A stretch of 64,000 nt of DNA from an uncultured Syntrophomonadaceae bacterium (GTDB taxonomy: Bacteria > Bacillota > Dethiobacteria > DTU022): positions 33,354-97,353 of the forward strand of contig CAZBKZ010000001.1 of the NCBI GenBank assembly GCA_964492615.1. Reading direction: 5' to 3'. Below the pieces are notes generated by a model. It had not been told where the DNA came from. It did no database searches and worked only from the letters and a program-made list of their open reading frames with translations. Shown piece after piece: positions 1-64,000 of this stretch; position 1 is the first letter of the stretch; each line of letters opens with the position of its first letter. The position numbers and the translations under genes are program-made.

Positions 1-222
1 GTCAACTACTTCTCCTGCCGGAACCATGAGCCAGATTATCCGGCGGTCGTCAAAGCGTGCAACAAATTCAGCAGCACTACTTGTCCCACTTATCCCTTCA
101 CTATTAAACTGGCCGGCACGGAAAGGGCTACGGCTCAATGCAAATACTTTATGCCCATTATCGAGCATATTAAGGGCCAGGGGATAACCCATCTTACCAA
201 GACCAACCAACCCCACTTCCAT
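1..222 (-). CDS. 6-phosphogluconate dehydrogenase-like (decarboxylating Gnd/YqeC type) NAD(P)-binding protein, N-terminal 74 codons only; the 3' end lies outside the window
   Basis: Not in the ORF track because it is edge-truncated. A minus-strand ATG at 220-222 opens MEVGLVGLGKMGYPLALNMLDNGHKVFALSRSP...RRIIWLMVPAGEVVD. The frame stays open to position 1. The GxGxxG Rossmann start and the WLMVPAG motif are typical of the 6PGDH family. Confidence 0.65.
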   Translation of the reverse strand, partial: MEVGLVGLGKMGYPLALNMLDNGHKVFALSRSPFRAGQFNSEGISGTSSAAEFVARFDDRRIIWLMVPAGEVVD

Positions 223-316
223 GGCGAACACCTCTCTCAATTTATTAAACATTTTTTTTACATTATTACTGTAATTATTCATATCTTACCTCAATTCGAG
301 TGCTCTAACAATTTAA

Positions 317-355
317 AATATTGAGGCCCGTTATATCCTAACGGGCCTCAATATT
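317..355 (-). terminator. Rho-independent terminator of hsp20
   Basis: 16-bp perfect stem aatattgaggcccgtt / aacgggcctcaatatt with a 7-nt loop. It lies 23 nt downstream of the hsp20 stop and is followed by a T-run on the minus strand. Confidence 0.75.
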
Positions 356-377
356 CCGGTACTTTTTTAAATTCTAA

Positions 378-815
378 TCATGCTTCTTTAATCTTTATAG
401 TGCGGCTCTTCAGCTCATCAATCTTGGGCATCTCAATTTTCAAAACCCCTGCCTTGTAACTGGCCTCAACCTGGTCCGATTTTATCGGAACGGGAAGTTT
501 GAAGCTGCGGTAAAACTTCCCTCCCGTTCTTTCCTGCCAAAGCAACTCCCCCTGGGCATCCTGCATGGCAACCTCTCCAGAGATAGTCAGGGTATCATTG
601 TTGGTAGTCACTTCAACATCGTTAATATTTACTCCAGGCAGGTTAATCATGGCCACAAGGGCATTTTCTGTATTGTAAAGGTCAACCTGCGGATAAGATC
701 CCTGCCCGCTTACAGGCCAGTTGCGAAAGAATGCATCAGCAAATACTGAGTCGATTCCAGAGCGGATCCGGTCCATCTCACCACCTGAATTTCTTTTGAC
801 TAGATCTCTCATCAT
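378..815 (-). CDS. hsp20: Hsp20/alpha-crystallin family small heat-shock protein
   Basis: ORF track 378..830. Alpha-crystallin domain motifs are present: LPGVNINDVEVTTNNDTLTISGE, FYRSFKLPVPI, GVLKIEMPK. I moved the start to ATG 815 because GGGAGG lies 7 nt upstream of it and the track's first ATG sits inside that RBS. Confidence 0.9.
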   Translation of the reverse strand: MMRDLVKRNSGGEMDRIRSGIDSVFADAFFRNWPVSGQGSYPQVDLYNTENALVAMINLPGVNINDVEVTTNNDTLTISGEVAMQDAQGELLWQERTGGKFYRSFKLPVPIKSDQVEASYKAGVLKIEMPKIDELKSRTIKIKEA

Positions 816-844
816 GGCTATACCTCCCATTAATTAGGTTAATT

Positions 845-871
845 TTAGCACTCTCCGTATCAGAGTGCTAA
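845..871. promoter_or_regulatory. CIRCE element (HrcA operator)
   Basis: TTAGCACTC-tccgtatca-GAGTGCTAA is a perfect match to the CIRCE consensus TTAGCACTC-N9-GAGTGCTAA. It lies about 30 nt upstream of the hsp20 start. Confidence 0.9.
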
Positions 872-875
872 GTAT

Positions 876-904
876 ATTATGATATTTTTTTTTATGTCGA
901 TCAA
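876..904 (-). promoter_or_regulatory. Putative sigma-A promoter of hsp20
   Basis: On the minus strand, TTGATC (899-904), a 17-nt spacer, then CATAAT (876-881). It sits immediately upstream of the CIRCE element, which is the usual arrangement. Confidence 0.5.
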
Positions 905-1005
905 GCGACATTATATTAATTTTAGGGCAATTATACGTCATTTATCTGGTTGTAATGAAAATATAATGCTAATTCTCATTATTATAGTCTTTTCCTTTAA
1001 ATTAC

Positions 1006-1043
1006 GCATAAAAACAAGAAAGCCATACCCTCCGGTATGGCTT
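1006..1043 (-). terminator. Rho-independent terminator of the 56-aa Cys-rich ORF
   Basis: 10-bp stem aagccatacc / ggtatggctt (1020-1029 / 1034-1043) with a 4-nt loop. On the minus strand it is followed by tcttgttttta. Confidence 0.65.
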
Positions 1044-1074
1044 ATAGATAATTACAATAGCGCTATTTAAACAA

Positions 1075-1245
1075 TTACCTTCCCCTGTAAATAGCCTCAA
1101 TGTAGCATTTTTTACAATCACTGCAATAGTCAATGTTGAAACCCCGAGTACCGTAACAGGGGCTGCCAAAATTAACAGGTTTGTTCAACTTAATTTTACC
1201 GGCAGTTTTTAAAGGTGTTAATTTACTTTTACCATCATTCTTCAT
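1075..1245 (-). CDS. Small (56 aa) cysteine-rich hypothetical protein with a C-x10-C-x2-C-x2-C motif
   Basis: Below the ORF-track length cut-off. ATG at 1243-1245 is preceded by GGGAGG at an 8-nt spacing. Product: MKNDGKSKLTPLKTAGKIKLNKPVNFGSPCYGTRGFNIDYCSDCKKCYIEAIYRGR. It has its own terminator downstream. Confidence 0.55.
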   Translation of the reverse strand: MKNDGKSKLTPLKTAGKIKLNKPVNFGSPCYGTRGFNIDYCSDCKKCYIEAIYRGR

Positions 1246-1524
1246 TATAAATGCCTCCCTTGGCGCAGATTGATTAATTATTTACTACTCCGGTTATTCT
1301 TTAAACTGTAGTCGGAGTATTTTGCTTGTAACTCTTTACTTCAATTGACATTATAACAGCTTTTCGTCGAAAAATAGTAATAATCGGTCCTATATTAATA
1401 ATCTGTATAGCCATAACCAAAAGTCTATGACTGCCCATTTACTTCTAATCTAAAGATAAAAAAACCCACTGTAATTGCACAGAGGTTTATACAGATTTGA
1501 TAATTGTCGTTGCAATTAAATAAA

Positions 1525-1598
1525 TGGAGCGGGTGATGGGAATCGAACCCACGTATCCAGCTTGGAAGGCTGGGGCTCTACCATTGAGCTACACCCGC
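1525..1598 (-). tRNA. tRNA-Gly (anticodon UCC), CCA encoded
   Basis: Minus-strand read GCGGGTGTAGCTCAATGGTAGAGCCCCAGCCTTCCAAGCTGGATACGTGGGTTCGATTCCCATCACCCGCTCCA. It folds as a cloverleaf with anticodon loop CTTCCAA. Confidence 0.93.
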
Positions 1599-1636
1599 AG
1601 AAATATAAAATGTAATAGTCTTGTTTTTCTCTTTAT

Positions 1637-1665
1637 AATATAAACGTTTCATTGAAGGATTGCAA
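1637..1665 (-). promoter_or_regulatory. Putative sigma-A promoter of tRNA-Gly
   Basis: On the minus strand, TTGCAA (1660-1665), a 17-nt spacer, then TATATT (1637-1642). It lies about 40 nt upstream of the tRNA. Confidence 0.4.
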
Positions 1666-1691
1666 GTATTTTCTCTTTAACATCATTATCA

Positions 1692-1726
1692 CTGAGGCAA
1701 CCGGTTGTAATAACGGGTTGCCTCAG
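1692..1726 (-). terminator. Stem-loop downstream of the Fe-S subunit gene (probable terminator)
   Basis: 11-bp stem ctgaggcaacc / ggttgcctcag, 42 nt after the stop at 1768. The T-tract is weak. Confidence 0.45.
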
Positions 1727-1767
1727 AATATAAGAATGCTCAACCTTAGGCTTTTGAGTTACTGGTT

Positions 1768-2862
1768 CTACCGGTCAAGGCAGGCTTTGGCCAGCAACTC
1801 AATAAGTTCAAACACCTGCCCCTTCTCTCCCTGTAAAGCTTCCCTGCAGAAAGGACAGGCAGTTGCTATTAATGCATTTTCATTAAAATCATTCAACCTC
1901 CTGGCGGCAACTGCAGCAGCAGTTTCAGGGAAGGAAAGCTGGAACATCCTTCCCCCGCCGCAGCAGTGGGTCTCTTTACCACTGGCATAAGGCTCTATTA
2001 CCTCCAGCCCAGGAATTGAGCCAAGCAGTTCACGCGGTTCATCAACCATATTAGCTGTTCTGGCCCATATGCAGGGGTCATGGTAGCTAATTTTCCCAAA
2101 ATCCAGGGAATGCGGATTTAGCCGCCCTTCCCGGACCAAACCGAGAAAATAAGATGGTCCATCGACCACTTCAACTTCCAGTTCATACCCCCAGGCAGGA
2201 TAACGTTCGTTAAAGGTTTGCCAACACTCGGGGCAGCTGGTTACCAGTTTTTTCGCCCCGCTATCCTTTATCTTGCGACAGTTTTCTTCGGCTAGGCGGG
2301 ATACCAAATCCATATCTCCCCAGGTTTCAGCAGGATATCCACAGCAATCTTCCTCTATCATTGCATAACCAACATCGGCTTTTTGTAATAGTTTCTTTGC
2401 CATTTCCACAGAGTTCACGTTGTTGGCCAGGGAAGTGCAGCCGGCAAAATATACTATATCTACTTTATCTCCGTTCACTTCGGCCATGCCCGATTCCTTC
2501 CGTCCATACGGGCTGCTGTATTTTTTCAGGTTATTCAGGTACGGCTCCCATTCCGGAAGGTTAATATCAGCTTTTTTCTCACCGATACGGGCATGAAGAA
2601 GTTCATCACAAAGGTTAAGATCCGGAAAAGGGCAGAGCAAGGTACAGTTCCGGCAGCCCAGGCAGTTGGAAACAGCTTCAAGCAATTCTTTGTTCCATGA
2701 GAGATAACTCTCCTGAACCAGAGCAGCCTGCCTGGCTTTGCCCGCAGGGGCAACAGCCTCGCGCCCGGTGACCTGCAGGACAGGACAATCACAGCGGCAA
2801 AGATTGGGGCAAAGGGCACAGTTTAGAAGTTGTTCCATATCAACCTTTTTTATTTTGGCCAT
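1768..2862 (-). CDS. (Fe-S)-binding subunit of a 2-hydroxyacid (glycolate/D-lactate) dehydrogenase; GlcF/HdrD-like with 2x4Fe-4S and CCG domains
   Basis: ORF track. Contains CPNLCRCDCP and CRNCTLLCP ferredoxin motifs plus two Cys-rich CCG-type repeats (CCGYPAE, CCGGG). It overlaps the upstream FAD subunit gene by 13 nt, and GGAGGTG sits 5 nt before the ATG. Confidence 0.8.
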   Translation of the reverse strand: MAKIKKVDMEQLLNCALCPNLCRCDCPVLQVTGREAVAPAGKARQAALVQESYLSWNKELLEAVSNCLGCRNCTLLCPFPDLNLCDELLHARIGEKKADINLPEWEPYLNNLKKYSSPYGRKESGMAEVNGDKVDIVYFAGCTSLANNVNSVEMAKKLLQKADVGYAMIEEDCCGYPAETWGDMDLVSRLAEENCRKIKDSGAKKLVTSCPECWQTFNERYPAWGYELEVEVVDGPSYFLGLVREGRLNPHSLDFGKISYHDPCIWARTANMVDEPRELLGSIPGLEVIEPYASGKETHCCGGGRMFQLSFPETAAAVAARRLNDFNENALIATACPFCREALQGEKGQVFELIELLAKACLDR

Positions 2863-4313
2863 TTTGACACCTCCGCAATACCCAGTTTACCCGGATTCAT
2901 GATTTCATTTCGGTCCATGGATTGCTTGACTCTCATCAGCAAATCAAGACCAGCCCCGTGTTCTTCCCTCATCCACTGACCCCTGTGCAGGCCAATTCCA
3001 TGGTGATGTGATATTGAAGCGTTTTCTGCCAGGCAGGACTCCATTGCAGCCTGCCAGATTCGCTTATAATAACCGACCTTGTCTTCCCCGGGAAACCCTA
3101 CAGTGGTTAAATATAGAGCTGCACCATCCGGGTAAACATGTGAATAATGTCCTGAAGCCAACATGGTTCCTTCCAGGCTCATTAAAGCATTTTGCATCAC
3201 TTTATAAGTTGAAAAAGCATTGTGCCAGTTAGTTGAAACCTCGATAGTATCGAGAACCGCTCCTTTTTGAAACAGCTTAGACGCTACGCTTACATTAAAG
3301 CGGTTTTCCAACCAATGCCTGACATGTTCTTCACCTTCATCAACAGATCCGTAACGGGATACAATTTCCTTTATAACCTCCCTCTCTGCAGTAATTATCT
3401 TTTCATTGCCCTCGATGAGGAGGATCAGACCACAGCGTTTATCGCCAAGTTCAGGAAAATGATGACCCGTTTCCTGGGCATCATAAAGGCGCACAACAGC
3501 AGGGCGGGCTCCTGAACGCATTATCAACCGGATTGCCTCCAAGCCCTCTTCCAGTTCGGCGAAAGTAAAAGTATCCATCAACCGTTTTTCCGGAAGGGGC
3601 CAAATTCTAAGGGTTGCAGCCGTTATAACACCAAGTATTCCTTCCGATCCGAGAAAGAGGTGATCCAATCGGGGGCCCGTTGCCGTACGAGGCACACTAC
3701 GGCCACTGAAGATTGTCCCATCGGGCAAAACTGCCTCCAGTGAAACGGTAATATCTTCAATCTTTCCATAACGGGTAGAGAATTGACCTGCAGCGCGGCA
3801 GGCAAGCCAGCCGCCAACCGTGGAACAGCGCAGAGATTGGGGGAAATGACCTCCCGTATAACCGGCCCTGTTTAACTGTTCTTCGTATAGAGCACCGTTC
3901 ATACCACTTTCAACTGTAACCATCAAGCTTTCATCATCAATAGAGATAATCCGATTCATCTTCTTGAGATCAATTACGACTCCCCCGTTAACCGGAACTA
4001 CTCCGCCCAGGGTGCCGGAACCCTCTCCGAAAGGAACCACTGGAACCATAAGTTCATTGGCCAGCTTAAGCAGCTGCGAAACCTCTTCCTTGTTTTTTGG
4101 CCACACTACAAGCTGAGGCAGAGCGGGCACATAACCTTCAAGCATCCAGATATTACTTACGGGCCAGAAATCCCGGCAGTTTGAAAGCAAATCCGCTTCA
4201 TTCGCTGAAACACGATCTTCTCCGATCAGGTCGGCAGCGAGGTGAGCATACTGATCAATTACTTTCTGGGCCACCTGCTTTTCCTGGATTTCAGTTTTAA
4301 TATGATTGCCCAT
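2850..4313 (-). CDS. FAD-linked oxidase, GlcD-like (glycolate oxidase / D-lactate dehydrogenase FAD subunit)
   Basis: ORF track, 487 aa. FAD_binding_4-type N-terminal half (PVVPFGEGSGTLGG). The C-terminal end HHHGIGLHRGQWM...MNPGK is typical of the family. Confidence 0.85.
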   Translation of the reverse strand: MGNHIKTEIQEKQVAQKVIDQYAHLAADLIGEDRVSANEADLLSNCRDFWPVSNIWMLEGYVPALPQLVVWPKNKEEVSQLLKLANELMVPVVPFGEGSGTLGGVVPVNGGVVIDLKKMNRIISIDDESLMVTVESGMNGALYEEQLNRAGYTGGHFPQSLRCSTVGGWLACRAAGQFSTRYGKIEDITVSLEAVLPDGTIFSGRSVPRTATGPRLDHLFLGSEGILGVITAATLRIWPLPEKRLMDTFTFAELEEGLEAIRLIMRSGARPAVVRLYDAQETGHHFPELGDKRCGLILLIEGNEKIITAEREVIKEIVSRYGSVDEGEEHVRHWLENRFNVSVASKLFQKGAVLDTIEVSTNWHNAFSTYKVMQNALMSLEGTMLASGHYSHVYPDGAALYLTTVGFPGEDKVGYYKRIWQAAMESCLAENASISHHHGIGLHRGQWMREEHGAGLDLLMRVKQSMDRNEIMNPGKLGIAEVSKWPK

Positions 4314-4332
4314 GTAAACACCTCCGGGTTAA

Positions 4333-4356
4333 GTATTCAATAGCAGTATTGAATAC
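4333..4356. promoter_or_regulatory. 24-bp inverted repeat (candidate operator) just upstream of the glcD-like RBS
   Basis: GTATTCAATA-gcag-TATTGAATAC, with perfect 10-bp arms. It ends about 10 nt from the GGAGG of the FAD subunit gene. No T-tract follows, so it does not look like a terminator. Confidence 0.4.
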
Positions 4357-4460
4357 CCTTCCCGTGTCAGTTCTCTTTTTTAAAGGAGATAAAACAAATA
4401 CACTGCAAGCTAAACTAAATATTTAACGCCGATCATAACAACCTGCCTGTATTTGTATTA

Positions 4461-5804
4461 TTAATCTTTCCGGGCACCAATTGCTTCCAATGTTTCTGAA
4501 TCAAGCTTGTAACGTCGAAGCAGTATAAGACTCAGGCCCATTAAAACTGCCGGCATCAGTGCAAACCCTACCCTGACCCCGATTAAGGCAGATCCAGGCT
4601 GACTGATGATAACACCGCCCTCTGTTTCAATAAAACCGGTCAGAGCCAGGATTGAAGCGAACACAACAGGACCGACAGCAAAGCCTGCTTTGTCGGCCGC
4701 TGTCCAGATCCCGGTGTAAGTGCCCGCTCTCCGAAGGCCAGTTTTAACCGTATCAGCGCTGATCGTGTCTGGAAGCATGGAATATGGAAATAGCTGTGTT
4801 CCCGCATAACCGGCACCCATCACAAAAACAATCAGGAAAACCAGCCATAAACTTTCAGGCCCGGCAATCATTAAGCATAAACCACCTGCAGTAAAAAGTA
4901 TGGTGCAGGTTATGTAACCTGCCAGCTTCCCGTATCGCCTCCCCACCCTGACCCATAACGGCATTGTTACCAGTGCTGGACCGATGAGACAGACAAAAAG
5001 AACGCTGGTCAGGCCGGGATCACCGAGAATATAAGCAGAATAAAAGTCAACCCCGGCCAGCATTGCCCCGATACCAAGAACCTGAATAATGTATGAACCA
5101 AAAAGAATGAAAAATGGCCTGTTTTGCATTGCCGCACGAAATTGTTCCCGGAAAGATACTGCGGTCCGTACAGCTTCTACATAAGGAACTCTGCTGGTGC
5201 CGAAGAAAGATATTATTAAAGATAAAAAAAGGATTATTCCTATAATTATACCCATCAGGGTATAGCCTTCTCTACCGCCTCCCCCGGCGCTAACCAGTTC
5301 CGGGGCCAGGGCCCCGCCAATCAGGATTCCCAATGTCATAAAGGCAATCCTGAATGACATTACAGTTGTTCTTTCATTATAGTTTTCGGTCATTTCTGCA
5401 GGCATGGCAATATAGGGAACCTGGTAGACTGTGTAAAAAGTAGTGCAAAGGATATAGATGGCCAGCACATACCAGGCCGCTTCTACCCCCTGCTGTTCAG
5501 GCACCCTGAAAAGAAAAGCAAATGCAACCGGCAGGGTTAAAGAACCTGCCAGCATCCATGGACGGCGCGCACCCCATTTGCTGCGGGTCCTGTCCGAGAG
5601 AGAACCGGCAAAGGGGTCAGTAATAACATCCCAGAAACGCGGTATAAAAATAACAAAACCGGCCAAAGCCGGTGGCACCTGTAAATAGCGAACCATGAAA
5701 CTCAATAGGAGTAACCCGGGCACCGTAGAGAAAATACCCGTTCCAAGCGAACCGACACCATATCCCAAATAGGTTCCCAGGCCAAGCGACTTTTTAATGT
5801 GCAT
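4461..5804 (-). CDS. MFS transporter of the glycoside-pentoside-hexuronide (GPH):cation symporter type
   Basis: ORF track 4461..5879. 12-TM pattern and the GPH signature DxxxDPxxGxxSDRTRSKWGxRRPW (ITDPFAGSLSDRTRSKWGARRPW). I moved the start to ATG 5804 (MHIKKSLG...), which has GGAGAG 8 nt upstream. Confidence 0.85.
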   Translation of the reverse strand: MHIKKSLGLGTYLGYGVGSLGTGIFSTVPGLLLLSFMVRYLQVPPALAGFVIFIPRFWDVITDPFAGSLSDRTRSKWGARRPWMLAGSLTLPVAFAFLFRVPEQQGVEAAWYVLAIYILCTTFYTVYQVPYIAMPAEMTENYNERTTVMSFRIAFMTLGILIGGALAPELVSAGGGGREGYTLMGIIIGIILFLSLIISFFGTSRVPYVEAVRTAVSFREQFRAAMQNRPFFILFGSYIIQVLGIGAMLAGVDFYSAYILGDPGLTSVLFVCLIGPALVTMPLWVRVGRRYGKLAGYITCTILFTAGGLCLMIAGPESLWLVFLIVFVMGAGYAGTQLFPYSMLPDTISADTVKTGLRRAGTYTGIWTAADKAGFAVGPVVFASILALTGFIETEGGVIISQPGSALIGVRVGFALMPAVLMGLSLILLRRYKLDSETLEAIGARKD

Positions 5805-5911
5805 TAAACTGTCTCTCCAATGGGTTATTTTTACATATGGAACAAGAAAATAGTAACATAATTGACTATTGCCCGTCAATTTATATTTTTTAAAATTATT
5901 AAATTATATCC

Positions 5912-5941
5912 TTGATTACTGCTAAACATTAGTGCTATAAT
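5912..5941 (+). promoter_or_regulatory. Putative sigma-A promoter of the decarboxylase gene
   Basis: TTGATT (5912-5917), an 18-nt spacer, then TATAAT (5936-5941). Confidence 0.45.
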
Positions 5942-6014
5942 TGATATGTAAAATTTTTACTATACAAGTTTCTACTCCTTATCCTCAGACTAAGAAAGAA
6001 GTTTGTAACTTATC

Positions 6015-7463
6015 ATGGGAAGGATGGTTTTCATGGGCGCACTGCATGAGAAAGGTATTCCAAAAGATAAAGTTTTGGAAGCAATGGAAGCTTTAACAGA
6101 TAACGATGTGAACTGGCGAACCGGCAAAGTATTAACAGGCCTTTATGATCCGGGCGATAGTGCCCACGATTTGGCAGTGGAAGCCTATACCCGTTTTTTG
6201 CCACAAAATGCCCTATATATGAATATGTACCCCAGTATCGGAAAAATGGAAAAAGATGTGGTTGATTCAATAGCACAATTGCTTCGGGCAGATGACGAAG
6301 TGGCAGGAAATATGACCAGCGGCGGCACAGAAAGTATTCTCATGGCTATTAAAACTGCGCGCGACTGGGCCAGGGCCAACCGTCCAGAAATAAAGAAACC
6401 GGAAATGGTTCTGCCGGTAACTGCGCATCCCGCTTTTATTAAAGCTGCTCATTACTTAAACATAAAGGCAATCCAAACCGCTATCGATTTGAACACTTAC
6501 CGGGCTGATCTCGATTCATTCAAACAGGCGCTGGGACCAAACACCATAATTGCTGTCGGTTCAGCCCCGAACTTTTCTCACGGTTCGATAGATCCAATCG
6601 CAGAAATGGCAGCAATATCTGCCGAAAAAAACATTCTCTTTCATGTAGATGCCTGTGTAGGAGGCATTTACCTCTCAATCATGCGCAGGATGGAAAACCC
6701 ACTGCCCGATTTTGATTTTTCTCTACCGGGAGTTACCAGCATTTCTGCTGACTTGCATAAATATGGTTATACCCCCAAAAATGCTTCTGTTATACTCTAC
6801 CGTAACCGTGATTTTCGCAGGTATGCCTGGTTTACCTGCTCCACCACCACCGAGTATATAGTAATCAACCCCACAGCCCAGAGCAGTAAAACCGGGGGGC
6901 CGGTTGCCGCTGCCTGGGCCATGCTTCGCTTCCTTGGCGAAGAAGGCTTCCGCGATATCGTCAATCGTTCGCAGGAAGCTACAGGAAAAATACTGGAGAA
7001 AGTAAAAGCTATTAAAGACATTGATGTTCTTGGCCAGCCTGACATGTGTATGTTTACTATGGCTTCAGAAAAGTTGAATGTATTTGAAATTGACGATCGC
7101 ATGCGCGAAAGAGGCTGGCACATGATTCCCCAGTTTGCCTGCGGCGGAAGCCCGCCAAACCTGCACGTGAGCATCACCCAGGCCAACGTGCCACATACTG
7201 AAAAATTTCTTTTAGATCTTGAAGATGTAGTGACACTGCTCCGGCAAAACGGTTCATTAGTTAATAGTGAAGAAATTACCCGGGTTATTGATGAAACGGC
7301 AAACAGCTCTATAGAAGTAACAGCAATGTCGCTTATCCCTCTAGTAGGGCTGACCGGCCTTGACTTGCCGGAAGAAATGGCCACTTTAAATACTGCTCTT
7401 AACCTCATACCAGGAGAAAAACGCGACCAGCTGCTAACCTTTTTCTTTAATATGAGCAGCTAA
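6015..7463 (+). CDS. PLP-dependent group II decarboxylase / sphingosine-1-phosphate-lyase-like enzyme
   Basis: ORF track, 482 aa. Motifs GGTESILMA, HVDACVGG and the PLP-lysine motif SADLHKYGY. The start could instead be ATG 6024 or 6033. Confidence 0.8.
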   Translation: MGRMVFMGALHEKGIPKDKVLEAMEALTDNDVNWRTGKVLTGLYDPGDSAHDLAVEAYTRFLPQNALYMNMYPSIGKMEKDVVDSIAQLLRADDEVAGNMTSGGTESILMAIKTARDWARANRPEIKKPEMVLPVTAHPAFIKAAHYLNIKAIQTAIDLNTYRADLDSFKQALGPNTIIAVGSAPNFSHGSIDPIAEMAAISAEKNILFHVDACVGGIYLSIMRRMENPLPDFDFSLPGVTSISADLHKYGYTPKNASVILYRNRDFRRYAWFTCSTTTEYIVINPTAQSSKTGGPVAAAWAMLRFLGEEGFRDIVNRSQEATGKILEKVKAIKDIDVLGQPDMCMFTMASEKLNVFEIDDRMRERGWHMIPQFACGGSPPNLHVSITQANVPHTEKFLLDLEDVVTLLRQNGSLVNSEEITRVIDETANSSIEVTAMSLIPLVGLTGLDLPEEMATLNTALNLIPGEKRDQLLTFFFNMSS

Positions 7464-7611
7464 AAAATATCGCATTCCCGGGCTGTGATCATGTATAATT
7501 TAGATAGAACTATCCAACAAACAATCGCTTCAACGCCTGATTCAGTCAACTTCACAGCTATAGCCGAAGCAATCGTTCTTCTCAAAAAAATTAAGAAGGA
7601 GGGTTGCCGTT

Positions 7612-7782
7612 GTGCCTTTGTACGAGTATATCTGCCGGGATTGCGGCAAAGTGTTTGAAATGAAGGAACGCCTGGCTGAAAAGGAAACAAATAAAGAACA
7701 TATCTGCCCGGCCTGTAAAAGTAAGAATACTGCCCAGTATTTCGGTAACATGATTGTTATTGCTTCCACACACCTGCACTGA
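7612..7782 (+). CDS. FmdB-family zinc-ribbon protein (CxxC...CxxC), 56 aa
   Basis: Not in the ORF track (GTG start, under 60 aa). AAGGAGGG lies 8 nt upstream. Product: VPLYEYICRDCGKVFEMKERLAEKETNKEHICPACKSKNTAQYFGN..., the classic FmdB N-terminus (YEYxCxxCG...CPxC). Confidence 0.8.
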   Translation: MPLYEYICRDCGKVFEMKERLAEKETNKEHICPACKSKNTAQYFGNMIVIASTHLH

Positions 7783-7793
7783 ATCAATTATAA

Positions 7794-7840
7794 AAAGCAA
7801 AGGACAGTGCTTTACATGTGCTTTGCTTTTTATTTTTTTG
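7794..7840 (+). terminator. Rho-independent terminator after the FmdB-like gene
   Basis: Stem aaagcaaag / ctttgcttt followed by tttatttttttg. Confidence 0.6.
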
Positions 7841-7981
7841 TAATTGATGTTTATTTAAATTCGCTTTATAAATTATTCCATCAACATGTTAATAGAGCCA
7901 AAACGCACAATAATCCGTTATATTTAACCTGGAAGTACTATAATGGCGCCGGAAAGCAGCAATTAAGAAAAGGTTAACTTA

Positions 7982-8425
7982 CTATGATTCCTGGCAATAT
8001 ACCAACAAATCATCAGCCACCTTACTGATTGCCTCTTTTAACTCAAGTATATCAATCCATTCCTCTGGAATGCTGCGCAAACCCATGAAAGCTCCCACTA
8101 TATTTCCTGTTATTGCTCCAGTACTGTCACTATCCCCGCTATGATTGACTGAAGCTATAACAGCTTTCCTAAAATCATCTCTATGCTTTAAAGAACAATA
8201 AACTGCAATAGACAATGCCTCTTCACCAACCACTTCAACAATCAGTGCTTTCTGAAAGATTGCTCCACAGTCATAACATATTGACCTTGGTTTAAAAATT
8301 ATTTTATGACAATCATAACCGCTTTCCTCCAGGCAGATCCAATGGAAAGGCCTGTCTTCTTGATCATATACCGCCTGATCGATATGGACGCTTTGGCCAC
8401 AGGCCTTACATATCAGGTTTTCCAT
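7982..8425 (-). CDS. Hypothetical protein: N-terminal CxxC...CxxC region fused to only the C-terminal third of an ADP-ribosylglycohydrolase fold (possible gene remnant)
   Basis: ORF track 7982..8443. The C-terminus [14 protein letters not shown]...[31 protein letters not shown] matches the ARH-family C-terminal metal-binding motif (GGDxDT/S). The N-terminal two thirds of that fold are absent. The start is set at ATG 8425, with GGAGG 7 nt upstream. Confidence 0.6.
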
Positions 8426-8729
8426 TGTAACACCTCCTAGCAACTACATCGTCCCTATTTAGGAATCAATATGATATGCATTCTCAGACAAATAATATCA
8501 TATTTTAAAGTAACGATATGAATAATAGTAAATATCAATACTACAACTAATCCTATATGTAAATTAACAGTTAAAATAGAGTTTGATTACCCTTCGGTAG
8601 ACATCAAGAAGACAAACATTGAAAAAGCTGTAATAGCGAAGATAAGCAACTATTTGTCGTATAGTGTTCGTAAAAAATAATAGTTAAGGGTTTTCAAGAA
8701 CAGTAAGTTCCCGAAAACCCATTAAAAAC

Positions 8730-8806
<77 letters not shown>

Positions 8807-8835
8807 ACTACTGTACCGCTTATAACGGCAGGCTT

Positions 8836-8864
8836 ATTGTAGCACAGCAAAAACAAATTGGCAA
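8836..8864 (-). promoter_or_regulatory. Putative sigma-A promoter of tRNA-Pro
   Basis: On the minus strand, TTGCCA (8859-8864), a 17-nt spacer, then TACAAT (8836-8841). It lies about 30 nt upstream of the tRNA. Confidence 0.5.
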
Positions 8865-8998
8865 GATTAAGGGCGTAGTCCTGTGTTTATTACAGGACAG
8901 GATCACCAGGTTTATTTTTGTAACTATTTTTCAATAAATTATTTTATAGTTGAATATTTCCCAGCCAATGATTAGCAGTTAATTTTCAATGAAATATT

Positions 8999-9595
8999 TC
9001 AGCTGATAATTTTTATCAGAAGTTCACGGGCTTTTTGCATAGCCCTGGCCCTGTGGCTAACCTTATTTTTTTCCTCCGCAGTCATTTCAGCAAAAGTTAA
9101 CCCTGCCGGTTCGTAAAGAAAAAGCGGATCGTAACCAAAACCACCATCACCCCGGATTTCTTCTGTAATAAAACCAGGGCAGGTCCCTTCAACGATATAA
9201 GTCTGATCCCCGGGAACTGTGATGGCAATTACTGTTACAAACCGGGCTTTCCGTTCTTTCAGCGACAGACTCCCAAGTTCTTTTAAAAGCAAGCGGTTAT
9301 TAGCTGCATAATCACCTTCCCGGCCGGCATAGCGTGATGAGTATACACCGGGACGGCCCTCAAGAGCTTCAACCTCCAAACCCGAGTCATCAGCAAGGGC
9401 AATCTTGCCTGTATAGGCAGAAACTGCTTCTGCCTTTTTTGCTGCATTACCAGCAAAATCGGGGCAATCTTCATCCGGCATTACCAACCCCGGATAACCA
9501 CTTATCGTTATAAGCTGAACCGGTAAATCGTCCAGGATTTTTTTCAGTTCAGCTACTTTGTGCTGATTACCTGTTGCAAGGATTATTTTTTTCAT
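8999..9595 (-). CDS. rdgB: RdgB/HAM1 non-canonical purine NTP pyrophosphatase (XTP/dITP diphosphatase)
   Basis: ORF track 8999..9610. Motifs ATGNxxKxxE, DSGLEVEALxGxPGVYSSRYAG and FGYDPLF. The start is set at MKKIILATGN (9595). Confidence 0.92.
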   Translation of the reverse strand: MKKIILATGNQHKVAELKKILDDLPVQLITISGYPGLVMPDEDCPDFAGNAAKKAEAVSAYTGKIALADDSGLEVEALEGRPGVYSSRYAGREGDYAANNRLLLKELGSLSLKERKARFVTVIAITVPGDQTYIVEGTCPGFITEEIRGDGGFGYDPLFLYEPAGLTFAEMTAEEKNKVSHRARAMQKARELLIKIIS

Positions 9596-9676
9596 GGATT
9601 CAACCCCCAAATAAGGATAGACGCTGCTTTAATTTTTTAACTATAAAACAGGTAGCCATCACACTTCTAAATTGTA

Positions 9677-10423
9677 TTAATCATTCTCTATTAGATCAAT
9701 AATTTTACTGCCCAGGGCTTGTTTCTGCACGGCAGTAATCCGCTCAATTCCCAATCCGGCAAGATCAATAAAAGAGTTTAATTGATCCCGGTTAAACAAG
9801 GCCTTTTCAGCTGAGCCCTGCACTTCAACCAGCATACCCGATGCTGTCATTACTACATTCATATCGACCTCGGCAGCTGCATCTTCTTCATAAGCCAGGT
9901 CCAGAAGAGGATTACCGTTTAATATACCGACACTGACTGCCGAAAGATAATCGTGCAGGGGAAAAGCCGAAATAAGCGTTTCTCGTTTTAGTTTATATAA
10001 GGCTTCAGTCAGGGCAACATAAGCGCCGCTAATTGAAGCGGAACGCGTTCCTCCATCAGCCTGGATTACATCGCAATCGAGCCAGATTGTTCTTTCACCA
10101 AGCAGTGAGAGATCAACAACTGCGCGCAGGGAACGCCCTACCAAACGTTGTATTTCCAGGCTTCGCGAGCTGGCTTTGTTTCTTTCCCTGGAGCCCCTTA
10201 CATCTGTGGAACGTGGCAGCATGGCATATTCAGCCGTTACCCAGCCCTGCTCCATGCCTTTTAAAAAAGGCGGCACTTTTTCTTCAACCGATGCAGTACA
10301 GATCACCCTGGTATCTCCCAGCTCTATTAGGGCAGATCCTTCAGGATATTTTAGATATGAAGGAGTTATCTTTAAGGTGCGTAGTTCATTACCACTTCTA
10401 CCATCTTTTCTTGTAGCAATCAT
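9677..10423 (-). CDS. rph: Ribonuclease PH
   Basis: ORF track, 248 aa. RxDGRxxxELR, [14 protein letters not shown] and [12 protein letters not shown] are typical of RNase PH. It forms the conserved rph-rdgB pair. Confidence 0.93.
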
Positions 10424-10655
10424 TAACTATTTATCCTTTCTCTATGCTTAATTTATGTTTTTCACTATAACATAAGAAGAGACAGCTCACTCTATATTTC
10501 ACTTGCACATGATCTTTATTCCACAAAGCTTTTATCTATTCCTTTAGTTAAGATGCTTTCCGGATCATGTTATAATTATCTTAAATATCATCTCTTAGAG
10601 GAATGTTAAAGCAAGTAACGAATTATTATAACCAGCCCAACAAGGAGGTTCAATT

Positions 10656-11228
10656 ATGGATGCCAGTTTTATTCTCCCTGCTATTGTAATCTGTATAGTC
10701 GCTTATATAGTATACACCTATAACCGCCTGATCGGACTGCGTAATATGGCAGATACTACTTATGCAAATATTGACACGCTTCTGCAAAAGAGGTTTGACC
10801 TGGTCCCTAACCTGGTTAATACTGTCAAAGGATACATGAAACATGAACGGGAACTTTTAGAAGCAATCACCAGGGCCCGAACGGATTGGATAAATGCATC
10901 GAGTATAAAGGATAATGCCGGAGCCGACGATATTGCCTCAAAATCTATTAAAAGTCTCTTTGCTGTTGCTGAAAACTATCCTGAGCTCAAAGCAAATCAA
11001 AACTTTCTAATGCTGCAGGAAGAACTGGTTGGGATTGAAAATAAAATTGCTTATTCACGGCAGCGCTTTAACAGGACCATCATGGTTTACAATACTGTAA
11101 TTCAAAAAGTCCCAAATAATATCATAGCCAACCTGTTCCGTTTCAAACGCAGGGAGTTTTTTGAGGTTGAATCTGATCAGGTCCGCCAGGTTCCCGGTAT
11201 CAACATAGAAGGTGGTGACAGCAGGTAG
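10656..11228 (+). CDS. lemA: LemA family membrane protein
   Basis: ORF track, 190 aa. Single N-terminal TM followed by YNxLxxLRNxxxxxxAxIDxxLxxRxDLxPNLVxxVKGY, the LemA signature. Confidence 0.88.
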   Translation: MDASFILPAIVICIVAYIVYTYNRLIGLRNMADTTYANIDTLLQKRFDLVPNLVNTVKGYMKHERELLEAITRARTDWINASSIKDNAGADDIASKSIKSLFAVAENYPELKANQNFLMLQEELVGIENKIAYSRQRFNRTIMVYNTVIQKVPNNIIANLFRFKRREFFEVESDQVRQVPGINIEGGDSR

Positions 11229-12130
11229 TGGATCCCATATACGGGCGAATTGCCTCTAATAAAAGAAAAACCTTTTTCCTCTTTTTCCTCTACGCTGTAC
11301 TGTTTGCCGCTATAGGATATTTTGCCGGACTTTACATCGGCTCAACCATTTTAGGCATGGTTATAGCCGGTATAATATTTATAATACTCTTTCTTGTCAG
11401 TTATCTGGGCGGCCAGGGAGTTGTAACCTCAATGGCAGGCGCTCGCGAGGTATCAAAGCAGGAAGAACCCTTCCTTTACAATACCGTTGAAGGCTTAAGC
11501 ATGGCTGCGGGAAAACCGATGCCCAAGCTTTACATTATTGAATCGGAAGTGCCTAACGCTTTTGCTGCAGGCAGAAATCCTGAACATGCTGTAATAGGAG
11601 TTACCAGGGGTCTGTTGAAACGTCTTAATCGCCAGGAAATTGAAGGGGTAATTGCCCATGAAATGGCTCATATTAATAATTATGATGTCTTACTGGCCAC
11701 CGTTGCTGTGGTTCTGGCCGGCACCATTGTTTTCCTGGCTACAATAGCCCGCAGGTCTGTTTTCTTCGGCGGGCTTGGAGGCGGCCGCAGAAATAACCAG
11801 GGCCAGTTAATAGCTTTTATTGTTTTCCTGGTGGTAGCCATTCTCGCCCCGATCTTCGCTCAGCTGCTCAAATTTGCAATATCGAGACAACGCGAGTACC
11901 TGGCGGATGCCACCGCAGCCGATTTCACCGGTTACCCCGAAGGGCTGGCCAGTGCTTTAGAAAAAATAACCGATATGCAGGTTCCAAAAAGTAAGCTGGA
12001 AAATAATGCTATTAACGGCCTTTACATCGTTAACCCTGCCCTGGGTGCAAAAGCTGTAAATAAAGCAAGCACTTTATTTTCTACGCATCCTCCGGCTGAA
12101 GAAAGAATCAAACGCTTAAGGGCCATGTAA
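11228..12130 (+). CDS. htpX: M48-family zinc metalloprotease, HtpX-like
   Basis: ORF track, 300 aa. The GTG start overlaps the lemA stop. HEMAHINNYD (HExxH) is present within a 4-TM topology. This is the conserved lemA-htpX pairing. Confidence 0.85.
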   Translation: MDPIYGRIASNKRKTFFLFFLYAVLFAAIGYFAGLYIGSTILGMVIAGIIFIILFLVSYLGGQGVVTSMAGAREVSKQEEPFLYNTVEGLSMAAGKPMPKLYIIESEVPNAFAAGRNPEHAVIGVTRGLLKRLNRQEIEGVIAHEMAHINNYDVLLATVAVVLAGTIVFLATIARRSVFFGGLGGGRRNNQGQLIAFIVFLVVAILAPIFAQLLKFAISRQREYLADATAADFTGYPEGLASALEKITDMQVPKSKLENNAINGLYIVNPALGAKAVNKASTLFSTHPPAEERIKRLRAM

Positions 12131-12175
12131 ACAGTTAGATGATTTTTAATGGAATTCGCTAACAAGGCCTGCCGG

Positions 12176-13000
12176 TTACAGGTTAACCTGGTAGGCTTTT
12201 ATACTGCGGTGCAGTAATTTTGAGCCCACTTCTTCGAACGACGCTGGAGCGCCACTTACAAAAAAGCGGTAACGCGGCGCTTCGCTGTTAAGGGGATTGC
12301 CCATTTTATTTTTTTTTAGTATAACGTCAACATCTGCAGCAATTTCTTCGGCCGAATTGATCAGTCGCACTGAGGGACCAATAACACCCTGAATTAAGTT
12401 GGTCATCAGGGGATAATGAGTACAACCAAGAATCAGGGTGTCAATTTCTTCTTTTACCAGGGGATCAAGGTATTCATGGGCTACTTGCCTTGCTTCTGGG
12501 GTTTCCACCAGGTTGTTCTCGACCAATAAAACAAAAAGAGGGCAGGCTTTACTTACTATATGCAGTTCGCCATTATGACTGTGTAAAGTTTTTTCATACT
12601 CACAGCTGTTAATTGTTCCGCTTGTGCCGATTACACCGATCTTTTTACTTTTACTCTGCTTCAACGCAGCCTTGACCCCGGGCTCGATTACGCCCATAAT
12701 AGGCAGAGCAATTCTTTCCTGGTAGTGTGACAGCCCTGCAGCTGTGGCAGAATTACAGGCCACAACCAGCATTTTTATTTCCTGGTGGCGCAGAAATTCT
12801 ATAATCTCAAAAACAAAACCCCGCACTTCTTCATAAGAACGGGGACCGTAAGGCATACGTGCTGTATCGCCAAAATATATTATGCTTTCGTGCGGCAGCA
12901 ACCTGGTGATCTCCTTTACAACTGTCAGACCACCAACTCCTGAATCGATTACTCCAATAGCCCTGTGAGCATTAATAATTTGCTCATTCGATAAGCTCAT
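12176..13000 (-). CDS. murI: Glutamate racemase
   Basis: ORF track, 274 aa. Motifs GVIDSGVGGLTV, FGDTARMPYG, VVACNSATA and LGCTHYPL. Confidence 0.93.
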   Translation of the reverse strand: MSLSNEQIINAHRAIGVIDSGVGGLTVVKEITRLLPHESIIYFGDTARMPYGPRSYEEVRGFVFEIIEFLRHQEIKMLVVACNSATAAGLSHYQERIALPIMGVIEPGVKAALKQSKSKKIGVIGTSGTINSCEYEKTLHSHNGELHIVSKACPLFVLLVENNLVETPEARQVAHEYLDPLVKEEIDTLILGCTHYPLMTNLIQGVIGPSVRLINSAEEIAADVDVILKKNKMGNPLNSEAPRYRFFVSGAPASFEEVGSKLLHRSIKAYQVNL

Positions 13001-13002
13001 TT

Positions 13003-13524
13003 TTACTTCGCCTTCATTCTCTTAAAATATCCACCCATAGTCTGGCGGGTATCAAACACTGTGATAAACGCTTCTGGCTCATGCTCCCGTAATGTTTTCA
13101 TCACAGCGGGAAGTTCCTTTCGCTTAACTATTAAATTGAGGGTCTGGTGTTCGCCTTCTCTCCCATAACAGGGCATAGAGGTTACCCCAAAACCGAAATC
13201 ACGCAGTATATGTTCCAGCTCTCCCCCATTTTGATGGGTCACAACCTGGACGTTAACAATACCGATAGCGATTTTTTCTTCGATCTTGGTTCCAACGATA
13301 TTTCCAGTTGCATAACCTAAACCGTAAACAAGTATGTTTGTCCAGTTATCAATATTACTGAGAACCATATTCAACGCAATCAGGTAAATAATGATTTCAA
13401 AAAAGCCGATAAGCGCAGCTGGAATACTCCTTCCCCTGGTAAGAAAAATTATTCTCAATGTACCCAGGCTTACATGGGCAATTTTAGCGACGAATATAGT
13501 CAATAACGTTAAAATTACTTCCAT
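13003..13524 (-). CDS. UPF0316/DUF2179 family membrane protein
   Basis: ORF track 13003..13605. The N-terminal TM segments with SLGTLRIIFLTRG and the C-terminal DUF2179-like domain fit the family. The start is moved to MEVILTLL (13524), which has GGAGG 8 nt upstream. Confidence 0.75.
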   Translation of the reverse strand: MEVILTLLTIFVAKIAHVSLGTLRIIFLTRGRSIPAALIGFFEIIIYLIALNMVLSNIDNWTNILVYGLGYATGNIVGTKIEEKIAIGIVNVQVVTHQNGGELEHILRDFGFGVTSMPCYGREGEHQTLNLIVKRKELPAVMKTLREHEPEAFITVFDTRQTMGGYFKRMKAK

Positions 13525-13612
13525 TAGAATAACCTCCAATAACCTTCTAAAAACCTCATTATGAATATCAGAACATATTGTAACAATCCACCTCTTACCT
13601 GTCAATCAAAGG

Positions 13613-13642
13613 GCATAAAAAAAACGGCAGTTTCCTGCCGTT
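13613..13642 (-). terminator. Rho-independent terminator of codY
   Basis: On the minus strand, aacggcag-gaaa-ctgccgtt followed by T8. It lies 23 nt after the codY stop. Confidence 0.85.
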
Positions 13643-13664
13643 AAGATAAGTTACAAGTAATTAA

Positions 13665-14468
13665 TTAAACAAAGGGGTTCATCCTTGAAGAACGGGAAGA
13701 GATAATTTCCAGGGCTTGCGGATTCTTGACCCTGATAAATGTTCCCTTCATTCCAAGGGATCTTGATTCAATTATTCCCGCACTTTCAAACTTACGCAGG
13801 GCATTAACAATTACCGAGCGGGTTATTCCAAGCCGATCGGCAATTTTACTGGCAACCACTACACTTTCCTGATTGTCGATATTCTTTAATATTTCGTTAA
13901 TTGCTTCAACTTCCGAGTAAGAAAGACTATCAAAAGCAGCTTCCGCGAGATTCCTGTTTCTGAATTCAGCATCTTGCTTTTCATCAGCTGACCTCCCCAG
14001 GGCCATAGCCAACAGCATAACACCAATTTCTGCCGCAAGTATCTGGGGATTGGTCAATTTCTGGGCAGTAATCAAGAGTAAGCTGACTGCCGACTTATGC
14101 TTTCCGGGAATCAGGAATACTGAGAAATAAAGATCTTCGTTTTCAGCCTGCCTGTTCTTCGTTTCTTTCATGTTCTCGTCAGACGGGTAGGTTTGATTGT
14201 AAAGAGACTCTCCTGCCTTTAAAAATGACATGACACCGCTGTCATCAGTTACAGAATTCATAACCGAGTATCTTTCCGGCTTTTTACCTGCCTTTGAACT
14301 GAGGTAACCTTCTAGCACCTTTCCGTTTCTCTCAAGCAGCAAAGCGGCAGAGCAGGTGATATCGGCCAGGTGCTTAAGAGTATCTGTTTGACCGGGAAAC
14401 CTGCCTTCTGGGCTGAATAAAACATGGTTCATCACGTTAATCTGTTCTTTATATTTTTTCTCAATCAT
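13665..14468 (-). CDS. codY: GTP-sensing pleiotropic transcriptional regulator CodY
   Basis: ORF track 13665..14519. The C-terminal w[45 protein letters not shown] is diagnostic for CodY. The start is set at MIEKKYK (14468), with GGAGG 8 nt upstream. Confidence 0.88.
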
Positions 14469-14574
14469 CTGCCATGCCTCCTTTGCCCTCTTTATATTAC
14501 ATAATATTGTGTATGTCAATAATATTCTAATATTTACAAAACCAGATAATCATTCTCAACATGTTTTAATTTTA

Positions 14575-15789
14575 TTAATATGTTCTTTTGAAAAGATAGT
14601 CGGCAAGCCTGTAAACTTCCTTCAACGGGATACCGGCTTTTATGGCTATTTGCCGGCAGTCTTCATATTCAGGGGCAAATTGCAGCGGAGCTTTTTCTCC
14701 CTCAACTGGCAAATATTTAATCCTGATAGGACCCCATTCAGTCTGAACTATCCTGGTTTCGCGCCTGCACACTACCTTCTTGGCACTTGATACCCGTAAC
14801 CCAAGTGTAGAAGATTCGGCAAAAATTATTTTCTGCAATTCTTTAACCTTGTCATTCGAGGAGATAACAGAAAGCTGTACAGCCGGGCGGTTTTTTTTCA
14901 TTTGGATTGGTGTAAAAAATACATCAGCTGCACCTGCTTCAAATAAACGCTCCATTAGGTATCCATATATCTCAGGATTAAGATCATCTATATTTGTTTC
15001 GATCATGCTGATCTTTTCATGATGAACTGAAATTTCAGGGATGCAGCGTCCCCAGATTACGCGCAAGCAATTCGGGTAGCCGGGATCATATGTTCCCGCT
15101 CCATAGCCTATTTTCTCAGGATACATATCAGGCAGTGAGCCAAAAGAGTCAGCGAGTGCGGTTACTATCGCCGCCCCGGTTGGCGTTACCAGCTCATACC
15201 CGACATCGACACCGTATATCGGTGCCTGACGTCCGGCAATCAGGGATAACGTGGCCGGAGCAGGCAGGGGCAGTTTGCCATGCGCACTCTGCACCTCACC
15301 GCGGCCCAGGGGCAGGGGAGAGCATATGATCTGATCAACACCCAGCAAATATAAAGCAGCAGCTGTTCCCACAATATCAATAAGAGCATCAACAGCACCC
15401 ACTTCGTGAAAATGCACCTTCTCGATTGTAGTCCCGTGTACCTTAGCTTCGGCTTCAGCAAGGTGCTGAAAAACAAGGCGGCTGTTTTCTTTCACTGCAT
15501 CAGGCAGAGCTGACTGATCAATAATAGCAATAACATCGGAAAGGTGCCTGCTCACAGGCTCAGAGTCACCGGTTTCAACAAGCATTTTTGTTGCCGTTAT
15601 ACCTCTTCTGTTAACCTTTTCCACTTTAAGCACATATCCGGTCAACCTGAGAGAAGCAAGCATTTCTTCAAAGCAATCATGATCAATTCCAAGATCAAGC
15701 AACGCCCCCACAGTCATATCGCCACTAATTCCGCTATAACAGTCTAAATATAGCACATGTCCTCCACCAGACTCCGTGTATCCACTCAT
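14575..15789 (-). CDS. larC: Nickel-pincer cofactor biosynthesis protein LarC (DUF111 nickel insertion protein)
   Basis: ORF track, 404 aa. Motifs LYLDCYSGISGDM and HFHEVGAVDALIDIVG. The ATGA start/stop overlap with larB suggests translational coupling. Confidence 0.88.
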   Translation of the reverse strand: MSGYTESGGGHVLYLDCYSGISGDMTVGALLDLGIDHDCFEEMLASLRLTGYVLKVEKVNRRGITATKMLVETGDSEPVSRHLSDVIAIIDQSALPDAVKENSRLVFQHLAEAEAKVHGTTIEKVHFHEVGAVDALIDIVGTAAALYLLGVDQIICSPLPLGRGEVQSAHGKLPLPAPATLSLIAGRQAPIYGVDVGYELVTPTGAAIVTALADSFGSLPDMYPEKIGYGAGTYDPGYPNCLRVIWGRCIPEISVHHEKISMIETNIDDLNPEIYGYLMERLFEAGAADVFFTPIQMKKNRPAVQLSVISSNDKVKELQKIIFAESSTLGLRVSSAKKVVCRRETRIVQTEWGPIRIKYLPVEGEKAPLQFAPEYEDCRQIAIKAGIPLKEVYRLADYLFKRTY

Positions 15790-16484
15790 AGTTTAGGATT
15801 TTCCCCCACTTGATTGATCAAGGCTGCCATATGCCCGGCACCATAACCATTATCGATATTAACTACCGCAACACCGGACGCACAACTGTTCAGCATGGTG
15901 AGCAGTGGAGCCAGCCCGTTAAAATGCGCACCGTAACCAATACTTGTAGGAACTGCAATAACCGGACAGCGGGCTAATCCTCCAACAACGCTGGGCAGAG
16001 CTCCTTCCATTCCTGCTACCACTACAATTACCCGGGCTCTTTCAATAACATCCAGGTTATCAATTAAACGATGTATACCGGCTACTCCAACATCATATAG
16101 CTTTTCAACCTTACTGCCGATCAGGGAAGCAGTAAGAGCGGCTTCTTCGGCAACAGGAATATCTGCTGTGCCGGCCGAAATAATAGCAACCAACCCAAAT
16201 AACTCTTTATCCTCTGCATTTTCCAACACTATTGCTTTTGCTTCCCGGTGGTATTTCACATCCGGAATTTTTTCTTTTACCGCCTCGAATATTTCCGGTT
16301 CAGCGCGAGTAGCCAGAACGGTGTCTCCGGTTGCAGAAAGACTGGTAAAAATAGAAACAACCTGATTGGCGCTTTTCCCCTGGCAAAATATAACCTCCGG
16401 GAACCCGCGACGCAGGTGCCGATGATGATCTACCCTGGCAAACCCAAGATTCTCATAAGGTAGCATACTTAATTTATTTAACAC
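15786..16484 (-). CDS. larB: Nickel-pincer cofactor biosynthesis protein LarB (PurE-like carboxylase/hydrolase). Coordinates are the minimal ORF; the true N-terminus probably extends to about 16550.
   Basis: ORF track (GTG 16484). Motifs GFARVDHHRHLRRGFPEVIFCQGK and VVVAGMEGALPSVVGG. The upstream in-frame stretch (I)NDQKLLELLKAVQRGALAPED resembles the conserved LarB N-terminal helix but contains no ATG/GTG/TTG (see findings). Confidence 0.85.
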   Translation of the reverse strand: MLNKLSMLPYENLGFARVDHHRHLRRGFPEVIFCQGKSANQVVSIFTSLSATGDTVLATRAEPEIFEAVKEKIPDVKYHREAKAIVLENAEDKELFGLVAIISAGTADIPVAEEAALTASLIGSKVEKLYDVGVAGIHRLIDNLDVIERARVIVVVAGMEGALPSVVGGLARCPVIAVPTSIGYGAHFNGLAPLLTMLNSCASGVAVVNIDNGYGAGHMAALINQVGENPKL

Positions 16485-16764
16485 ATCTTCAGGAGCAAGA
16501 GCACCCCTCTGAACCGCTTTTAAAAGCTCCAGTAACTTTTGATCATTAATAGCCGGACAACCCCTTTCATTGTTCCAATTCAGTTTTGCCTGGCATCCTT
16601 TAAGCAGAAATAAATGGGTAAAAAACAGATCAGTATTGTAAAAATTATATCATATCCTTAACGTTAACCTGTAAGGAATAGGCTGAAGTACAAATAGTTA
16701 AACTAGTTTGCAGGATTAAATTTTACAACAGATAACTGTAGGAGATACGCGGGTACTTTATTAG

Positions 16765-16798
16765 TAATTAGTAAAGGCACTGCCATTCAGGCAGTGCC
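16765..16798 (-). terminator. Terminator of the hdr-flx operon
   Basis: Stem ggcactgcc / ggcagtgcc (16776-16784 / 16790-16798) with a 5-nt loop. It starts 8 nt after the flxA-like stop and is followed by a T-rich tail on the minus strand. Confidence 0.65.
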
Positions 16799-16805
16799 CT
16801 GAAAA

Positions 16806-17633
16806 CTAGTATTCGCCGGGAAGTTGATTGAGTTCAGCCAGCGTAAAGACAGGTCCGTCTTTGCAAACATATACCGGACCCAGGTTACAGCGACCACACT
16901 TGCCTACTCCGCATTTCATCCGCATTTCCAGGGTAGTAATGATCTGTTCAGGAGTAAAGTTGAGTTCTTCAAGAGCCTTGAGAACAAACTTGATCATAAT
17001 TGGCGGACCACAGGTTACAGCAATTTTGTTATCTGGTTTAAAAGCCAGTTCTGTTACATAACTGGGAACAAAACCAACATGACCTTTCCAATCTGGAAAC
17101 TCTGCATCAACAGTTAGGTGCACATCAGTATTGGGCTGTTCGGCCCAGGTTTCTCCGACTTCGCTTTTGCGGATTAGGTCGGCCGGACTGCGAGCTCCGT
17201 AAACTATATCAATTTTTCCGTATTCAATACGGTTATCAAAACAGTAACCTATCAGCGAACGTAAGGGTGCAAGGCCTATACCGCCGCCGATAAAAAGCAA
17301 ATCTTTCCCCTTCATCGCCTCTACCGGAAACCCGTTTCCATAAGGGCCCCTGATCCCAATTTTCTGGCCTGGTTCCAGCGAATGCAGGTAATTCGAAACT
17401 TTTCCCACATTCTTTATGCTGAACTCTAAACATTCGCGGCAGGTAGGTGAAGAAGTAATCGAAAATATTGCCTCACCTACAGGCGGCACCGACAGCATTG
17501 CACACTGGCCAGGAAGAAAATCAAAGGGCAACCCGTCACTTCCGACAACACGAAGAGTATTAATATCGGGAGTCTCACTGGTTATATCCATTATGGTTAC
17601 CGCCTGGGGCAACAAAGAATTAACGTTGCTCAA
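16806..17633 (-). CDS. FlxA-like FAD/NAD(P)H-binding oxidoreductase with a C-terminal 2Fe-2S site (sulfhydrogenase gamma / AsrB-like)
   Basis: ORF track 16806..17648. Ferredoxin-reductase-type fold (LLFIGGGIGLAPLRS) and C-terminal CGVGKCGRC...C. The probable start is TTG 17633, 8 nt after GGAGG. Confidence 0.8.
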   Translation of the reverse strand: MSNVNSLLPQAVTIMDITSETPDINTLRVVGSDGLPFDFLPGQCAMLSVPPVGEAIFSITSSPTCRECLEFSIKNVGKVSNYLHSLEPGQKIGIRGPYGNGFPVEAMKGKDLLFIGGGIGLAPLRSLIGYCFDNRIEYGKIDIVYGARSPADLIRKSEVGETWAEQPNTDVHLTVDAEFPDWKGHVGFVPSYVTELAFKPDNKIAVTCGPPIMIKFVLKALEELNFTPEQIITTLEMRMKCGVGKCGRCNLGPVYVCKDGPVFTLAELNQLPGEY

Positions 17634-18633
17634 CTTTTTCACCTCCAAGAGCCTTAATTACCTGCACTATATCTAAATTGACCGGACAGCTGCGCAGGCA
17701 ACGACCACAACCAACACAGGCAATTTCACCATACGCTTCAGGATAATACTGCAGCTTATGCATAAAGCGCTGCCGCACTCTTTCTTTGCGACCCGGGCGG
17801 GGATTGTGCCCGCCTGCCATCTGGGTGAATTCCCCAAACATACAGCTATCCCAGCAGCGGAAGCGTTCCCCTTTTGCTTCATGTCCATAATCTTCAACAT
17901 CAAAACAGTAGCAGGTGGGGCAAACATAGGTACAAACACCACAACCGATACAGCTCTTGTAAATTTGGTCCCAGGCAGGATCATTAAACCTGTTTTTTAA
18001 ATTCTCCGGCAAATCGTGAACATCTATTCCAAAATTGGTTTGTTCAAATTGCTTCTCTTGAGTTTCTGTGCTGCCATCTTCCAGTAATTCTTTTCCTTTA
18101 TCCAGCAAAGCTCTGCCTTTCTCTGTCCTTGCCTCAAGATACAAATATCCATCAGAAAAATGAACCATCACATCAGCCCCGGGAGCATCAAGAGGATCGA
18201 CATCAAAAACTTCACAAAAGCAATAAGGATCGGGGTTCGTGCATGACATGGCCACCACAGTTGTCATTTCCCGCCTGCTGCAGTAAAGCTTGTCAGGTGG
18301 ATCCTGATCCATAAAAACCCTGTCAAGCATTTCAATCGCCCTGAGGTCACAGGGATGAATACCAAAAGCAGTTATTTTCTCCTTGTAATTTACTTCCTGC
18401 AACTCAAGCTCTTGACCTTTGCACTGGTAGTGAAGGTAAGTTTCTTCACGGGGTAAAAATATATCTTTCGGTGAAACAACACTGTTAACAGCCTCCATGG
18501 CAACCTGAGCCTGATCTTGCCAGGGCTGGAAATTCACAACCGGTCCTTCCTGGATTGGCAAATAAAGCGGACCCTCTTCAGCCAGGCTAGCCCATAATGA
18601 AGGAAGTTTGTCTACGGCTATCTTCTTTTTCAC
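17620..18633 (-). CDS. FlxB-like 4Fe-4S dicluster protein (sulfhydrogenase beta / AsrA-like)
   Basis: ORF track 17620..18672. Motifs CIGCGVCTYVCPTC and CVGCGRCLRSCP. The probable start is GTG 18633, 5 nt after GAGGTGG. Confidence 0.75.
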   Translation of the reverse strand: MKKKIAVDKLPSLWASLAEEGPLYLPIQEGPVVNFQPWQDQAQVAMEAVNSVVSPKDIFLPREETYLHYQCKGQELELQEVNYKEKITAFGIHPCDLRAIEMLDRVFMDQDPPDKLYCSRREMTTVVAMSCTNPDPYCFCEVFDVDPLDAPGADVMVHFSDGYLYLEARTEKGRALLDKGKELLEDGSTETQEKQFEQTNFGIDVHDLPENLKNRFNDPAWDQIYKSCIGCGVCTYVCPTCYCFDVEDYGHEAKGERFRCWDSCMFGEFTQMAGGHNPRPGRKERVRQRFMHKLQYYPEAYGEIACVGCGRCLRSCPVNLDIVQVIKALGGEKVEQR

Positions 18634-18643
18634 CTTGACCACC

Positions 18644-19618
18644 TCACTTTTCAGAAAAAGCCGCAGGGTCATCAGGCCGGTAAGTCAAAAGCGGAGGTTC
18701 ATTTTCCGCATCAAGACCGGCTTCATATTCGCCGTACAGCTCATTCATATCCTTTATCAATTTGCGGTTCAGTTCCATCAGGGGAATATCAACCGGACAG
18801 GCTCTTTCACATTCTCCACATTCGATACAACGACCTGCCCCATGATAAGCGCGTATAAGATGGAATAAAAAGTTCTCGCTGGACTTGTAAGCGCGCCCCT
18901 GCCATCGCGGGTTTTCCTGCTCAACAAAACACTGACGGCAGCTGCAGTAAGGGCAAACCTGACGGCAGGCATAGCAACGCAGGCAGCGCGATAACTCCTT
19001 TTCCCAGTATGTGAACCTTTCATCGGGTGAAAGAAACTCCAGCTCTTCCACGGTCTTAAACCGTTCCGGCAATTCCTTTTTCTCCTGTAGTTCCAACAGG
19101 AGCTGATCATAAACAACGGGGTTGGGATAAAGGCAATCGCGGCATTTACTAATCAAAACGTTCTCGCGTTCTATCTCAATTTCTGCGCTTTCCGTTTCCA
19201 GGATCACCTGCCCGTTTTCTTCAGTAATTTTAAGTATTTTACTTCCGGCTTCGTTAACCAGAAGTTCATAATCAAGCATACCGGGGCAGGGAAGACCGTA
19301 TAAAACCACCCGTTCGCGATCAACCATATTGTCCTGTAAAAGCCTGTTAAAAGCCCTGCTATCGCAGCCTTTTACCAGCACCCCTACTTTTTCGTGTTCC
19401 TTTAGTTCTTCAAGCAGGTAGCGGCTCAGGTTAACAGCGCAGAACGAATCCCAGGTTAACCTGGTCAGATCTTCTTCCTCCGAAGCAAAGAGTGGTTTCG
19501 ATTCCCACCAGAAATGCCCTTTTTCCCAGCCAAGCAGCAGATCGATACGACCGCTCAGCAAATCCTGGCTGACTGCTTCACGAATTTTTTTAAGCTGTTC
19601 TAAGTTACGCTCTGCCAT
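18644..19618 (-). CDS. FlxC-like 4Fe-4S dicluster protein
   Basis: ORF track, 324 aa. Motifs CLRCYACRQVCPYC and CIECGECERACP. It sits between the mvhD-like and flxB-like genes. Confidence 0.7.
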   Translation of the reverse strand: MAERNLEQLKKIREAVSQDLLSGRIDLLLGWEKGHFWWESKPLFASEEEDLTRLTWDSFCAVNLSRYLLEELKEHEKVGVLVKGCDSRAFNRLLQDNMVDRERVVLYGLPCPGMLDYELLVNEAGSKILKITEENGQVILETESAEIEIERENVLISKCRDCLYPNPVVYDQLLLELQEKKELPERFKTVEELEFLSPDERFTYWEKELSRCLRCYACRQVCPYCSCRQCFVEQENPRWQGRAYKSSENFLFHLIRAYHGAGRCIECGECERACPVDIPLMELNRKLIKDMNELYGEYEAGLDAENEPPLLTYRPDDPAAFSEK

Positions 19619-20058
19619 CGGGCATCCCTCATCTTTCTATTCGGCCCGAGGGCCTTTATTTTTGCCGTCATCTTTTCCATTTCCTCTGCAAACTTATCTC
19701 CTTCGGAACTGGATATCCAGCGCACTTCAAACCTGTCCTCTTCAAATCCGGCAAATTCGACAAGCTTTTTAAAAGCAGAAAGGCGCCGACGGCCGTGGTA
19801 ATTTCCGGTGCTGTAGTGACAGTCACCAGGATGACAACCGGCTACCAGCACCCCATCAGCACCACGTTGGAATGCACGCAGAACAAACATGGGATTCATC
19901 CTGCCGCAGCACGGCACACGAATCACTTTTACATTAGCCGGGTAGCTCATACGGCTGGTACCAGCCAGGTCACCACCGGCATAACTGCACCAGTTGCAGC
20001 AGAAGGCTACAATCAAGGGCTCATAATCACGAATATTACTTATCAGCGCTGTAGACAT
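19600..20058 (-). CDS. mvhD: MvhD/FlxD-like hydrogenase iron-sulfur subunit delta domain protein
   Basis: ORF track, 152 aa. The IVAFCCNWCSYAGGDLAG...VRVPCCGR...GADGVLVAGCHPGDCHY pattern is typical of MvhD. Confidence 0.88.
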   Translation of the reverse strand: MSTALISNIRDYEPLIVAFCCNWCSYAGGDLAGTSRMSYPANVKVIRVPCCGRMNPMFVLRAFQRGADGVLVAGCHPGDCHYSTGNYHGRRRLSAFKKLVEFAGFEEDRFEVRWISSSEGDKFAEEMEKMTAKIKALGPNRKMRDARWQSVT

Positions 20059-22028
20059 ATAGCATCCACCTCCGCCAGTATTTGTTCATTACTGAAACCT
20101 TTAAGCTTGATCGAGCCGGAGCGGCAGATAACTGCACAGGAACCGCAACCCTGACAAAGAGCCGGATTCACCTCGGCCACCATTCGTTTAAAAATTTCGC
20201 CGTACAGGCGCTCTTCAATTTCAACCGAACTGATTGCGCTGTAAGGACACACAGCCTCACAGTATAAACATCCGGAACATTCTGCCTGGTTAACCTCAGC
20301 AGTACAAGCTTCTCCAAGCAGAACATCCTTTGATAACAAGCCAACAACTTTTACTGCAGCCGCACTGGCCTGGGCGACAGAATCGGGAATATCCTTGGGC
20401 GCCTGACAGGCTCCTGCTATAAATATTCCTGCTGTATGAGTTTCCACCGGCTTCAGTTTAGGATGAGCTTCATTAAAGAAATGATAGCTGTCACTATTAA
20501 TACCGATCATGCGCCCCACCTCTGTGGCATCACTACGGGCAATAGATGCGGCAGCCAGGACAACCATATCCGCTTTTATATCAATAGTCTTGCCACTGAG
20601 AGAATCAACCCCGCGCACTACAAGCTGGTTCTCCTCGGGGAATATCTTACCAACCTGACCGCGCAGGTACGCCACATCATACTCTTCGGCCGCCCTGCGC
20701 TGGAATTCCTCGTAACCTTTACCGGCTGTGCGAACATCAATGTAAAACACATAACTTTTTGCATCGGGTACTTTTTCCTTGAGCAAAATAGCCTGTTTTG
20801 CGGTAAACATACAGCATATCTTTGAGCAGTAATTCATGCCGCGGGCTTTGTCCCTTGAACCAACACACTGAATGAACACTACTTTTTTAGGCGGTTTTCC
20901 ATCAGAGAGGCGTATAACCTTGCCTCCGGTCGGTCCTGCGGCATTAAAAAGCCGTTCAAATTCTAAGCCGGTCAGGATATCGGGATGCTGCCCGTATCCG
21001 TATTCACCGTATTGCTCAGGCTTCATCTGATCAAAACCGGTTGCAACTACTATTGCACCGTAACGACGTTCGATTAGCTGATCCTGCTGCTCGTAATCAA
21101 TCGCCTGGGGGGGACATTCCTTCTGGCAGATCTGGCAACGTCCTTTCTTAAAATACAGGCAGGCATCGCGGTCTATAACCGGAACATTCGGTACCGCCTG
21201 GGGGAAAGGAACGTAGATTGCTTTCCGTTTACTTAATCCCATTTCAAATTCTGAAGACGCTTTAGAGGGACACTTTTCATAGCATATACCACATCCGGTA
21301 CACTTAACAGGGTCTACATAGCGGGCTTTCTGTCTGATTTTAACTTCAAACTGCCCAACAAAGCCGTTAACTTCTTCAACCTCTGAATAGGTTAAAAGGT
21401 TAATATTTGGATGCTGAGCCGCTTCAACCATCTTTGGGGTAAGAATACAAGCTGAACAATCCAGGGTTGGAAATGTTTTCTCAAGCTGGGCCATACGACC
21501 ACCGATACTGGGTTCTCTTTCAACCACATCTACTTCATAGCCGGATTCGGCAATATCAATAGCTGCCTGGATGCCTGCTATTCCACCGCCAATCACAAGT
21601 GCCCTTTTTTCAACATCCAGCCTTGGTGCATCAAGCGGATCATTAAGAGCTACCTTCGCCGCGGCTGCACGAAGAAGAGCAATTGCTTTGGGGGTTGCTT
21701 CCTCCATATTCTTGTGCACCCATGAACAATGCTCCCTGATATTAGCCACTTCCAACAAGTAGGGATTAAGCCCGGCCTCTGAAGCAGCTTTGCGAAAAGT
21801 ACTTTCATGCATTCGCGGCGAGCAGGTCCCGACTACAACTCGATCCAGCTTATTTTTTATAATAGATTCTTTAATTAAATCCTGCCCCATCTCGGAACAA
21901 AGATACCTGTATTCATCGGCATAAACAACACCGGGAAAGCTGCGGGCTGCTTCAACGGCTTCCTTGATATTTACAGTGCCGGCGATATTCGTTCCGCAGT
22001 GACATATAAAAACACCGGTTCTTGGCAA
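20043..22028 (-). CDS. hdrA: Heterodisulfide reductase subunit A-like flavoprotein (FAD, multiple 4Fe-4S)
   Basis: ORF track 20043..22037. Motifs VIGGGIAGIQAA, CTGCGICYEKCP and CQGCGSCAVIC. The probable start is TTG 22028, 9 nt after GGGAGG. Confidence 0.88.
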   Translation of the reverse strand: MPRTGVFICHCGTNIAGTVNIKEAVEAARSFPGVVYADEYRYLCSEMGQDLIKESIIKNKLDRVVVGTCSPRMHESTFRKAASEAGLNPYLLEVANIREHCSWVHKNMEEATPKAIALLRAAAAKVALNDPLDAPRLDVEKRALVIGGGIAGIQAAIDIAESGYEVDVVEREPSIGGRMAQLEKTFPTLDCSACILTPKMVEAAQHPNINLLTYSEVEEVNGFVGQFEVKIRQKARYVDPVKCTGCGICYEKCPSKASSEFEMGLSKRKAIYVPFPQAVPNVPVIDRDACLYFKKGRCQICQKECPPQAIDYEQQDQLIERRYGAIVVATGFDQMKPEQYGEYGYGQHPDILTGLEFERLFNAAGPTGGKVIRLSDGKPPKKVVFIQCVGSRDKARGMNYCSKICCMFTAKQAILLKEKVPDAKSYVFYIDVRTAGKGYEEFQRRAAEEYDVAYLRGQVGKIFPEENQLVVRGVDSLSGKTIDIKADMVVLAAASIARSDATEVGRMIGINSDSYHFFNEAHPKLKPVETHTAGIFIAGACQAPKDIPDSVAQASAAAVKVVGLLSKDVLLGEACTAEVNQAECSGCLYCEAVCPYSAISSVEIEERLYGEIFKRMVAEVNPALCQGCGSCAVICRSGSIKLKGFSNEQILAEVDAICLQR

Positions 22029-22043
22029 ATTCCACAACCTCCC

Positions 22044-22439
22044 TTACTTATTATATTTACGAAAACCGCTGACCAGAGCCTGCTGGGGCAACTTCTCAAG
22101 CTGCTCCGGGGTAAGGTCTGCGGGACCGAATTTATTTCCTTCACGACGGCGAAGCAGCACCAGCCGTACGCCTTCCATCATTCGGGCCAGGTCAAGATCC
22201 CGGGGACAGCGCGCTGCACAGGTGAAACAGGAAGCACAAATCCAGGGAGTCTTACTGTTTAATAGCTCTTCTTCAAGACCAAGCTGTAAACAACGGATCA
22301 CCTGGTGCGGCAACAAATCCATGGCTGCTGTTACCGGGCAGGCAGCGCTGCATTTAGCACACTGGTAGCAGTGGTTTGGATCCTGGCCGCTTTGCATTCT
22401 CATCTCATCAACTATACGATCTTTACTATTTATCGCCAT
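22044..22439 (-). CDS. hdrC: Heterodisulfide reductase subunit C-like (2x4Fe-4S)
   Basis: ORF track, 131 aa. Motifs CYQCAKCSAACP and CASCFTCAARCP. Confidence 0.85.
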   Translation of the reverse strand: MAINSKDRIVDEMRMQSGQDPNHCYQCAKCSAACPVTAAMDLLPHQVIRCLQLGLEEELLNSKTPWICASCFTCAARCPRDLDLARMMEGVRLVLLRRREGNKFGPADLTPEQLEKLPQQALVSGFRKYNK

Positions 22440-23262
22440 TCCTGTTTAACCCCCTTTCGGCAGCTCCAGCCATTAGCTGATCAGATTGCAACCCCAACGC
22501 CTCAGCTAAAAGCTCACTGAAATAATAAACTTTTATTACCCCCTTACCGTCATCTGCCGCACAATTTTCAAGGTTATAACGGCATAAGGGGCAGGCGGTT
22601 ATTATTGCCTCGGCTCCAGCATTACGCGCCGAGGTAAAAATGCGTGATACAGTATCGCGGGCCACTGCTTCTTCAGTAACTGAAAGGTAAGCTCCACAGC
22701 ATTCAGTACGGTATGGCGTCTTAATGGGGTCTGCACCAATTGCTTTTAGCATATCTTCCATGATTGTCGGGTTTTCCGGATCATCAAACTGCATCACTTT
22801 AGATGGCCTTAAAAGCAGACATCCATAATAGGCAGACACCTTCTTCCCCTCAAGAGGTTTTTTGACCATTTCAGAAAGTTTTTCAAAGCCGAGATCGTCG
22901 CGCAACACTTCCAGAAAATGCAATACGCGCCCTTCACCGGCATAATCCACTTCGAGATAGTCTGTAACCTTTTTACGGGCCTCTTCATTTCGCTGCATTA
23001 ACTCCTGGGCCCTTTTTAAAACATGATGACAGGCGGCACAGAGCGATACCAACGGTTCACCCTTGGCAGCAGCCAGGGTTCGAACCGGTGAGAGCAGGGT
23101 AATTAATTCATCTTCATAGAGAGGATACACCGCTCCGCAGCATTGCCACTCTTCAAGCTCGACCAATTCGATGCCGAGTGCAGATGCAGCAGCCATTGTG
23201 GTACTTTCCATGTTTTGTGCCTGTCCTTTTAAGGTACATCCTGGGAAATAATGATAACGCAT
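22426..23262 (-). CDS. hdrB: Heterodisulfide reductase subunit B-like (two CCG domains)
   Basis: ORF track, 278 aa. Motifs YFPGCTL...CCGAVYP and YYGCLLLRP...CCGAYL...CPLC. Confidence 0.85.
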   Translation of the reverse strand: MRYHYFPGCTLKGQAQNMESTTMAAASALGIELVELEEWQCCGAVYPLYEDELITLLSPVRTLAAAKGEPLVSLCAACHHVLKRAQELMQRNEEARKKVTDYLEVDYAGEGRVLHFLEVLRDDLGFEKLSEMVKKPLEGKKVSAYYGCLLLRPSKVMQFDDPENPTIMEDMLKAIGADPIKTPYRTECCGAYLSVTEEAVARDTVSRIFTSARNAGAEAIITACPLCRYNLENCAADDGKGVIKVYYFSELLAEALGLQSDQLMAGAAERGLNRNGDK

Positions 23263-23488
23263 TTAGAGCACCTCCTTATCGGGCAGGTTTTAGAAAACTA
23301 CCTGATCATATTCGACAAGGGATTTATTTTCCCTTTTTAAATATTATAATATTTATTTTAATATTTAGAATTACTCTCTGTAGCAGCATCAACAAACAAT
23401 AAAACAAAATACACTCTTCCCATAAAACGTCCGGCATACTTTTAAATGTGTTATCATATCAGAAAAGTATGAACACGAGGTGCGGGGA

Positions 23489-25084
23489 ATGAACTTATAC
23501 TTTATTAACTTATTTCTTATCCTGATCACAATTATTGCCTTACTGGGAATATTAATATACCTTTACAGACATTTATGCGTAACCGCTACCCGAGAATTTG
23601 CCGTAATGGTTATCTTTGCCTTAATATTTTCAACTGCTTCGCTTTTTGAGCTGGTCACGAATCAGTACGAACAAATGGTTTTTTGGAGGAATGTTGCCCA
23701 AATCGGTAATTTTTTTGGCCCTCTGGCAGCACTTTATTTTTCTATGACTTTTGCCGGCCATCAAACCGGCAAAAATAAATGGTTTTTGCTATTGCTTGTT
23801 ATCCCGGTAATCAGCATCACGCTATATTTTACAAGCGATTATCAACACCTGGTGAGAAAAAGCATCGATATGGTTTATATCGGTGGTTACCCGGCAATAG
23901 AAATTCAAAGCACATCCCTGGGCATTATTTTTGTTTCTCAAAATTTTATTGTAAATTTGATTGCCGCCTTCATATTGCTAACCATGAATGCCACGAGGAT
24001 AATTCGCACTCAAGCAAGAATTATTGCTGGCGGCATCATAGCTATTACAACACTTTTATGGTTAAAAGCTGCAGGCGTTATTACTAACATTGATATGAGC
24101 ATTTTATATCTTCCCGGCCTCCTTATAATCATGATTGGTTTATTCAGATACAAAATTCTATCAATATCACCCATTGCAACAAGTAAAGTTGTTGAAGTCA
24201 TTGAGGAAGGAATTGTTGTTGCTTCCACCGGAGGAAGAATAGTTGATCTTAATCCCAGCGGCAGGGAATTATTTTCTAGAATAACAACAAATTCACAACT
24301 GATAAACAACAAAGACTCAGGCAAAAAGAAGCCTAAACCAATGGGTGCCTTAAAAGAAGCAGAGCTAATTATTTCCAGCCTCTTTCCAGCGTGGTCAAAA
24401 TACATTGAATCATGCATAAACGGGTGTGTTGAAATATCCATTCCACTTGACTCACAAAAGAAATTTTTTAAAGTCAACATCTACAAGCTTGAAGACAAAA
24501 AGAACAATCATATTGGGTGCATATCCATCATTCGCGACATTACTGCTGAAAAAGCAGAAAAAGATTTCCTGGAAACAAAGGCATACACAGATGCCTTAAC
24601 CGGCCTTTACAATTATGGTTTCTTCAAAGAAGCTTTACAGCGTGAAATTGATAGACATAAAAGGTATAAAAGGGAATTCTCAATTATCATGTTTGATATT
24701 GATCAATTCAAAAACATCAACGACGTTCACGGACACCTTGCCGGAGATAACATCCTTGTTGCGGTTGCGCAGGCGACAAATACATCCTTTCGCCATTCAG
24801 ACATAGTAGCCCGCTATGGAGGCGATGAATTTGCAATAATGATGCCGGAGACCGGGATTGAAGCCGCAGTTGAGTTATCTGAAAGATTGTTGGATAAAAT
24901 TAAAAACATGACTATAAATTACAAAAACAAGCAGATCAAAATAAGAATTAGTATGGGGATTGCCCACTACCCGCTCCCTGACGGTTCAAAAACGGAAATT
25001 TTAAGCGCAGCAGATCATGCACTATATATCTCTAAGAAAAAAGGTAGAAACAGATTAACCGTTTATGGAATAGAGGCAGAGTAA
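23489..25084 (+). CDS. Membrane-bound diguanylate cyclase (N-terminal 7-TM sensor region, PAS-like linker, GGDEF domain)
   Basis: ORF track 23480..25084. Contains RYGGDEFAIMM and an RxxD I-site-like REIDRHKR. The start is set at ATG 23489, 6 nt after GAGGTG. Confidence 0.88.
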   Translation: MNLYFINLFLILITIIALLGILIYLYRHLCVTATREFAVMVIFALIFSTASLFELVTNQYEQMVFWRNVAQIGNFFGPLAALYFSMTFAGHQTGKNKWFLLLLVIPVISITLYFTSDYQHLVRKSIDMVYIGGYPAIEIQSTSLGIIFVSQNFIVNLIAAFILLTMNATRIIRTQARIIAGGIIAITTLLWLKAAGVITNIDMSILYLPGLLIIMIGLFRYKILSISPIATSKVVEVIEEGIVVASTGGRIVDLNPSGRELFSRITTNSQLINNKDSGKKKPKPMGALKEAELIISSLFPAWSKYIESCINGCVEISIPLDSQKKFFKVNIYKLEDKKNNHIGCISIIRDITAEKAEKDFLETKAYTDALTGLYNYGFFKEALQREIDRHKRYKREFSIIMFDIDQFKNINDVHGHLAGDNILVAVAQATNTSFRHSDIVARYGGDEFAIMMPETGIEAAVELSERLLDKIKNMTINYKNKQIKIRISMGIAHYPLPDGSKTEILSAADHALYISKKKGRNRLTVYGIEAE

Positions 25085-25157
25085 AGTCGGGGAGTGCCGT
25101 CAGTTTGATTAGGCAACTGACCGCATATAGCTATTTTGCCAACTGGCCATTATTGTA

Positions 25158-25895
25158 TTAACTATTTAACTTTCCATTATTTTCATTCCAGAATGTGCTG
25201 GAAATTAAGGCAGAGCGCCACTTCTCACGCAGATCGGGATAGCGGATGGACAGTTCTTCAATCAACTCTTCCATCTCCTTGCGTTTTGTTTTACCACTAA
25301 CCGGGCAGGGATTATCGAATAAAGGTAGTCTTTCCCGTTTAACCAGTGAGAATAAAACATTTTCCGGCAACTGGATAAGTGGGCGAATTAAATACAAGTC
25401 TGTGCGATCAAGATAGGTGACCGGTTTGAATGTATCCATTTTCCCCGTATAGATCAGGTTGATCATATAGGTCTGGATGGCGTCATCCAGATGATGCCCC
25501 AGGGCCACTTTGTTGCAACCGAGTTTTAACGCTGCCTGATGCAAAGCCCCGCGTCGCATATTGGCACATAATGCACAGGGGTTGGTTTCTTTGCGGGTCT
25601 CAAAAACTATCCGGGCAATAATTGTCTTTTCCACGTATAGGGGCAGCTTTAACTTTTCAGTGAGCCTGCGCATGGGTTCGATGCCAACAGGCCAGCCAAG
25701 ATCAACGAAAACGGGCTGGAGCTCAAAATTTAAAGGAGAATGGCGCTGAAATACTTTTAGAATGTAAAGCAGGGCGGCGCTATCTTTTCCACCTGAAATA
25801 CCAACCGCTATCTTATCACCGTCGTAAATCATTCCATAATTGTAAATCGTCCTTTTAACCCTGGTTAAATACCACTTGCCGTCGCTGCGCCGCAT
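25158..25895 (-). CDS. PP-loop ATPase of the TtcA / tRNA 2-thiocytidine biosynthesis family
   Basis: ORF track 25158..25940. SGGKDS PP-loop, plus the Cys motifs NPCALCANMRRG and NPCPVSG. The start is set at ATG 25895, with GGAAGGG 8 nt upstream. Confidence 0.8.
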   Translation of the reverse strand: MRRSDGKWYLTRVKRTIYNYGMIYDGDKIAVGISGGKDSAALLYILKVFQRHSPLNFELQPVFVDLGWPVGIEPMRRLTEKLKLPLYVEKTIIARIVFETRKETNPCALCANMRRGALHQAALKLGCNKVALGHHLDDAIQTYMINLIYTGKMDTFKPVTYLDRTDLYLIRPLIQLPENVLFSLVKRERLPLFDNPCPVSGKTKRKEMEELIEELSIRYPDLREKWRSALISSTFWNENNGKLNS

Positions 25896-26021
25896 ACTGT
25901 TTACCCTTCCTGATTGTAAAGATGTTGCAGATACAAACAACCGCTCCTATTATAATATTTATTATTTGAAACAGGCAATTCATCATTTCCGGCCGTCTAC
26001 TGGTTTCTACCTGCGAAGCAT

Positions 26022-26912
26022 TCAACCTCTCCCGAAACTTATCTTTATTTCATTGACCAGCGTGAAAACCAGGATCATTACCCCTCCCGTCAACTGGAGG
26101 ATTGTTATTGATTCACCGAGTATGAAAACAGAAACGATTACAGCCACCAGCGGATCGATATAACTCAGAATAGCCGCCTGCTGCCCTTTCAGTACTGCGA
26201 GAGAAGAAAAATAGAGGTAGTATATTACTCCCGTATGAAATACCCCAACTATCAGCAGGTTTACGAGACCACTGCTTGATAGCCCTGCAACCTGGAACCC
26301 ACACGTGTAATAGACATAAGGCCCGAGAACCAATACAGCCGATGCAAACTGTAACCATGTCCTGACAATACCATGTATTTCCCCCAGGCTCTTGTTGAAA
26401 AGAACTACAATAGCATAAAGCAACGCTGCTCCAAGACCATATAAAATACCCACCAAATCGTTACCGCCTCCACTGCTCACTCCAATTATTAAAACCAGGC
26501 CGGCGGTGGAAGCGAGAAAACAAATCACCTGCTTCACATTAAGCTTTTCTCTGAATAATATAGAACTAGCTATAATTACCACAGTTGGGGCAAAGTAATA
26601 GCTTAGTGTAGTTAGGGCTACAGTAGTGTGATTGTAAGCTTCGAAAAAAAGTATCCAGTTAATGCCCATGACCCCGCCCGAAAGGAATAACTTCCAGATA
26701 CTTTTTTTAAGCATAGTGAAATCTGTCTTATTTTTGCTATACAGCATAAAGAGAAACAGAACGACAAAAGCAATAATACCTCTCCAAAAAGCTGTTTCGG
26801 CAGAAGCAAGCTGAATGTTCCTGACAAACAAACCAAGCGTGCCAAAAGTAGTCATTGCTACAACAATCTGCCATCTGGCCAGTAACTGTTTTTTTATCTC
26901 TTCGTTCGACAT
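26022..26912 (-). CDS. DMT-superfamily (EamA-like) transporter
   Basis: ORF track, 296 aa. Ten hydrophobic segments in two EamA-like halves. Confidence 0.8.
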   Translation of the reverse strand: MSNEEIKKQLLARWQIVVAMTTFGTLGLFVRNIQLASAETAFWRGIIAFVVLFLFMLYSKNKTDFTMLKKSIWKLFLSGGVMGINWILFFEAYNHTTVALTTLSYYFAPTVVIIASSILFREKLNVKQVICFLASTAGLVLIIGVSSGGGNDLVGILYGLGAALLYAIVVLFNKSLGEIHGIVRTWLQFASAVLVLGPYVYYTCGFQVAGLSSSGLVNLLIVGVFHTGVIYYLYFSSLAVLKGQQAAILSYIDPLVAVIVSVFILGESITILQLTGGVMILVFTLVNEIKISFGRG

Positions 26913-26985
26913 TAGCTGTCTCCGCTTATATCAAATCAACTCCTCTATCATAGTAGATGAAGACCAGGAAGTCTACCACTTGTTG

Positions 26986-27027
26986 CAAAAAGCAGGAGAT
27001 AGTTTTTGCCATCAACTATCTCCTGCT
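26986..27027 (-). terminator. Stem-loop terminator downstream of the MCP gene
   Basis: 14-bp perfect stem agcaggagatagtt / aactatctcctgct with a 9-nt loop. A T4 follows on the minus strand. Confidence 0.6.
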
Positions 27028-27168
27028 TAAACTGTCTTTTATAATTGCTTTTGTTATGTGCCTGCCAGCCTCAGTTGCAGGTCATTATATATCAGTCTAT
27101 ATAATAGATTAATTACTTATATCAGAATAATGTCCGGCTCTGTTTATCAATAAACACCATGTTCGTGC

Positions 27169-28029
27169 TTAGATAATCTGAGCAACTTTTTCAATGTTTT
27201 CCACGTAATCCAGTAAACCCTGCATCGATGCAGTAATTTCCTGTGCAGAAGCAGCCTGATTATGAGAAATATCAGCGATTTTTGTGATTTCTTCGCTTAA
27301 TAGTAATGCCTGTTCTTTTACCATTTGTATATTTTCCTGAATCTCTTCTACAGACTTGGTGCTATTATCAGCCATTTTTCTTATTTCATTGGCAACCACT
27401 TCAAAACCCCGCCCGTTTTCACCAACACGAGCTGCTTCTATTGATGCGTTAATCCCCAGCAGGTTCGAGTTGGCGGCAACATCTTTAACAAATTTCAGCA
27501 TTTTTTCCATCGCTGCGATTTTATCAGACATTTCTTCCTGCTTCTGAGAAAGTGTTTCCATCATCCCTGATAGTTCCTGGGTTGAAGAAGCCATACTTTC
27601 CGTGGTTGCCACAACCTCCTGGTAAGCAGAGGCAAAAGCATTTGAAGTTTCATTAAGCATTTCCTGATTTTTCATACTTAAACGCATGGCCATGGCTCCG
27701 ACAACCTTGCCATCACTATCGACCAGGGGCACCGCTGAGGCCTTAAATGCATTGCCATAGATTTCTTTGGACAAATAATAATCATGCTTTTTCCCGGTAT
27801 TAATCGCTTTATACAAACCTGAGCCTTCAGGGATTGGATTACCCGCGTTACTGGTAAGCTCATCATCTGCTCCGGCCAGGTCGACTAAAAATTTCTCCCT
27901 GTCTGTCACGGCTATTGAACAGTCAATCGGAACCATTTGCTGGTAAAGGGGAGCTAACTTCATAGCAAATTCAAGAATTGAATAATGCCCTGTGCTCATG
28001 GAGTTTTCATTATTGTCGTTTTGCGTCAT
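27169..28029 (-). CDS. Soluble methyl-accepting chemotaxis protein (N-terminal sensor domain plus short MCP signalling domain)
   Basis: ORF track, 286 aa. NLLGINASIEAARVGENGRGFEVVANEIRKMADNS is the MCP signalling hairpin tip. No TM segments are visible. Confidence 0.85.
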   Translation of the reverse strand: MTQNDNNENSMSTGHYSILEFAMKLAPLYQQMVPIDCSIAVTDREKFLVDLAGADDELTSNAGNPIPEGSGLYKAINTGKKHDYYLSKEIYGNAFKASAVPLVDSDGKVVGAMAMRLSMKNQEMLNETSNAFASAYQEVVATTESMASSTQELSGMMETLSQKQEEMSDKIAAMEKMLKFVKDVAANSNLLGINASIEAARVGENGRGFEVVANEIRKMADNSTKSVEEIQENIQMVKEQALLLSEEITKIADISHNQAASAQEITASMQGLLDYVENIEKVAQII

Positions 28030-28242
28030 AATCAGGCCTCCTAGTTATACTTTTCGGAATGATTTTATAATAATTAAGTGAATCCTGTTAAAAGAGTAGC
28101 ACCTTTTTTAACATTGAGACACTTCCGGTTACATATAGTATAAATTATTTAAGATGGTTTTTGCAAACAATTAACATTCTCGATCAAAGTAGAAAAAAAT
28201 GTTATATTGGTTATGAAATATAAATGATATGGAGGTATCAAC

Positions 28243-28365
28243 ATGGCCCGGCATCTCAAGAAACACAGATCTGGAATAAGTAAGGCCTGGCTCTACATTA
28301 TCCTGTCCAGCCTGGTTGCATTCTTTACTGGATATTATCTTTCGGTAAATAACCTATTATTTTAA
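28243..28365 (+). CDS. 40-aa hypothetical small membrane protein
   Basis: Not in the ORF track. GGAGG lies 7 nt before the ATG. Product MARHLKKHRSGISKAWLYIILSSLVAFFTGYYLSVNNLLF (basic N-terminus plus one TM). A terminator starts 5 nt after the stop. Confidence 0.45.
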   Translation: MARHLKKHRSGISKAWLYIILSSLVAFFTGYYLSVNNLLF

Positions 28366-28369
28366 TATA

Positions 28370-28399
28370 AAGGGGATAGCGCTTATAAGCTATCCCCTT
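28370..28399. terminator. Bidirectional stem-loop between convergent genes
   Basis: 11-bp stem aaggggatagc / gctatcccctt with an 8-nt loop. It sits between the small ORF (+) and the radical SAM gene (-). Confidence 0.65.
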
Positions 28400-28427
28400 C
28401 ACATTATTATATTTGCTTAACATTTTG

Positions 28428-30197
28428 TTACCTGCTGATTAACAATTCAAAACGTGGCAGACGCAATTTCCTTTTATCTGCTGCCTCCATAACCAGCCTG
28501 ACCTGTTTTTCCGTCGCCGCTATTACCTGCAGACGACGCACACGGCCTCCCAGTCTATTAAGGAGTAATCTGAAAACTGTTGCAGCCCTGTCAGAAGCAA
28601 AACGAAGCCCTTCAATATTTATAATAACCTGGTTATGATTTACCGGTAAGGCACTTTTTAAAACCTTCTTCAGTTTCCTGGCATGCAGGATACCAACCAG
28701 ACCCCTTAATTTTAAATGAATAATCCCCTGCTGCTCTGATAATGAAACCTTAAGCTGCCCGGTATCCACACCGGAAATGGTCTTAACAGGCGCTTTCAAC
28801 AGTTGATAAAGATGTATTACCCTTTGTGGGTTATCATACCATTTCTCCTGCAGCAGGTGCTCGTACCAGCGGTTACGGCGTTCAAAATGCCTTGATACAG
28901 CCCAGCCTATTGTCCGGTGTATGACTGAGCCCCAGCCTGTCAGAAAAAGGTTGTGAAAAATATTATTGAGTGAGTAAAACTTCTTTAATGCTTTGATGGT
29001 TTCTGATTGGAGTTCTTCAGGCGAAATGAGAGCCGGCAGAAAAACAGTATGGTGCCCATCGTAAAGTGACCAGTCGCGGGTTAAAATTCTTTCTTCTTTA
29101 TTCAGTTCATCGTAAAAAGGTGTATTTGGAAAAGGAGTTAGGGTCATGAACTGGATACTGTCAATTCTATTCTGCAGGGCAAAATCAGCTGTTTCCCTGA
29201 TGCTTTCCACTGTATCTGTATCCGCGCCGAAAACAAACATACCGTGAATGCGAATACCATGATCATGAAACCTGCGAATTGCCACTTCAATCTCTTCAAC
29301 AGTCTGTTGTTTCTTGTAACCTTTCAGCGTGTCGGGATTTATTGACTCGAAACCAATATACACAATCCCGCAGCCAGATTGACGCATCAGGGCAAGCAGT
29401 TCGTCATCCCGGGAAGCATCAACTCTTAACTGGGCGCCCCAGCGCTTTAGTTTTATTCCTTCCCTAATCATTCCTCTCAGCAAATCCTTGGTTAATTTTG
29501 GGTTCGCAGCAAAATTATCATCACAGAAAAATATGTTTTTACCCTGGTATTGCTTTAACTCCTCCAGTATACTTTCAGTTTTTCGGTGGCGGTAACGTCG
29601 CCCAAATACCTCTGTTACGCAACAAAAAGTGCAGTCGAATGGGCACCCCCTGGACGTCATAACAGGAGTGCTAAACATCGAACCAGGATTGTGCAGCAGA
29701 GAGAGATCAGGGATTGGCAGGGCATCCATATCTACCGGAATGCCGGAAGCTTCATTATGAACCTGTTGATTCTCCTTCCAATAAGATACAGCCGGTATAT
29801 CCTGTGGATCTAGGCCGCTTTTAATCGATTCTACCAGGGGCAGGATACTGTTTTCAGCTTCTCCCCTGATTAAATAATCAGCAAATTGAAGAGCTTCCTC
29901 GGGCATAAAAGTAGCATGCATTCCGCCAATAATTACTGGAATGTTGTTAGCTTTTAACAAACCGGCAATCTGGTATGCTTCACGACAGGTTGCCGTGGTC
30001 GTTGAGATACCAACCAGGTCAGCGCTAAATATTTTATCCCAGGGAAGTGAGTCACCAGTACCCATGAATATTTCCACACTGTAGCCGGCGTTTGTAAGTT
30101 GAGTGCCTAAAATCGGCAAGCCCAACCGGGGCATGCGGACGTGCCTGTATACATGATCTTCTTTCGACTGCGGTTCGATCAGGATAATTCTCTGCAT
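28428..30197 (-). CDS. B12-binding-domain radical SAM protein with an extra C-terminal STAS-like (anti-sigma-antagonist-like) module
   Basis: ORF track, 589 aa. N-terminal cobalamin-binding-type Rossmann region, then the CPFDCTFC radical SAM motif. The last ~120 aa (IIHLKLRGLVGILHARKLKKVL...VIINIEGLRFASDRAATVFRLLLNRL) resemble STAS by eye. Confidence 0.8.
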   Translation of the reverse strand: MQRIILIEPQSKEDHVYRHVRMPRLGLPILGTQLTNAGYSVEIFMGTGDSLPWDKIFSADLVGISTTTATCREAYQIAGLLKANNIPVIIGGMHATFMPEEALQFADYLIRGEAENSILPLVESIKSGLDPQDIPAVSYWKENQQVHNEASGIPVDMDALPIPDLSLLHNPGSMFSTPVMTSRGCPFDCTFCCVTEVFGRRYRHRKTESILEELKQYQGKNIFFCDDNFAANPKLTKDLLRGMIREGIKLKRWGAQLRVDASRDDELLALMRQSGCGIVYIGFESINPDTLKGYKKQQTVEEIEVAIRRFHDHGIRIHGMFVFGADTDTVESIRETADFALQNRIDSIQFMTLTPFPNTPFYDELNKEERILTRDWSLYDGHHTVFLPALISPEELQSETIKALKKFYSLNNIFHNLFLTGWGSVIHRTIGWAVSRHFERRNRWYEHLLQEKWYDNPQRVIHLYQLLKAPVKTISGVDTGQLKVSLSEQQGIIHLKLRGLVGILHARKLKKVLKSALPVNHNQVIINIEGLRFASDRAATVFRLLLNRLGGRVRRLQVIAATEKQVRLVMEAADKRKLRLPRFELLISR

Positions 30198-30313
30198 TGA
30201 AACAATCGCTCCTTTAGTTTGGTCTGCGGGAAAAAATAATATCAGGACATTAAGACTATCCGCTTGACATGGAACATAGATCCAGGAGCACTTTTTACGG
30301 CATAAAGTAGTTT

Positions 30314-30778
30314 TTAATTAAAAAACCTGATCGCCAGGGGATAATGAAATTCTTCCCCGTTACTGACTTTTACAGAAGCTATAATGACGAAGATCAGCCA
30401 GAAGATGAATAATAAAGGCAGTAATAAAAACCCTATCAGTACTATAACAAGAATACCGGATAATATTGCATAGATAGTTATACTGATTTGAAAGTTTAGA
30501 GATTCTTTACCTTGCCTGTCAATCCACTCTGATTGATCTTTCTTAAGCAGCCAAACTACCAGGGGACCAATTACATTACCGAAAGAAGGCAAAATCAGAA
30601 ATAAGAGCGCTGACAGGTGGGTAAGCATTCCAAAAGTCTTTTCATCCGGGGTAAGACCGCTATAATCACTGTTATCAACCACTGTATAACCTCCATATTT
30701 TTTGGGCGGCTCATAAACTATAATATTTTGTGGCTCAATCATACCACAAATGAGGCCTTGCAGATAACCCGGGAGCAT
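30314..30778 (-). CDS. DUF4870-family membrane protein
   Basis: ORF track, 154 aa. LTHLSALL...GPLVVWLLKKDQSEWIDRQGKESLNFQISITIY is the DUF4870 signature. Confidence 0.75.
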   Translation of the reverse strand: MLPGYLQGLICGMIEPQNIIVYEPPKKYGGYTVVDNSDYSGLTPDEKTFGMLTHLSALLFLILPSFGNVIGPLVVWLLKKDQSEWIDRQGKESLNFQISITIYAILSGILVIVLIGFLLLPLLFIFWLIFVIIASVKVSNGEEFHYPLAIRFFN

Positions 30779-30789
30779 AAAGTATTATA

Positions 30790-30820
30790 ATGGGCAGAAT
30801 AAGAGTAATCTTCTGCCCAT
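30790..30820 (-). terminator. Stem-loop downstream of the second DUF4870 gene
   Basis: 10-bp stem atgggcagaa / ttctgcccat with an 11-nt loop, 38 nt after the stop at 30858. Confidence 0.5.
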
Positions 30821-30857
30821 ATAATAATTTCTAAAACTGATTTATAAATAAATCCAT

Positions 30858-31187
30858 TTAAAGGTTAAACTTACTACCAAACTGCCCAATCAAAGGCAGT
30901 TCCTTTGCCTGGCCGCTTAATGAATTAACCAGCCCTACAATGAACAGTATTAATAAAAATATTGATCCTAAAATACCAATAATCCAACCAAGAACAGGAA
31001 TCACGGAAACCACACCAATAACAATCCAGGCAATCAGCAATACCAGACCCTGCTTGGCATGAAACTGGCAATACGGGCTATCTTTTTTTGCCAGAAGGGG
31101 AACAAGAACAAGAATACCCAGATAGGACAAAGCTGCGATAATCTTATTATCCTCAACGTCTTTGGGATCAAAAACCATCTGTTCCAC
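30858..31187 (-). CDS. DUF4870-like small membrane protein
   Basis: ORF track, 109 aa. The AALSYLGILVLVPLLAKKDSPYCQFHAKQGLVLLI motif is related to the neighbouring paralogue. Confidence 0.65.
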   Translation of the reverse strand: MEQMVFDPKDVEDNKIIAALSYLGILVLVPLLAKKDSPYCQFHAKQGLVLLIAWIVIGVVSVIPVLGWIIGILGSIFLLILFIVGLVNSLSGQAKELPLIGQFGSKFNL

Positions 31188-31300
31188 TAATCATCAACTC
31201 CTTTAATATTATTATAAACTCTTACTTAACAATCATAAAGCACTCCCGGAAACATTACAAGCATAATCTATTGGTTATTAAAACTACCAACTATTTATTG

Positions 31301-32158
31301 TTACTCAAAAAACTGTGGTTTTGATTCCAGGTATTCGATCAGGGCCATTCCGGATACTTTCCATTCAGCAGCTTCTTCAATACCAATAAACCTAAAGTGC
31401 CAGGGCTCAAAAATATAACCGGTTACATTTTCTTTACCGGCAGGATAGCTCATGGCAAAACCAAAGTACCAGGCGTTATCTGCAAGCCATTTACCCTGGG
31501 GGGTCTCTGCAAAGGCCGCGGAAAAATCAACAGCAGTTCCGCCAAAGTCAACTGTTGTACCAAGCTGGTGTTCTGATTGCCCCGGCCTGGCGCTGAAACG
31601 GTTAGCCTCTTCTTCACCGTGCCTGCTGGCATAATCTGCAAACAGTCCGGCCTGGGTGCTGTAACTGCGATAAGCTGAACGTATATGCAGTTCGACCCCG
31701 TCATAAGCCGCAGCATTCCAAAGGAGCTCTAAATTATGCAGGGCTGCAGCACGAAGCTGCATACTGTATGACGGTTTCATGTGGGACGGCACCGGCTGAA
31801 GATCTGAAGGAATATAATCACTTTTTAAAAGTGTATCCTTACTGACCAATGCCAGCAGGTAATCACCATCAACAATTACAGGATGAGACGGCTGAACATT
31901 ATCCGTATCTTCCACCGGGTCAGATGAGATATCTACATCTACCTGATCATCAGGAGATTCTGGTTCTGGTATATCCTTGGGTTCTGGTTCTTCTTCAACT
32001 TCCGGCAACTCTAATACGCCCGGTTCTTCATAGTCTTCAACTACTGTAACTATTTCTTCTTCGGGTTCTGTAGAACAACCAGGCAGGATCAGAATTAGAA
32101 ATAACATCAGAACAGTTAATAAGGCAGATAATCTTTTTTTGCTTTGCCAAAAAACCAT
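31301..32158 (-). CDS. M15B (VanY-type) D-alanyl-D-alanine carboxypeptidase, lipoprotein
   Basis: ORF track, 285 aa. Lipobox ILPGC, an acidic linker, and the motifs SAYRSYxxQ, SEHQLGTTVD and EPWHFRF. Confidence 0.85.
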   Translation of the reverse strand: MVFWQSKKRLSALLTVLMLFLILILPGCSTEPEEEIVTVVEDYEEPGVLELPEVEEEPEPKDIPEPESPDDQVDVDISSDPVEDTDNVQPSHPVIVDGDYLLALVSKDTLLKSDYIPSDLQPVPSHMKPSYSMQLRAAALHNLELLWNAAAYDGVELHIRSAYRSYSTQAGLFADYASRHGEEEANRFSARPGQSEHQLGTTVDFGGTAVDFSAAFAETPQGKWLADNAWYFGFAMSYPAGKENVTGYIFEPWHFRFIGIEEAAEWKVSGMALIEYLESKPQFFE

Positions 32159-32164
32159 TTAATA

Positions 32165-34162
32165 TTACTGCCTCCCTGCTTTAAGCTGATTGGCTTTCTC
32201 CAGAATAGCATCAACTGTTATACCTCTTTTAACCATAACGATATTGCCGGGAGCAGAAGCACCAAAATCATCAATTCCTATTACAATTCCGTCCGGGCCG
32301 CCAATTTTTCCCCAAGCCATCGGGTGAGCAGCTTCTATAATGATTCTCTTTTTTACTGCTGAGGGAAGAACAGCTTCACGATAGTTATGATCCTGGGCCA
32401 TAAACAGCTCAATGCTGACTATACTAACCACTCTTACGGACAGGCCTTCTTTTTGAAGGTGTTCCTGTGCTTCAAGGGCCAGCTGCAGCTCGGACCCACT
32501 GGCAATCAGGATTAAATCGGCCTCACTGTCTTTTTCCTGGCCGATAATATAACCACCTCTTAGCGCTTCTTTACCCGTCCCGGCAAGCTGGGGCAGGTTC
32601 TGACGGGATAAAACTAGTGCTGATGGCCCACAACGGCGTTGAAGAGCATGCAACCAGGCCGCTGCAGTTTCTCTTGCATCTGCCGGACGCAAAACATGCA
32701 AATTAGGGATTGAACGCAAATTGGCAAGATGCTCTACAGGCTGATGAGTTGGACCATCTTCACCAACAGCCACACTGTCATGAGTGTAAACATAAATCAC
32801 CGGGAGCCCCATCATGGCTGCCAACCTGACAGGCGCTTTCATGTAATCAAAAAAAACCAGAAAAGTTGAGCCGAAAGGACGCAGGCCTCCATGCAGGGAA
32901 AGCCCAGACATTACTGCGCCCATGGCATGCTCCCTGACCCCGAAGTTAATATTGCTGCCACCGGGATTATCAGCCTGAAAATCTGCCGAACCTTTCAAAC
33001 GTGTTTTCGTCGAAGCATTGAGATCGGCTGATCCTCCTATCATGTTTGGTAAGTATTCAGCAAGTACCTGCATTATTTCTCCCGAAGCAGATCTGGTAGC
33101 CATAGCTTTTCCCTCAAAATCCCAGAGACGCTGATCATTATACAGCTCTACCGGTACCTGACCTGAATGCCAGGCGTCCCACTGTTCTGCAAGATCCGGG
33201 TGTTCCCTGGAGTATTCGGAAAATAGTACATCCCACTCCTGCTTCTTAGCAACTAACACTTCACGGAGTTCGGCAAAATGTCTGTAAACCGACTCAGGCA
33301 CATAAAAATCAGGTTCCAAAGGCCAGTCAAGGTTTTTTTTAGTCAGTAAAACCTCTTCGGCGCCAAGGGGTGCGCCATGAGCATCTGCACTGCCTTCCTT
33401 GTTAGGCGAACCATATCCAATCTTTGTCCTGACCATGATTAAAGTTGGGCGCATAGTTTCTTTTTTTGCTTCAGAAAGAGCTTCTTCAATCATCTCAATA
33501 CGGTCACCTTCCAATACTTTTAAAACCTGCCATCCATATGCCTCAAATCGTTTTCCTGTGTCTTCAGTAAAGGCAAGAGCTGTTCTTCCATCAATAGTGA
33601 TATTATTATCGTCATAGAGGCAAATCAGTTTGCCCAATCCAAGATGGCCGGCCAGTGATGCCGCTTCAGAGGTAACCCCTTCCATCATACAACCATCACC
33701 ACTATAAACATAGGTATAATGATTGACCAGGAGAAACCCGGGCTGGTTGAACTTAGCAGCCAGGCGCCTTTCAGCTATTGCCATACCCACGGCATTGGCA
33801 AAACCCTGGCCCAGTGGCCCGGTAGTTGTTTCCACTCCGGGAGTGTGTGGATATTCAGGATGCCCGGGAGTCTTACTACCCCACTGGCGAAAGGTTTTTA
33901 TATCATCCAGGGTAAGACTGTAGCCCGAAAGGTGTAACAACGCATAAAGAAGCATTGATCCATGACCGGCAGAGAGGATAAAACGATCACGATCGGGCCA
34001 TTCAGGACAGTCGGGGCAATGTTTAAGAAAACGACTCCACAGGGCATAAGCCATAGTCGCTCCCCCCATAGGAAGACCAGGATGCCCTGAATTGGCCTTT
34101 TCAACCGCATCAACTGCCAGGAAGCGAATTGTATTAATTGCCAAATCTTCAATCTTGTTCAA
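32165..34162 (-). CDS. tkt: Transketolase
   Basis: ORF track, 665 aa. Motifs [19 protein letters not shown] and [10 protein letters not shown]. Confidence 0.95.
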
Positions 34163-34176
34163 TTAGAACACTCCAA

Positions 34177-34818
34177 TCAGTCAGGGTTATCAACAACTTT
34201 CATTTCAACATCAAATGCCACATAATTGATCGGTTCGGTTGAAAAACTGCCTTCTTCTTCTTTCCCCAGGTAAACGGTTTTTATTATCACTTCAAAGTTT
34301 TCTATTTTTTCCCTGAGGTTTAATGGAAATTGCTGCAAACCGTCATCTGCCGGCTCCGGAGCTAACCCTTCTATAAGGAATATAAAATGGCTACTCGATT
34401 CCCATTCACTTTTATTGTAATAGTCAACATCAAACTCTAAGTTTACCCATTCCAGACTAAACACATCAGTTTCTTCAACACGCCAGATTAACCGCCCCTC
34501 GTAAGCAACATTTTCAGTAAATTCACCGATAAAACCGTAATCTGACTCAAAGATATCGGGACCAAGAATCACTTCACCACTGGAAAGTTCCAGTTGTCCA
34601 TGGTTAATCCATGGCCAGTAATAATCGGTTACAATTACTATTTCTTCAACAGGTGCTTGAACGCTGTCACTCTGATCAACGTTTTCCAGTTCATCAATGG
34701 GAATAACATCCTCGATCTCTTGATCCGGAGTACATCCTGCAAGGGTCAATACCCCTAGCAAAAGGAACCATAAGATGATAATAGTTATATATGCCTGACA
34801 TGCTTTAAATCTTTTCAT
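34177..34818 (-). CDS. Hypothetical lipoprotein
   Basis: ORF track, 213 aa. Signal peptide with lipobox LTLAGC. No family recognised. Confidence 0.6.
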   Translation of the reverse strand: MKRFKACQAYITIIILWFLLLGVLTLAGCTPDQEIEDVIPIDELENVDQSDSVQAPVEEIVIVTDYYWPWINHGQLELSSGEVILGPDIFESDYGFIGEFTENVAYEGRLIWRVEETDVFSLEWVNLEFDVDYYNKSEWESSSHFIFLIEGLAPEPADDGLQQFPLNLREKIENFEVIIKTVYLGKEEEGSFSTEPINYVAFDVEMKVVDNPD

Positions 34819-34941
34819 CGTTCACCTCACCCCCCGAAAGGGAAAAACCGCTTTTTTATATTACGGAATGTTAATTTAACTTTCGACAAAATAATTCTGA
34901 ACCCTTCATCAGGATTACTTCTATGTCTTCCTGTTAAGCCT

Positions 34942-36726
34942 TTATAATAATGGAGGCCAAAAAAACATGATCAGGGGGATAGCTACCAGGACAATTATCA
35001 GTTCAAGGGGCAATCCCATTCTCCAGTAATCGCTGAATCTGTATCCTCCCGGCCCCATAACGAGAGTGTTTGACTGATGCCCGATTGGAGTAAGAAACGC
35101 GCAGGAAGCTCCCACAGCAACAGACATGAGGAAAGGATCTGCTGAAACTCCAAGCCCCCCGGCAATATTAATCGCAATAGGTGCCATCAGCACAGCTGCG
35201 GCAGCATTATTTACAAGGTCCGATAAAAACATTGTTCCAACGAGAATTACTGTCAGGGTAATCCATAGTTCATAGCCGCCGGCAACACTGAGAATACCGT
35301 CTGCAATTAATTGTGCCCCGCCCGTGGTTTCTAAAGCTCCGCTTACCGGTATCATTGACCCCAGCAAAACAATAACGGGCCAATCAACGCTTTCATATAT
35401 TTCTTTCAGTGACAGTAACCCCGTAATTACCATTAAAAAAGCAGCGCCGGTAAAGGCAATCTGTATTGAGAGCAGGCCAATAGCGGCCATCACCAGGGCA
35501 GATGCAAAAATTAATACTGCCAAAATAACCCGGCGTGGCTGGCCAAATCTTAAACCTCTTTCCACCAGGGGCAGCAGGCCGAGGCCGGGTAAAACTTCGT
35601 AAAGGGTGTCTGGTGGACCCTGAAGAAGCAGCACATCTCCTGAACGAAACCGGACCTGATCTGGAGTTCTGCGCAATCTGCCTCCCTGCCTGGCAATACC
35701 CAGCATATTTACACCATAACGTGAACGCAGCTTTAAATTACGGGCTGTCCGGCCTTCCAGCGGTGAGTTTCTTGTAACTGTCGCTTCGATAACAGCAATT
35801 TCTTCGGATTTAAGTGATTCATTATCCAGCTTATCAGATTCCTCCAGCTTTAGCCCCGTTGCCCCAATCAATTCATGGAGATCCTCGGCATTTGCCTTTA
35901 TTACCAGCGTGTCCCCTTCCTTAAAAGTCCTGTAAGGCGATGGGGCAGCATATTTCTGCCCGTCCCGGATGTGACTGACAACTTCAACTTCGCCGTCAGT
36001 TGCTTTTTCGAGATCACGCAAGCGTTTTCCGGTCAGTGCAGAATCCGGTGGAACATGCACTTCTGTGATATAATCATCGACCTGAAACAGTTCCTCCTGG
36101 GACAATTTACCTTTTCTTTTGGGAATCAATCTCCAGCCGATTAAGATAATAAAGAGTACCCCGGCAAGAGCAATACCTGCTCCAACAGGAGCAAAATCAA
36201 ACATGCGGAAAGTTTCGCCAGCCGCTGTCTGCTCCCTGAAAACAGATATAATTATGTTTGGGGGCGTCCCAACCTGGGTTATTAGACCACCAAGCAGAGA
36301 ACCAAAGGCCAGCGGCATCAGAAACAGCGAAGGAGAGCGTTCATTTTTGCGGGCCATGCGAATTGCTACCGGCATGAATAGAGCCAGGGCCCCTATATTG
36401 TTCATGAACCCTGAGCAAACTGTTACAGCGACTACAAGCATCGCAAGCTGAACCAGGTAGTTATCGCCGGCACGGCCCATTAAGCTGACAATGTAATCAA
36501 CCATACCCGAATTAAATAAAGCCTTGCTGACAATTAAAACAGCAGCTACCGTAATTACCGCCGGATGACCAAAACCGGAAAAAGCCTGATCCGGCGAAAC
36601 TAGCCCAATTATAGTTACAACCAGTAAAGAGAATAGTGCAACCAGATCATAACGCCAGCGGCCCCAGATAAACAGCAATAAAACCACTGCCAAAACAATA
36701 AAAACTATGATTTGTTCATTAAACAT
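34942..36726 (-). CDS. SLC13/DASS-type permease with two central TrkA-C (RCK-C) domains
   Basis: ORF track, 594 aa. TM blocks flank two soluble repeats (TGKRLRDL...GDTLVI and EGRTARNL...GDVLLLQG). Confidence 0.82.
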   Translation of the reverse strand: MFNEQIIVFIVLAVVLLLFIWGRWRYDLVALFSLLVVTIIGLVSPDQAFSGFGHPAVITVAAVLIVSKALFNSGMVDYIVSLMGRAGDNYLVQLAMLVVAVTVCSGFMNNIGALALFMPVAIRMARKNERSPSLFLMPLAFGSLLGGLITQVGTPPNIIISVFREQTAAGETFRMFDFAPVGAGIALAGVLFIILIGWRLIPKRKGKLSQEELFQVDDYITEVHVPPDSALTGKRLRDLEKATDGEVEVVSHIRDGQKYAAPSPYRTFKEGDTLVIKANAEDLHELIGATGLKLEESDKLDNESLKSEEIAVIEATVTRNSPLEGRTARNLKLRSRYGVNMLGIARQGGRLRRTPDQVRFRSGDVLLLQGPPDTLYEVLPGLGLLPLVERGLRFGQPRRVILAVLIFASALVMAAIGLLSIQIAFTGAAFLMVITGLLSLKEIYESVDWPVIVLLGSMIPVSGALETTGGAQLIADGILSVAGGYELWITLTVILVGTMFLSDLVNNAAAAVLMAPIAINIAGGLGVSADPFLMSVAVGASCAFLTPIGHQSNTLVMGPGGYRFSDYWRMGLPLELIIVLVAIPLIMFFWPPLL

Positions 36727-36757
36727 GAAAGCGCCACCGCCTATTCGCTCAACAAAT

Positions 36758-38536
36758 TTACAACGGCCACATCAATAAAATCAGGGGGATAGCAACAAAC
36801 CCGGTTAAAACGGATAAAGGAAGTCCCATCCGCCAGTAATCGCCAAAGTGGTATCCTCCAGGTCCCATTACCAGGGTGCTGGACTGGTGACCAATCGGCG
36901 TGAGAAAAGCGCAGGAAGCTCCAACCGCTACAGTCATTAAGAATGAATCGGCACACACTGACATTTGTGAAGCAATACTCAGCGCTATGGGGGCCATTAA
37001 CAATGCAGCCGCAGCGTTATTAACAACATTTGATAAAAGCATGGTAATTACAAATATTATAGCCAAAACAATCCAGGGTGCTAAATATGCAGAAGCCTGA
37101 TAATATATAAGCTCACCAATAGCCGCTGCTCCACCTGTTGTTTCAAGAGCGCTGCTAACCGGAAGCATCGCTCCCAGTAGAATAATCACCGGCCAATCAA
37201 TACTTTCATAAAGTTCACGCAGGGAAATAAAACCAGTTAATATCATAACCACTGCTGCTGCTGCAAAAGCTATCTGAATCGGGACTAAGCCCAGCGCAGC
37301 AGAAATCAACGCTGCCAAAAAAATACCGGAACCAAGAAGATAACGTCGCGGCTTTTCCAATTTCAAGCCCCTCTCAACCAGGGGCAGGCAGCCAAGAGTA
37401 TTCATTACTTCAACCAGGGCTTCCGAGCGCCCCTGTAATAAAAGCACATCGCCAGCCCGAAAACGGATCCGGTCAAGACGTGCTGAAAGACGAGCTCCTT
37501 CCCGCGATATCCCAAGCATATTGATGCCATATATGCTCCGCAAGTTGAGTGACCTTGCAGTCTGTCCTTCAATAGCAGCATTAGTATTAACAACTGCTTC
37601 TACTATTGATAATGCATCTGAACCGAGATCATCTTTACCGATTTTTTTTGAAGCGGCAAGCTGAAGGCCTGTAACATCAAGAAATTCTTTTAAGTCTTCT
37701 GCATTGGCCTGAATAATAATATGATCGCCTTCTTCAAAAACCCGGTAAGGAGAAAATATTGGCATCTTTCTTTTATCGCGCACATGGCCTACAACTACAA
37801 TATTTCCTTCGCTGGCCTGTCCCAGGTCGAGGAGCCTTTTGCCAGCATATTTTGATCCTTTGGGAACAAAAACCTCAGTTAAATAGCTCTCTATTTCGAA
37901 TAAGTCTTCACGGGATATACGGCCTTGCCGGCAGGGAATCAGGCGCCAGCCAACCAGAACAATAAAAATAACACCGATAAATGCCACACCCAAACCGACA
38001 GGAGCAAAATCGAACATTCTAAAAGGTTCTGCCATATCAGTATTTTCCCTGAAGGATGAGATAATTATATTAGGCGGAGTCCCGATTTGAGTTATCAGGC
38101 CTCCAAGTAAAGAGCCGAAAGCAAGGGGCATTAAATATATTGAAGAAGGCCAGCCGCTTTTTCTGGCCATACGAATTGCAACCGGCAAAAATAGAGCAAG
38201 AGCTCCTATGTTATTCATAAAAGCAGAGCATACTGTTACGGCAGTTACAAGAACTGCCAGCTGCATAACCTGATTATTGTTAAAACGGGACATCTTTCTT
38301 GAAATATTATCTATAATTCCCGAGTTCATCAAACCTCTGCTTAAAACAAGAACCGCAGCGACAGTTATAACAGCAGGATGACTAAACCCGTAAAAAGCCT
38401 CTTCTCCGGGGATAATACCGGCAAGAGTAAGGATCAGCATTGCCATTAATGCTACAATATCATAGCGAATACGACCCCAGATAAAAAAAGCAAGTACCAG
38501 GAATAAAACGATGAAAACCAGGAGCTGATCAGACAT
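36758..38536 (-). CDS. SLC13/DASS-type permease with two TrkA-C domains (tandem paralogue)
   Basis: ORF track, 592 aa. Collinear with the downstream copy and sharing long identical peptide blocks (for example GFSHPAVITVAAVL and NNIGALALF.PVAIRMARK). Confidence 0.82.
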   Translation of the reverse strand: MSDQLLVFIVLFLVLAFFIWGRIRYDIVALMAMLILTLAGIIPGEEAFYGFSHPAVITVAAVLVLSRGLMNSGIIDNISRKMSRFNNNQVMQLAVLVTAVTVCSAFMNNIGALALFLPVAIRMARKSGWPSSIYLMPLAFGSLLGGLITQIGTPPNIIISSFRENTDMAEPFRMFDFAPVGLGVAFIGVIFIVLVGWRLIPCRQGRISREDLFEIESYLTEVFVPKGSKYAGKRLLDLGQASEGNIVVVGHVRDKRKMPIFSPYRVFEEGDHIIIQANAEDLKEFLDVTGLQLAASKKIGKDDLGSDALSIVEAVVNTNAAIEGQTARSLNLRSIYGINMLGISREGARLSARLDRIRFRAGDVLLLQGRSEALVEVMNTLGCLPLVERGLKLEKPRRYLLGSGIFLAALISAALGLVPIQIAFAAAAVVMILTGFISLRELYESIDWPVIILLGAMLPVSSALETTGGAAAIGELIYYQASAYLAPWIVLAIIFVITMLLSNVVNNAAAALLMAPIALSIASQMSVCADSFLMTVAVGASCAFLTPIGHQSSTLVMGPGGYHFGDYWRMGLPLSVLTGFVAIPLILLMWPL

Positions 38537-38566
38537 AGGCTATCAGTTACACCTCCCCCGGCAGAA

Positions 38567-39364
38567 TTACCTGAGTGGTTCGAGTTTAATTGAGCCGTTG
38601 GAGGTTGCTATCTGAACATTGAATCCTCCGCCGTTCATCGTTCCGGTCAGGCTTGTCTGATCCATTGCTGAAGTTTCAATATTAAGGCCGTTAAAATCCA
38701 GTGACCCGTTGGAAGTATTAGCCTTGATATCAGCCTCCAATGCAGGAGACATGAGCAGGGTGATAGAACCGTTACTGGTCTGGATATCAAGATTTTCATG
38801 CAACGCAGGGAGTTCAGCGCTAATACTGCCGTTTGAAGTATTCAACCCTGCCAGACTGCGCACTCCTGAAACGTTAATATCACCATTGCTGCTGCGAGCA
38901 GATATAATACCGTTAATCCCTGAAGCAGTAATTTTACCGTTTGAAGTTCTTAAATCGGGGTTCCCACCAATATTTTCCAGATTTATGTCACCATTTGAAC
39001 ACTCAATCGAACCGACTGCCAGGTCTCCCGGAAGTTTGATTTCGTAACTGACAGAAACTCTGGTTTCACCATATGGATGAACAGTTTCAATAAACAATGT
39101 TTCCGCTATGTCGATATTAATATCGACCTGATCCAGGGCTTCCTGCCCGAAGTAACTATTCTTGGTTGCCCTTATTTCAACTCTATCCTCATCCCAACCG
39201 CTAATAGTAACACTCCCGTTCGGATTAATAACCTCAATTACCGTTCCGGATCTAACCTGGTAGGCCTGCAGAAATTCCTCTGTTGTCACGGTATTGCTGC
39301 AGCCGGTGAATAAAAGCAAGGTAATCATGGTTAATATATAAAATGTTTTTCTAATTCTTACCAT
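38567..39364 (-). CDS. DUF4097-family (beta-strand repeat, putative adhesin) lipoprotein
   Basis: ORF track, 265 aa. Lipobox LFTGC and repeated SNG(S/D)I(T/N) strands. Confidence 0.72.
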   Translation of the reverse strand: MVRIRKTFYILTMITLLLFTGCSNTVTTEEFLQAYQVRSGTVIEVINPNGSVTISGWDEDRVEIRATKNSYFGQEALDQVDINIDIAETLFIETVHPYGETRVSVSYEIKLPGDLAVGSIECSNGDINLENIGGNPDLRTSNGKITASGINGIISARSSNGDINVSGVRSLAGLNTSNGSISAELPALHENLDIQTSNGSITLLMSPALEADIKANTSNGSLDFNGLNIETSAMDQTSLTGTMNGGGFNVQIATSNGSIKLEPLR

Positions 39365-39574
39365 CCCATCACCCTCCTCCCAGCTGATAAAATACTAACC
39401 CTCAAAATACTTATGTAATTTAAGTTCCTGTACGCATAATAATATCCCGATTTACAAGTGGAAATCAATAGTAAAACCTGATTTGTGTTTATTATTTATG
39501 ATGTGCTCTTTCCCGCCCCGCCTTAATAGTGTATATTAGTTCTTAGTCTATAAACTAAGTAAGGATTGATATGT

Positions 39575-40534
39575 ATGAAGCATTATCTGCCATATCTGGC
39601 CGGAACCGGAGTTGCCCTGACCTGGGGTCTCTCATTCATGTTTACCAGGGGCGCTCTCGACTCGCTATCTCCATTCCACCTTCTTGGTCTCAGGTTTGCT
39701 GCTGCTGCTGCTGCCATGGCCCTGCTCAGAATGCTGAAATTAATCAGAATCAATTTAAAGTTTTCCGATTACTTCAGCCTGCTTCCACTTTCCCTGTTTC
39801 AACCTATTTTATACTTTTCTGCAGAAACAATTGGTATCATGCTCACTTCTGCTTCTTATTCCGGGATGATCATTGCTGCAATTCCAATATTTGTTGCCAT
39901 TCTATCTGCTTTAATACTGCGTGAATATCCAAACCGCGTGCAGATTGTTTTTATTGTTGCTTCGGTTGCTGGTGTTATTTTCATAGTTTTCATGGATAAC
40001 CAGGCTATTGAAGGTGTCAATTCAATCGGTACGCTGGCTCTACTGGGAGCTGTATTATCTGCTGCCTGCTATAATATTGCGTCACGCAAAGCATCAGTTG
40101 TTTATACACCCATCCAGACCACCTGGGTTATGATGGTTGTAGGAGCTATTATATTTAACTTTATTGCCCTCGCCCAGCATTTTCTTTCCGGAAGCATTGC
40201 TTATTACTTTTCACCTCTTTCGGATTTATGGATAAGCATTATCTACCTTGGAGTGGCTTCATCCGTTGGCGCTTTCTTTCTTTTTAATTACGTTCTAAGC
40301 AAAGTCCCTGCCACCCAGGGCTCGGTCTTTGTTAATATGGTTACTGTTGTTGCGATAGCCGGCGGTGTTATATTCATGGGAGAGTCTATATTTTGGTATC
40401 ATTTAATCGGTACCGCCGCTGTAATACTTGGCATCTGGGGTACAAACCGTTATGCCGCACAACAAGGTAAATATATTGATAATCAGGATAAAAGCGATTC
40501 TAAAGAGGCGGTCAAACAAGGCCAGGCATTTTAA
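39575..40534 (+). CDS. DMT-superfamily (EamA-like) transporter
   Basis: ORF track 39566..40534. Ten TM segments. The start is set at ATG 39575, 9 nt after AAGGA. Confidence 0.8.
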   Translation: MKHYLPYLAGTGVALTWGLSFMFTRGALDSLSPFHLLGLRFAAAAAAMALLRMLKLIRINLKFSDYFSLLPLSLFQPILYFSAETIGIMLTSASYSGMIIAAIPIFVAILSALILREYPNRVQIVFIVASVAGVIFIVFMDNQAIEGVNSIGTLALLGAVLSAACYNIASRKASVVYTPIQTTWVMMVVGAIIFNFIALAQHFLSGSIAYYFSPLSDLWISIIYLGVASSVGAFFLFNYVLSKVPATQGSVFVNMVTVVAIAGGVIFMGESIFWYHLIGTAAVILGIWGTNRYAAQQGKYIDNQDKSDSKEAVKQGQAF

Positions 40535-40563
40535 CCTTCCTCCGGAATAACTTTACTCACCTG

Positions 40564-42027
40564 TTATTCAGTCCGGGCCATTGATGCTGCTAACATTTTA
40601 TCAGTAACCCTGCCATTATCAGTATTCCATCGATAGAGCAGGAATACTGTAACTATTACTGTGGCAATTTCTGCAAAGACAGGTGTTATCCAGATACCCG
40701 CTTCTCCCCATATTACAGGAAACAGAGCCAGCCCGATAACATTAAAAACCAGCCCGCGGGACAGGGCTATGAGTAAAGAGCTGCCTGCCCGCTCCAGGGC
40801 TGTAAAAAACATTGAGCTGATAATCCCAATCGGCATAATCAGAAGCGCCCAGCTAACCATTGATGTTGCCCTCAGGGTTATAGCAACCGTTTCCGGATGA
40901 TCCGGAATAAACATGGTTACCATACCCGCCGCCTGCCAGCGTAACAGGATAAAGAACAACCCCGCGGCAATAACGGATACAGTAATAACTCTCCCCAGGG
41001 TCCCCCTGACCCGGTTGGTAAGCCCGGCTCCGTGATTATAGCTGAGAATTGGTTGAGAACCTATGCTAATTCCCAGGAAAAACACTGTTCCAAACATAAT
41101 CAGGTATTGCACCATGGCAAAAGCGGCAACACCTTCACTACCGATATAACTTAACAATGCCCTGTTAAATAAGAAAGTTGTAACCCCTCCGGCAATACTG
41201 TTAAAAAGCTCTGATGAACCGTTAACAGCAATCGTTCGCAATGCTCTGAAACCCCCACCGGGAATACCAATCTGAAGTCCCGGTTTATTTTTAATTTTTT
41301 TATATAAAAAATAGGCAACAAAAATCAATGCGCCCAGAGTCTGTGCTATTCCTGTTGCTAATGCAGCCCCGGAAATTCCCATGCTAAGGGGAAAAAGAAA
41401 TATGTAGTCTAAAATAATGTTCAGAATCGCCATAGCTACCATAACGCCGGTAGCCAGATTTGGGCGTCCGTCATTCCGAACAGTCTGTTCAAGAATGAAG
41501 ATCAGGATCATCGTTGTGAAAAAGGGGTACAGAGTAACCAGGTATTGCCCGGCCAACTCTCCCAGGCTACCTGAAGTACCAAGGATCGTAAGAATAGGGG
41601 AAAGAGCAACTATTGTTAAAATACTGCATCCTATACCGAGGCCGGTGCCAAGGGATATAACCAGACCCAAAACTCTACGGGCTTGTTTACTTTTTCCGGC
41701 CCCCTGAAGCACGGCAACCCGGGCATTGCCACCAACTCCGATCATGGCTGCCAGACCAATAAAGAAAGCCAGGATTGGATATAATATATTAACCGAGGCC
41801 AGGGCCTCCGGGCCAAGACTTCGCCCTACCATTACAGCATCTGCCATGTGGTACAAAGACATAAAAAGCATTGAAGCTATCGCCGGCAAAGCATTCTTTA
41901 ATATCAATGCTCCCAACGGATGTCTAAGAAACAATTCCCTGGCCGGATCTTCGTTTACTGGCAGGGCAGATCCCAAATCATCTGAGGAACATAGTGAGTA
42001 GTTTTTTTCTTGATCGTCGTTTCGCAT
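40564..42027 (-). CDS. MATE-family efflux transporter
   Basis: ORF track, 487 aa. 12-TM pattern and a MatE-like N-terminal motif (LILKNALPAIASMLFMSLYHMADAVMVG). Confidence 0.85.
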   Translation of the reverse strand: MRNDDQEKNYSLCSSDDLGSALPVNEDPARELFLRHPLGALILKNALPAIASMLFMSLYHMADAVMVGRSLGPEALASVNILYPILAFFIGLAAMIGVGGNARVAVLQGAGKSKQARRVLGLVISLGTGLGIGCSILTIVALSPILTILGTSGSLGELAGQYLVTLYPFFTTMILIFILEQTVRNDGRPNLATGVMVAMAILNIILDYIFLFPLSMGISGAALATGIAQTLGALIFVAYFLYKKIKNKPGLQIGIPGGGFRALRTIAVNGSSELFNSIAGGVTTFLFNRALLSYIGSEGVAAFAMVQYLIMFGTVFFLGISIGSQPILSYNHGAGLTNRVRGTLGRVITVSVIAAGLFFILLRWQAAGMVTMFIPDHPETVAITLRATSMVSWALLIMPIGIISSMFFTALERAGSSLLIALSRGLVFNVIGLALFPVIWGEAGIWITPVFAEIATVIVTVFLLYRWNTDNGRVTDKMLAASMARTE

Positions 42028-42262
42028 GGTTTAACTCCTTCAATATATATTAGCATTGTAAAACTGCCAATACTATAGCACTTTGGACCGAAACGACAGG
42101 TAAGGTCCGACAGCAGTAAACAGATTAGTTCGGAAGGATGATTTTCTTTCAAACCTGAGTACATGCAGGTATCGTATATGACAACATTATTTACTGAAAT
42201 ATTGCAGTTCTCAGTACCTGTCACACAGGGGCAAACCTCTCAGAAACATGCTTAATATTAAA

Positions 42263-43741
42263 CTATTTACGAAACTGCTTTTTATCATTATTGCAGATAA
42301 CCTGTATCACCTGGCGCCCTGAAAGCATTGCTCCGGGCAAACCGGCTGGCGGATTAGTCCATTGCCCTACCTGGTAGTAGTTTGACAGCCCGGGCAACCT
42401 GGCTGGTATTTTAAATCTCCCGGCATCAGGAGGCACGATCCAGGACATATAAGCACCCTTATAAACATTCGTATAGCGATAGTAACTATAGGGAGTGGTA
42501 ACATCAACAACCTTTATATTGTTTTTAGTTGCTGGAAATCTTTTATTAAGCTCGGGAACCACTTTTTCAACAAGTTCATTTTTTCTTTCCCTGTAGAGCT
42601 CTCTGTTCTTTACTGATCCTGCCCAATAATCATAACCCGAGCTAAGTGTTGCAGTAACAACGCTCTTTCCTTCGGGAGCAAGGGTCGGATCAAAAGAATA
42701 GTTCGTCAGGTAAAGATATTCATTAAATACTCCACCCAGGTTAATCGGGTTGGCCAGCCTTACTGCCACTTTATTTTCTTCTCCAGACAAATCACTATCA
42801 ATTCCAAAAGATATTTGAACCGAAGTATATGTAGGCAATGATTTAAAACTTTCTTTGATCAGGGGACTGTTATAGCGGCCACGCAGCAGTTCATAAACAG
42901 AGTGATAAAGGTCAGCCGCGGATATAATCAGGTTGCCTCTGACTACTGTACCGTCTTCCATTCTTAAACCAACAGCAAAATCTTCTTCAACCAGGATTTC
43001 ATTTACAGGATTGTTATAATTGATCACTCCACCAGCCTCTAAAAAGCTGGTTTCGAGTGCCCTGGCAAACCGCAGCGAACCTCCTTGTGGAAATCCGGCA
43101 TCACCTGCATGGTGAGAAGCAAGGGTGCTGATCACAGCCAGCATGGAATATCCACTGGGCATAATCTGAGAAAGGGCGTCCCGAAGAAAAGGGCTTTTAA
43201 TCCTGCTGATGTATTCTTCTATCGAAATTCTGGAAAAGCGACCCATAATTTTAAAAAGGGGTAACATCCTGAACAACATGGGAACCATATCCCAGGCTTT
43301 CATCAGCTCATCCGGTTTATCCAGGGGAAATTCGAGGCGAGACATTTTTCTGGCTGCACCTGTTATCTCTTTTATCACCAGCTCATCATCAGGAAAAAAC
43401 TCAAGCAGGTGTGATTCAAGTTTATCCATGTTGTTGTAGATATTTACTCTTTCGCCAACTGATCCTTCAACTGTCATGAATTTATCATGATTGATTATTT
43501 CCATTTCATTTATCGGGCAGACTTCACGCCAGAGTCGATTAAACTGACTACCCGAACCGCTACCGACCAGCCAGTGTATGCAGCCATCAAATATAAAACC
43601 ATTACGTTCCCAGGAAGTGCACAACCCCCCTGGTAAATGATGCTTTTCATAGATAGTTACCTCGTACCCATTTCGGCAGGCATGTATCCCGGCCGATAAA
43701 CCAGCAATGCCTGCTCCTATAATCATTATTTTTTTAGTCAT
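42263..43741 (-). CDS. NAD(P)/FAD-dependent oxidoreductase of the phytoene desaturase (CrtI) / RetSat-like family
   Basis: ORF track 42263..43759. IMIIGAGIAGLSAG...YEKHHLPGG dinucleotide fold. The start is set at ATG 43741 (MTKKIM), 10 nt after GAGGAGG, which overlaps the upstream gene by 8 nt (ATGACTAA). Confidence 0.8.
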   Translation of the reverse strand: MTKKIMIIGAGIAGLSAGIHACRNGYEVTIYEKHHLPGGLCTSWERNGFIFDGCIHWLVGSGSGSQFNRLWREVCPINEMEIINHDKFMTVEGSVGERVNIYNNMDKLESHLLEFFPDDELVIKEITGAARKMSRLEFPLDKPDELMKAWDMVPMLFRMLPLFKIMGRFSRISIEEYISRIKSPFLRDALSQIMPSGYSMLAVISTLASHHAGDAGFPQGGSLRFARALETSFLEAGGVINYNNPVNEILVEEDFAVGLRMEDGTVVRGNLIISAADLYHSVYELLRGRYNSPLIKESFKSLPTYTSVQISFGIDSDLSGEENKVAVRLANPINLGGVFNEYLYLTNYSFDPTLAPEGKSVVTATLSSGYDYWAGSVKNRELYRERKNELVEKVVPELNKRFPATKNNIKVVDVTTPYSYYRYTNVYKGAYMSWIVPPDAGRFKIPARLPGLSNYYQVGQWTNPPAGLPGAMLSGRQVIQVICNNDKKQFRK

Positions 43742-44645
43742 AACCGATGACCTCCTCAATGGAAATTTGTTTTAGTTTTTGCTGCTCAAGTTTTTCACGC
43801 ATCGGTTTCATATAACTCCTGGAAAGTCGATAATGGTCTCTTAAACTATTAAATTTTTTATATAAATTGTCTTTATAATTTTTTATAGCTCCACCCCCGG
43901 GATAAAGCTGTTTAAATGGCTCTAACAAATCAGGGAAATGGTCTTTCATAAAATCAAAAAACACCTTCCTTGTTGCTCCCCTTAGATATAAAACCCCAGG
44001 CAACACATAGTCTACCTTGCAATCTGCACCATTGAATAAAAGGCCATCCAAATTGACAACACTATCTGTTAATAACGGGATAATAGGCATGATGTGCAAG
44101 CCGGTGGAACAACCGGTTCCGGCAAATTCTTTTAAAACTTTAAAACGCTCAGCAGCTGGCGAAGAACCTGGTTCAATCAGTTTCCTCAGTTCTTCGTTTA
44201 TTGTAGTTATTGTTGCCGCTATATTAACATAAGTTATCCTGGATAACTTATCGATCAGATCAAAGTCTCGTAAAATCAGGCTTGATTTAGTTGATATTAT
44301 AACCGGTGTTTTATATTTAATCAGCAGTTTTAAAATCGCCGGAATAATTTTATACTCTTTTTCTGCCGGTTGGTAGCTGTCAGTTACTCCTCCAAGATTA
44401 ATAACATCACCATTCCAGTTCGGTGAACTTAGCTCCCGTTCCAGAATATCTACAATATTACTTTTAACATATATTTTATGATAAAAATCTTCCTTATATG
44501 TATGGCCAAGATGGCCATGTGAATAAAGTGCATAACAGTAACGACAGCCGTGCGCGCACCCCCTGTAAACATTTAAATCCCACCCGTAAGGTATTTTTCT
44601 TTTCAGTTTTGTCAGGGCTGTTTTAACTTCTAGTTCATTAAACAT
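43734..44645 (-). CDS. Radical SAM protein of the SPL / DNA-photolyase-like (COG1533 SplB-type) family
   Basis: ORF track, 303 aa. N-terminal YRGCAHGCRYCYA cluster motif and the size typical of the SplB-like group. Confidence 0.75.
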   Translation of the reverse strand: MFNELEVKTALTKLKRKIPYGWDLNVYRGCAHGCRYCYALYSHGHLGHTYKEDFYHKIYVKSNIVDILERELSSPNWNGDVINLGGVTDSYQPAEKEYKIIPAILKLLIKYKTPVIISTKSSLILRDFDLIDKLSRITYVNIAATITTINEELRKLIEPGSSPAAERFKVLKEFAGTGCSTGLHIMPIIPLLTDSVVNLDGLLFNGADCKVDYVLPGVLYLRGATRKVFFDFMKDHFPDLLEPFKQLYPGGGAIKNYKDNLYKKFNSLRDHYRLSRSYMKPMREKLEQQKLKQISIEEVIGYD

Positions 44646-44830
44646 ATTGAGCTCCCAGCTGGAGTAAATTTAATTAATGCTCCACAACCTAATATATTGT
44701 ACCTTAATATGGACAGATATTCTATGAACTATGCGTAAAAGTTACATTTAACAACTACCTTGTTAACTTGCATTTCTGCAACAGTTATTTATAATTAAAA
44801 AGTATTGCCTCTTTCCGGTTGGCACAACAA

Positions 44831-44848
44831 TTGATAGTATACTATCAA
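44831..44848. promoter_or_regulatory. 18-bp perfect palindrome (candidate operator) upstream of the MFS gene
   Basis: TTGATAGTATACTATCAA is self-complementary. It ends 36 nt before the ATG at 44885 and is flanked by ccggtt...aaccgg. Confidence 0.45.
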
Positions 44849-44884
44849 TAACCGGAAAACAGATACCGAAGGAGAAAATAATAA

Positions 44885-46126
44885 ATGAAAAAAAAGTGGG
44901 CAGTAATGTGGTCAGTATATCTTGCCAGCGTTACAGTAATTGTAAATCAGTTTAAAGTGCCTCCCGTGCTACAGACTCTTATTGCAGAGATGCAGCTTGA
45001 CCTGGCCACAGCCGGTTTAATGATGTCTATCTTTGCTCTAACTGGAGTTATTCTTGCATTTCCTGCCGCTTTGCTGATGGGGAAATATGGTTTAAAAAAA
45101 AGCGGTCTCCTCGGACTGGGCTTTACAGTAATCGGATCAATAGCCGGTTCGCTTTCTACGGGCGCAACAATGCTCCTGCTGGGCAGGGTTATTGAAGGTA
45201 TAGGACTCGGACTGATCGCGGTTATTGCTCCTGCCGCAATTGCCCTCTGGTTTAAGCCAGATCGGGTAGGTTTGCCTATGGGCATATGGGCAACATGGAT
45301 GCCTGTAGGCAGCGCTATTGCATATAATATAACCACTCCGATTCAAGCATCTTTTGGCTGGCAGGGGGTGTGGTGGTTTGGAACAGCACTTGGCCTAATT
45401 TCTTTTATAGTATATGCTTTATTCGTTACCTGCCCACCTGTAACAGACAAAAACAAGATTACTGCAAAAAAAACTTATCCAGAAATCTCTTTTACGCAGG
45501 GGCTAAAGACTCCGGCTATATGGTTGCTGGCAATTGGCTTATTCGGCCCAACTTTTGGGACTATCGGTTATACAACCTGGTCCCCGGTTTACTTTAATGA
45601 AGTATTCTTCATAGACGCTGTTAAAGCTAACTTTTTTACCAGCGTTGTTTATATAGTTAAAATATTTGGAGCTCTCAGCTGCGGCTGGGTTTTAAGCAGA
45701 GTAAAAGATCGTAATTTAGTCTTAATCGGGGCAAGTGTGCTAGCGACTATTGTTTACCCAATAGGTTTTACTTTAGGATCTGCCGGCCTCATACTTCCTT
45801 ATGTTATTCTGATCGGGTTTGTTCCGGCTTATGTTGCCGCCACTACCTTTGCTTCTGCGCCTACTGCAGTGCCTTCCCCTGCCCTGGCAGGGCTGGCCAT
45901 GGCAGCTGTAATGGTTGGTCAAAACAGCGCCACTCTTATTGCTCCCCCGCTAATGGGCGCTGTTATTGAAAGAACAGGCAGCTGGGCTGCCGCGGGCATC
46001 CCCATGCTGGTTGTTATGATCCTGTCAACAGCCGCCCTTCTGATATATTACAGAATAAAAAAATTGACTACCGGCAGCTCATACGATAAAGAAAAAATCG
46101 AAAACGCCTTACTTCAGAAAAGTTAG
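44885..46126 (+). CDS. MFS transporter
   Basis: ORF track, 413 aa. 12 TM segments and an MFS loop motif (GKYGLKKSG). AAGGAG lies 10 nt upstream. Confidence 0.85.
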   Translation: MKKKWAVMWSVYLASVTVIVNQFKVPPVLQTLIAEMQLDLATAGLMMSIFALTGVILAFPAALLMGKYGLKKSGLLGLGFTVIGSIAGSLSTGATMLLLGRVIEGIGLGLIAVIAPAAIALWFKPDRVGLPMGIWATWMPVGSAIAYNITTPIQASFGWQGVWWFGTALGLISFIVYALFVTCPPVTDKNKITAKKTYPEISFTQGLKTPAIWLLAIGLFGPTFGTIGYTTWSPVYFNEVFFIDAVKANFFTSVVYIVKIFGALSCGWVLSRVKDRNLVLIGASVLATIVYPIGFTLGSAGLILPYVILIGFVPAYVAATTFASAPTAVPSPALAGLAMAAVMVGQNSATLIAPPLMGAVIERTGSWAAAGIPMLVVMILSTAALLIYYRIKKLTTGSSYDKEKIENALLQKS

Positions 46127-46168
46127 CTGCTACAACAGTATTTAAAGCTTAGGATTCTATGACATTAG

Positions 46169-46197
46169 TTGACTTTTATATATAATGGTGACATAAT
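46169..46197 (+). promoter_or_regulatory. Putative sigma-A promoter of the riboswitch-protease transcript
   Basis: TTGACT (46169-46174), a 17-nt spacer, then CATAAT (46192-46197). The aptamer begins about 8 nt downstream. Confidence 0.55.
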
Positions 46198-46204
46198 AAG
46201 AAAA

Positions 46205-46292
46205 ATACTGTTAGGGCAAAACCATTGTAAAGTGGTGACGCAAAGCTAAAGGGGCCGCAAAAATTTTTGCAGAGCCAGCCAGTTGCCGGTTA
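46205..46292 (+). promoter_or_regulatory. c-di-GMP-I (GEMM-I) riboswitch aptamer
   Basis: AGGGCAAAACCAUUGUAAAGUGGUGACGCAAAGCUAAAGGGGCC-GCAAAAAUUUUUGC-AGAGCCAGCCAGUUGCCGG matches by eye the conserved GEMM-I blocks (GGCAAACC..., GACGCAAAGC..., GCC.GC..GUU.CCG). It lies in a 5' leader. Confidence 0.82.
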
Positions 46293-46302
46293 GAAAACTA
46301 TG

Positions 46303-46332
46303 ACCCGCCTCACTGTTAAGGCGGGTATTTTA
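46303..46332 (+). terminator. Intrinsic terminator forming the riboswitch expression platform
   Basis: 8-bp stem acccgcct / aggcgggt with an 8-nt loop, followed by auuuua. It lies 45 nt before the protease start. Confidence 0.65.
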
Positions 46333-46376
46333 AACTGCAGGTTTAGATAAAGAGTATAACTAAAGGCGGAAAAAAG

Positions 46377-48872
46377 ATGACAAAACGAATTTTTGGCAAA
46401 ACGATTATACCCTTTTTACTGTCCTTACTATTAGTTCTTACAATCTCCTGTCAGGCTCATGCCCTGATGCAAAAACTCGCTTTAAGTGACCTTACAGACC
46501 AGTCTGATTCAATTATTACCGGAACCATAGAAAAACTTCAAAGCCAGTGGGATACAGAACAAGGTAACATATTTACTACTATTACTGTAACTGTTGACAG
46601 TAAAATTAAAGGTGAAGATAAACCGGAAACGATTACTGTGATTATTCCCGGAGGAACTGTTGACGGTATAACTCAGATTGTTTCTGATACCGCTGAATTC
46701 CAGGTTGGCGAAGAAGTTGTTTTGTTTCTCAATGAACTACCATGGTACAGAATAAATTTTGCCGGCTCTGCATCGGCAAGTATTTTTGAAGTATGCGGTA
46801 ACTTCCAGGGTAAAATGAGTATTACTGATGATAGCGTCTCCGGCAAACCACTTGAAGAGCTGGAGGATGAAATAAACTTTTTACTTGAAGCTGATCAGAC
46901 AGATAGTTCCCTTGACCCACTGGAAGACGAACCGCTGTTTGTCAGCAATCATGCATTTGTCACCCTGCCATTTCGCTGGACTGGTCTTTCGCCTGTTGTT
47001 CCCTATTATATAAATTCCTCCAGCTCCAGAATAACCGAGATCAATGCCGCTGCCACCTCCTGGAATAATGCCGGTGCAAACTTTGCATTTAACTACCGCG
47101 GAACACACTCGCGATCCGGTGGACCTCTCTATAATGGAGTAAATGAAATCATGTGGCGCGACCTGGGCACGAATAACGCCCTTGCTATCGCTTCAATCTG
47201 GGTTGCCGGAAATATTATCATGGAAGCAGATATGAGCTTTAACACGAGATATAACTGGAGCACCAGCGGTAGTATCTATGATGTACAAACCGTCGCCTTG
47301 CATGAGTTCGGTCACTGGGTTGGGCTGGATCATTCCAGCACTTTTGGCTCCATCATGTATTACCAGTATAAAGGCACACAGCGTAACCTGCACCAGGATG
47401 ACATTGCAGGAATACGCTATATATACGGCAATTCTGCTCCCGTTTCTCTCTGCACAGTTTCTGTTCCCAGCCGTCCGGGAGGCTCGTCAAGCGGTATTGT
47501 GGGAACGACTTACAACTATACTGCATCAGGATCCAGCTGTTCTAACGGCCATAATCTTGAATACAAGTTTTATTTTAGTGATGATACTGAATCAAACTGG
47601 CGAACGTTCGCCAATTGTAATAAATACTGGAGCAGTCCAGGGAGTCACAGCGTATGGGTACAAACACGCTGTGCAGCCGACAATAACAGGGTTTCATTAA
47701 TGTCTCAGCCACTAGAGATAACCGTATCAGCGGCACCGGTTTACTACGATTTAACGATCTCTGCGGAAGGCGGGGGAATTACTGTTCCAACCAGCGGAAC
47801 ATATCCATATTTAAACGGGACTTCAGTTACAATTGAGGCGACCCCAGATAATGGATGGCAGTTTGAAAAATGGATAATCAATAATGAAGAAAGCTCTAAT
47901 AGCCGGACCAGTTTCAATATAGGCAGAAACACGGTTGCCAGGGCTGTATTTTCAGAGTTAGAAGAAATAGAGGAAGAAAACAGTGAACAGGAAGATCAAA
48001 ATAGCGGGTCCGACACAAATAATGATGACGACAACTCTGTTGTTGATCACCAGGTTAATATTGTAATTGAAGGCCAGGGAACTACAGATCCAGCTGAGGG
48101 TATTCATTATTATAGCTCAGGTGAGAGCTTGCTGCTAACCGCTTTTCCTGCAGAAAACTGGATCCTGGAGAAATGGGTAGTTGGTGACGAAGAATTTAGC
48201 GTACTTTCGATTACTCTTAATGTGAATAGTAGCATGACAATAAATGCAATTTTTAGTGACAGGCCTGAAATAATCGAAGACGATAATGGCCAGGGCCAGG
48301 ATAACGCAGGCAGTAGTTCAGGAGAAAATACGAATGCTGGAAGCAGTGGCGGAACAACCTCTGGTGGCAGTGCCGGTTCAGGAAGTGGAACCAATACCTC
48401 TCCACCGGCGCCCAGTGCACCATCCGCCCCCCCTCCGGCTGTTATTCAGCATCAATTAGCAATAGCTGTTGAAGGAGAAGGTAATGTATACCCCGGACCC
48501 GGTAAACACTCATATAATAAAGACAATGAGGTTAACATAATAGCCGAACCTGCGGCTGGGTGGATTTTTGTTAAATGGATAATAGATGGAAAGGATATAA
48601 GCTTTCACAGCCATTCCATTAAAATGGATCGCGATCGCTCTGCAACAGCATTTTTTTCAAAGCAGAAGCCTGGCGACCTCACCAATGACGGCAATGTCTC
48701 GGTTTCAGATGTAGTAAAAATTACCCGCTACTCACTCGGCATTTCCGAGCTGACAGAAGAGCAGATCGCAAGCGCAGATGTTAATGGCGACGGAGTTGTC
48801 GACGTGCGGGATATTACATTGATCATGCGTTACGCCCTTGGGTTAATCGACTCTTTCCCTGTTGACCGGTAA
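46377..48872 (+). CDS. Secreted matrixin-like (M10) zinc metalloprotease with three InlB-B-repeat-like modules, a G/S/P-rich linker and a C-terminal type-I dockerin
   Basis: ORF track, 831 aa. Signal peptide ...SCQAHA. HEFGHWVGLDH (47301-47333) plus the Met-turn SIMYY. Three ~70-aa repeats. The dockerin duplicate is DLTNDGNVSVSDV... / DVNGDGVVDVRDI.... Confidence 0.85.
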   Translation: MTKRIFGKTIIPFLLSLLLVLTISCQAHALMQKLALSDLTDQSDSIITGTIEKLQSQWDTEQGNIFTTITVTVDSKIKGEDKPETITVIIPGGTVDGITQIVSDTAEFQVGEEVVLFLNELPWYRINFAGSASASIFEVCGNFQGKMSITDDSVSGKPLEELEDEINFLLEADQTDSSLDPLEDEPLFVSNHAFVTLPFRWTGLSPVVPYYINSSSSRITEINAAATSWNNAGANFAFNYRGTHSRSGGPLYNGVNEIMWRDLGTNNALAIASIWVAGNIIMEADMSFNTRYNWSTSGSIYDVQTVALHEFGHWVGLDHSSTFGSIMYYQYKGTQRNLHQDDIAGIRYIYGNSAPVSLCTVSVPSRPGGSSSGIVGTTYNYTASGSSCSNGHNLEYKFYFSDDTESNWRTFANCNKYWSSPGSHSVWVQTRCAADNNRVSLMSQPLEITVSAAPVYYDLTISAEGGGITVPTSGTYPYLNGTSVTIEATPDNGWQFEKWIINNEESSNSRTSFNIGRNTVARAVFSELEEIEEENSEQEDQNSGSDTNNDDDNSVVDHQVNIVIEGQGTTDPAEGIHYYSSGESLLLTAFPAENWILEKWVVGDEEFSVLSITLNVNSSMTINAIFSDRPEIIEDDNGQGQDNAGSSSGENTNAGSSGGTTSGGSAGSGSGTNTSPPAPSAPSAPPPAVIQHQLAIAVEGEGNVYPGPGKHSYNKDNEVNIIAEPAAGWIFVKWIIDGKDISFHSHSIKMDRDRSATAFFSKQKPGDLTNDGNVSVSDVVKITRYSLGISELTEEQIASADVNGDGVVDVRDITLIMRYALGLIDSFPVDR
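47742..48663 (+). repeat. Three intragenic ~70-codon repeat modules (about 47742-47957, 48048-48260 and 48450-48663)
   Basis: The protein-level repeats are Y/HxLxIxxEGxGxxxP..G.H.Y..G..V.I.A.P..GW.F.KW..... They are separated by acidic and G/S/P-rich low-complexity linkers. Confidence 0.7.
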
Positions 48873-48876
48873 CAAT

Positions 48877-49590
48877 TCAGGCACTGCTGCAGGAAGACTT
48901 GCTGCAGCGGTCATTACAATATTTACAGGCCAGAGCTGCATTTGAAAGCTCTGAAAATCTTTCCGGGTACTTGTAATGCAGCAGCTCCCATTGAAAGAGC
49001 AACAGAGCGCCCATTGCAACCAGCGAATACGACCAGAAAGATTTTAAGTAGATCAGGGGCGAAACAATAATTGGGAAGCCCCAACTATATATACGACAGG
49101 TAGCACAACAGCGATTGTGCACAATCCAGTTTTGAAAAGGGCACCATAAATTTACGAAGAGTTGATCCAGAAAATAAAATAAAAACGCGCTCATAACCAC
49201 CCAGTAGCTATCCAGCCTCAACAACCCAATCAGGATAAGGGCTACTGCCCATACCAGCGCTGCCAAAATTGCCCGCCTGTCAAATTTCTTCGTATAAGAA
49301 AGCAGCTCTGTAATATCATGCTTTAGATGAATATAATTTAATTTAAATATTTTTCCGCGTCCGATAAAATGGTTTAACCCCGGGATAAGGGCAAGGGCCA
49401 TTTCGAACATCAGCAGGACCCATAGCAGATGGAATACCCTGACATTACCAACTACCTGATAATTAAAAACTACAGCAGCAAATTCTTTGCCTGCCAGACT
49501 TATAATAACAGCTGATGCAAAAACAACAGTGCGTAAAATAAATATTTTTCGGGAAAGTATCCAGTTTAACATTTCATACAAAGCTCCCAT
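48877..49590 (-). CDS. Hypothetical polytopic membrane protein with Cys-rich motifs
   Basis: ORF track, 237 aa. About 6 hydrophobic segments. Contains WCPFQNWIVHNRCCATC and the C-terminal CKYCNDRCSKSSC. No family recognised. Confidence 0.6.
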   Translation of the reverse strand: MGALYEMLNWILSRKIFILRTVVFASAVIISLAGKEFAAVVFNYQVVGNVRVFHLLWVLLMFEMALALIPGLNHFIGRGKIFKLNYIHLKHDITELLSYTKKFDRRAILAALVWAVALILIGLLRLDSYWVVMSAFLFYFLDQLFVNLWCPFQNWIVHNRCCATCRIYSWGFPIIVSPLIYLKSFWSYSLVAMGALLLFQWELLHYKYPERFSELSNAALACKYCNDRCSKSSCSSA

Positions 49591-49670
49591 ATACTAATAT
49601 GTAACCCTGTATATATTGACACATCCATAAATAAATTTCAACCAGGCAAAGGAATAAGCAGACAAACGGT

Positions 49671-49700
49671 AAGGGGCTGCTTCGCAAGAAACAGCCCCTT
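49671..49700 (-). terminator. Stem-loop downstream of the TRAP-1 operon
   Basis: 9-bp stem aaggggctg / cagcccctt, 33 nt after the stop at 49733. The T-tract is weak. Confidence 0.5.
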
Positions 49701-49732
49701 AAAATGCGCTATCCTATATACAGTTTGTCAAC

Positions 49733-50839
49733 TTATCTGAGTGAATCTCTTGCTTCAAGAAGAGCTTCATATACCGACCAGGCCGGCAGTCCGCTTGCTT
49801 CCAGCTGATCGAGGAAACCTTCAACAACCGGTGTTGATACCTCGAGCAGATCTGCTGTATCCTGCTCAGTCCACTGGTACACTTCTATGCCATTTTCCTC
49901 CATCTTATCAATACCACGCTGTGCAGCGTCGGCATAAACCGAGGAGGCCTTCAGACCCAGCTCCAGACCGCTGTTTTCCTCAAAAATAGCCTGAATGTCC
50001 GCCGGAAGTGAATTCCAGGTGTCTTCATTCATAAAAATAGCCTTGGTTGCATAGAACATACTCATACCATTCGTGCCATATTCCAGTACCTCGTAGAGGC
50101 TGTAAGTATCAATAGCAGCATGATCAGTCAACAAACCATCCACTACTCCACGCTCCAAAGCATCATATACCTCAGGCATGGGAATCAGGGAACCCATTCC
50201 ACCAAGAGCATCAATTGTATCTTCTTCAAGCTCGCCGGAAACCCTTAAATCACGTCCCCTGAAACCGTCTACTCCCTGAATTGGCGCATTATTGGTATAA
50301 GCATTGCCTTCAGGAAGTCCATAGAGGGCAAATACCTTATAACCTGCCCATTCATTCTGGAAATCTTCATTTTCTTCCAGCAGGATATTAATGGTCCGGG
50401 TTACCTCTTCCATTGACTGGAAATGAGCAGGGAACCTGGTAAAATCAGTTAACGGAAAACGACCGGGAGTATACCCGAGCATTGTAAAACCTATATCTAC
50501 CGCTCCGGTAGCAACGTCATCCACGATTGCCCTGCTTTCAGACAAAGAACCACCAGGATAAAAATTAATTTCTACCCTGCCATTTGATGCTGCTTCAATA
50601 GCTTCAATCCATGGCTCAACTACATTTACATGCTGGTGGTGAGGAGCTGGGAACGGAGATGCAAAATCAAGACTAATTACTTCACCGGCATCAACCGGTT
50701 CATCAACAGGCTCATCAACAGGCTCATCAACCGGAGCATCGACTGCTTCCTGCCCGCCACAACCTGTAAGAGCAAGCCCCAGGAAAAACAATACCATCAC
50801 GGGTAATAAAAACAGCTTCCAGCGCTTCAAATTAAACAT
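49733..50839 (-). CDS. TRAP transporter substrate-binding protein (DctP type), lipoprotein with an acidic (VDEP)n linker
   Basis: ORF track, 368 aa. Lipobox LALTGC and a DctP-like core (INFYPGGSL...GAVDIGF). Confidence 0.85.
   Translation of the reverse strand: MFNLKRWKLFLLPVMVLFFLGLALTGCGGQEAVDAPVDEPVDEPVDEPVDAGEVISLDFASPFPAPHHQHVNVVEPWIEAIEAASNGRVEINFYPGGSLSESRAIVDDVATGAVDIGFTMLGYTPGRFPLTDFTRFPAHFQSMEEVTRTINILLEENEDFQNEWAGYKVFALYGLPEGNAYTNNAPIQGVDGFRGRDLRVSGELEEDTIDALGGMGSLIPMPEVYDALERGVVDGLLTDHAAIDTYSLYEVLEYGTNGMSMFYATKAIFMNEDTWNSLPADIQAIFEENSGLELGLKASSVYADAAQRGIDKMEENGIEVYQWTEQDTADLLEVSTPVVEGFLDQLEASGLPAWSVYEALLEARDSLR
50689..50748. repeat. Tandem 12-nt repeat (4-5 units) inside the TRAP-1 binding-protein gene
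   Basis: catcaaccggtt / catcaacaggct / catcaacaggct / catcaaccggag / catcgactgctt on the plus strand. It encodes PVDEPVDEPVDEPVD in the mature N-terminal linker. Confidence 0.8.
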
Positions 50840-50944
50840 TTTATTCCCTCCAATTTATAGTCTTTAGTTCTTTCAGGACCCCACACATCAAAGCACAAAG
50901 AGTTTATTCTTGCACAGGCATCCCCCCCCATTTCAATTTATTAA

Positions 50945-52249
50945 TTAATACATTAAGCCAGGTAAGAAAAGCGCAATTTGCGGAAATGCGGCTACTATTA
51001 TAGCCCCGATAACCAGGGTAACCCAAAATGGTACCTGATATTTAAAAACCTGGGCAGAAGGAACCTTTGTAACCTGGGCGACAACCAGGCTGGCTACCCC
51101 AACTGGTGGGGTGAGCAGGCCGGTTAAGTTCATCATAGTGGTCATAACACCAAACCAGATGGGGTTATAACCCAATTCCAGGATAATAGGGTAAAATATT
51201 GGAGTCATAATAACTATTGTTGCCAACTCATCCATGAAAAAGCCCATAATCGTATAAATCAGCAGTATAATCAAAATTATTATAAAAGGAGTTACGTCCA
51301 GCGCATCTATGAAAGATGATAGGCTAAAGGGAATCCTACTTCTGGTGAGAAAAATACCAAACAACTTACCACCGATAACTATAGCAAAAACCATGGCGGT
51401 TATGGTAGTTGCCGAACTGATCGAATCAACAAATTTTGCCCACGACAGTCTTCTCATGATCAGCACAAGCACCAGGGATAAAAATGCCCCTGCCGCGCCC
51501 GCTTCTGTCGGTGTAAAAAACCCGAGATATATTCCTCCGATGCTTATAACAAAAATTACCGGTAACGGCCAGACATACATTACTTTTTTCAGATCTATTG
51601 AAAATCGTTCTTTTGTATCTGAGACGGGAGGGCCAAGGTCAGGCCTGACCCGAATTACGATATACGTGGTAATCATTAGCATTAGAGTAAGCATTATCCC
51701 GGGGATCAAACCGGCAATCAGAACCTGCCCGATCGACTCTTCTGTAATAACGCCATATAATATCAGGGTTGTGCTGGGTGGAATTACAATACCCAGGGTT
51801 GAACCAACCGAAGCGATACTGGCTGCCAAACCTTGATTATACTTATGCTTGGTCATTTCAGGCACAGCAATTGAACCTATAGTTGAAGCAGCGGCAGTGG
51901 CTGAACCGCAAACAGCGCCAAAAACTGCTGCTGCTCCCAGGGTGGCAATAGCCATCCCACCCCTGACTTTTCTGAATAAATCGCTCATTACGTTATAAAG
52001 GTCGGCTGCCACTCCCGCTTTCGATAAAAATATACCCATAAGCACAAAGAGTGGAATAACACTCAGAGAATAATTTTCTACCAGTATAACCAAATCGCTG
52101 CCCAATTTACTTAAAGAAGGTCCGCTGCTGGTCAGCATTATATTACCAAGCACCGCAATAGCGATTAATGCAAAACCTACAGGTAATCTCAAGGTTATCA
52201 GGATCAACATCAGCACTATGCCAAGAATGCCTATTTCAATTGGTGCCAT
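50945..52249 (-). CDS. TRAP transporter large permease (DctM type)
   Basis: ORF track, 434 aa. Polytopic and collinear with the second DctM in this window. Confidence 0.88.
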   Translation of the reverse strand: MAPIEIGILGIVLMLILITLRLPVGFALIAIAVLGNIMLTSSGPSLSKLGSDLVILVENYSLSVIPLFVLMGIFLSKAGVAADLYNVMSDLFRKVRGGMAIATLGAAAVFGAVCGSATAAASTIGSIAVPEMTKHKYNQGLAASIASVGSTLGIVIPPSTTLILYGVITEESIGQVLIAGLIPGIMLTLMLMITTYIVIRVRPDLGPPVSDTKERFSIDLKKVMYVWPLPVIFVISIGGIYLGFFTPTEAGAAGAFLSLVLVLIMRRLSWAKFVDSISSATTITAMVFAIVIGGKLFGIFLTRSRIPFSLSSFIDALDVTPFIIILIILLIYTIMGFFMDELATIVIMTPIFYPIILELGYNPIWFGVMTTMMNLTGLLTPPVGVASLVVAQVTKVPSAQVFKYQVPFWVTLVIGAIIVAAFPQIALFLPGLMY

Positions 52250-52742
52250 CGTTTTTTCCTCCTACCGGCTGTGAAAAAATCAGATCTGTTACAACAACTA
52301 AAAAGAGCCCAAGTAGTCCTAAAAATGCCAGTAATATTACAGGCCAGCTAGGTATTTGCAAACTTGCAGTCCTGGCACCGGTATCCATCATGTATATCCC
52401 ATGAGCCAGGAGCCGCCAGGTCATAACCCCTGCAACTGCAACAAATGCCAATTGTTTAAGATTATATATAATCAACCGGGAGGCTCTAGACTTTAAATAC
52501 TTTTCATAATATCCATAGAAAAAATCAATTTCAACGTTTTCCTTATTCCTTTCTGCATTGCCAAAAGCAAAATAAACTAGAATAACGAGAAAAATCCCGG
52601 TTAATTCATATATTCCGCGAAATCTAAACTCAAACAGCGCTCTGCCAATAATGTCAATTACCGTCATTGTCATTAAAGCCACTAAGAATAAACAGCTGAT
52701 GTAGTGGAAATAGCGGTTAAACGTAATAAGCGCTTTTCTCAT
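52236..52742 (-). CDS. TRAP transporter small permease (DctQ type)
   Basis: ORF track 52236..52748. 4 TM segments, and it overlaps dctM by 14 nt. The start is set at ATG 52742, 7 nt after AAGGGGG. Confidence 0.8.
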   Translation of the reverse strand: MRKALITFNRYFHYISCLFLVALMTMTVIDIIGRALFEFRFRGIYELTGIFLVILVYFAFGNAERNKENVEIDFFYGYYEKYLKSRASRLIIYNLKQLAFVAVAGVMTWRLLAHGIYMMDTGARTASLQIPSWPVILLAFLGLLGLFLVVVTDLIFSQPVGGKNDGTN

Positions 52743-52914
52743 AATCACGCCCCCTTTATAAATTTATTTATAGCTTCATCTAATCTTTAAAATACAAGCA
52801 TCTTATTTGACCTTACCAACAGGCAATATGTTACTATTCTCAATTGCCAAAACTGTAAGGTCACCAAGCAAACATGTATCACTAAATTGACTAGTCATAA
52901 CTGTATATTTAAGT

Positions 52915-52930
52915 CGCAATATTCATGCCA
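52915..52930 (-). promoter_or_regulatory. Candidate sigma-54 (-24/-12) promoter of TRAP operon 1
   Basis: The minus strand reads TGGCAT-GAATA-TTGCG. The GG and GC dinucleotides have the correct spacing. It lies about 170 nt upstream of dctQ. Confidence 0.5.
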
Positions 52931-53296
52931 AAATGCGATCCATATACAGCTTAGTGATAACATAACCATTGGATAAACCTTTAATATGCCTTGTTTTAAC
53001 TTTAAATACAGGTATCCTTTTCAAGGTTTTTAACAATATTAAACCAGCATATGTATTTATATCCTTTTAAATTATTTCATAATGAATTTAGAATTTCATT
53101 TTGCAATTCTACTCGTACCACATTTGACAATTTTAATCTATAGCAACATTGCTAAGTTTGTTATAATAAATACTTTTTATCCACTGAAAGCTATTGATAT
53201 TTTGTGCCTGCATGCAAACAGGAATTCTATGGATAAAAAAGGAAGCTGCAGTTAAATTCAGCAAACTGATAGCTCCCTACTTTATAAATTTTAATC

Positions 53297-53371
53297 TGGT
53301 GGGGACGAGAGGTTTTGAACCTCCGGCCTCTTGAATGTGAGTCAAGCGCTCTCCCCCTGAGCTACGTCCCC
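53297..53371 (-). tRNA. tRNA-Val (anticodon CAC), CCA encoded
   Basis: Minus-strand read GGGGACGTAGCTCAGGGGGAGAGCGCTTGACTCACATTCAAGAGGCCGGAGGTTCAAAACCTCTCGTCCCCACCA, with anticodon loop CTCACAT. Confidence 0.9.
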
Positions 53372-53401
53372 ATGTTATTCTAACTGTTTATATTTTCTTA
53401 A

Positions 53402-53429
53402 ATTATACCACAGTTTTTCAACGCATCAA
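53402..53429 (-). promoter_or_regulatory. Putative sigma-A promoter of tRNA-Val (extended -10)
   Basis: On the minus strand, TTGATG, a 16-nt spacer, then TGgTATAAT. It lies about 30 nt upstream of the tRNA. Confidence 0.5.
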
Positions 53430-53467
53430 TACTTCCGGGGCTCACTTTAGACTTACTGGTAATATGT

Positions 53468-53500
53468 AAAAAGCGCCCCGGGCTTTTACCCCCGGGACGC
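53468..53500 (-). terminator. Rho-independent terminator of the TRAP-2/ADH/MBL/SDR operon
   Basis: On the minus strand, gcgtcccggg-ggtaaaa-gcccggggcgc followed by T5. It lies 74 nt after the SDR stop. Confidence 0.8.
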
Positions 53501-53573
53501 CTTAGTTCTAATGCGTTATTAATATAGCAACTGGGAAGAAAGGAAAAATCCACCTCTTTTACCCCCAATTGTT

Positions 53574-54350
53574 TTAGAGCATCTGTAATCCCACATCGAA
53601 AGGATCCACTACATGAGTGCCACCGTCTACCAGAATTGCCGAACCTGTAATAAAGCTGGCATCATCACCGGCCAGGAAGCTGCAGATACCGGTAATTTCA
53701 TCGGGTTCTGCTCCCCGCCTTAAGGGAATAGACTGGAACGGCCCCAGGTTGTCTTTGCCAAATTCGCCGAAATGGCCCCTGGTCATATCTGTTAAGGTGA
53801 ACCCTGGACATACTGCATTGAAGCGGATATTAAACTTACCATAATCTGTTGCTGCCTGTTTTGTTAACATAATCAATGCAGCCTTGGTTGTACTGTAACC
53901 AACCCTGCCGGATAAGCAGCGAACTCCACCAAGGGAAGCAATGTTGATTACTGAACCTCCACCCTTCTCTTTCATATGAGGAATCACTTCGCGCATCAGC
54001 AGAAATGGTGCGTTCAGATTGGTGGCAAGGATTTTATTCCAGTCATCAAGGTCTACCTCTACAACGCCACCTTCAAAATTAACCGCAGCGTTATTGACAA
54101 GGATATCCAGTTTGCCTCCCCATTCAATAGCTGCTTTAACAACAGCTTTCACATCTTCATGCTTGGTGATGTCACCGGAAAAAACCTTAACCTTATCAGA
54201 TGGAAGTTGTGCAGCAACATCTTCCAGGTTTTTCTTCCTGCGGCCAATTATGCACACTTTCGCTCCATCTTTTACAAAGCGCTTTGCTATAGCTTCACCG
54301 ATACCGCTTCCAGCCCCGGTTATCAGAGCGACTTTATTGTCGAGTACCAT
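53574..54350 (-). CDS. SDR-family oxidoreductase (classical short-chain dehydrogenase/reductase)
   Basis: ORF track, 258 aa. Motifs TGAGSGIG, NNAA and YSTTK (YxxxK). Confidence 0.88.
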   Translation of the reverse strand: MVLDNKVALITGAGSGIGEAIAKRFVKDGAKVCIIGRRKKNLEDVAAQLPSDKVKVFSGDITKHEDVKAVVKAAIEWGGKLDILVNNAAVNFEGGVVEVDLDDWNKILATNLNAPFLLMREVIPHMKEKGGGSVINIASLGGVRCLSGRVGYSTTKAALIMLTKQAATDYGKFNIRFNAVCPGFTLTDMTRGHFGEFGKDNLGPFQSIPLRRGAEPDEITGICSFLAGDDASFITGSAILVDGGTHVVDPFDVGLQML

Positions 54351-54419
54351 TTGTTTAATTCACCTCATATCTTAAGTTTAAACAAAACAGATAAATGAAA
54401 ATAACCGTTTCTGTTTTTT

Positions 54420-55271
54420 TTAAAGCTCGCGCCAGTTCCAATCTCTGCCGCCTTTAAAAACATTGGCATTCATTTCGTTACTGAGGTTAAGCAGCACAGA
54501 GTTAGGGAAGTGGACAAACATTGTATAGAAGAACTCAGCTGCGCTGTTTGTTTCTTCCAGGGCTTTCTCTGTCAGCTCAACATATTTCCTGGTATAATCA
54601 ATTGAACTGTAATCAAAAGGCATTCCCGGTTTTTGGTGGCCGGGAATCACAATATCAGGTTCCAGTGTTTTAAGAAAATCAAGATCCTTAATCCACTGCT
54701 GCCGTTCTTCTTTGGTAAGCTCACAAGTAAATGGATGTGCCTCATTGAAAAGAAGGTCGCTACCGTAAAGGGTTTTGATTGAAGGAATCCAAACTACCGA
54801 GTTGTATCTCATATCACCCATTAGTTTAGGAATAACTTCAAGGCGATGGCCTTCAAGTTCAAAGTAGTTTTCTTTCAACGGTTTGATTTTAACTGTTTTA
54901 CGGCAAACGTTCATTTTACCTATTACGTTTTCCCAGTGTTCAATCTTACCAAAAAACTGTTCATTAATCATATCGCAGTCTTCCTGCAAAGCCAGTACTT
55001 CGGCTTCAGGAAATTCATCTGCTATATGACCCAGACCAAAATAATGATCAGGGTGGGAGTGGCTAACAAATATTTTAGTTAACTTTTTACCCGTTTCCAA
55101 TATTTCAGCAATTACCCGGTGAGCGTTGGAACGAGTCCACTGGGTGTCAAGCAGAGCAGCTTCTTTTTCACCCATAACGATAACAGATGCAACCCTGAAT
55201 CCTGGTTCGTTGGCAAAGTATGTCTTTGTTGATAGCTTCCCTTCACCGTGTGTGTTTAATCTAACTTCCAT
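54420..55271 (-). CDS. MBL-fold metallo-hydrolase
   Basis: ORF track, 283 aa. The HSHPDH (HxHxDH) motif plus a downstream His/Asp pattern. Confidence 0.82.
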   Translation of the reverse strand: MEVRLNTHGEGKLSTKTYFANEPGFRVASVIVMGEKEAALLDTQWTRSNAHRVIAEILETGKKLTKIFVSHSHPDHYFGLGHIADEFPEAEVLALQEDCDMINEQFFGKIEHWENVIGKMNVCRKTVKIKPLKENYFELEGHRLEVIPKLMGDMRYNSVVWIPSIKTLYGSDLLFNEAHPFTCELTKEERQQWIKDLDFLKTLEPDIVIPGHQKPGMPFDYSSIDYTRKYVELTEKALEETNSAAEFFYTMFVHFPNSVLLNLSNEMNANVFKGGRDWNWREL

Positions 55272-55298
55272 GGTAAAACCTCCTCCTATTTGCCACGA

Positions 55299-56450
55299 CT
55301 AAAGTTCGTATGTTTTCTTGAGAAGTTTCAGTACTGTATCAGCATCAATTTCTTTCGGAATAAAGTGCGCACAATCATCATTAAGCACCTTGGGCGCTAC
55401 TTTTTCAATCTCACTTATGTCAATATCCAAATCCTTCATAACCGGAAGACCAATGCTCTTTGTAAATTCTCTGATTGCGTCGGCAACTTTTTCACCGGCT
55501 TCAACAGGAGCAAGTCCTTCAATGTCTACACCTATGGCAGAAGCAATGATCTTAATCTTATCAGGAGCCTGATCGGCAACATATTCCACTACAATTGGCT
55601 GGGCAACCGAGCAAAGCTCCCCATGATTTTTATGGAAAATAGCTCCCAATGTATGGGCAATAGCATGGCCAAGCTGCGGAGGAGCATCGTTAAAAGCTAT
55701 CCCGGCGATCATTGCAGCCAGGCTCAGCTTGGATCTTATTTCTTTATTGTCGGGATCCTTTATCGCCTTGGGAAGGTTCTCGTAAACCAACCGAATTGTT
55801 CTTTCAGCCAGGATATCGGAAACAGGGTTTGCTGCAACTGATGTTAATGCTTCAATACCATGTGAAAAAGCATCAATTCCTGTAACTGCAGTCAGGTGTG
55901 CCGGCAAACCTACTGTATAGATTGGGTCAACAATCGCCAGACTGGCCACGCATGGCGCCCCAATTACTCCGCTCTTTATATCCTTTTCAGTATCGCTGAC
56001 CACGCTGATGGCGTTGACTTCACTACCTGTTCCGGCAGTTGTTGGAATTAAAACCAGGGTTTTGCCGGGCTTAAGAGGTATGCTCTTGTCAAAATACTGA
56101 GTAACCGGAGAAGGGTTGCCCAGTAAAACATTAATTGCTTTAGCCGCATCAAGAGCACTTCCGCCCCCAATTGCCACAATCCCATCAATACCCTGCGCCT
56201 TGGCAAATGCTGCTCCCTCTTCTACTACTTCCGCCGGTGGATCGGGGACAACCTTGTCATAAGGAACAGTTTCGATGCCTTCCTTTTGAATTAGGCCGAG
56301 GATCTTATCGGCAATACCGGTTCTTTTAATTACGCTACCATGTACTACAAGAACTTTTTTACATCCCATCTCCTTCAGTTTAGCTCCAACCTGTTCCGAA
56401 GCACCATAACCAAAAAGAATCGGGGGGGTGGGGTGAATATTATAAATCAT
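55299..56450 (-). CDS. Iron-containing (group III) alcohol dehydrogenase
   Basis: ORF track, 383 aa. GGGSALDAAK and the His cluster (AFSHGIEAL, GHAIAHTLG). Confidence 0.88.
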   Translation of the reverse strand: MIYNIHPTPPILFGYGASEQVGAKLKEMGCKKVLVVHGSVIKRTGIADKILGLIQKEGIETVPYDKVVPDPPAEVVEEGAAFAKAQGIDGIVAIGGGSALDAAKAINVLLGNPSPVTQYFDKSIPLKPGKTLVLIPTTAGTGSEVNAISVVSDTEKDIKSGVIGAPCVASLAIVDPIYTVGLPAHLTAVTGIDAFSHGIEALTSVAANPVSDILAERTIRLVYENLPKAIKDPDNKEIRSKLSLAAMIAGIAFNDAPPQLGHAIAHTLGAIFHKNHGELCSVAQPIVVEYVADQAPDKIKIIASAIGVDIEGLAPVEAGEKVADAIREFTKSIGLPVMKDLDIDISEIEKVAPKVLNDDCAHFIPKEIDADTVLKLLKKTYEL

Positions 56451-56631
56451 TCATAACACTCCTTTGTATTATTATAGTAATTGTGGAACAAACCGCGATA
56501 TAAATTTCCCTTATCACCGCCTTTGCACAATTGTTTTATAAACAATAAATAGCTAAATTAACAAGCGCCAGATGTTTACCTTTATTTATTTCGACATTTT
56601 AACAAATAACCCTACCTGGCTAACAGTCTAT

Positions 56632-57939
56632 TTACAAAAGGCCGGGCAACCAGAGGCCGACTTTCGGGAATATCATAACAAGAATGATTACAGCCATCTG
56701 GATCAGGAAATAGGGCACTCCACCACGGTATACATCATGCATTTCCACTTCGTCGCATGAACCTTTAAGAGCATAAAGCACCATGCCAACAGGGGGAGTG
56801 ATGCCGGCAATACCGGTTGTGATCAGGATTAATACACAGAACCAGAGGGGGTCGAAACCAAGAGCAATTACTGCAGGTGTAAAAAGTGGCACAGTAATCA
56901 TCATCATGGCGATCGAATCCATAAAACAGCCGAGAACTAAGATACAGCCAATCATTATAGCAACAATAAAGTACGGACCTACTGGCGCATTAACTATCGA
57001 ATTAACAATAGACGGCCCTGCACCAGTCAGAGTAAGCACCCTGCCAAAAATACTCGAAGTAGAAATAATCAAAAAAAGCATGCTGGTCATCTTTGCCGAA
57101 GCCATCAGACTGTCAACGAAAATTTTCCAGGTTAGTCTTCTGTAAACCAGGGCCAACAGTATTGTGCCAATAGCTCCCAATGCTGCGGCTTCAGTTGCTG
57201 TTGCAATACCTAAAAAGATCACGCCCAAAACCAGTAAAACAATAATTCCGAGAGGCAAAGCCTTTGCAATTCTTAAAAGAACTTCTTTAAAAGGATACCT
57301 GTATTCTTGTTCTACTTTATCAGGGACAAGGTGCGGCCATATTTTGCTGGATACCAGAATAAAAACTATAAATAGGGCCGAGCAAATTAGCCCCGGAAGC
57401 AAGCCGCCAATCAGAACCCGGTTTGGAGACACTTCCGCAAGAGTTGCCAGGATAATGGCCAGCGAACTTGGTGGAATAAGGGTTGCCAGGGCTGCCCCTC
57501 CAAGAGCGGTCCCGCAGGCAAACCACTTGGTATAACCATGCCTGAGCATTCTGGGAACCAGCGTAGCTCCAAGAGTAGCCCCAGTTGCTATCGGGGCCCC
57601 ACTGAGTACAGCAAGCACAGTTCCCGTACCTACTGTAAGAATTGCATCCTGCGTTCTTAATTTACCAAAAATGCTTTCTGAAGCATTTGTTACCAGATCA
57701 ATAAACTGACATCGAACAATAATCTCTCCCATAATTATAAATAGAGGCACGGCAATTAAAACAAAGGAATTAAGGGATGCAAACATTCCCACAGCAATTA
57801 AGCTGAAAAACCTGGTGCCGCTGTGCAAAACAAGAACAGTTATATTAGCCGCCATGAATGATAATGCTACAGGAAAACCAAGCAGCATCAATGCAAAAAA
57901 TACTCCAAGCAGCACAAGGATAACTACTGATACTTCCAT
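56632..57939 (-). CDS. TRAP transporter large permease (DctM type)
   Basis: ORF track 56632..57957. Polytopic. The start is set at ATG 57939, 6 nt after GAGGAGG. Confidence 0.88.
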   Translation of the reverse strand: MEVSVVILVLLGVFFALMLLGFPVALSFMAANITVLVLHSGTRFFSLIAVGMFASLNSFVLIAVPLFIIMGEIIVRCQFIDLVTNASESIFGKLRTQDAILTVGTGTVLAVLSGAPIATGATLGATLVPRMLRHGYTKWFACGTALGGAALATLIPPSSLAIILATLAEVSPNRVLIGGLLPGLICSALFIVFILVSSKIWPHLVPDKVEQEYRYPFKEVLLRIAKALPLGIIVLLVLGVIFLGIATATEAAALGAIGTILLALVYRRLTWKIFVDSLMASAKMTSMLFLIISTSSIFGRVLTLTGAGPSIVNSIVNAPVGPYFIVAIMIGCILVLGCFMDSIAMMMITVPLFTPAVIALGFDPLWFCVLILITTGIAGITPPVGMVLYALKGSCDEVEMHDVYRGGVPYFLIQMAVIILVMIFPKVGLWLPGLL

Positions 57940-57995
57940 GACAAACCTCCTCAACAACCTGTCATATAAATAACTAAACTTACAGCGAAAGCTGT

Positions 57996-58553
57996 TTAGT
58001 TTGTATCAACAACCTCGCCCGGGCTTCCAATATTAGTTCCAGAATTACTACCTTTAAATAAACCTTTAAATTCTGTCCAGGTTTGAATCAAAAATTCTAT
58101 AACCATGAATAACCAACCAATTGGCATAAAGATCATCAGGTAAACAAGCGGAAATCTGATTGGATAATCGGTAGACATACCTTCTGCCCATACATTATTG
58201 ATTACATAATCTCCGGTCGCGTAAAGCAGAAAACAACAAAAACCAAAGCCAAGCAATTTCATAATTGCACTATTAACAGCACGGACACGTTCACCAAACT
58301 TATCAGTCATAAAAGTAACAGATATGTGCGCTTTTTGACTTAAAACCCATGCGGCACCCAGGAAAGTTACCAAAAACAACGAATAACCGCTAAACTGCAT
58401 TACGAACTGAATTGAGTAATTGAAAAAATATCGCGCAACAACTTCTGTTGTAATTAAAAGCATAGCAAAAACAATAATCATTGAACAAATAGCCGATGTT
58501 AATTTATACCAAAAGCTAATAAGACGGTTAAAAATCTCAGTTACTTTGGCCAT
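57996..58553 (-). CDS. TRAP transporter small permease (DctQ type)
   Basis: ORF track, 185 aa. 4 TM segments, located between the dctP-type and dctM-type genes. Confidence 0.78.
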   Translation of the reverse strand: MAKVTEIFNRLISFWYKLTSAICSMIIVFAMLLITTEVVARYFFNYSIQFVMQFSGYSLFLVTFLGAAWVLSQKAHISVTFMTDKFGERVRAVNSAIMKLLGFGFCCFLLYATGDYVINNVWAEGMSTDYPIRFPLVYLMIFMPIGWLFMVIEFLIQTWTEFKGLFKGSNSGTNIGSPGEVVDTN

Positions 58554-58650
58554 ACCGCAATTTCAACCTCACCTTCTGTTTAGGATATGGCGCACCCGGC
58601 AGGCTGAAGATACAGCCTGCCGGGGTGCGTCACAACAAAAAACGTAATTA

Positions 58651-59718
58651 CTAGTTAACAGGGCTGTAAGGCCCGACAAACCTGCCTTGAGGCGGAGCAT
58701 TCAGTTTTTCATGTATTTCTATGATGCGGTCCGCCATTTCATCGCCACTGTTGGGTCTTACAGCAACTTCAATATACTTGTCAAAGAAGATGTCGTAGAA
58801 CTCCTGTGCTTCTGTGCCTTCAAAGGTAATGTCAACAACACCTTTTTCATCTGCAGTGTCAAACAGGTGAGTTATTTGATCAACAGCAAATTGTTCGAAT
58901 AAAGGTGCGGCCTCTTCAACTGCTTCATATAACGCAACCTGCAAGTGCTCAGGTAAAGCCTCAACACTGTCAACGTTGGCAAAAATAACACTGAGAACAA
59001 AAGCAAAAGAAGGGTAGATGTTATAGGGGGCAACTTCATAATAGTTCCAGCTGTCATAAGTAGCCGTTGAACTGATCGCTCCATCTATAACTCCCTGCTG
59101 CAGCGAGTCGATAGTGTCAGCATCGCTCATAAACATTGATGTTGCACCCAAGGCTTCAAGCGCAGGCATATATGCTGCAGGGCTTCTCAGCCTTTTGCCC
59201 CTGAGATCATCAACACTGTCAATTGGGTCTTTCATAAAAATGTGCATAGTTCCTGCCGGACATTCGGTGATTAAAGTTGCATTGTATTTTTCACGGTGGG
59301 TCTGGTCAATAAGTTCAAACAGTCCAGCCGCTTCACGTTCTTCTTTGGTTCCCCAAGTATAAGCAATTGCTGTTCCTTCGGGAAGGTCCTGTAGATAAAA
59401 AGCAGGAGTTGTTCCAATCAGATCAAGGGTTCCATCGGCAAGCAGTTTAATCTGATCCGGGGAAGGGAATGTTTCAGGGCCTGAAACATTGATAATTAAC
59501 TGACCTTCTGTTTTCTCTTCCAGGACTTCAATAAAGATATCAAAAACATCACGCATAATGTCGCCGGGGACCCAACCTGAAGCTGCTTCCCATACTATCG
59601 GATCTGTAACCTGCTCAGCTGGTTGATCTCCTGCCGGCTCTGTAGATCCTCCACAACCTGTAACGAACAATGCCATAACCATTAACAACGATAAAGCTAC
59701 AAATAATACTTTTTTCAT
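58651..59718 (-). CDS. TRAP transporter substrate-binding protein (DctP type), lipoprotein
   Basis: ORF track, 355 aa. Lipobox FVTGC. GAGGAGG lies 8 nt before the ATG. Confidence 0.82.
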   Translation of the reverse strand: MKKVLFVALSLLMVMALFVTGCGGSTEPAGDQPAEQVTDPIVWEAASGWVPGDIMRDVFDIFIEVLEEKTEGQLIINVSGPETFPSPDQIKLLADGTLDLIGTTPAFYLQDLPEGTAIAYTWGTKEEREAAGLFELIDQTHREKYNATLITECPAGTMHIFMKDPIDSVDDLRGKRLRSPAAYMPALEALGATSMFMSDADTIDSLQQGVIDGAISSTATYDSWNYYEVAPYNIYPSFAFVLSVIFANVDSVEALPEHLQVALYEAVEEAAPLFEQFAVDQITHLFDTADEKGVVDITFEGTEAQEFYDIFFDKYIEVAVRPNSGDEMADRIIEIHEKLNAPPQGRFVGPYSPVN

Positions 59719-60004
59719 TAATATTTCCTCCTCTTTTCTCGCACTTCTAGACTGAAAATAACAACTGCTTAAAAAACTATAAGCATCACTCCCTATTTAA
59801 TTTTTATTTTGAGAATAATGTACTTGCTAAAGTATGCAAAATATAAATAAATTTGAAGGATAATTCCTTTCCTATAGCCTCTGTAACATCAGAGGGTTTG
59901 AATCCAAATTATGCTTTCTCCATTATTCATCAATCACATCTGCTATTATACAAACCTGACCAGTTATAAGCGAACAGATCGTAACAAAGGTTACTATATA
60001 ACAT

Positions 60005-60020
60005 TGCAATTCTTGTGCCA
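60005..60020 (-). promoter_or_regulatory. Sigma-54 (-24/-12) promoter of TRAP operon 2
   Basis: The minus strand reads TGGCAC-AAGAA-TTGCA, a perfect match to TGGCAC-N5-TTGCA. It lies about 290 nt upstream of the dctP-type start in a 600-nt ORF-free spacer. Confidence 0.7.
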
Positions 60021-60322
60021 ATTGCTAAATTAAATTCTTTCTACCATCTAAATCCATACAACACCTACAACTACGGCAACTGCAACAAAAATAAAGGTTT
60101 TCAATTTGGTATTCTATAATAACTTGTTTCATTTTGAAATAGATCGTTTGACTGTTTCATTCAGCCTATGAGACATATAGGACTAATTCCAAACCTGCAG
60201 ACTCCCTGTAACTATGCATTATGAAATAACAATGTAATCAACCAGGGATTACACAAGCAGAAAACCGATTAGAAGTTACAGATGGAATAAGCATCTATAC
60301 AATTAAAATTTAATACCCGGCA

Positions 60323-60523
60323 TTACTTAGTTTCCTTCTCGGGTTTTTCCATCAAGACTCTTTCTTTGAAATACAGGCAGGGCATTCCTGAGGAATTGCT
60401 GACTACATCAGCGGGGAAATAACGTGATTTAAAATTAAGCGCTCTGCAACCCCGGGGAAACTTGTTATCCCAGGTCACATAATAGTGTATACATTTCAAA
60501 CAGTTAACTCTCATAACAGTCAC
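60323..60523 (-). CDS. Small (66 aa) Cys-containing hypothetical protein
   Basis: ORF track. MTVMRVNCLKCIHYYVTWDNKFPRGCRALNFKSRYFPADVV..., with CxxC plus two more Cys. It lies 38 nt downstream of msrA on the same strand. Confidence 0.55.
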   Translation of the reverse strand: MTVMRVNCLKCIHYYVTWDNKFPRGCRALNFKSRYFPADVVSNSSGMPCLYFKERVLMEKPEKETK

Positions 60524-60561
60524 CTTGGCTCAACCGATCATGCAGAACCTCCTTCTTGCTT

Positions 60562-61395
60562 TTATTTGAGATACCTTTCGAGATCATTGATCCCGGAGAC
60601 TGACAAACCGTATTCTGACAGCTCCGCCTCTACCAGATTAGGATTTGCATAGCCTCCGATTATACCATTTAAGCGAGCAGCTGCCGTTGAATTAACAAAG
60701 TCTTGAAACTCTTTAAAGTAACCCTTAATTTCTGAAGACAGGTTATTATCTCCTTGCAAATAATACTTCTGGTGATAATCTTCGGCAAGATAAAAGTATT
60801 TATAAGGTATTATTAACGTATTTACTTCTTCCCCCAAGACCTTCTCCCAAGCCTCTTTGCTTTCCAAGGCATCCCTTTTCTGCTCGTCGTTATGATAAAA
60901 AATGATTGAAATATACTGCCTGGAATACTGGGGACCGACAGGGTTATGCCCGTTCCAGAAAAGTTCCAGAATCTCTTTGTAACTTACCTGGGCCGGATCA
61001 TAATCTATCTGTAGTGTCTCAGTATGATCTCCCAGTTGATAGTAAGTGGGGTTTTCAGTTGAACCGCCGGCATAGCCAACCCTGGTGCGGTAAACTCCTT
61101 TAACCTGCCCGAACCGGGCATCAGGACCCCAGAATCAGCCCATGGCCAGGGTGGCTGTTTCCATTTTGTCAGGGACCTGAAGATCAACAGGTGGAATCAT
61201 AAGCTCTTTTTCCCGATTGTTATCTGTTACCATACCTGAAACCTCCTTATCCAACTCTTCTTTATGAACATGATCATCGGAGTATCCTGCACAGGAGACC
61301 ATAAAGGAAAGCCCTGCTATTGTTAATGTAAAAATATAAAGTATCTTTACTAATTGATTATTTCTGCTGCCGGTGTTTTTATTCATTCTATTCAC
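60562..61395 (-). CDS. msrA: Peptide-methionine (S)-S-oxide reductase MsrA, predicted selenoprotein (TGA at 61135-61137 read as Sec), with a signal/lipoprotein-like N-terminus and a C-terminal extension
   Basis: This joins track ORFs 61135..61395 and 60562..60867 with the open stretch between them. The read-through gives ...ATLAMG-U-FWGPDARFGQVKGVYRTRVGYAGGSTENPTYYQLGDHTETLQIDYDP...YLAEDYHQKYY. The TGA replaces the Cys of GCFWG. The start is GTG 61395 or ATG 61386. Confidence 0.75.
61106..61120 (-). promoter_or_regulatory. SECIS-like hairpin downstream of the msrA UGA
   Basis: The mRNA can fold UGCCCG-GUU-CGGGCA, starting 15 nt after the UGA, with G/U residues in the apex. Flanking CCU/AGG can extend the stem. 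Confidence 0.55.
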
Positions 61396-64000
61396 CTGCT
61401 CCGGTAATAGACGCGATCATTTCCTGGGCTTCACTAAAGTTAGGATCCCCTTCGCCCACTCGTTCAAGGTATTTTAATGCTTCATTGTTATCACCGTTCA
61501 AGTAAGCCGCACGCCCTATAACGTAAGCAATAGACCTTGCATTCCCATAATTGGACTGCATCTTTGTTTCAATATCATACAACTCTTTGTAATATTCCAT
61601 CGCCGGGCCCGGCAGATCATTCTGAACATAATATTCGATCAAACTTAGCCTGGACCAGGCTGGCTGCTGATAACCGCTTAAGTAATGAGGACGCAGATCC
61701 ATGAGACGGTCAATATAATTCAGCCCTTCCCTGGTATCGACATAATTAAGCAGCATTGTTCCATAACGGGCCAGGTAGTTGGGGTTATAAGGTTCCAACT
61801 CATAAGCTCTTTCTGCCAGATCAAGCATTTTGTTAAGTTCACTCTGGCTTTGCATTCTTACTGCCTGTCCTTCAATCAGAACGTTATAGTTATGATAGTT
61901 TTCAGCCCGGTACGGATCAAGGGCTATCGCTTTCTCAATCTCAGTCAGAGCCTGCTTGATATTACCGCCCTCGAAAAGTTCCTGCGAGCGCCATGTTGTT
62001 TGCAAACCGTTATAAAGAATAAGGGTGTAGGTAAAAAGGGATAGACCGAAAACAACTCCCAGTAAACCGGGAAGTAAACTTCTAAAGGCTCCTTCGTTAA
62101 TTTCATTTACACTAATATCCTGCTTGTCATTAAAATAAAGGCTCCTGCCGGCACCAAGCAGGGCAAACAAGAATATACCCACAGCGGCCATGGAAAAATT
62201 CCAATCTATAGCGCTGTGTGCTCCAAGAGCGGCAACAGGCATAAAAACAGCCGTCCAGTAGTGCCACCTGGACGGCGGCGCTTTCATTATAAAACATTTT
62301 TTGAGGAAAGCAAGAGTAAAACTAACCCAAATTCCTACAAAGGCAAGAAACCCAATTATGCCTGCTTCAATCCATACCTGTAGATAATGGTTATGCACTT
62401 CCCGGGAATCATAGGGCTGATCCTGGTAACTTTTGTATACGGCAGCCCAACCTCCTCCTCCCAAGCCAAAGAGGGGGTAATCTTTGATTACTTTTACCGC
62501 ATCGGAAAATAGTTCAAAACGCCGGTCCATATTGCGATCGCGGGATAATGAAAAAATTCGATCATAAAAACGGTCAGGTAAAATTCTGCTCCAGGTAAAA
62601 TTCAACCTTCTGCTGCTGTCAACTGAAATTAACTGTACTGAACGTACGGCAACCATGGTTCCTGGATAACGGTTAAACACTTCCACCGAAAGCCTGTCTG
62701 TTTGCGGACCGGTCTCCAGATCAAAGGTAAAAGTGTCCCACCCGCTTGTGCTTTGGCCGTGGTGTTTCAACAGCTCTAAATTTCGATAACCGGGTATTTC
62801 TCCAAGAACCTGGACACCCCATACATAATCAGGAGGCCCGGACTCACGGTTTAAATCTATATCGGCTTTAACATCTAAGATCAGTTGATACTGCTCTTCA
62901 GGCCTGATGTTATTTATCATCTGCTTTAGTGATTGCAGCTGCTCAGGCTCACCGGATTTTGTCTCCAGGCTTGTCGGAGCCAACAGAGGAACAATCACAA
63001 AAACAACTAAAACAACTACTATCACTGCTGTAAAAACTACAAAAATCGCTTTTTTATGCCTGCCTTCCAGGGAAAGAATATACTCTGCTGCTAACCCTAA
63101 AAACAGAGCAGCAACCAGCGCAAGCATTATGGGCAACCAGGCCATTGCCGGTGTGTCTGAGCGAAATATGGGATCGATCCAAAAAGCTACCGGAAGAGCC
63201 GGAATAATAGAAGCTGCCATGTAGAGAACTGCACGCAACCGGTTACCAGGGGGAGAGGCAAACACCATCAACACTGCCAGAGGTGGCAGCAGGAGCCAGG
63301 CCCCTCGTGAAAACGTAAGAATCACGGTGATTAGCATCAGAACTGCAGGCACCAGGTAAACTATTTTAAGCATCTTCCTGGCAAGGGGCGCCAGAGCAAG
63401 AGTCAGGAAATAAGCTGCCATCAGGTAAGCTGCTGCTGTATTAGCATAACCCATCGGTGAGGCTATTCTGTTTGCTGCATACGCGCCAATGAAATCCCAG
63501 TGACCGGCTGCTACTCCCAGGCTGGCCACGGTAATCACCGTTGCAGCAACCAGGATGATGTGCAAAACCAGGTTCAATCCGGGCGGTAATTTTTCATTCT
63601 CTTTAAAGGTAGCGGTACTATCATTACCACCTCTTGTCCATGGAAAACGAAATGACCAGTGCCGGCAGATATCAAGAACTACCAGGTATACGGACAGGTA
63701 AGATGCTATTTTTAACAACTCTTCCAGGGCTTCGCGTTTATTAACGGCAAAGCCAAGGAAAGAAATCAGGTAACTGAGGAGAAGCAGCAGCAGGCAGATA
63801 TCCAGCGGTGATCCAATGAACCTGCTATCACTTTTTACAAACCGGAACAGGCCCCATATAAAAAGCAAACCGAAAATTATCATATTGGCAACCAGTAATT
63901 CGAGAGGGAAAAATAAACCACGGTAAAACGGACTTATTAACAGCAATAGAGAAACAATTATCAGCATCAGGGGTAAAAATATTTTAGAAACAGCCGCTGT
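61388..64000 (-). CDS. O-antigen-ligase-like (Wzy_C) polytopic membrane protein with C-terminal TPR repeats; the frame is open to the window edge
   Basis: ORF track 61388..63967 (859 aa). Many TM segments, the motif REVHNHYLQVWIEAGIIGFLAF, and a TPR-like C-terminal ~200 aa. The 11 codons upstream of ATG 63967 contain no stop and no RBS is visible, so the start may lie outside the window. Confidence 0.7.
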   Translation of the reverse strand, partial: TAAVSKIFLPLMLIIVSLLLLISPFYRGLFFPLELLVANMIIFGLLFIWGLFRFVKSDSRFIGSPLDICLLLLLLSYLISFLGFAVNKREALEELLKIASYLSVYLVVLDICRHWSFRFPWTRGGNDSTATFKENEKLPPGLNLVLHIILVAATVITVASLGVAAGHWDFIGAYAANRIASPMGYANTAAAYLMAAYFLTLALAPLARKMLKIVYLVPAVLMLITVILTFSRGAWLLLPPLAVLMVFASPPGNRLRAVLYMAASIIPALPVAFWIDPIFRSDTPAMAWLPIMLALVAALFLGLAAEYILSLEGRHKKAIFVVFTAVIVVVLVVFVIVPLLAPTSLETKSGEPEQLQSLKQMINNIRPEEQYQLILDVKADIDLNRESGPPDYVWGVQVLGEIPGYRNLELLKHHGQSTSGWDTFTFDLETGPQTDRLSVEVFNRYPGTMVAVRSVQLISVDSSRRLNFTWSRILPDRFYDRIFSLSRDRNMDRRFELFSDAVKVIKDYPLFGLGGGGWAAVYKSYQDQPYDSREVHNHYLQVWIEAGIIGFLAFVGIWVSFTLAFLKKCFIMKAPPSRWHYWTAVFMPVAALGAHSAIDWNFSMAAVGIFLFALLGAGRSLYFNDKQDISVNEINEGAFRSLLPGLLGVVFGLSLFTYTLILYNGLQTTWRSQELFEGGNIKQALTEIEKAIALDPYRAENYHNYNVLIEGQAVRMQSQSELNKMLDLAERAYELEPYNPNYLARYGTMLLNYVDTREGLNYIDRLMDLRPHYLSGYQQPAWSRLSLIEYYVQNDLPGPAMEYYKELYDIETKMQSNYGNARSIAYVIGRAAYLNGDNNEALKYLERVGEGDPNFSEAQEMIASITGAGE

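Follow-up and report, generated by a model that had tools for sequence, protein, structure and literature searches.

A stop codon inside an otherwise open MsrA reading frame raises two questions: whether the gene yields a single selenocysteine (Sec) enzyme, and on which side of the cytoplasmic membrane such an enzyme would act. The frame lies on the minus strand of a 64-kb stretch of DNA, referred to here as the window, which was analysed over its whole length. In the ORF listing the gene (msrA) is cut in two (61135..61395 and 60562..60867), the same split of an MsrA homologue that had been reported in an earlier, sequence-only reading of this DNA, and gene callers render it as pieces of 83 aa and 91-101 aa. 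Translation of 60562-61395 (-) gives 277 sense codons and a terminal stop, with the TGA at 61135-61137 as the sole internal stop, in agreement with the earlier description of a frame open throughout except at this codon. The TGA stands in the context ...ETATLAMG-TGA-FWGPDARFG..., at the catalytic position of the GCFWG motif. That it occupies the place of the nucleophilic Cys, as had been proposed, is borne out by its alignment with Cys16 of the solved MsrA of C. oremlandii (CoMsrA). At the level of sequence, msrA is thereby confirmed as an intact gene for a predicted selenocysteine MsrA, in which the UGA would encode the catalytic residue.

Translation of msrA likely starts at ATG 61386 rather than at GTG 61395. 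This ATG is located 1 nt past the TAG of the upstream gene, is preceded by GGAGCAGGTGA with a strong Shine-Dalgarno sequence, and is also the start used in the JGI gene calls on identical contigs. Residues are numbered from ATG 61386 throughout, which places the Sec residue (U) at position 84 and the lipobox Cys at position 32. The features of the gene and its surroundings are collected in Table 1.

Table 1. Positions of msrA, its predicted parts and its two adjoining genes in the 64-kb window.
Feature	Position	Strand	Remarks
msrA coding sequence	60562..61386	(-)	274 codons with one UGA among them, and TAA stop
UGA codon 84, predicted selenocysteine	61135..61137	(-)	Catalytic position of G[C/U]FWG; aligns with CoMsrA Cys16
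Predicted lipoprotein signal peptide (residues 1-31) and lipobox Cys32	61291..61386	(-)	PROSITE PS51257-type rule, own implementation
Acidic, poorly conserved linker, about residues 33-64	61195..61290	(-)	Diverged from the sister-species locus L001, frame open
N-terminal motif IPPVDLQVP (residues 64-72) and lead-in to first strand	61159..61194	(-)	Homologue alignment
PMSR catalytic domain, residues 77-214	60745..61158	(-)	Pfam profile match
Probable C-terminal helical domain, residues 215-274	60565..60744	(-)	CoMsrA alignment
Putative SECIS hairpin UGCCCG-GUU-CGGGCA	61106..61120	(-)	6 bp, 14 nt between UGA and stem
Wzy_C (O-antigen-ligase-like) and TPR membrane protein	61388..64000	(-)	TAG stop 1 nt before msrA ATG
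orf66, small 4-Cys protein (CxxC...C...C)	60323..60523	(-)	Starts 39 nt after msrA

When Cys is put at the stop, residues 77-214 of the protein match the Pfam PMSR profile (PF01625) with 144.6 bits against a cut-off of 23.7, and TIGR00401 is matched with 127.6 bits (cut-off 108.1). Among solved structures, those of the C. oremlandii Sec-MsrA (4LWJ, 4U66, and 7C13) match best (E = 4e-60), and the phmmer alignment pairs query residues 73-248 with residues 5-180 of the 209-residue CoMsrA chain. Since this is a match of E = 4e-60 to a solved structure, the CoMsrA-type fold can be regarded as settled. All six equivalents of the CoMsrA active site are present: Y115, E123, Q157, Y158, H205, and Y208 correspond to Y47, E55, Q89, Y90, H137, and Y140 of CoMsrA, and they are invariant or nearly so in 21 homologues. 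Taken as a whole, msrA very probably encodes a functional Sec-MsrA.

CoMsrA is a 1-Cys Sec enzyme with a helical domain that is essential for catalysis (PMC4333827). Judged by alignment, the 60-aa C-terminal extension of the window protein is probably this known helical domain. The CoMsrA alignment covers chain residues 145-180 out of the 145-209 that form the domain, S233, T234, R238, N240, and G241 are invariant in the homologue alignment, and the Pfam profile PF20939 ("Selenoprotein MsrA helical domain") gives 18.9 bits, under its cut-off of 23.7. The extension of about 60 aa had been singled out as unusual in the sequence-only reading; its length is correct, and a domain of this kind is familiar from C. 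oremlandii. The likeness to CoMsrA extends to the use of a single redox residue without a resolving Cys, as C32, in the predicted lipobox, is the only Cys of the msrA protein. The two proteins differ at the N-terminus, where CoMsrA (209 aa) has no extension and the window protein begins with a predicted signal peptide of 31 aa, followed by some 30 aa of linker and a conserved IPPxD...P motif. Of the residues of this motif, IPPVDLQVP in the window, D68 and P72 do not vary among 21 homologues and P65 and I67 hardly vary; the motif is missing from CoMsrA, whose start falls at about query residue 69.

Sec-MsrA is a recognised family of bacterial selenoproteins with a GUFWG/H motif (PMC13188914, PMC9312934, PMC1976440, PMC2398784). 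The window gene resembles the family members in selenoproteome surveys in carrying a UGA at the catalytic Cys and a putative bacterial-type SECIS directly downstream, within the coding region (PMC13188914, PMC9312934, PMC1976440). To place it among its relatives, one genome per GTDB species was surveyed and the best 80 loci were taken; the catalytic codon is TGA at 72 of these and TGT or TGC at the remaining eight. Grouped by record title, the TGA loci span about ten phyla. They come from Dehalococcoidia, Anaerolineae, Nitrospirota, Planctomycetota, Actinomycetota, Acidobacteriota, Spirochaetaceae, and Synergistaceae, from Bacillota (Syntrophomonadaceae, Tindallia), and from Deltaproteobacteria, Desulfobacterota, and Syntrophobacteria, including the complete genome of Desulfosarcina alkanivorans. 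Protein sequence is conserved on both sides of the UGA, and the UGA aligns with the Cys of homologues. The statement that Sec-MsrA has been described in only a few organisms therefore falls short of its distribution in genomes, which comprises at least 72 other species-representative genomes. As in the window protein, no Cys follows U in 42 of 72 Sec-type relatives. A C-terminal Cys occurs in 20 of 70 full-length Sec-type relatives, mostly in a CP[LV]-like motif, and could serve as a resolving Cys in those proteins.

The N-terminus of the window protein reads MNKNTGSRNNQLVK-ILYIFTLTIAGLSFMV-S-C32, in which MNKNTGSRNNQLVK is the n-region (basic residues K3, R8, and K14), ILYIFTLTIAGLSFMV the h-region, and FMVS-C the lipobox. 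The lipoprotein rule that was applied consists of a basic n-region, an uncharged h-region, and the pattern [LIVMFWSTAG]2-[LIVMFYSTAGCQ]-[AGS]-C, whose Cys must fall at position 15-35, and it recognises TIAGLSFMVS-C32, with predicted cleavage before Cys32. A sister species (locus L001), found in the same sample series and sharing 79% aa identity and the gene order, has LVSS-C at the same place, although the surrounding sequence has diverged, in the signal peptide and strongly in the linker. The sequence-only reading had described a signal peptide ending in ...LSFMVSCAG followed by a linker of about 50 aa. The lipobox stands, as it fits the rule and is kept in the sister species, and the linker is shortened to about 30-40 aa. 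Because the host appears to be of the Bacillota type, with CodY and dockerin domains in the window (Pfam), the predicted lipoprotein would be anchored at the outer surface of the membrane. The suggestion that this MsrA is exported is supported by the lipobox in both species, and the catalytic domain is probably extracytoplasmic.

Export also appears to be common among the relatives. Counted over 73 Sec-type genes (the window gene and 72 loci), a hydrophobic N-terminal segment is found in 56, placed 35-67 residues before U, and a lipobox in 23; twin-arginine-like motifs are present in a few. Similar N-termini occur on Cys-type relatives called by others as well. A signal peptide, which had been listed as an unusual feature of the window protein, is thus not one, since a hydrophobic N-terminus is the majority state. 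The family papers give a different picture: term searches found no occurrence of "signal peptide" in PMC13188914, PMC9312934, and PMC2398784 and none concerning Sec-MsrA in PMC1976440, while "periplasm" is never tied to MsrA in the first three. An exported form is therefore undescribed in these texts, yet it is the predicted majority in the genomes surveyed here.

The alternative that survives best accepts a Sec-MsrA but not an exported lipoprotein, proposing either an uncleaved membrane anchor or an internal Met start (M63 or M75) that would give a cytoplasmic enzyme like CoMsrA. It can point to CoMsrA itself and to 17 of the 73 Sec-type genes, which have no hydrophobic N-terminus, to the 33 of 56 hydrophobic N-termini that have no lipobox, and to the lack of an envelope reductant gene nearby. 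The known reductant of CoMsrA is moreover glutaredoxin, not thioredoxin (PMC4333827), and this glutaredoxin is cytoplasmic and would be out of reach for an extracellular window enzyme. These points are outweighed by the strong Shine-Dalgarno sequence before ATG 61386 and the position of this ATG next to the upstream stop, and by the fact that n-region, h-region, and lipobox are all kept in the diverged sister species. In addition, with the basic residues placed ahead of the hydrophobic stretch, even an anchor left uncleaved would put the enzyme outside. A cytoplasmic or merely anchored enzyme is accordingly rather improbable, and the exported lipoprotein is preferred.

The other alternatives concern the UGA itself. 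If translation stopped there, msrA would be a pseudogene or truncated gene without a functional MsrA product, which is how automatic gene callers treat it by ending the ORF at the UGA; no selA, selB, selD, or tRNA-Sec was found in whole-window scans of the 64 kb, which also suits a truncated gene. This reading is very unlikely in view of the 72 other species, from about ten phyla, in which the TGA is kept with both flanks conserved and with a co-evolving hairpin (see below). Furthermore, the window contains no start codon between the TGA and TTG 60867, and the 3' part alone would not make an active domain. Substitutions between the two closest loci are also informative. Compared with the window, L001 has six synonymous and seven non-synonymous changes in the 25 codons before the TGA, and six synonymous and one non-synonymous in the 30 codons after it, with the TGA kept and the hairpin identical. 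Synonymous changes on both sides of a retained TGA indicate that msrA is under selection as a read-through gene.

The hairpin had been proposed in the sequence-only reading as UGCCCG-GUU-CGGGCA at 61106-61120, and it is upheld by its place in the minimum-free-energy (MFE) fold, by its covariation, and by its restriction to TGA genes. Its first base is the 15th nt past the TGA. When the 73 TGA genes (window and 72 loci) are aligned, which requires no gaps, the consensus NNCCCR-GUU-YGGGNN appears at the same position, with the apical G-U-U invariant and variants such as GACUCCCGGUUCGGGAGUC, GAAUCCCGGUUCGGGAUU, and GACGCCCGGUUCGGGCGUC. Three pairs covary (CG/AU/UA in columns 18-32, UA/GC in 19-31, and GC/AU in 23-27). 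The number of double-change cells, 45, was reached by 0 of 500 shuffles, and the covariation score exceeds that of every slid register. The hairpin is absent from Cys-type relatives and separates the two types without overlap: the mean local MFE of the 24-nt segment is -10.2 kcal/mol in Sec-type and -3.1 kcal/mol in Cys-type genes (n = 8; Mann-Whitney p = 2e-6), and for Gly in the 3' arm 72 of 73 Sec-type genes use GGG, as opposed to one of eight Cys-type genes (Fisher p = 2e-8). In the window, the local MFE is -9.4 kcal/mol, compared with a mean of -3.4 for synonymous recodings, of which a fraction of 0.014 is at least as stable.

Other results are less favourable. The stem in the window has only 6 bp, the 60 nt that follow the UGA fold no more stably than shuffles (z = -0.81), and no SECIS family of Rfam was detected in a gathering scan of the window or an E-value scan of 61040-61180, which gave chance hits only. 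The RNAalifold consensus of the 73 post-UGA segments is a different, invariant helix that includes the UGA itself and shows no covariation; the hairpin at 61106-61120 is preferred over it because the hairpin does covary. The SECIS of E. coli fdhF is a coding-region hairpin that begins just over ten nt past the UGA and has an apical G/U about 23-25 nt from the U. In its distance from the UGA and the position of its apical G/U, the window hairpin resembles this geometry. It differs in having a shorter stem, of 6 bp (up to 8 bp in relatives), and a loop of GUU or of five nt, R-GUU-Y, and no bulged U was identified in it. The covariation and the contrast with Cys-type genes support the identification of the hairpin as a putative SECIS just downstream of the UGA.

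It is also very unlikely that the UGA is read by a Trp or Cys tRNA, or is a sense codon in this organism, and that msrA does not encode a selenoprotein. Some database entries do show Trp at the homologous codon (GWFWG), but the codon there is again TGA, which the gene caller rendered with an alternative table (one example was checked), and Trp in place of the nucleophile would leave the enzyme inactive. TGA serves as the ordinary stop of 9 of the 50 window genes, from which it follows that the UGA code is not reassigned, and the hairpin is confined to TGA genes. Misreading or misassembly of a TGC or TGT codon, which has nothing in its favour besides the prior probability of such errors, can be dismissed: the TGA is found in the sister species too, and the 83-aa product that it ends recurs unchanged on at least 23 contigs, drawn from JGI and ENA assemblies that differ in sample and assembler, three long contigs from different samples being 100% identical to the window across 11-15 kb. 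The species is present in JGI samples 3300033164-3300033178 and 3300037528, in ENA assemblies ERZ272522xx-ERZ272523xx, and in SRR10872647 and SRR10872584. Confirmation of the TGA, for which the sequence-only reading had called, is thus provided by these separate samples.

With the exported Sec-MsrA as the preferred reading, the neighbourhood bears on how the enzyme would be reduced. Upstream, the Wzy_C/TPR gene (908 aa in JGI calls, and syntenic in the sister species) probably starts beyond the end of the window and is probably co-transcribed with msrA. Downstream, orf66 is a possible operon member; it is 86% identical and in the same position in the sister species, is absent from the other 80 loci, and has no match in Pfam or NCBIfam. 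The order Wzy_C/TPR - msrA - orf66 - TRAP transporter genes is common to the window and the sister species only. The statement that no thiol-reductant partner lies nearby can be extended to the whole 64-kb window, in which the Pfam domain scan found no thioredoxin-fold protein and no CcdA/DsbD. A WCxxC ORF within about 4.5 kb of msrA was found at only 3 of 73 loci (window and 72), and no neighbour family is conserved across the 72 homologous loci. The neighbours that do recur over the window and the 72 loci are a sensor kinase (11 loci), an ABC ATPase (7), a response regulator (6), and an MsrAB fusion (4). The largest neighbour "families" in the clustering were discarded, as they are antisense ORFs of msrA itself. 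The other TGA-split ORF pairs of the window include no convincing selenoprotein gene; HdrA2/MvhD, considered as a TGA split, are separate overlapping ORFs in different frames.

Exported Cys-type Msr enzymes with thioredoxin partners are known (PMC3914529, PMC7034828, PMC9404787). According to these papers, MsrAB2 of S. pneumoniae (with Etrx1/2 and CcdA), MsrAB of S. gordonii, and MsrAB/PilB of H. influenzae and Neisseria act outside the cytoplasmic membrane in envelope repair, a location that is predicted for the window enzyme as well. The surface and periplasmic systems described there are Cys enzymes, however, and usually MsrA-MsrB fusions, whereas the window protein has one Sec and no MsrB domain. 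In the same accounts, the streptococcal enzymes have thioredoxin-fold lipoproteins dedicated to them, or genes adjoining them in the operon, while msrA has no linked Trx or CcdA gene.

The product of msrA is likely to be a Sec peptide-methionine (S)-S-oxide reductase that resembles the C. oremlandii enzyme and is synthesised as the precursor of a lipoprotein. Its Sec insertion, export and lipidation, substrate, and reductant can be inferred as follows. Translation would start at ATG 61386, probably coupled to that of the upstream Wzy_C/TPR gene. UGA codon 84 would be read as Sec, with the GUU-apex hairpin 14 nt downstream recruiting SelB with Sec-tRNA(Sec). The signal peptide would then direct Sec-dependent export, Cys32 would be lipidated, and cleavage would take place before Cys32. 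The mature enzyme of about 243 aa would be held at the outer face of the cytoplasmic membrane by its acidic linker, acting as a tether. There, the U84 selenolate may attack Met-S-sulfoxide of envelope or surface proteins, or free MetSO, to form Met and a selenenic acid. Since a resolving Cys is missing from the protein, this selenenic acid would have to be reduced directly by an external reductant, and the gene for this reductant would not be nearby.

The msrA gene is a typical representative of a selenoprotein family that is already known and is far more widespread in anaerobes than the literature suggests. What the papers searched do not describe is the presence of Sec-MsrA in at least 72 other species-representative genomes, mostly in a form predicted from sequence to be exported. 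For annotation, this means that gene callers yield two meaningless ORFs, or in relatives a Trp at the UGA, and as a result of this splitting and mistranslation the Sec-MsrA family is largely hidden in protein databases. Its members could be recovered with the signature G-TGA-TTY-TGG followed by NNCCCRGUUYGGGNN.

The predicted export also raises the question of how an enzyme with one selenol gets reduced outside the cytoplasm of strict anaerobes. One tentative answer, which at present is more doubtful than probable, is that most Sec-MsrAs of anaerobes are extracytoplasmic, single-selenol enzymes without a resolving Cys or a linked Trx/CcdA partner, and that their selenenic acid is recycled outside the cell by an unrecognised route. 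If so, candidates for recycling would be an unlinked envelope reductant, a low-molecular-weight thiol, or environmental sulfide, and the IPPxD...P motif and, in the window lineage, the 4-Cys orf66 could belong to this route. Sec itself may then have been selected for a turnover that is independent of a partner.

In this MsrA subfamily, the motif [IV]PP[IV]D..xP, which lies 12-20 residues N-terminal of the Sec or Cys, is nearly invariant, with D68 and P72 fully so (alignment A2 of MsrA homologues; residues numbered from ATG 61386). The window protein contains this motif, whereas CoMsrA, the solved Clostridium oremlandii Sec-MsrA, lacks it.

Downstream, a small ORF with four Cys residues begins 39 nt past the msrA stop. 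Its counterpart in the sister species (L001 10537-10704) is 86% identical, a conservation between the two species that exceeds that of MsrA itself. The JGI annotation leaves the ORF uncalled in the sister species, searches of Pfam and NCBIfam returned no match for it, and the other 80 loci lack it. The arrangement of the TRAP set just downstream of msrA is also kept in the sister species. Upstream, the Wzy_C/TPR gene is called at 908 aa on identical contigs and spans 859 aa within the window; its real start is probably outside the window, which would make the 859-aa version a likely truncation. Both species, whose MsrA proteins are 79% identical, occur in JGI sample 3300033177, where contigs Ga0334883_1000260 and Ga0334883_1000033 carry a TGA-type gene in each species.

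Elsewhere in the window, a c-di-GMP-I riboswitch (62.6 bits) stands directly 5' of the gene for an 831-aa matrixin/dockerin protein. Some organisms have selenoprotein versions of HdrA and MvhD; the HdrA2-like and MvhD/FlpD ORFs of the window are uninterrupted and are therefore Cys forms. The presence of CodY supports a Bacillota origin of the window.

Coordinates of features in the window and of second MsrA genes at related loci
Feature	Position	Strand
CodY-type regulator adjoining LarC (nickel insertion) and LarB-like AIR carboxylase	13665-16484	-
HdrA2-like flavoprotein, overlapping MvhD/FlpD gene, two Fe-S proteins, NAD/FAD oxidoreductase, HdrB-like CCG protein	16806-23262	-
Two paralogous CitMHS/TrkA-C transporter genes in tandem	34942-38536	-
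c-di-GMP-I riboswitch	46205-46290	+
831-aa protein: matrixin (M10 peptidase), InlB B-repeat, PKD and dockerin domains	46377-48872	+
Two separate TRAP (DctPQM) transporter sets	49733-52748; 56632-59718	-
66-aa ORF, four Cys (CxxC...C...C)	60323-60523	-
[IV]PP[IV]D..xP motif, MsrA residues 64-72	61171-61197	-
Wzy_C/TPR gene	61388-64000	-
Second, Cys-type MsrA genes beside Sec-MsrA	L036 6788-7933; L050 around 4982; L084 around 4910	

Several public protein entries (P0003, P0006, P0007, P0040, P0074, P0088, and P0116) show 'GWFWG' at the MsrA active site; the Trp is a TGA codon that the gene caller translated with an alternative genetic code, as verified for one example (P0007, corresponding to L091 97-906). 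In a few genomes, the Sec-MsrA gene is adjoined by a second MsrA gene, which is Cys-type, bears a signal peptide, and has a GGCFWC motif; judged by length, two of the three products tabulated could be MsrA-MsrB fusions.

Of 70 full-length Sec-type relatives, 20 (L008, L016, L019, L020, L022, L026, L034, L045, L051, L054, L062, and L074, among others) have one Cys in their C-terminal tail, in most cases within a CP[LV]-like motif, and this residue is probably a resolving Cys. In 42 of the 72 Sec-type relatives, as in the window protein, there is no Cys after the Sec. Since the tail Cys is present in some relatives and absent from others, the Sec-type MsrA family comprises two redox subtypes.
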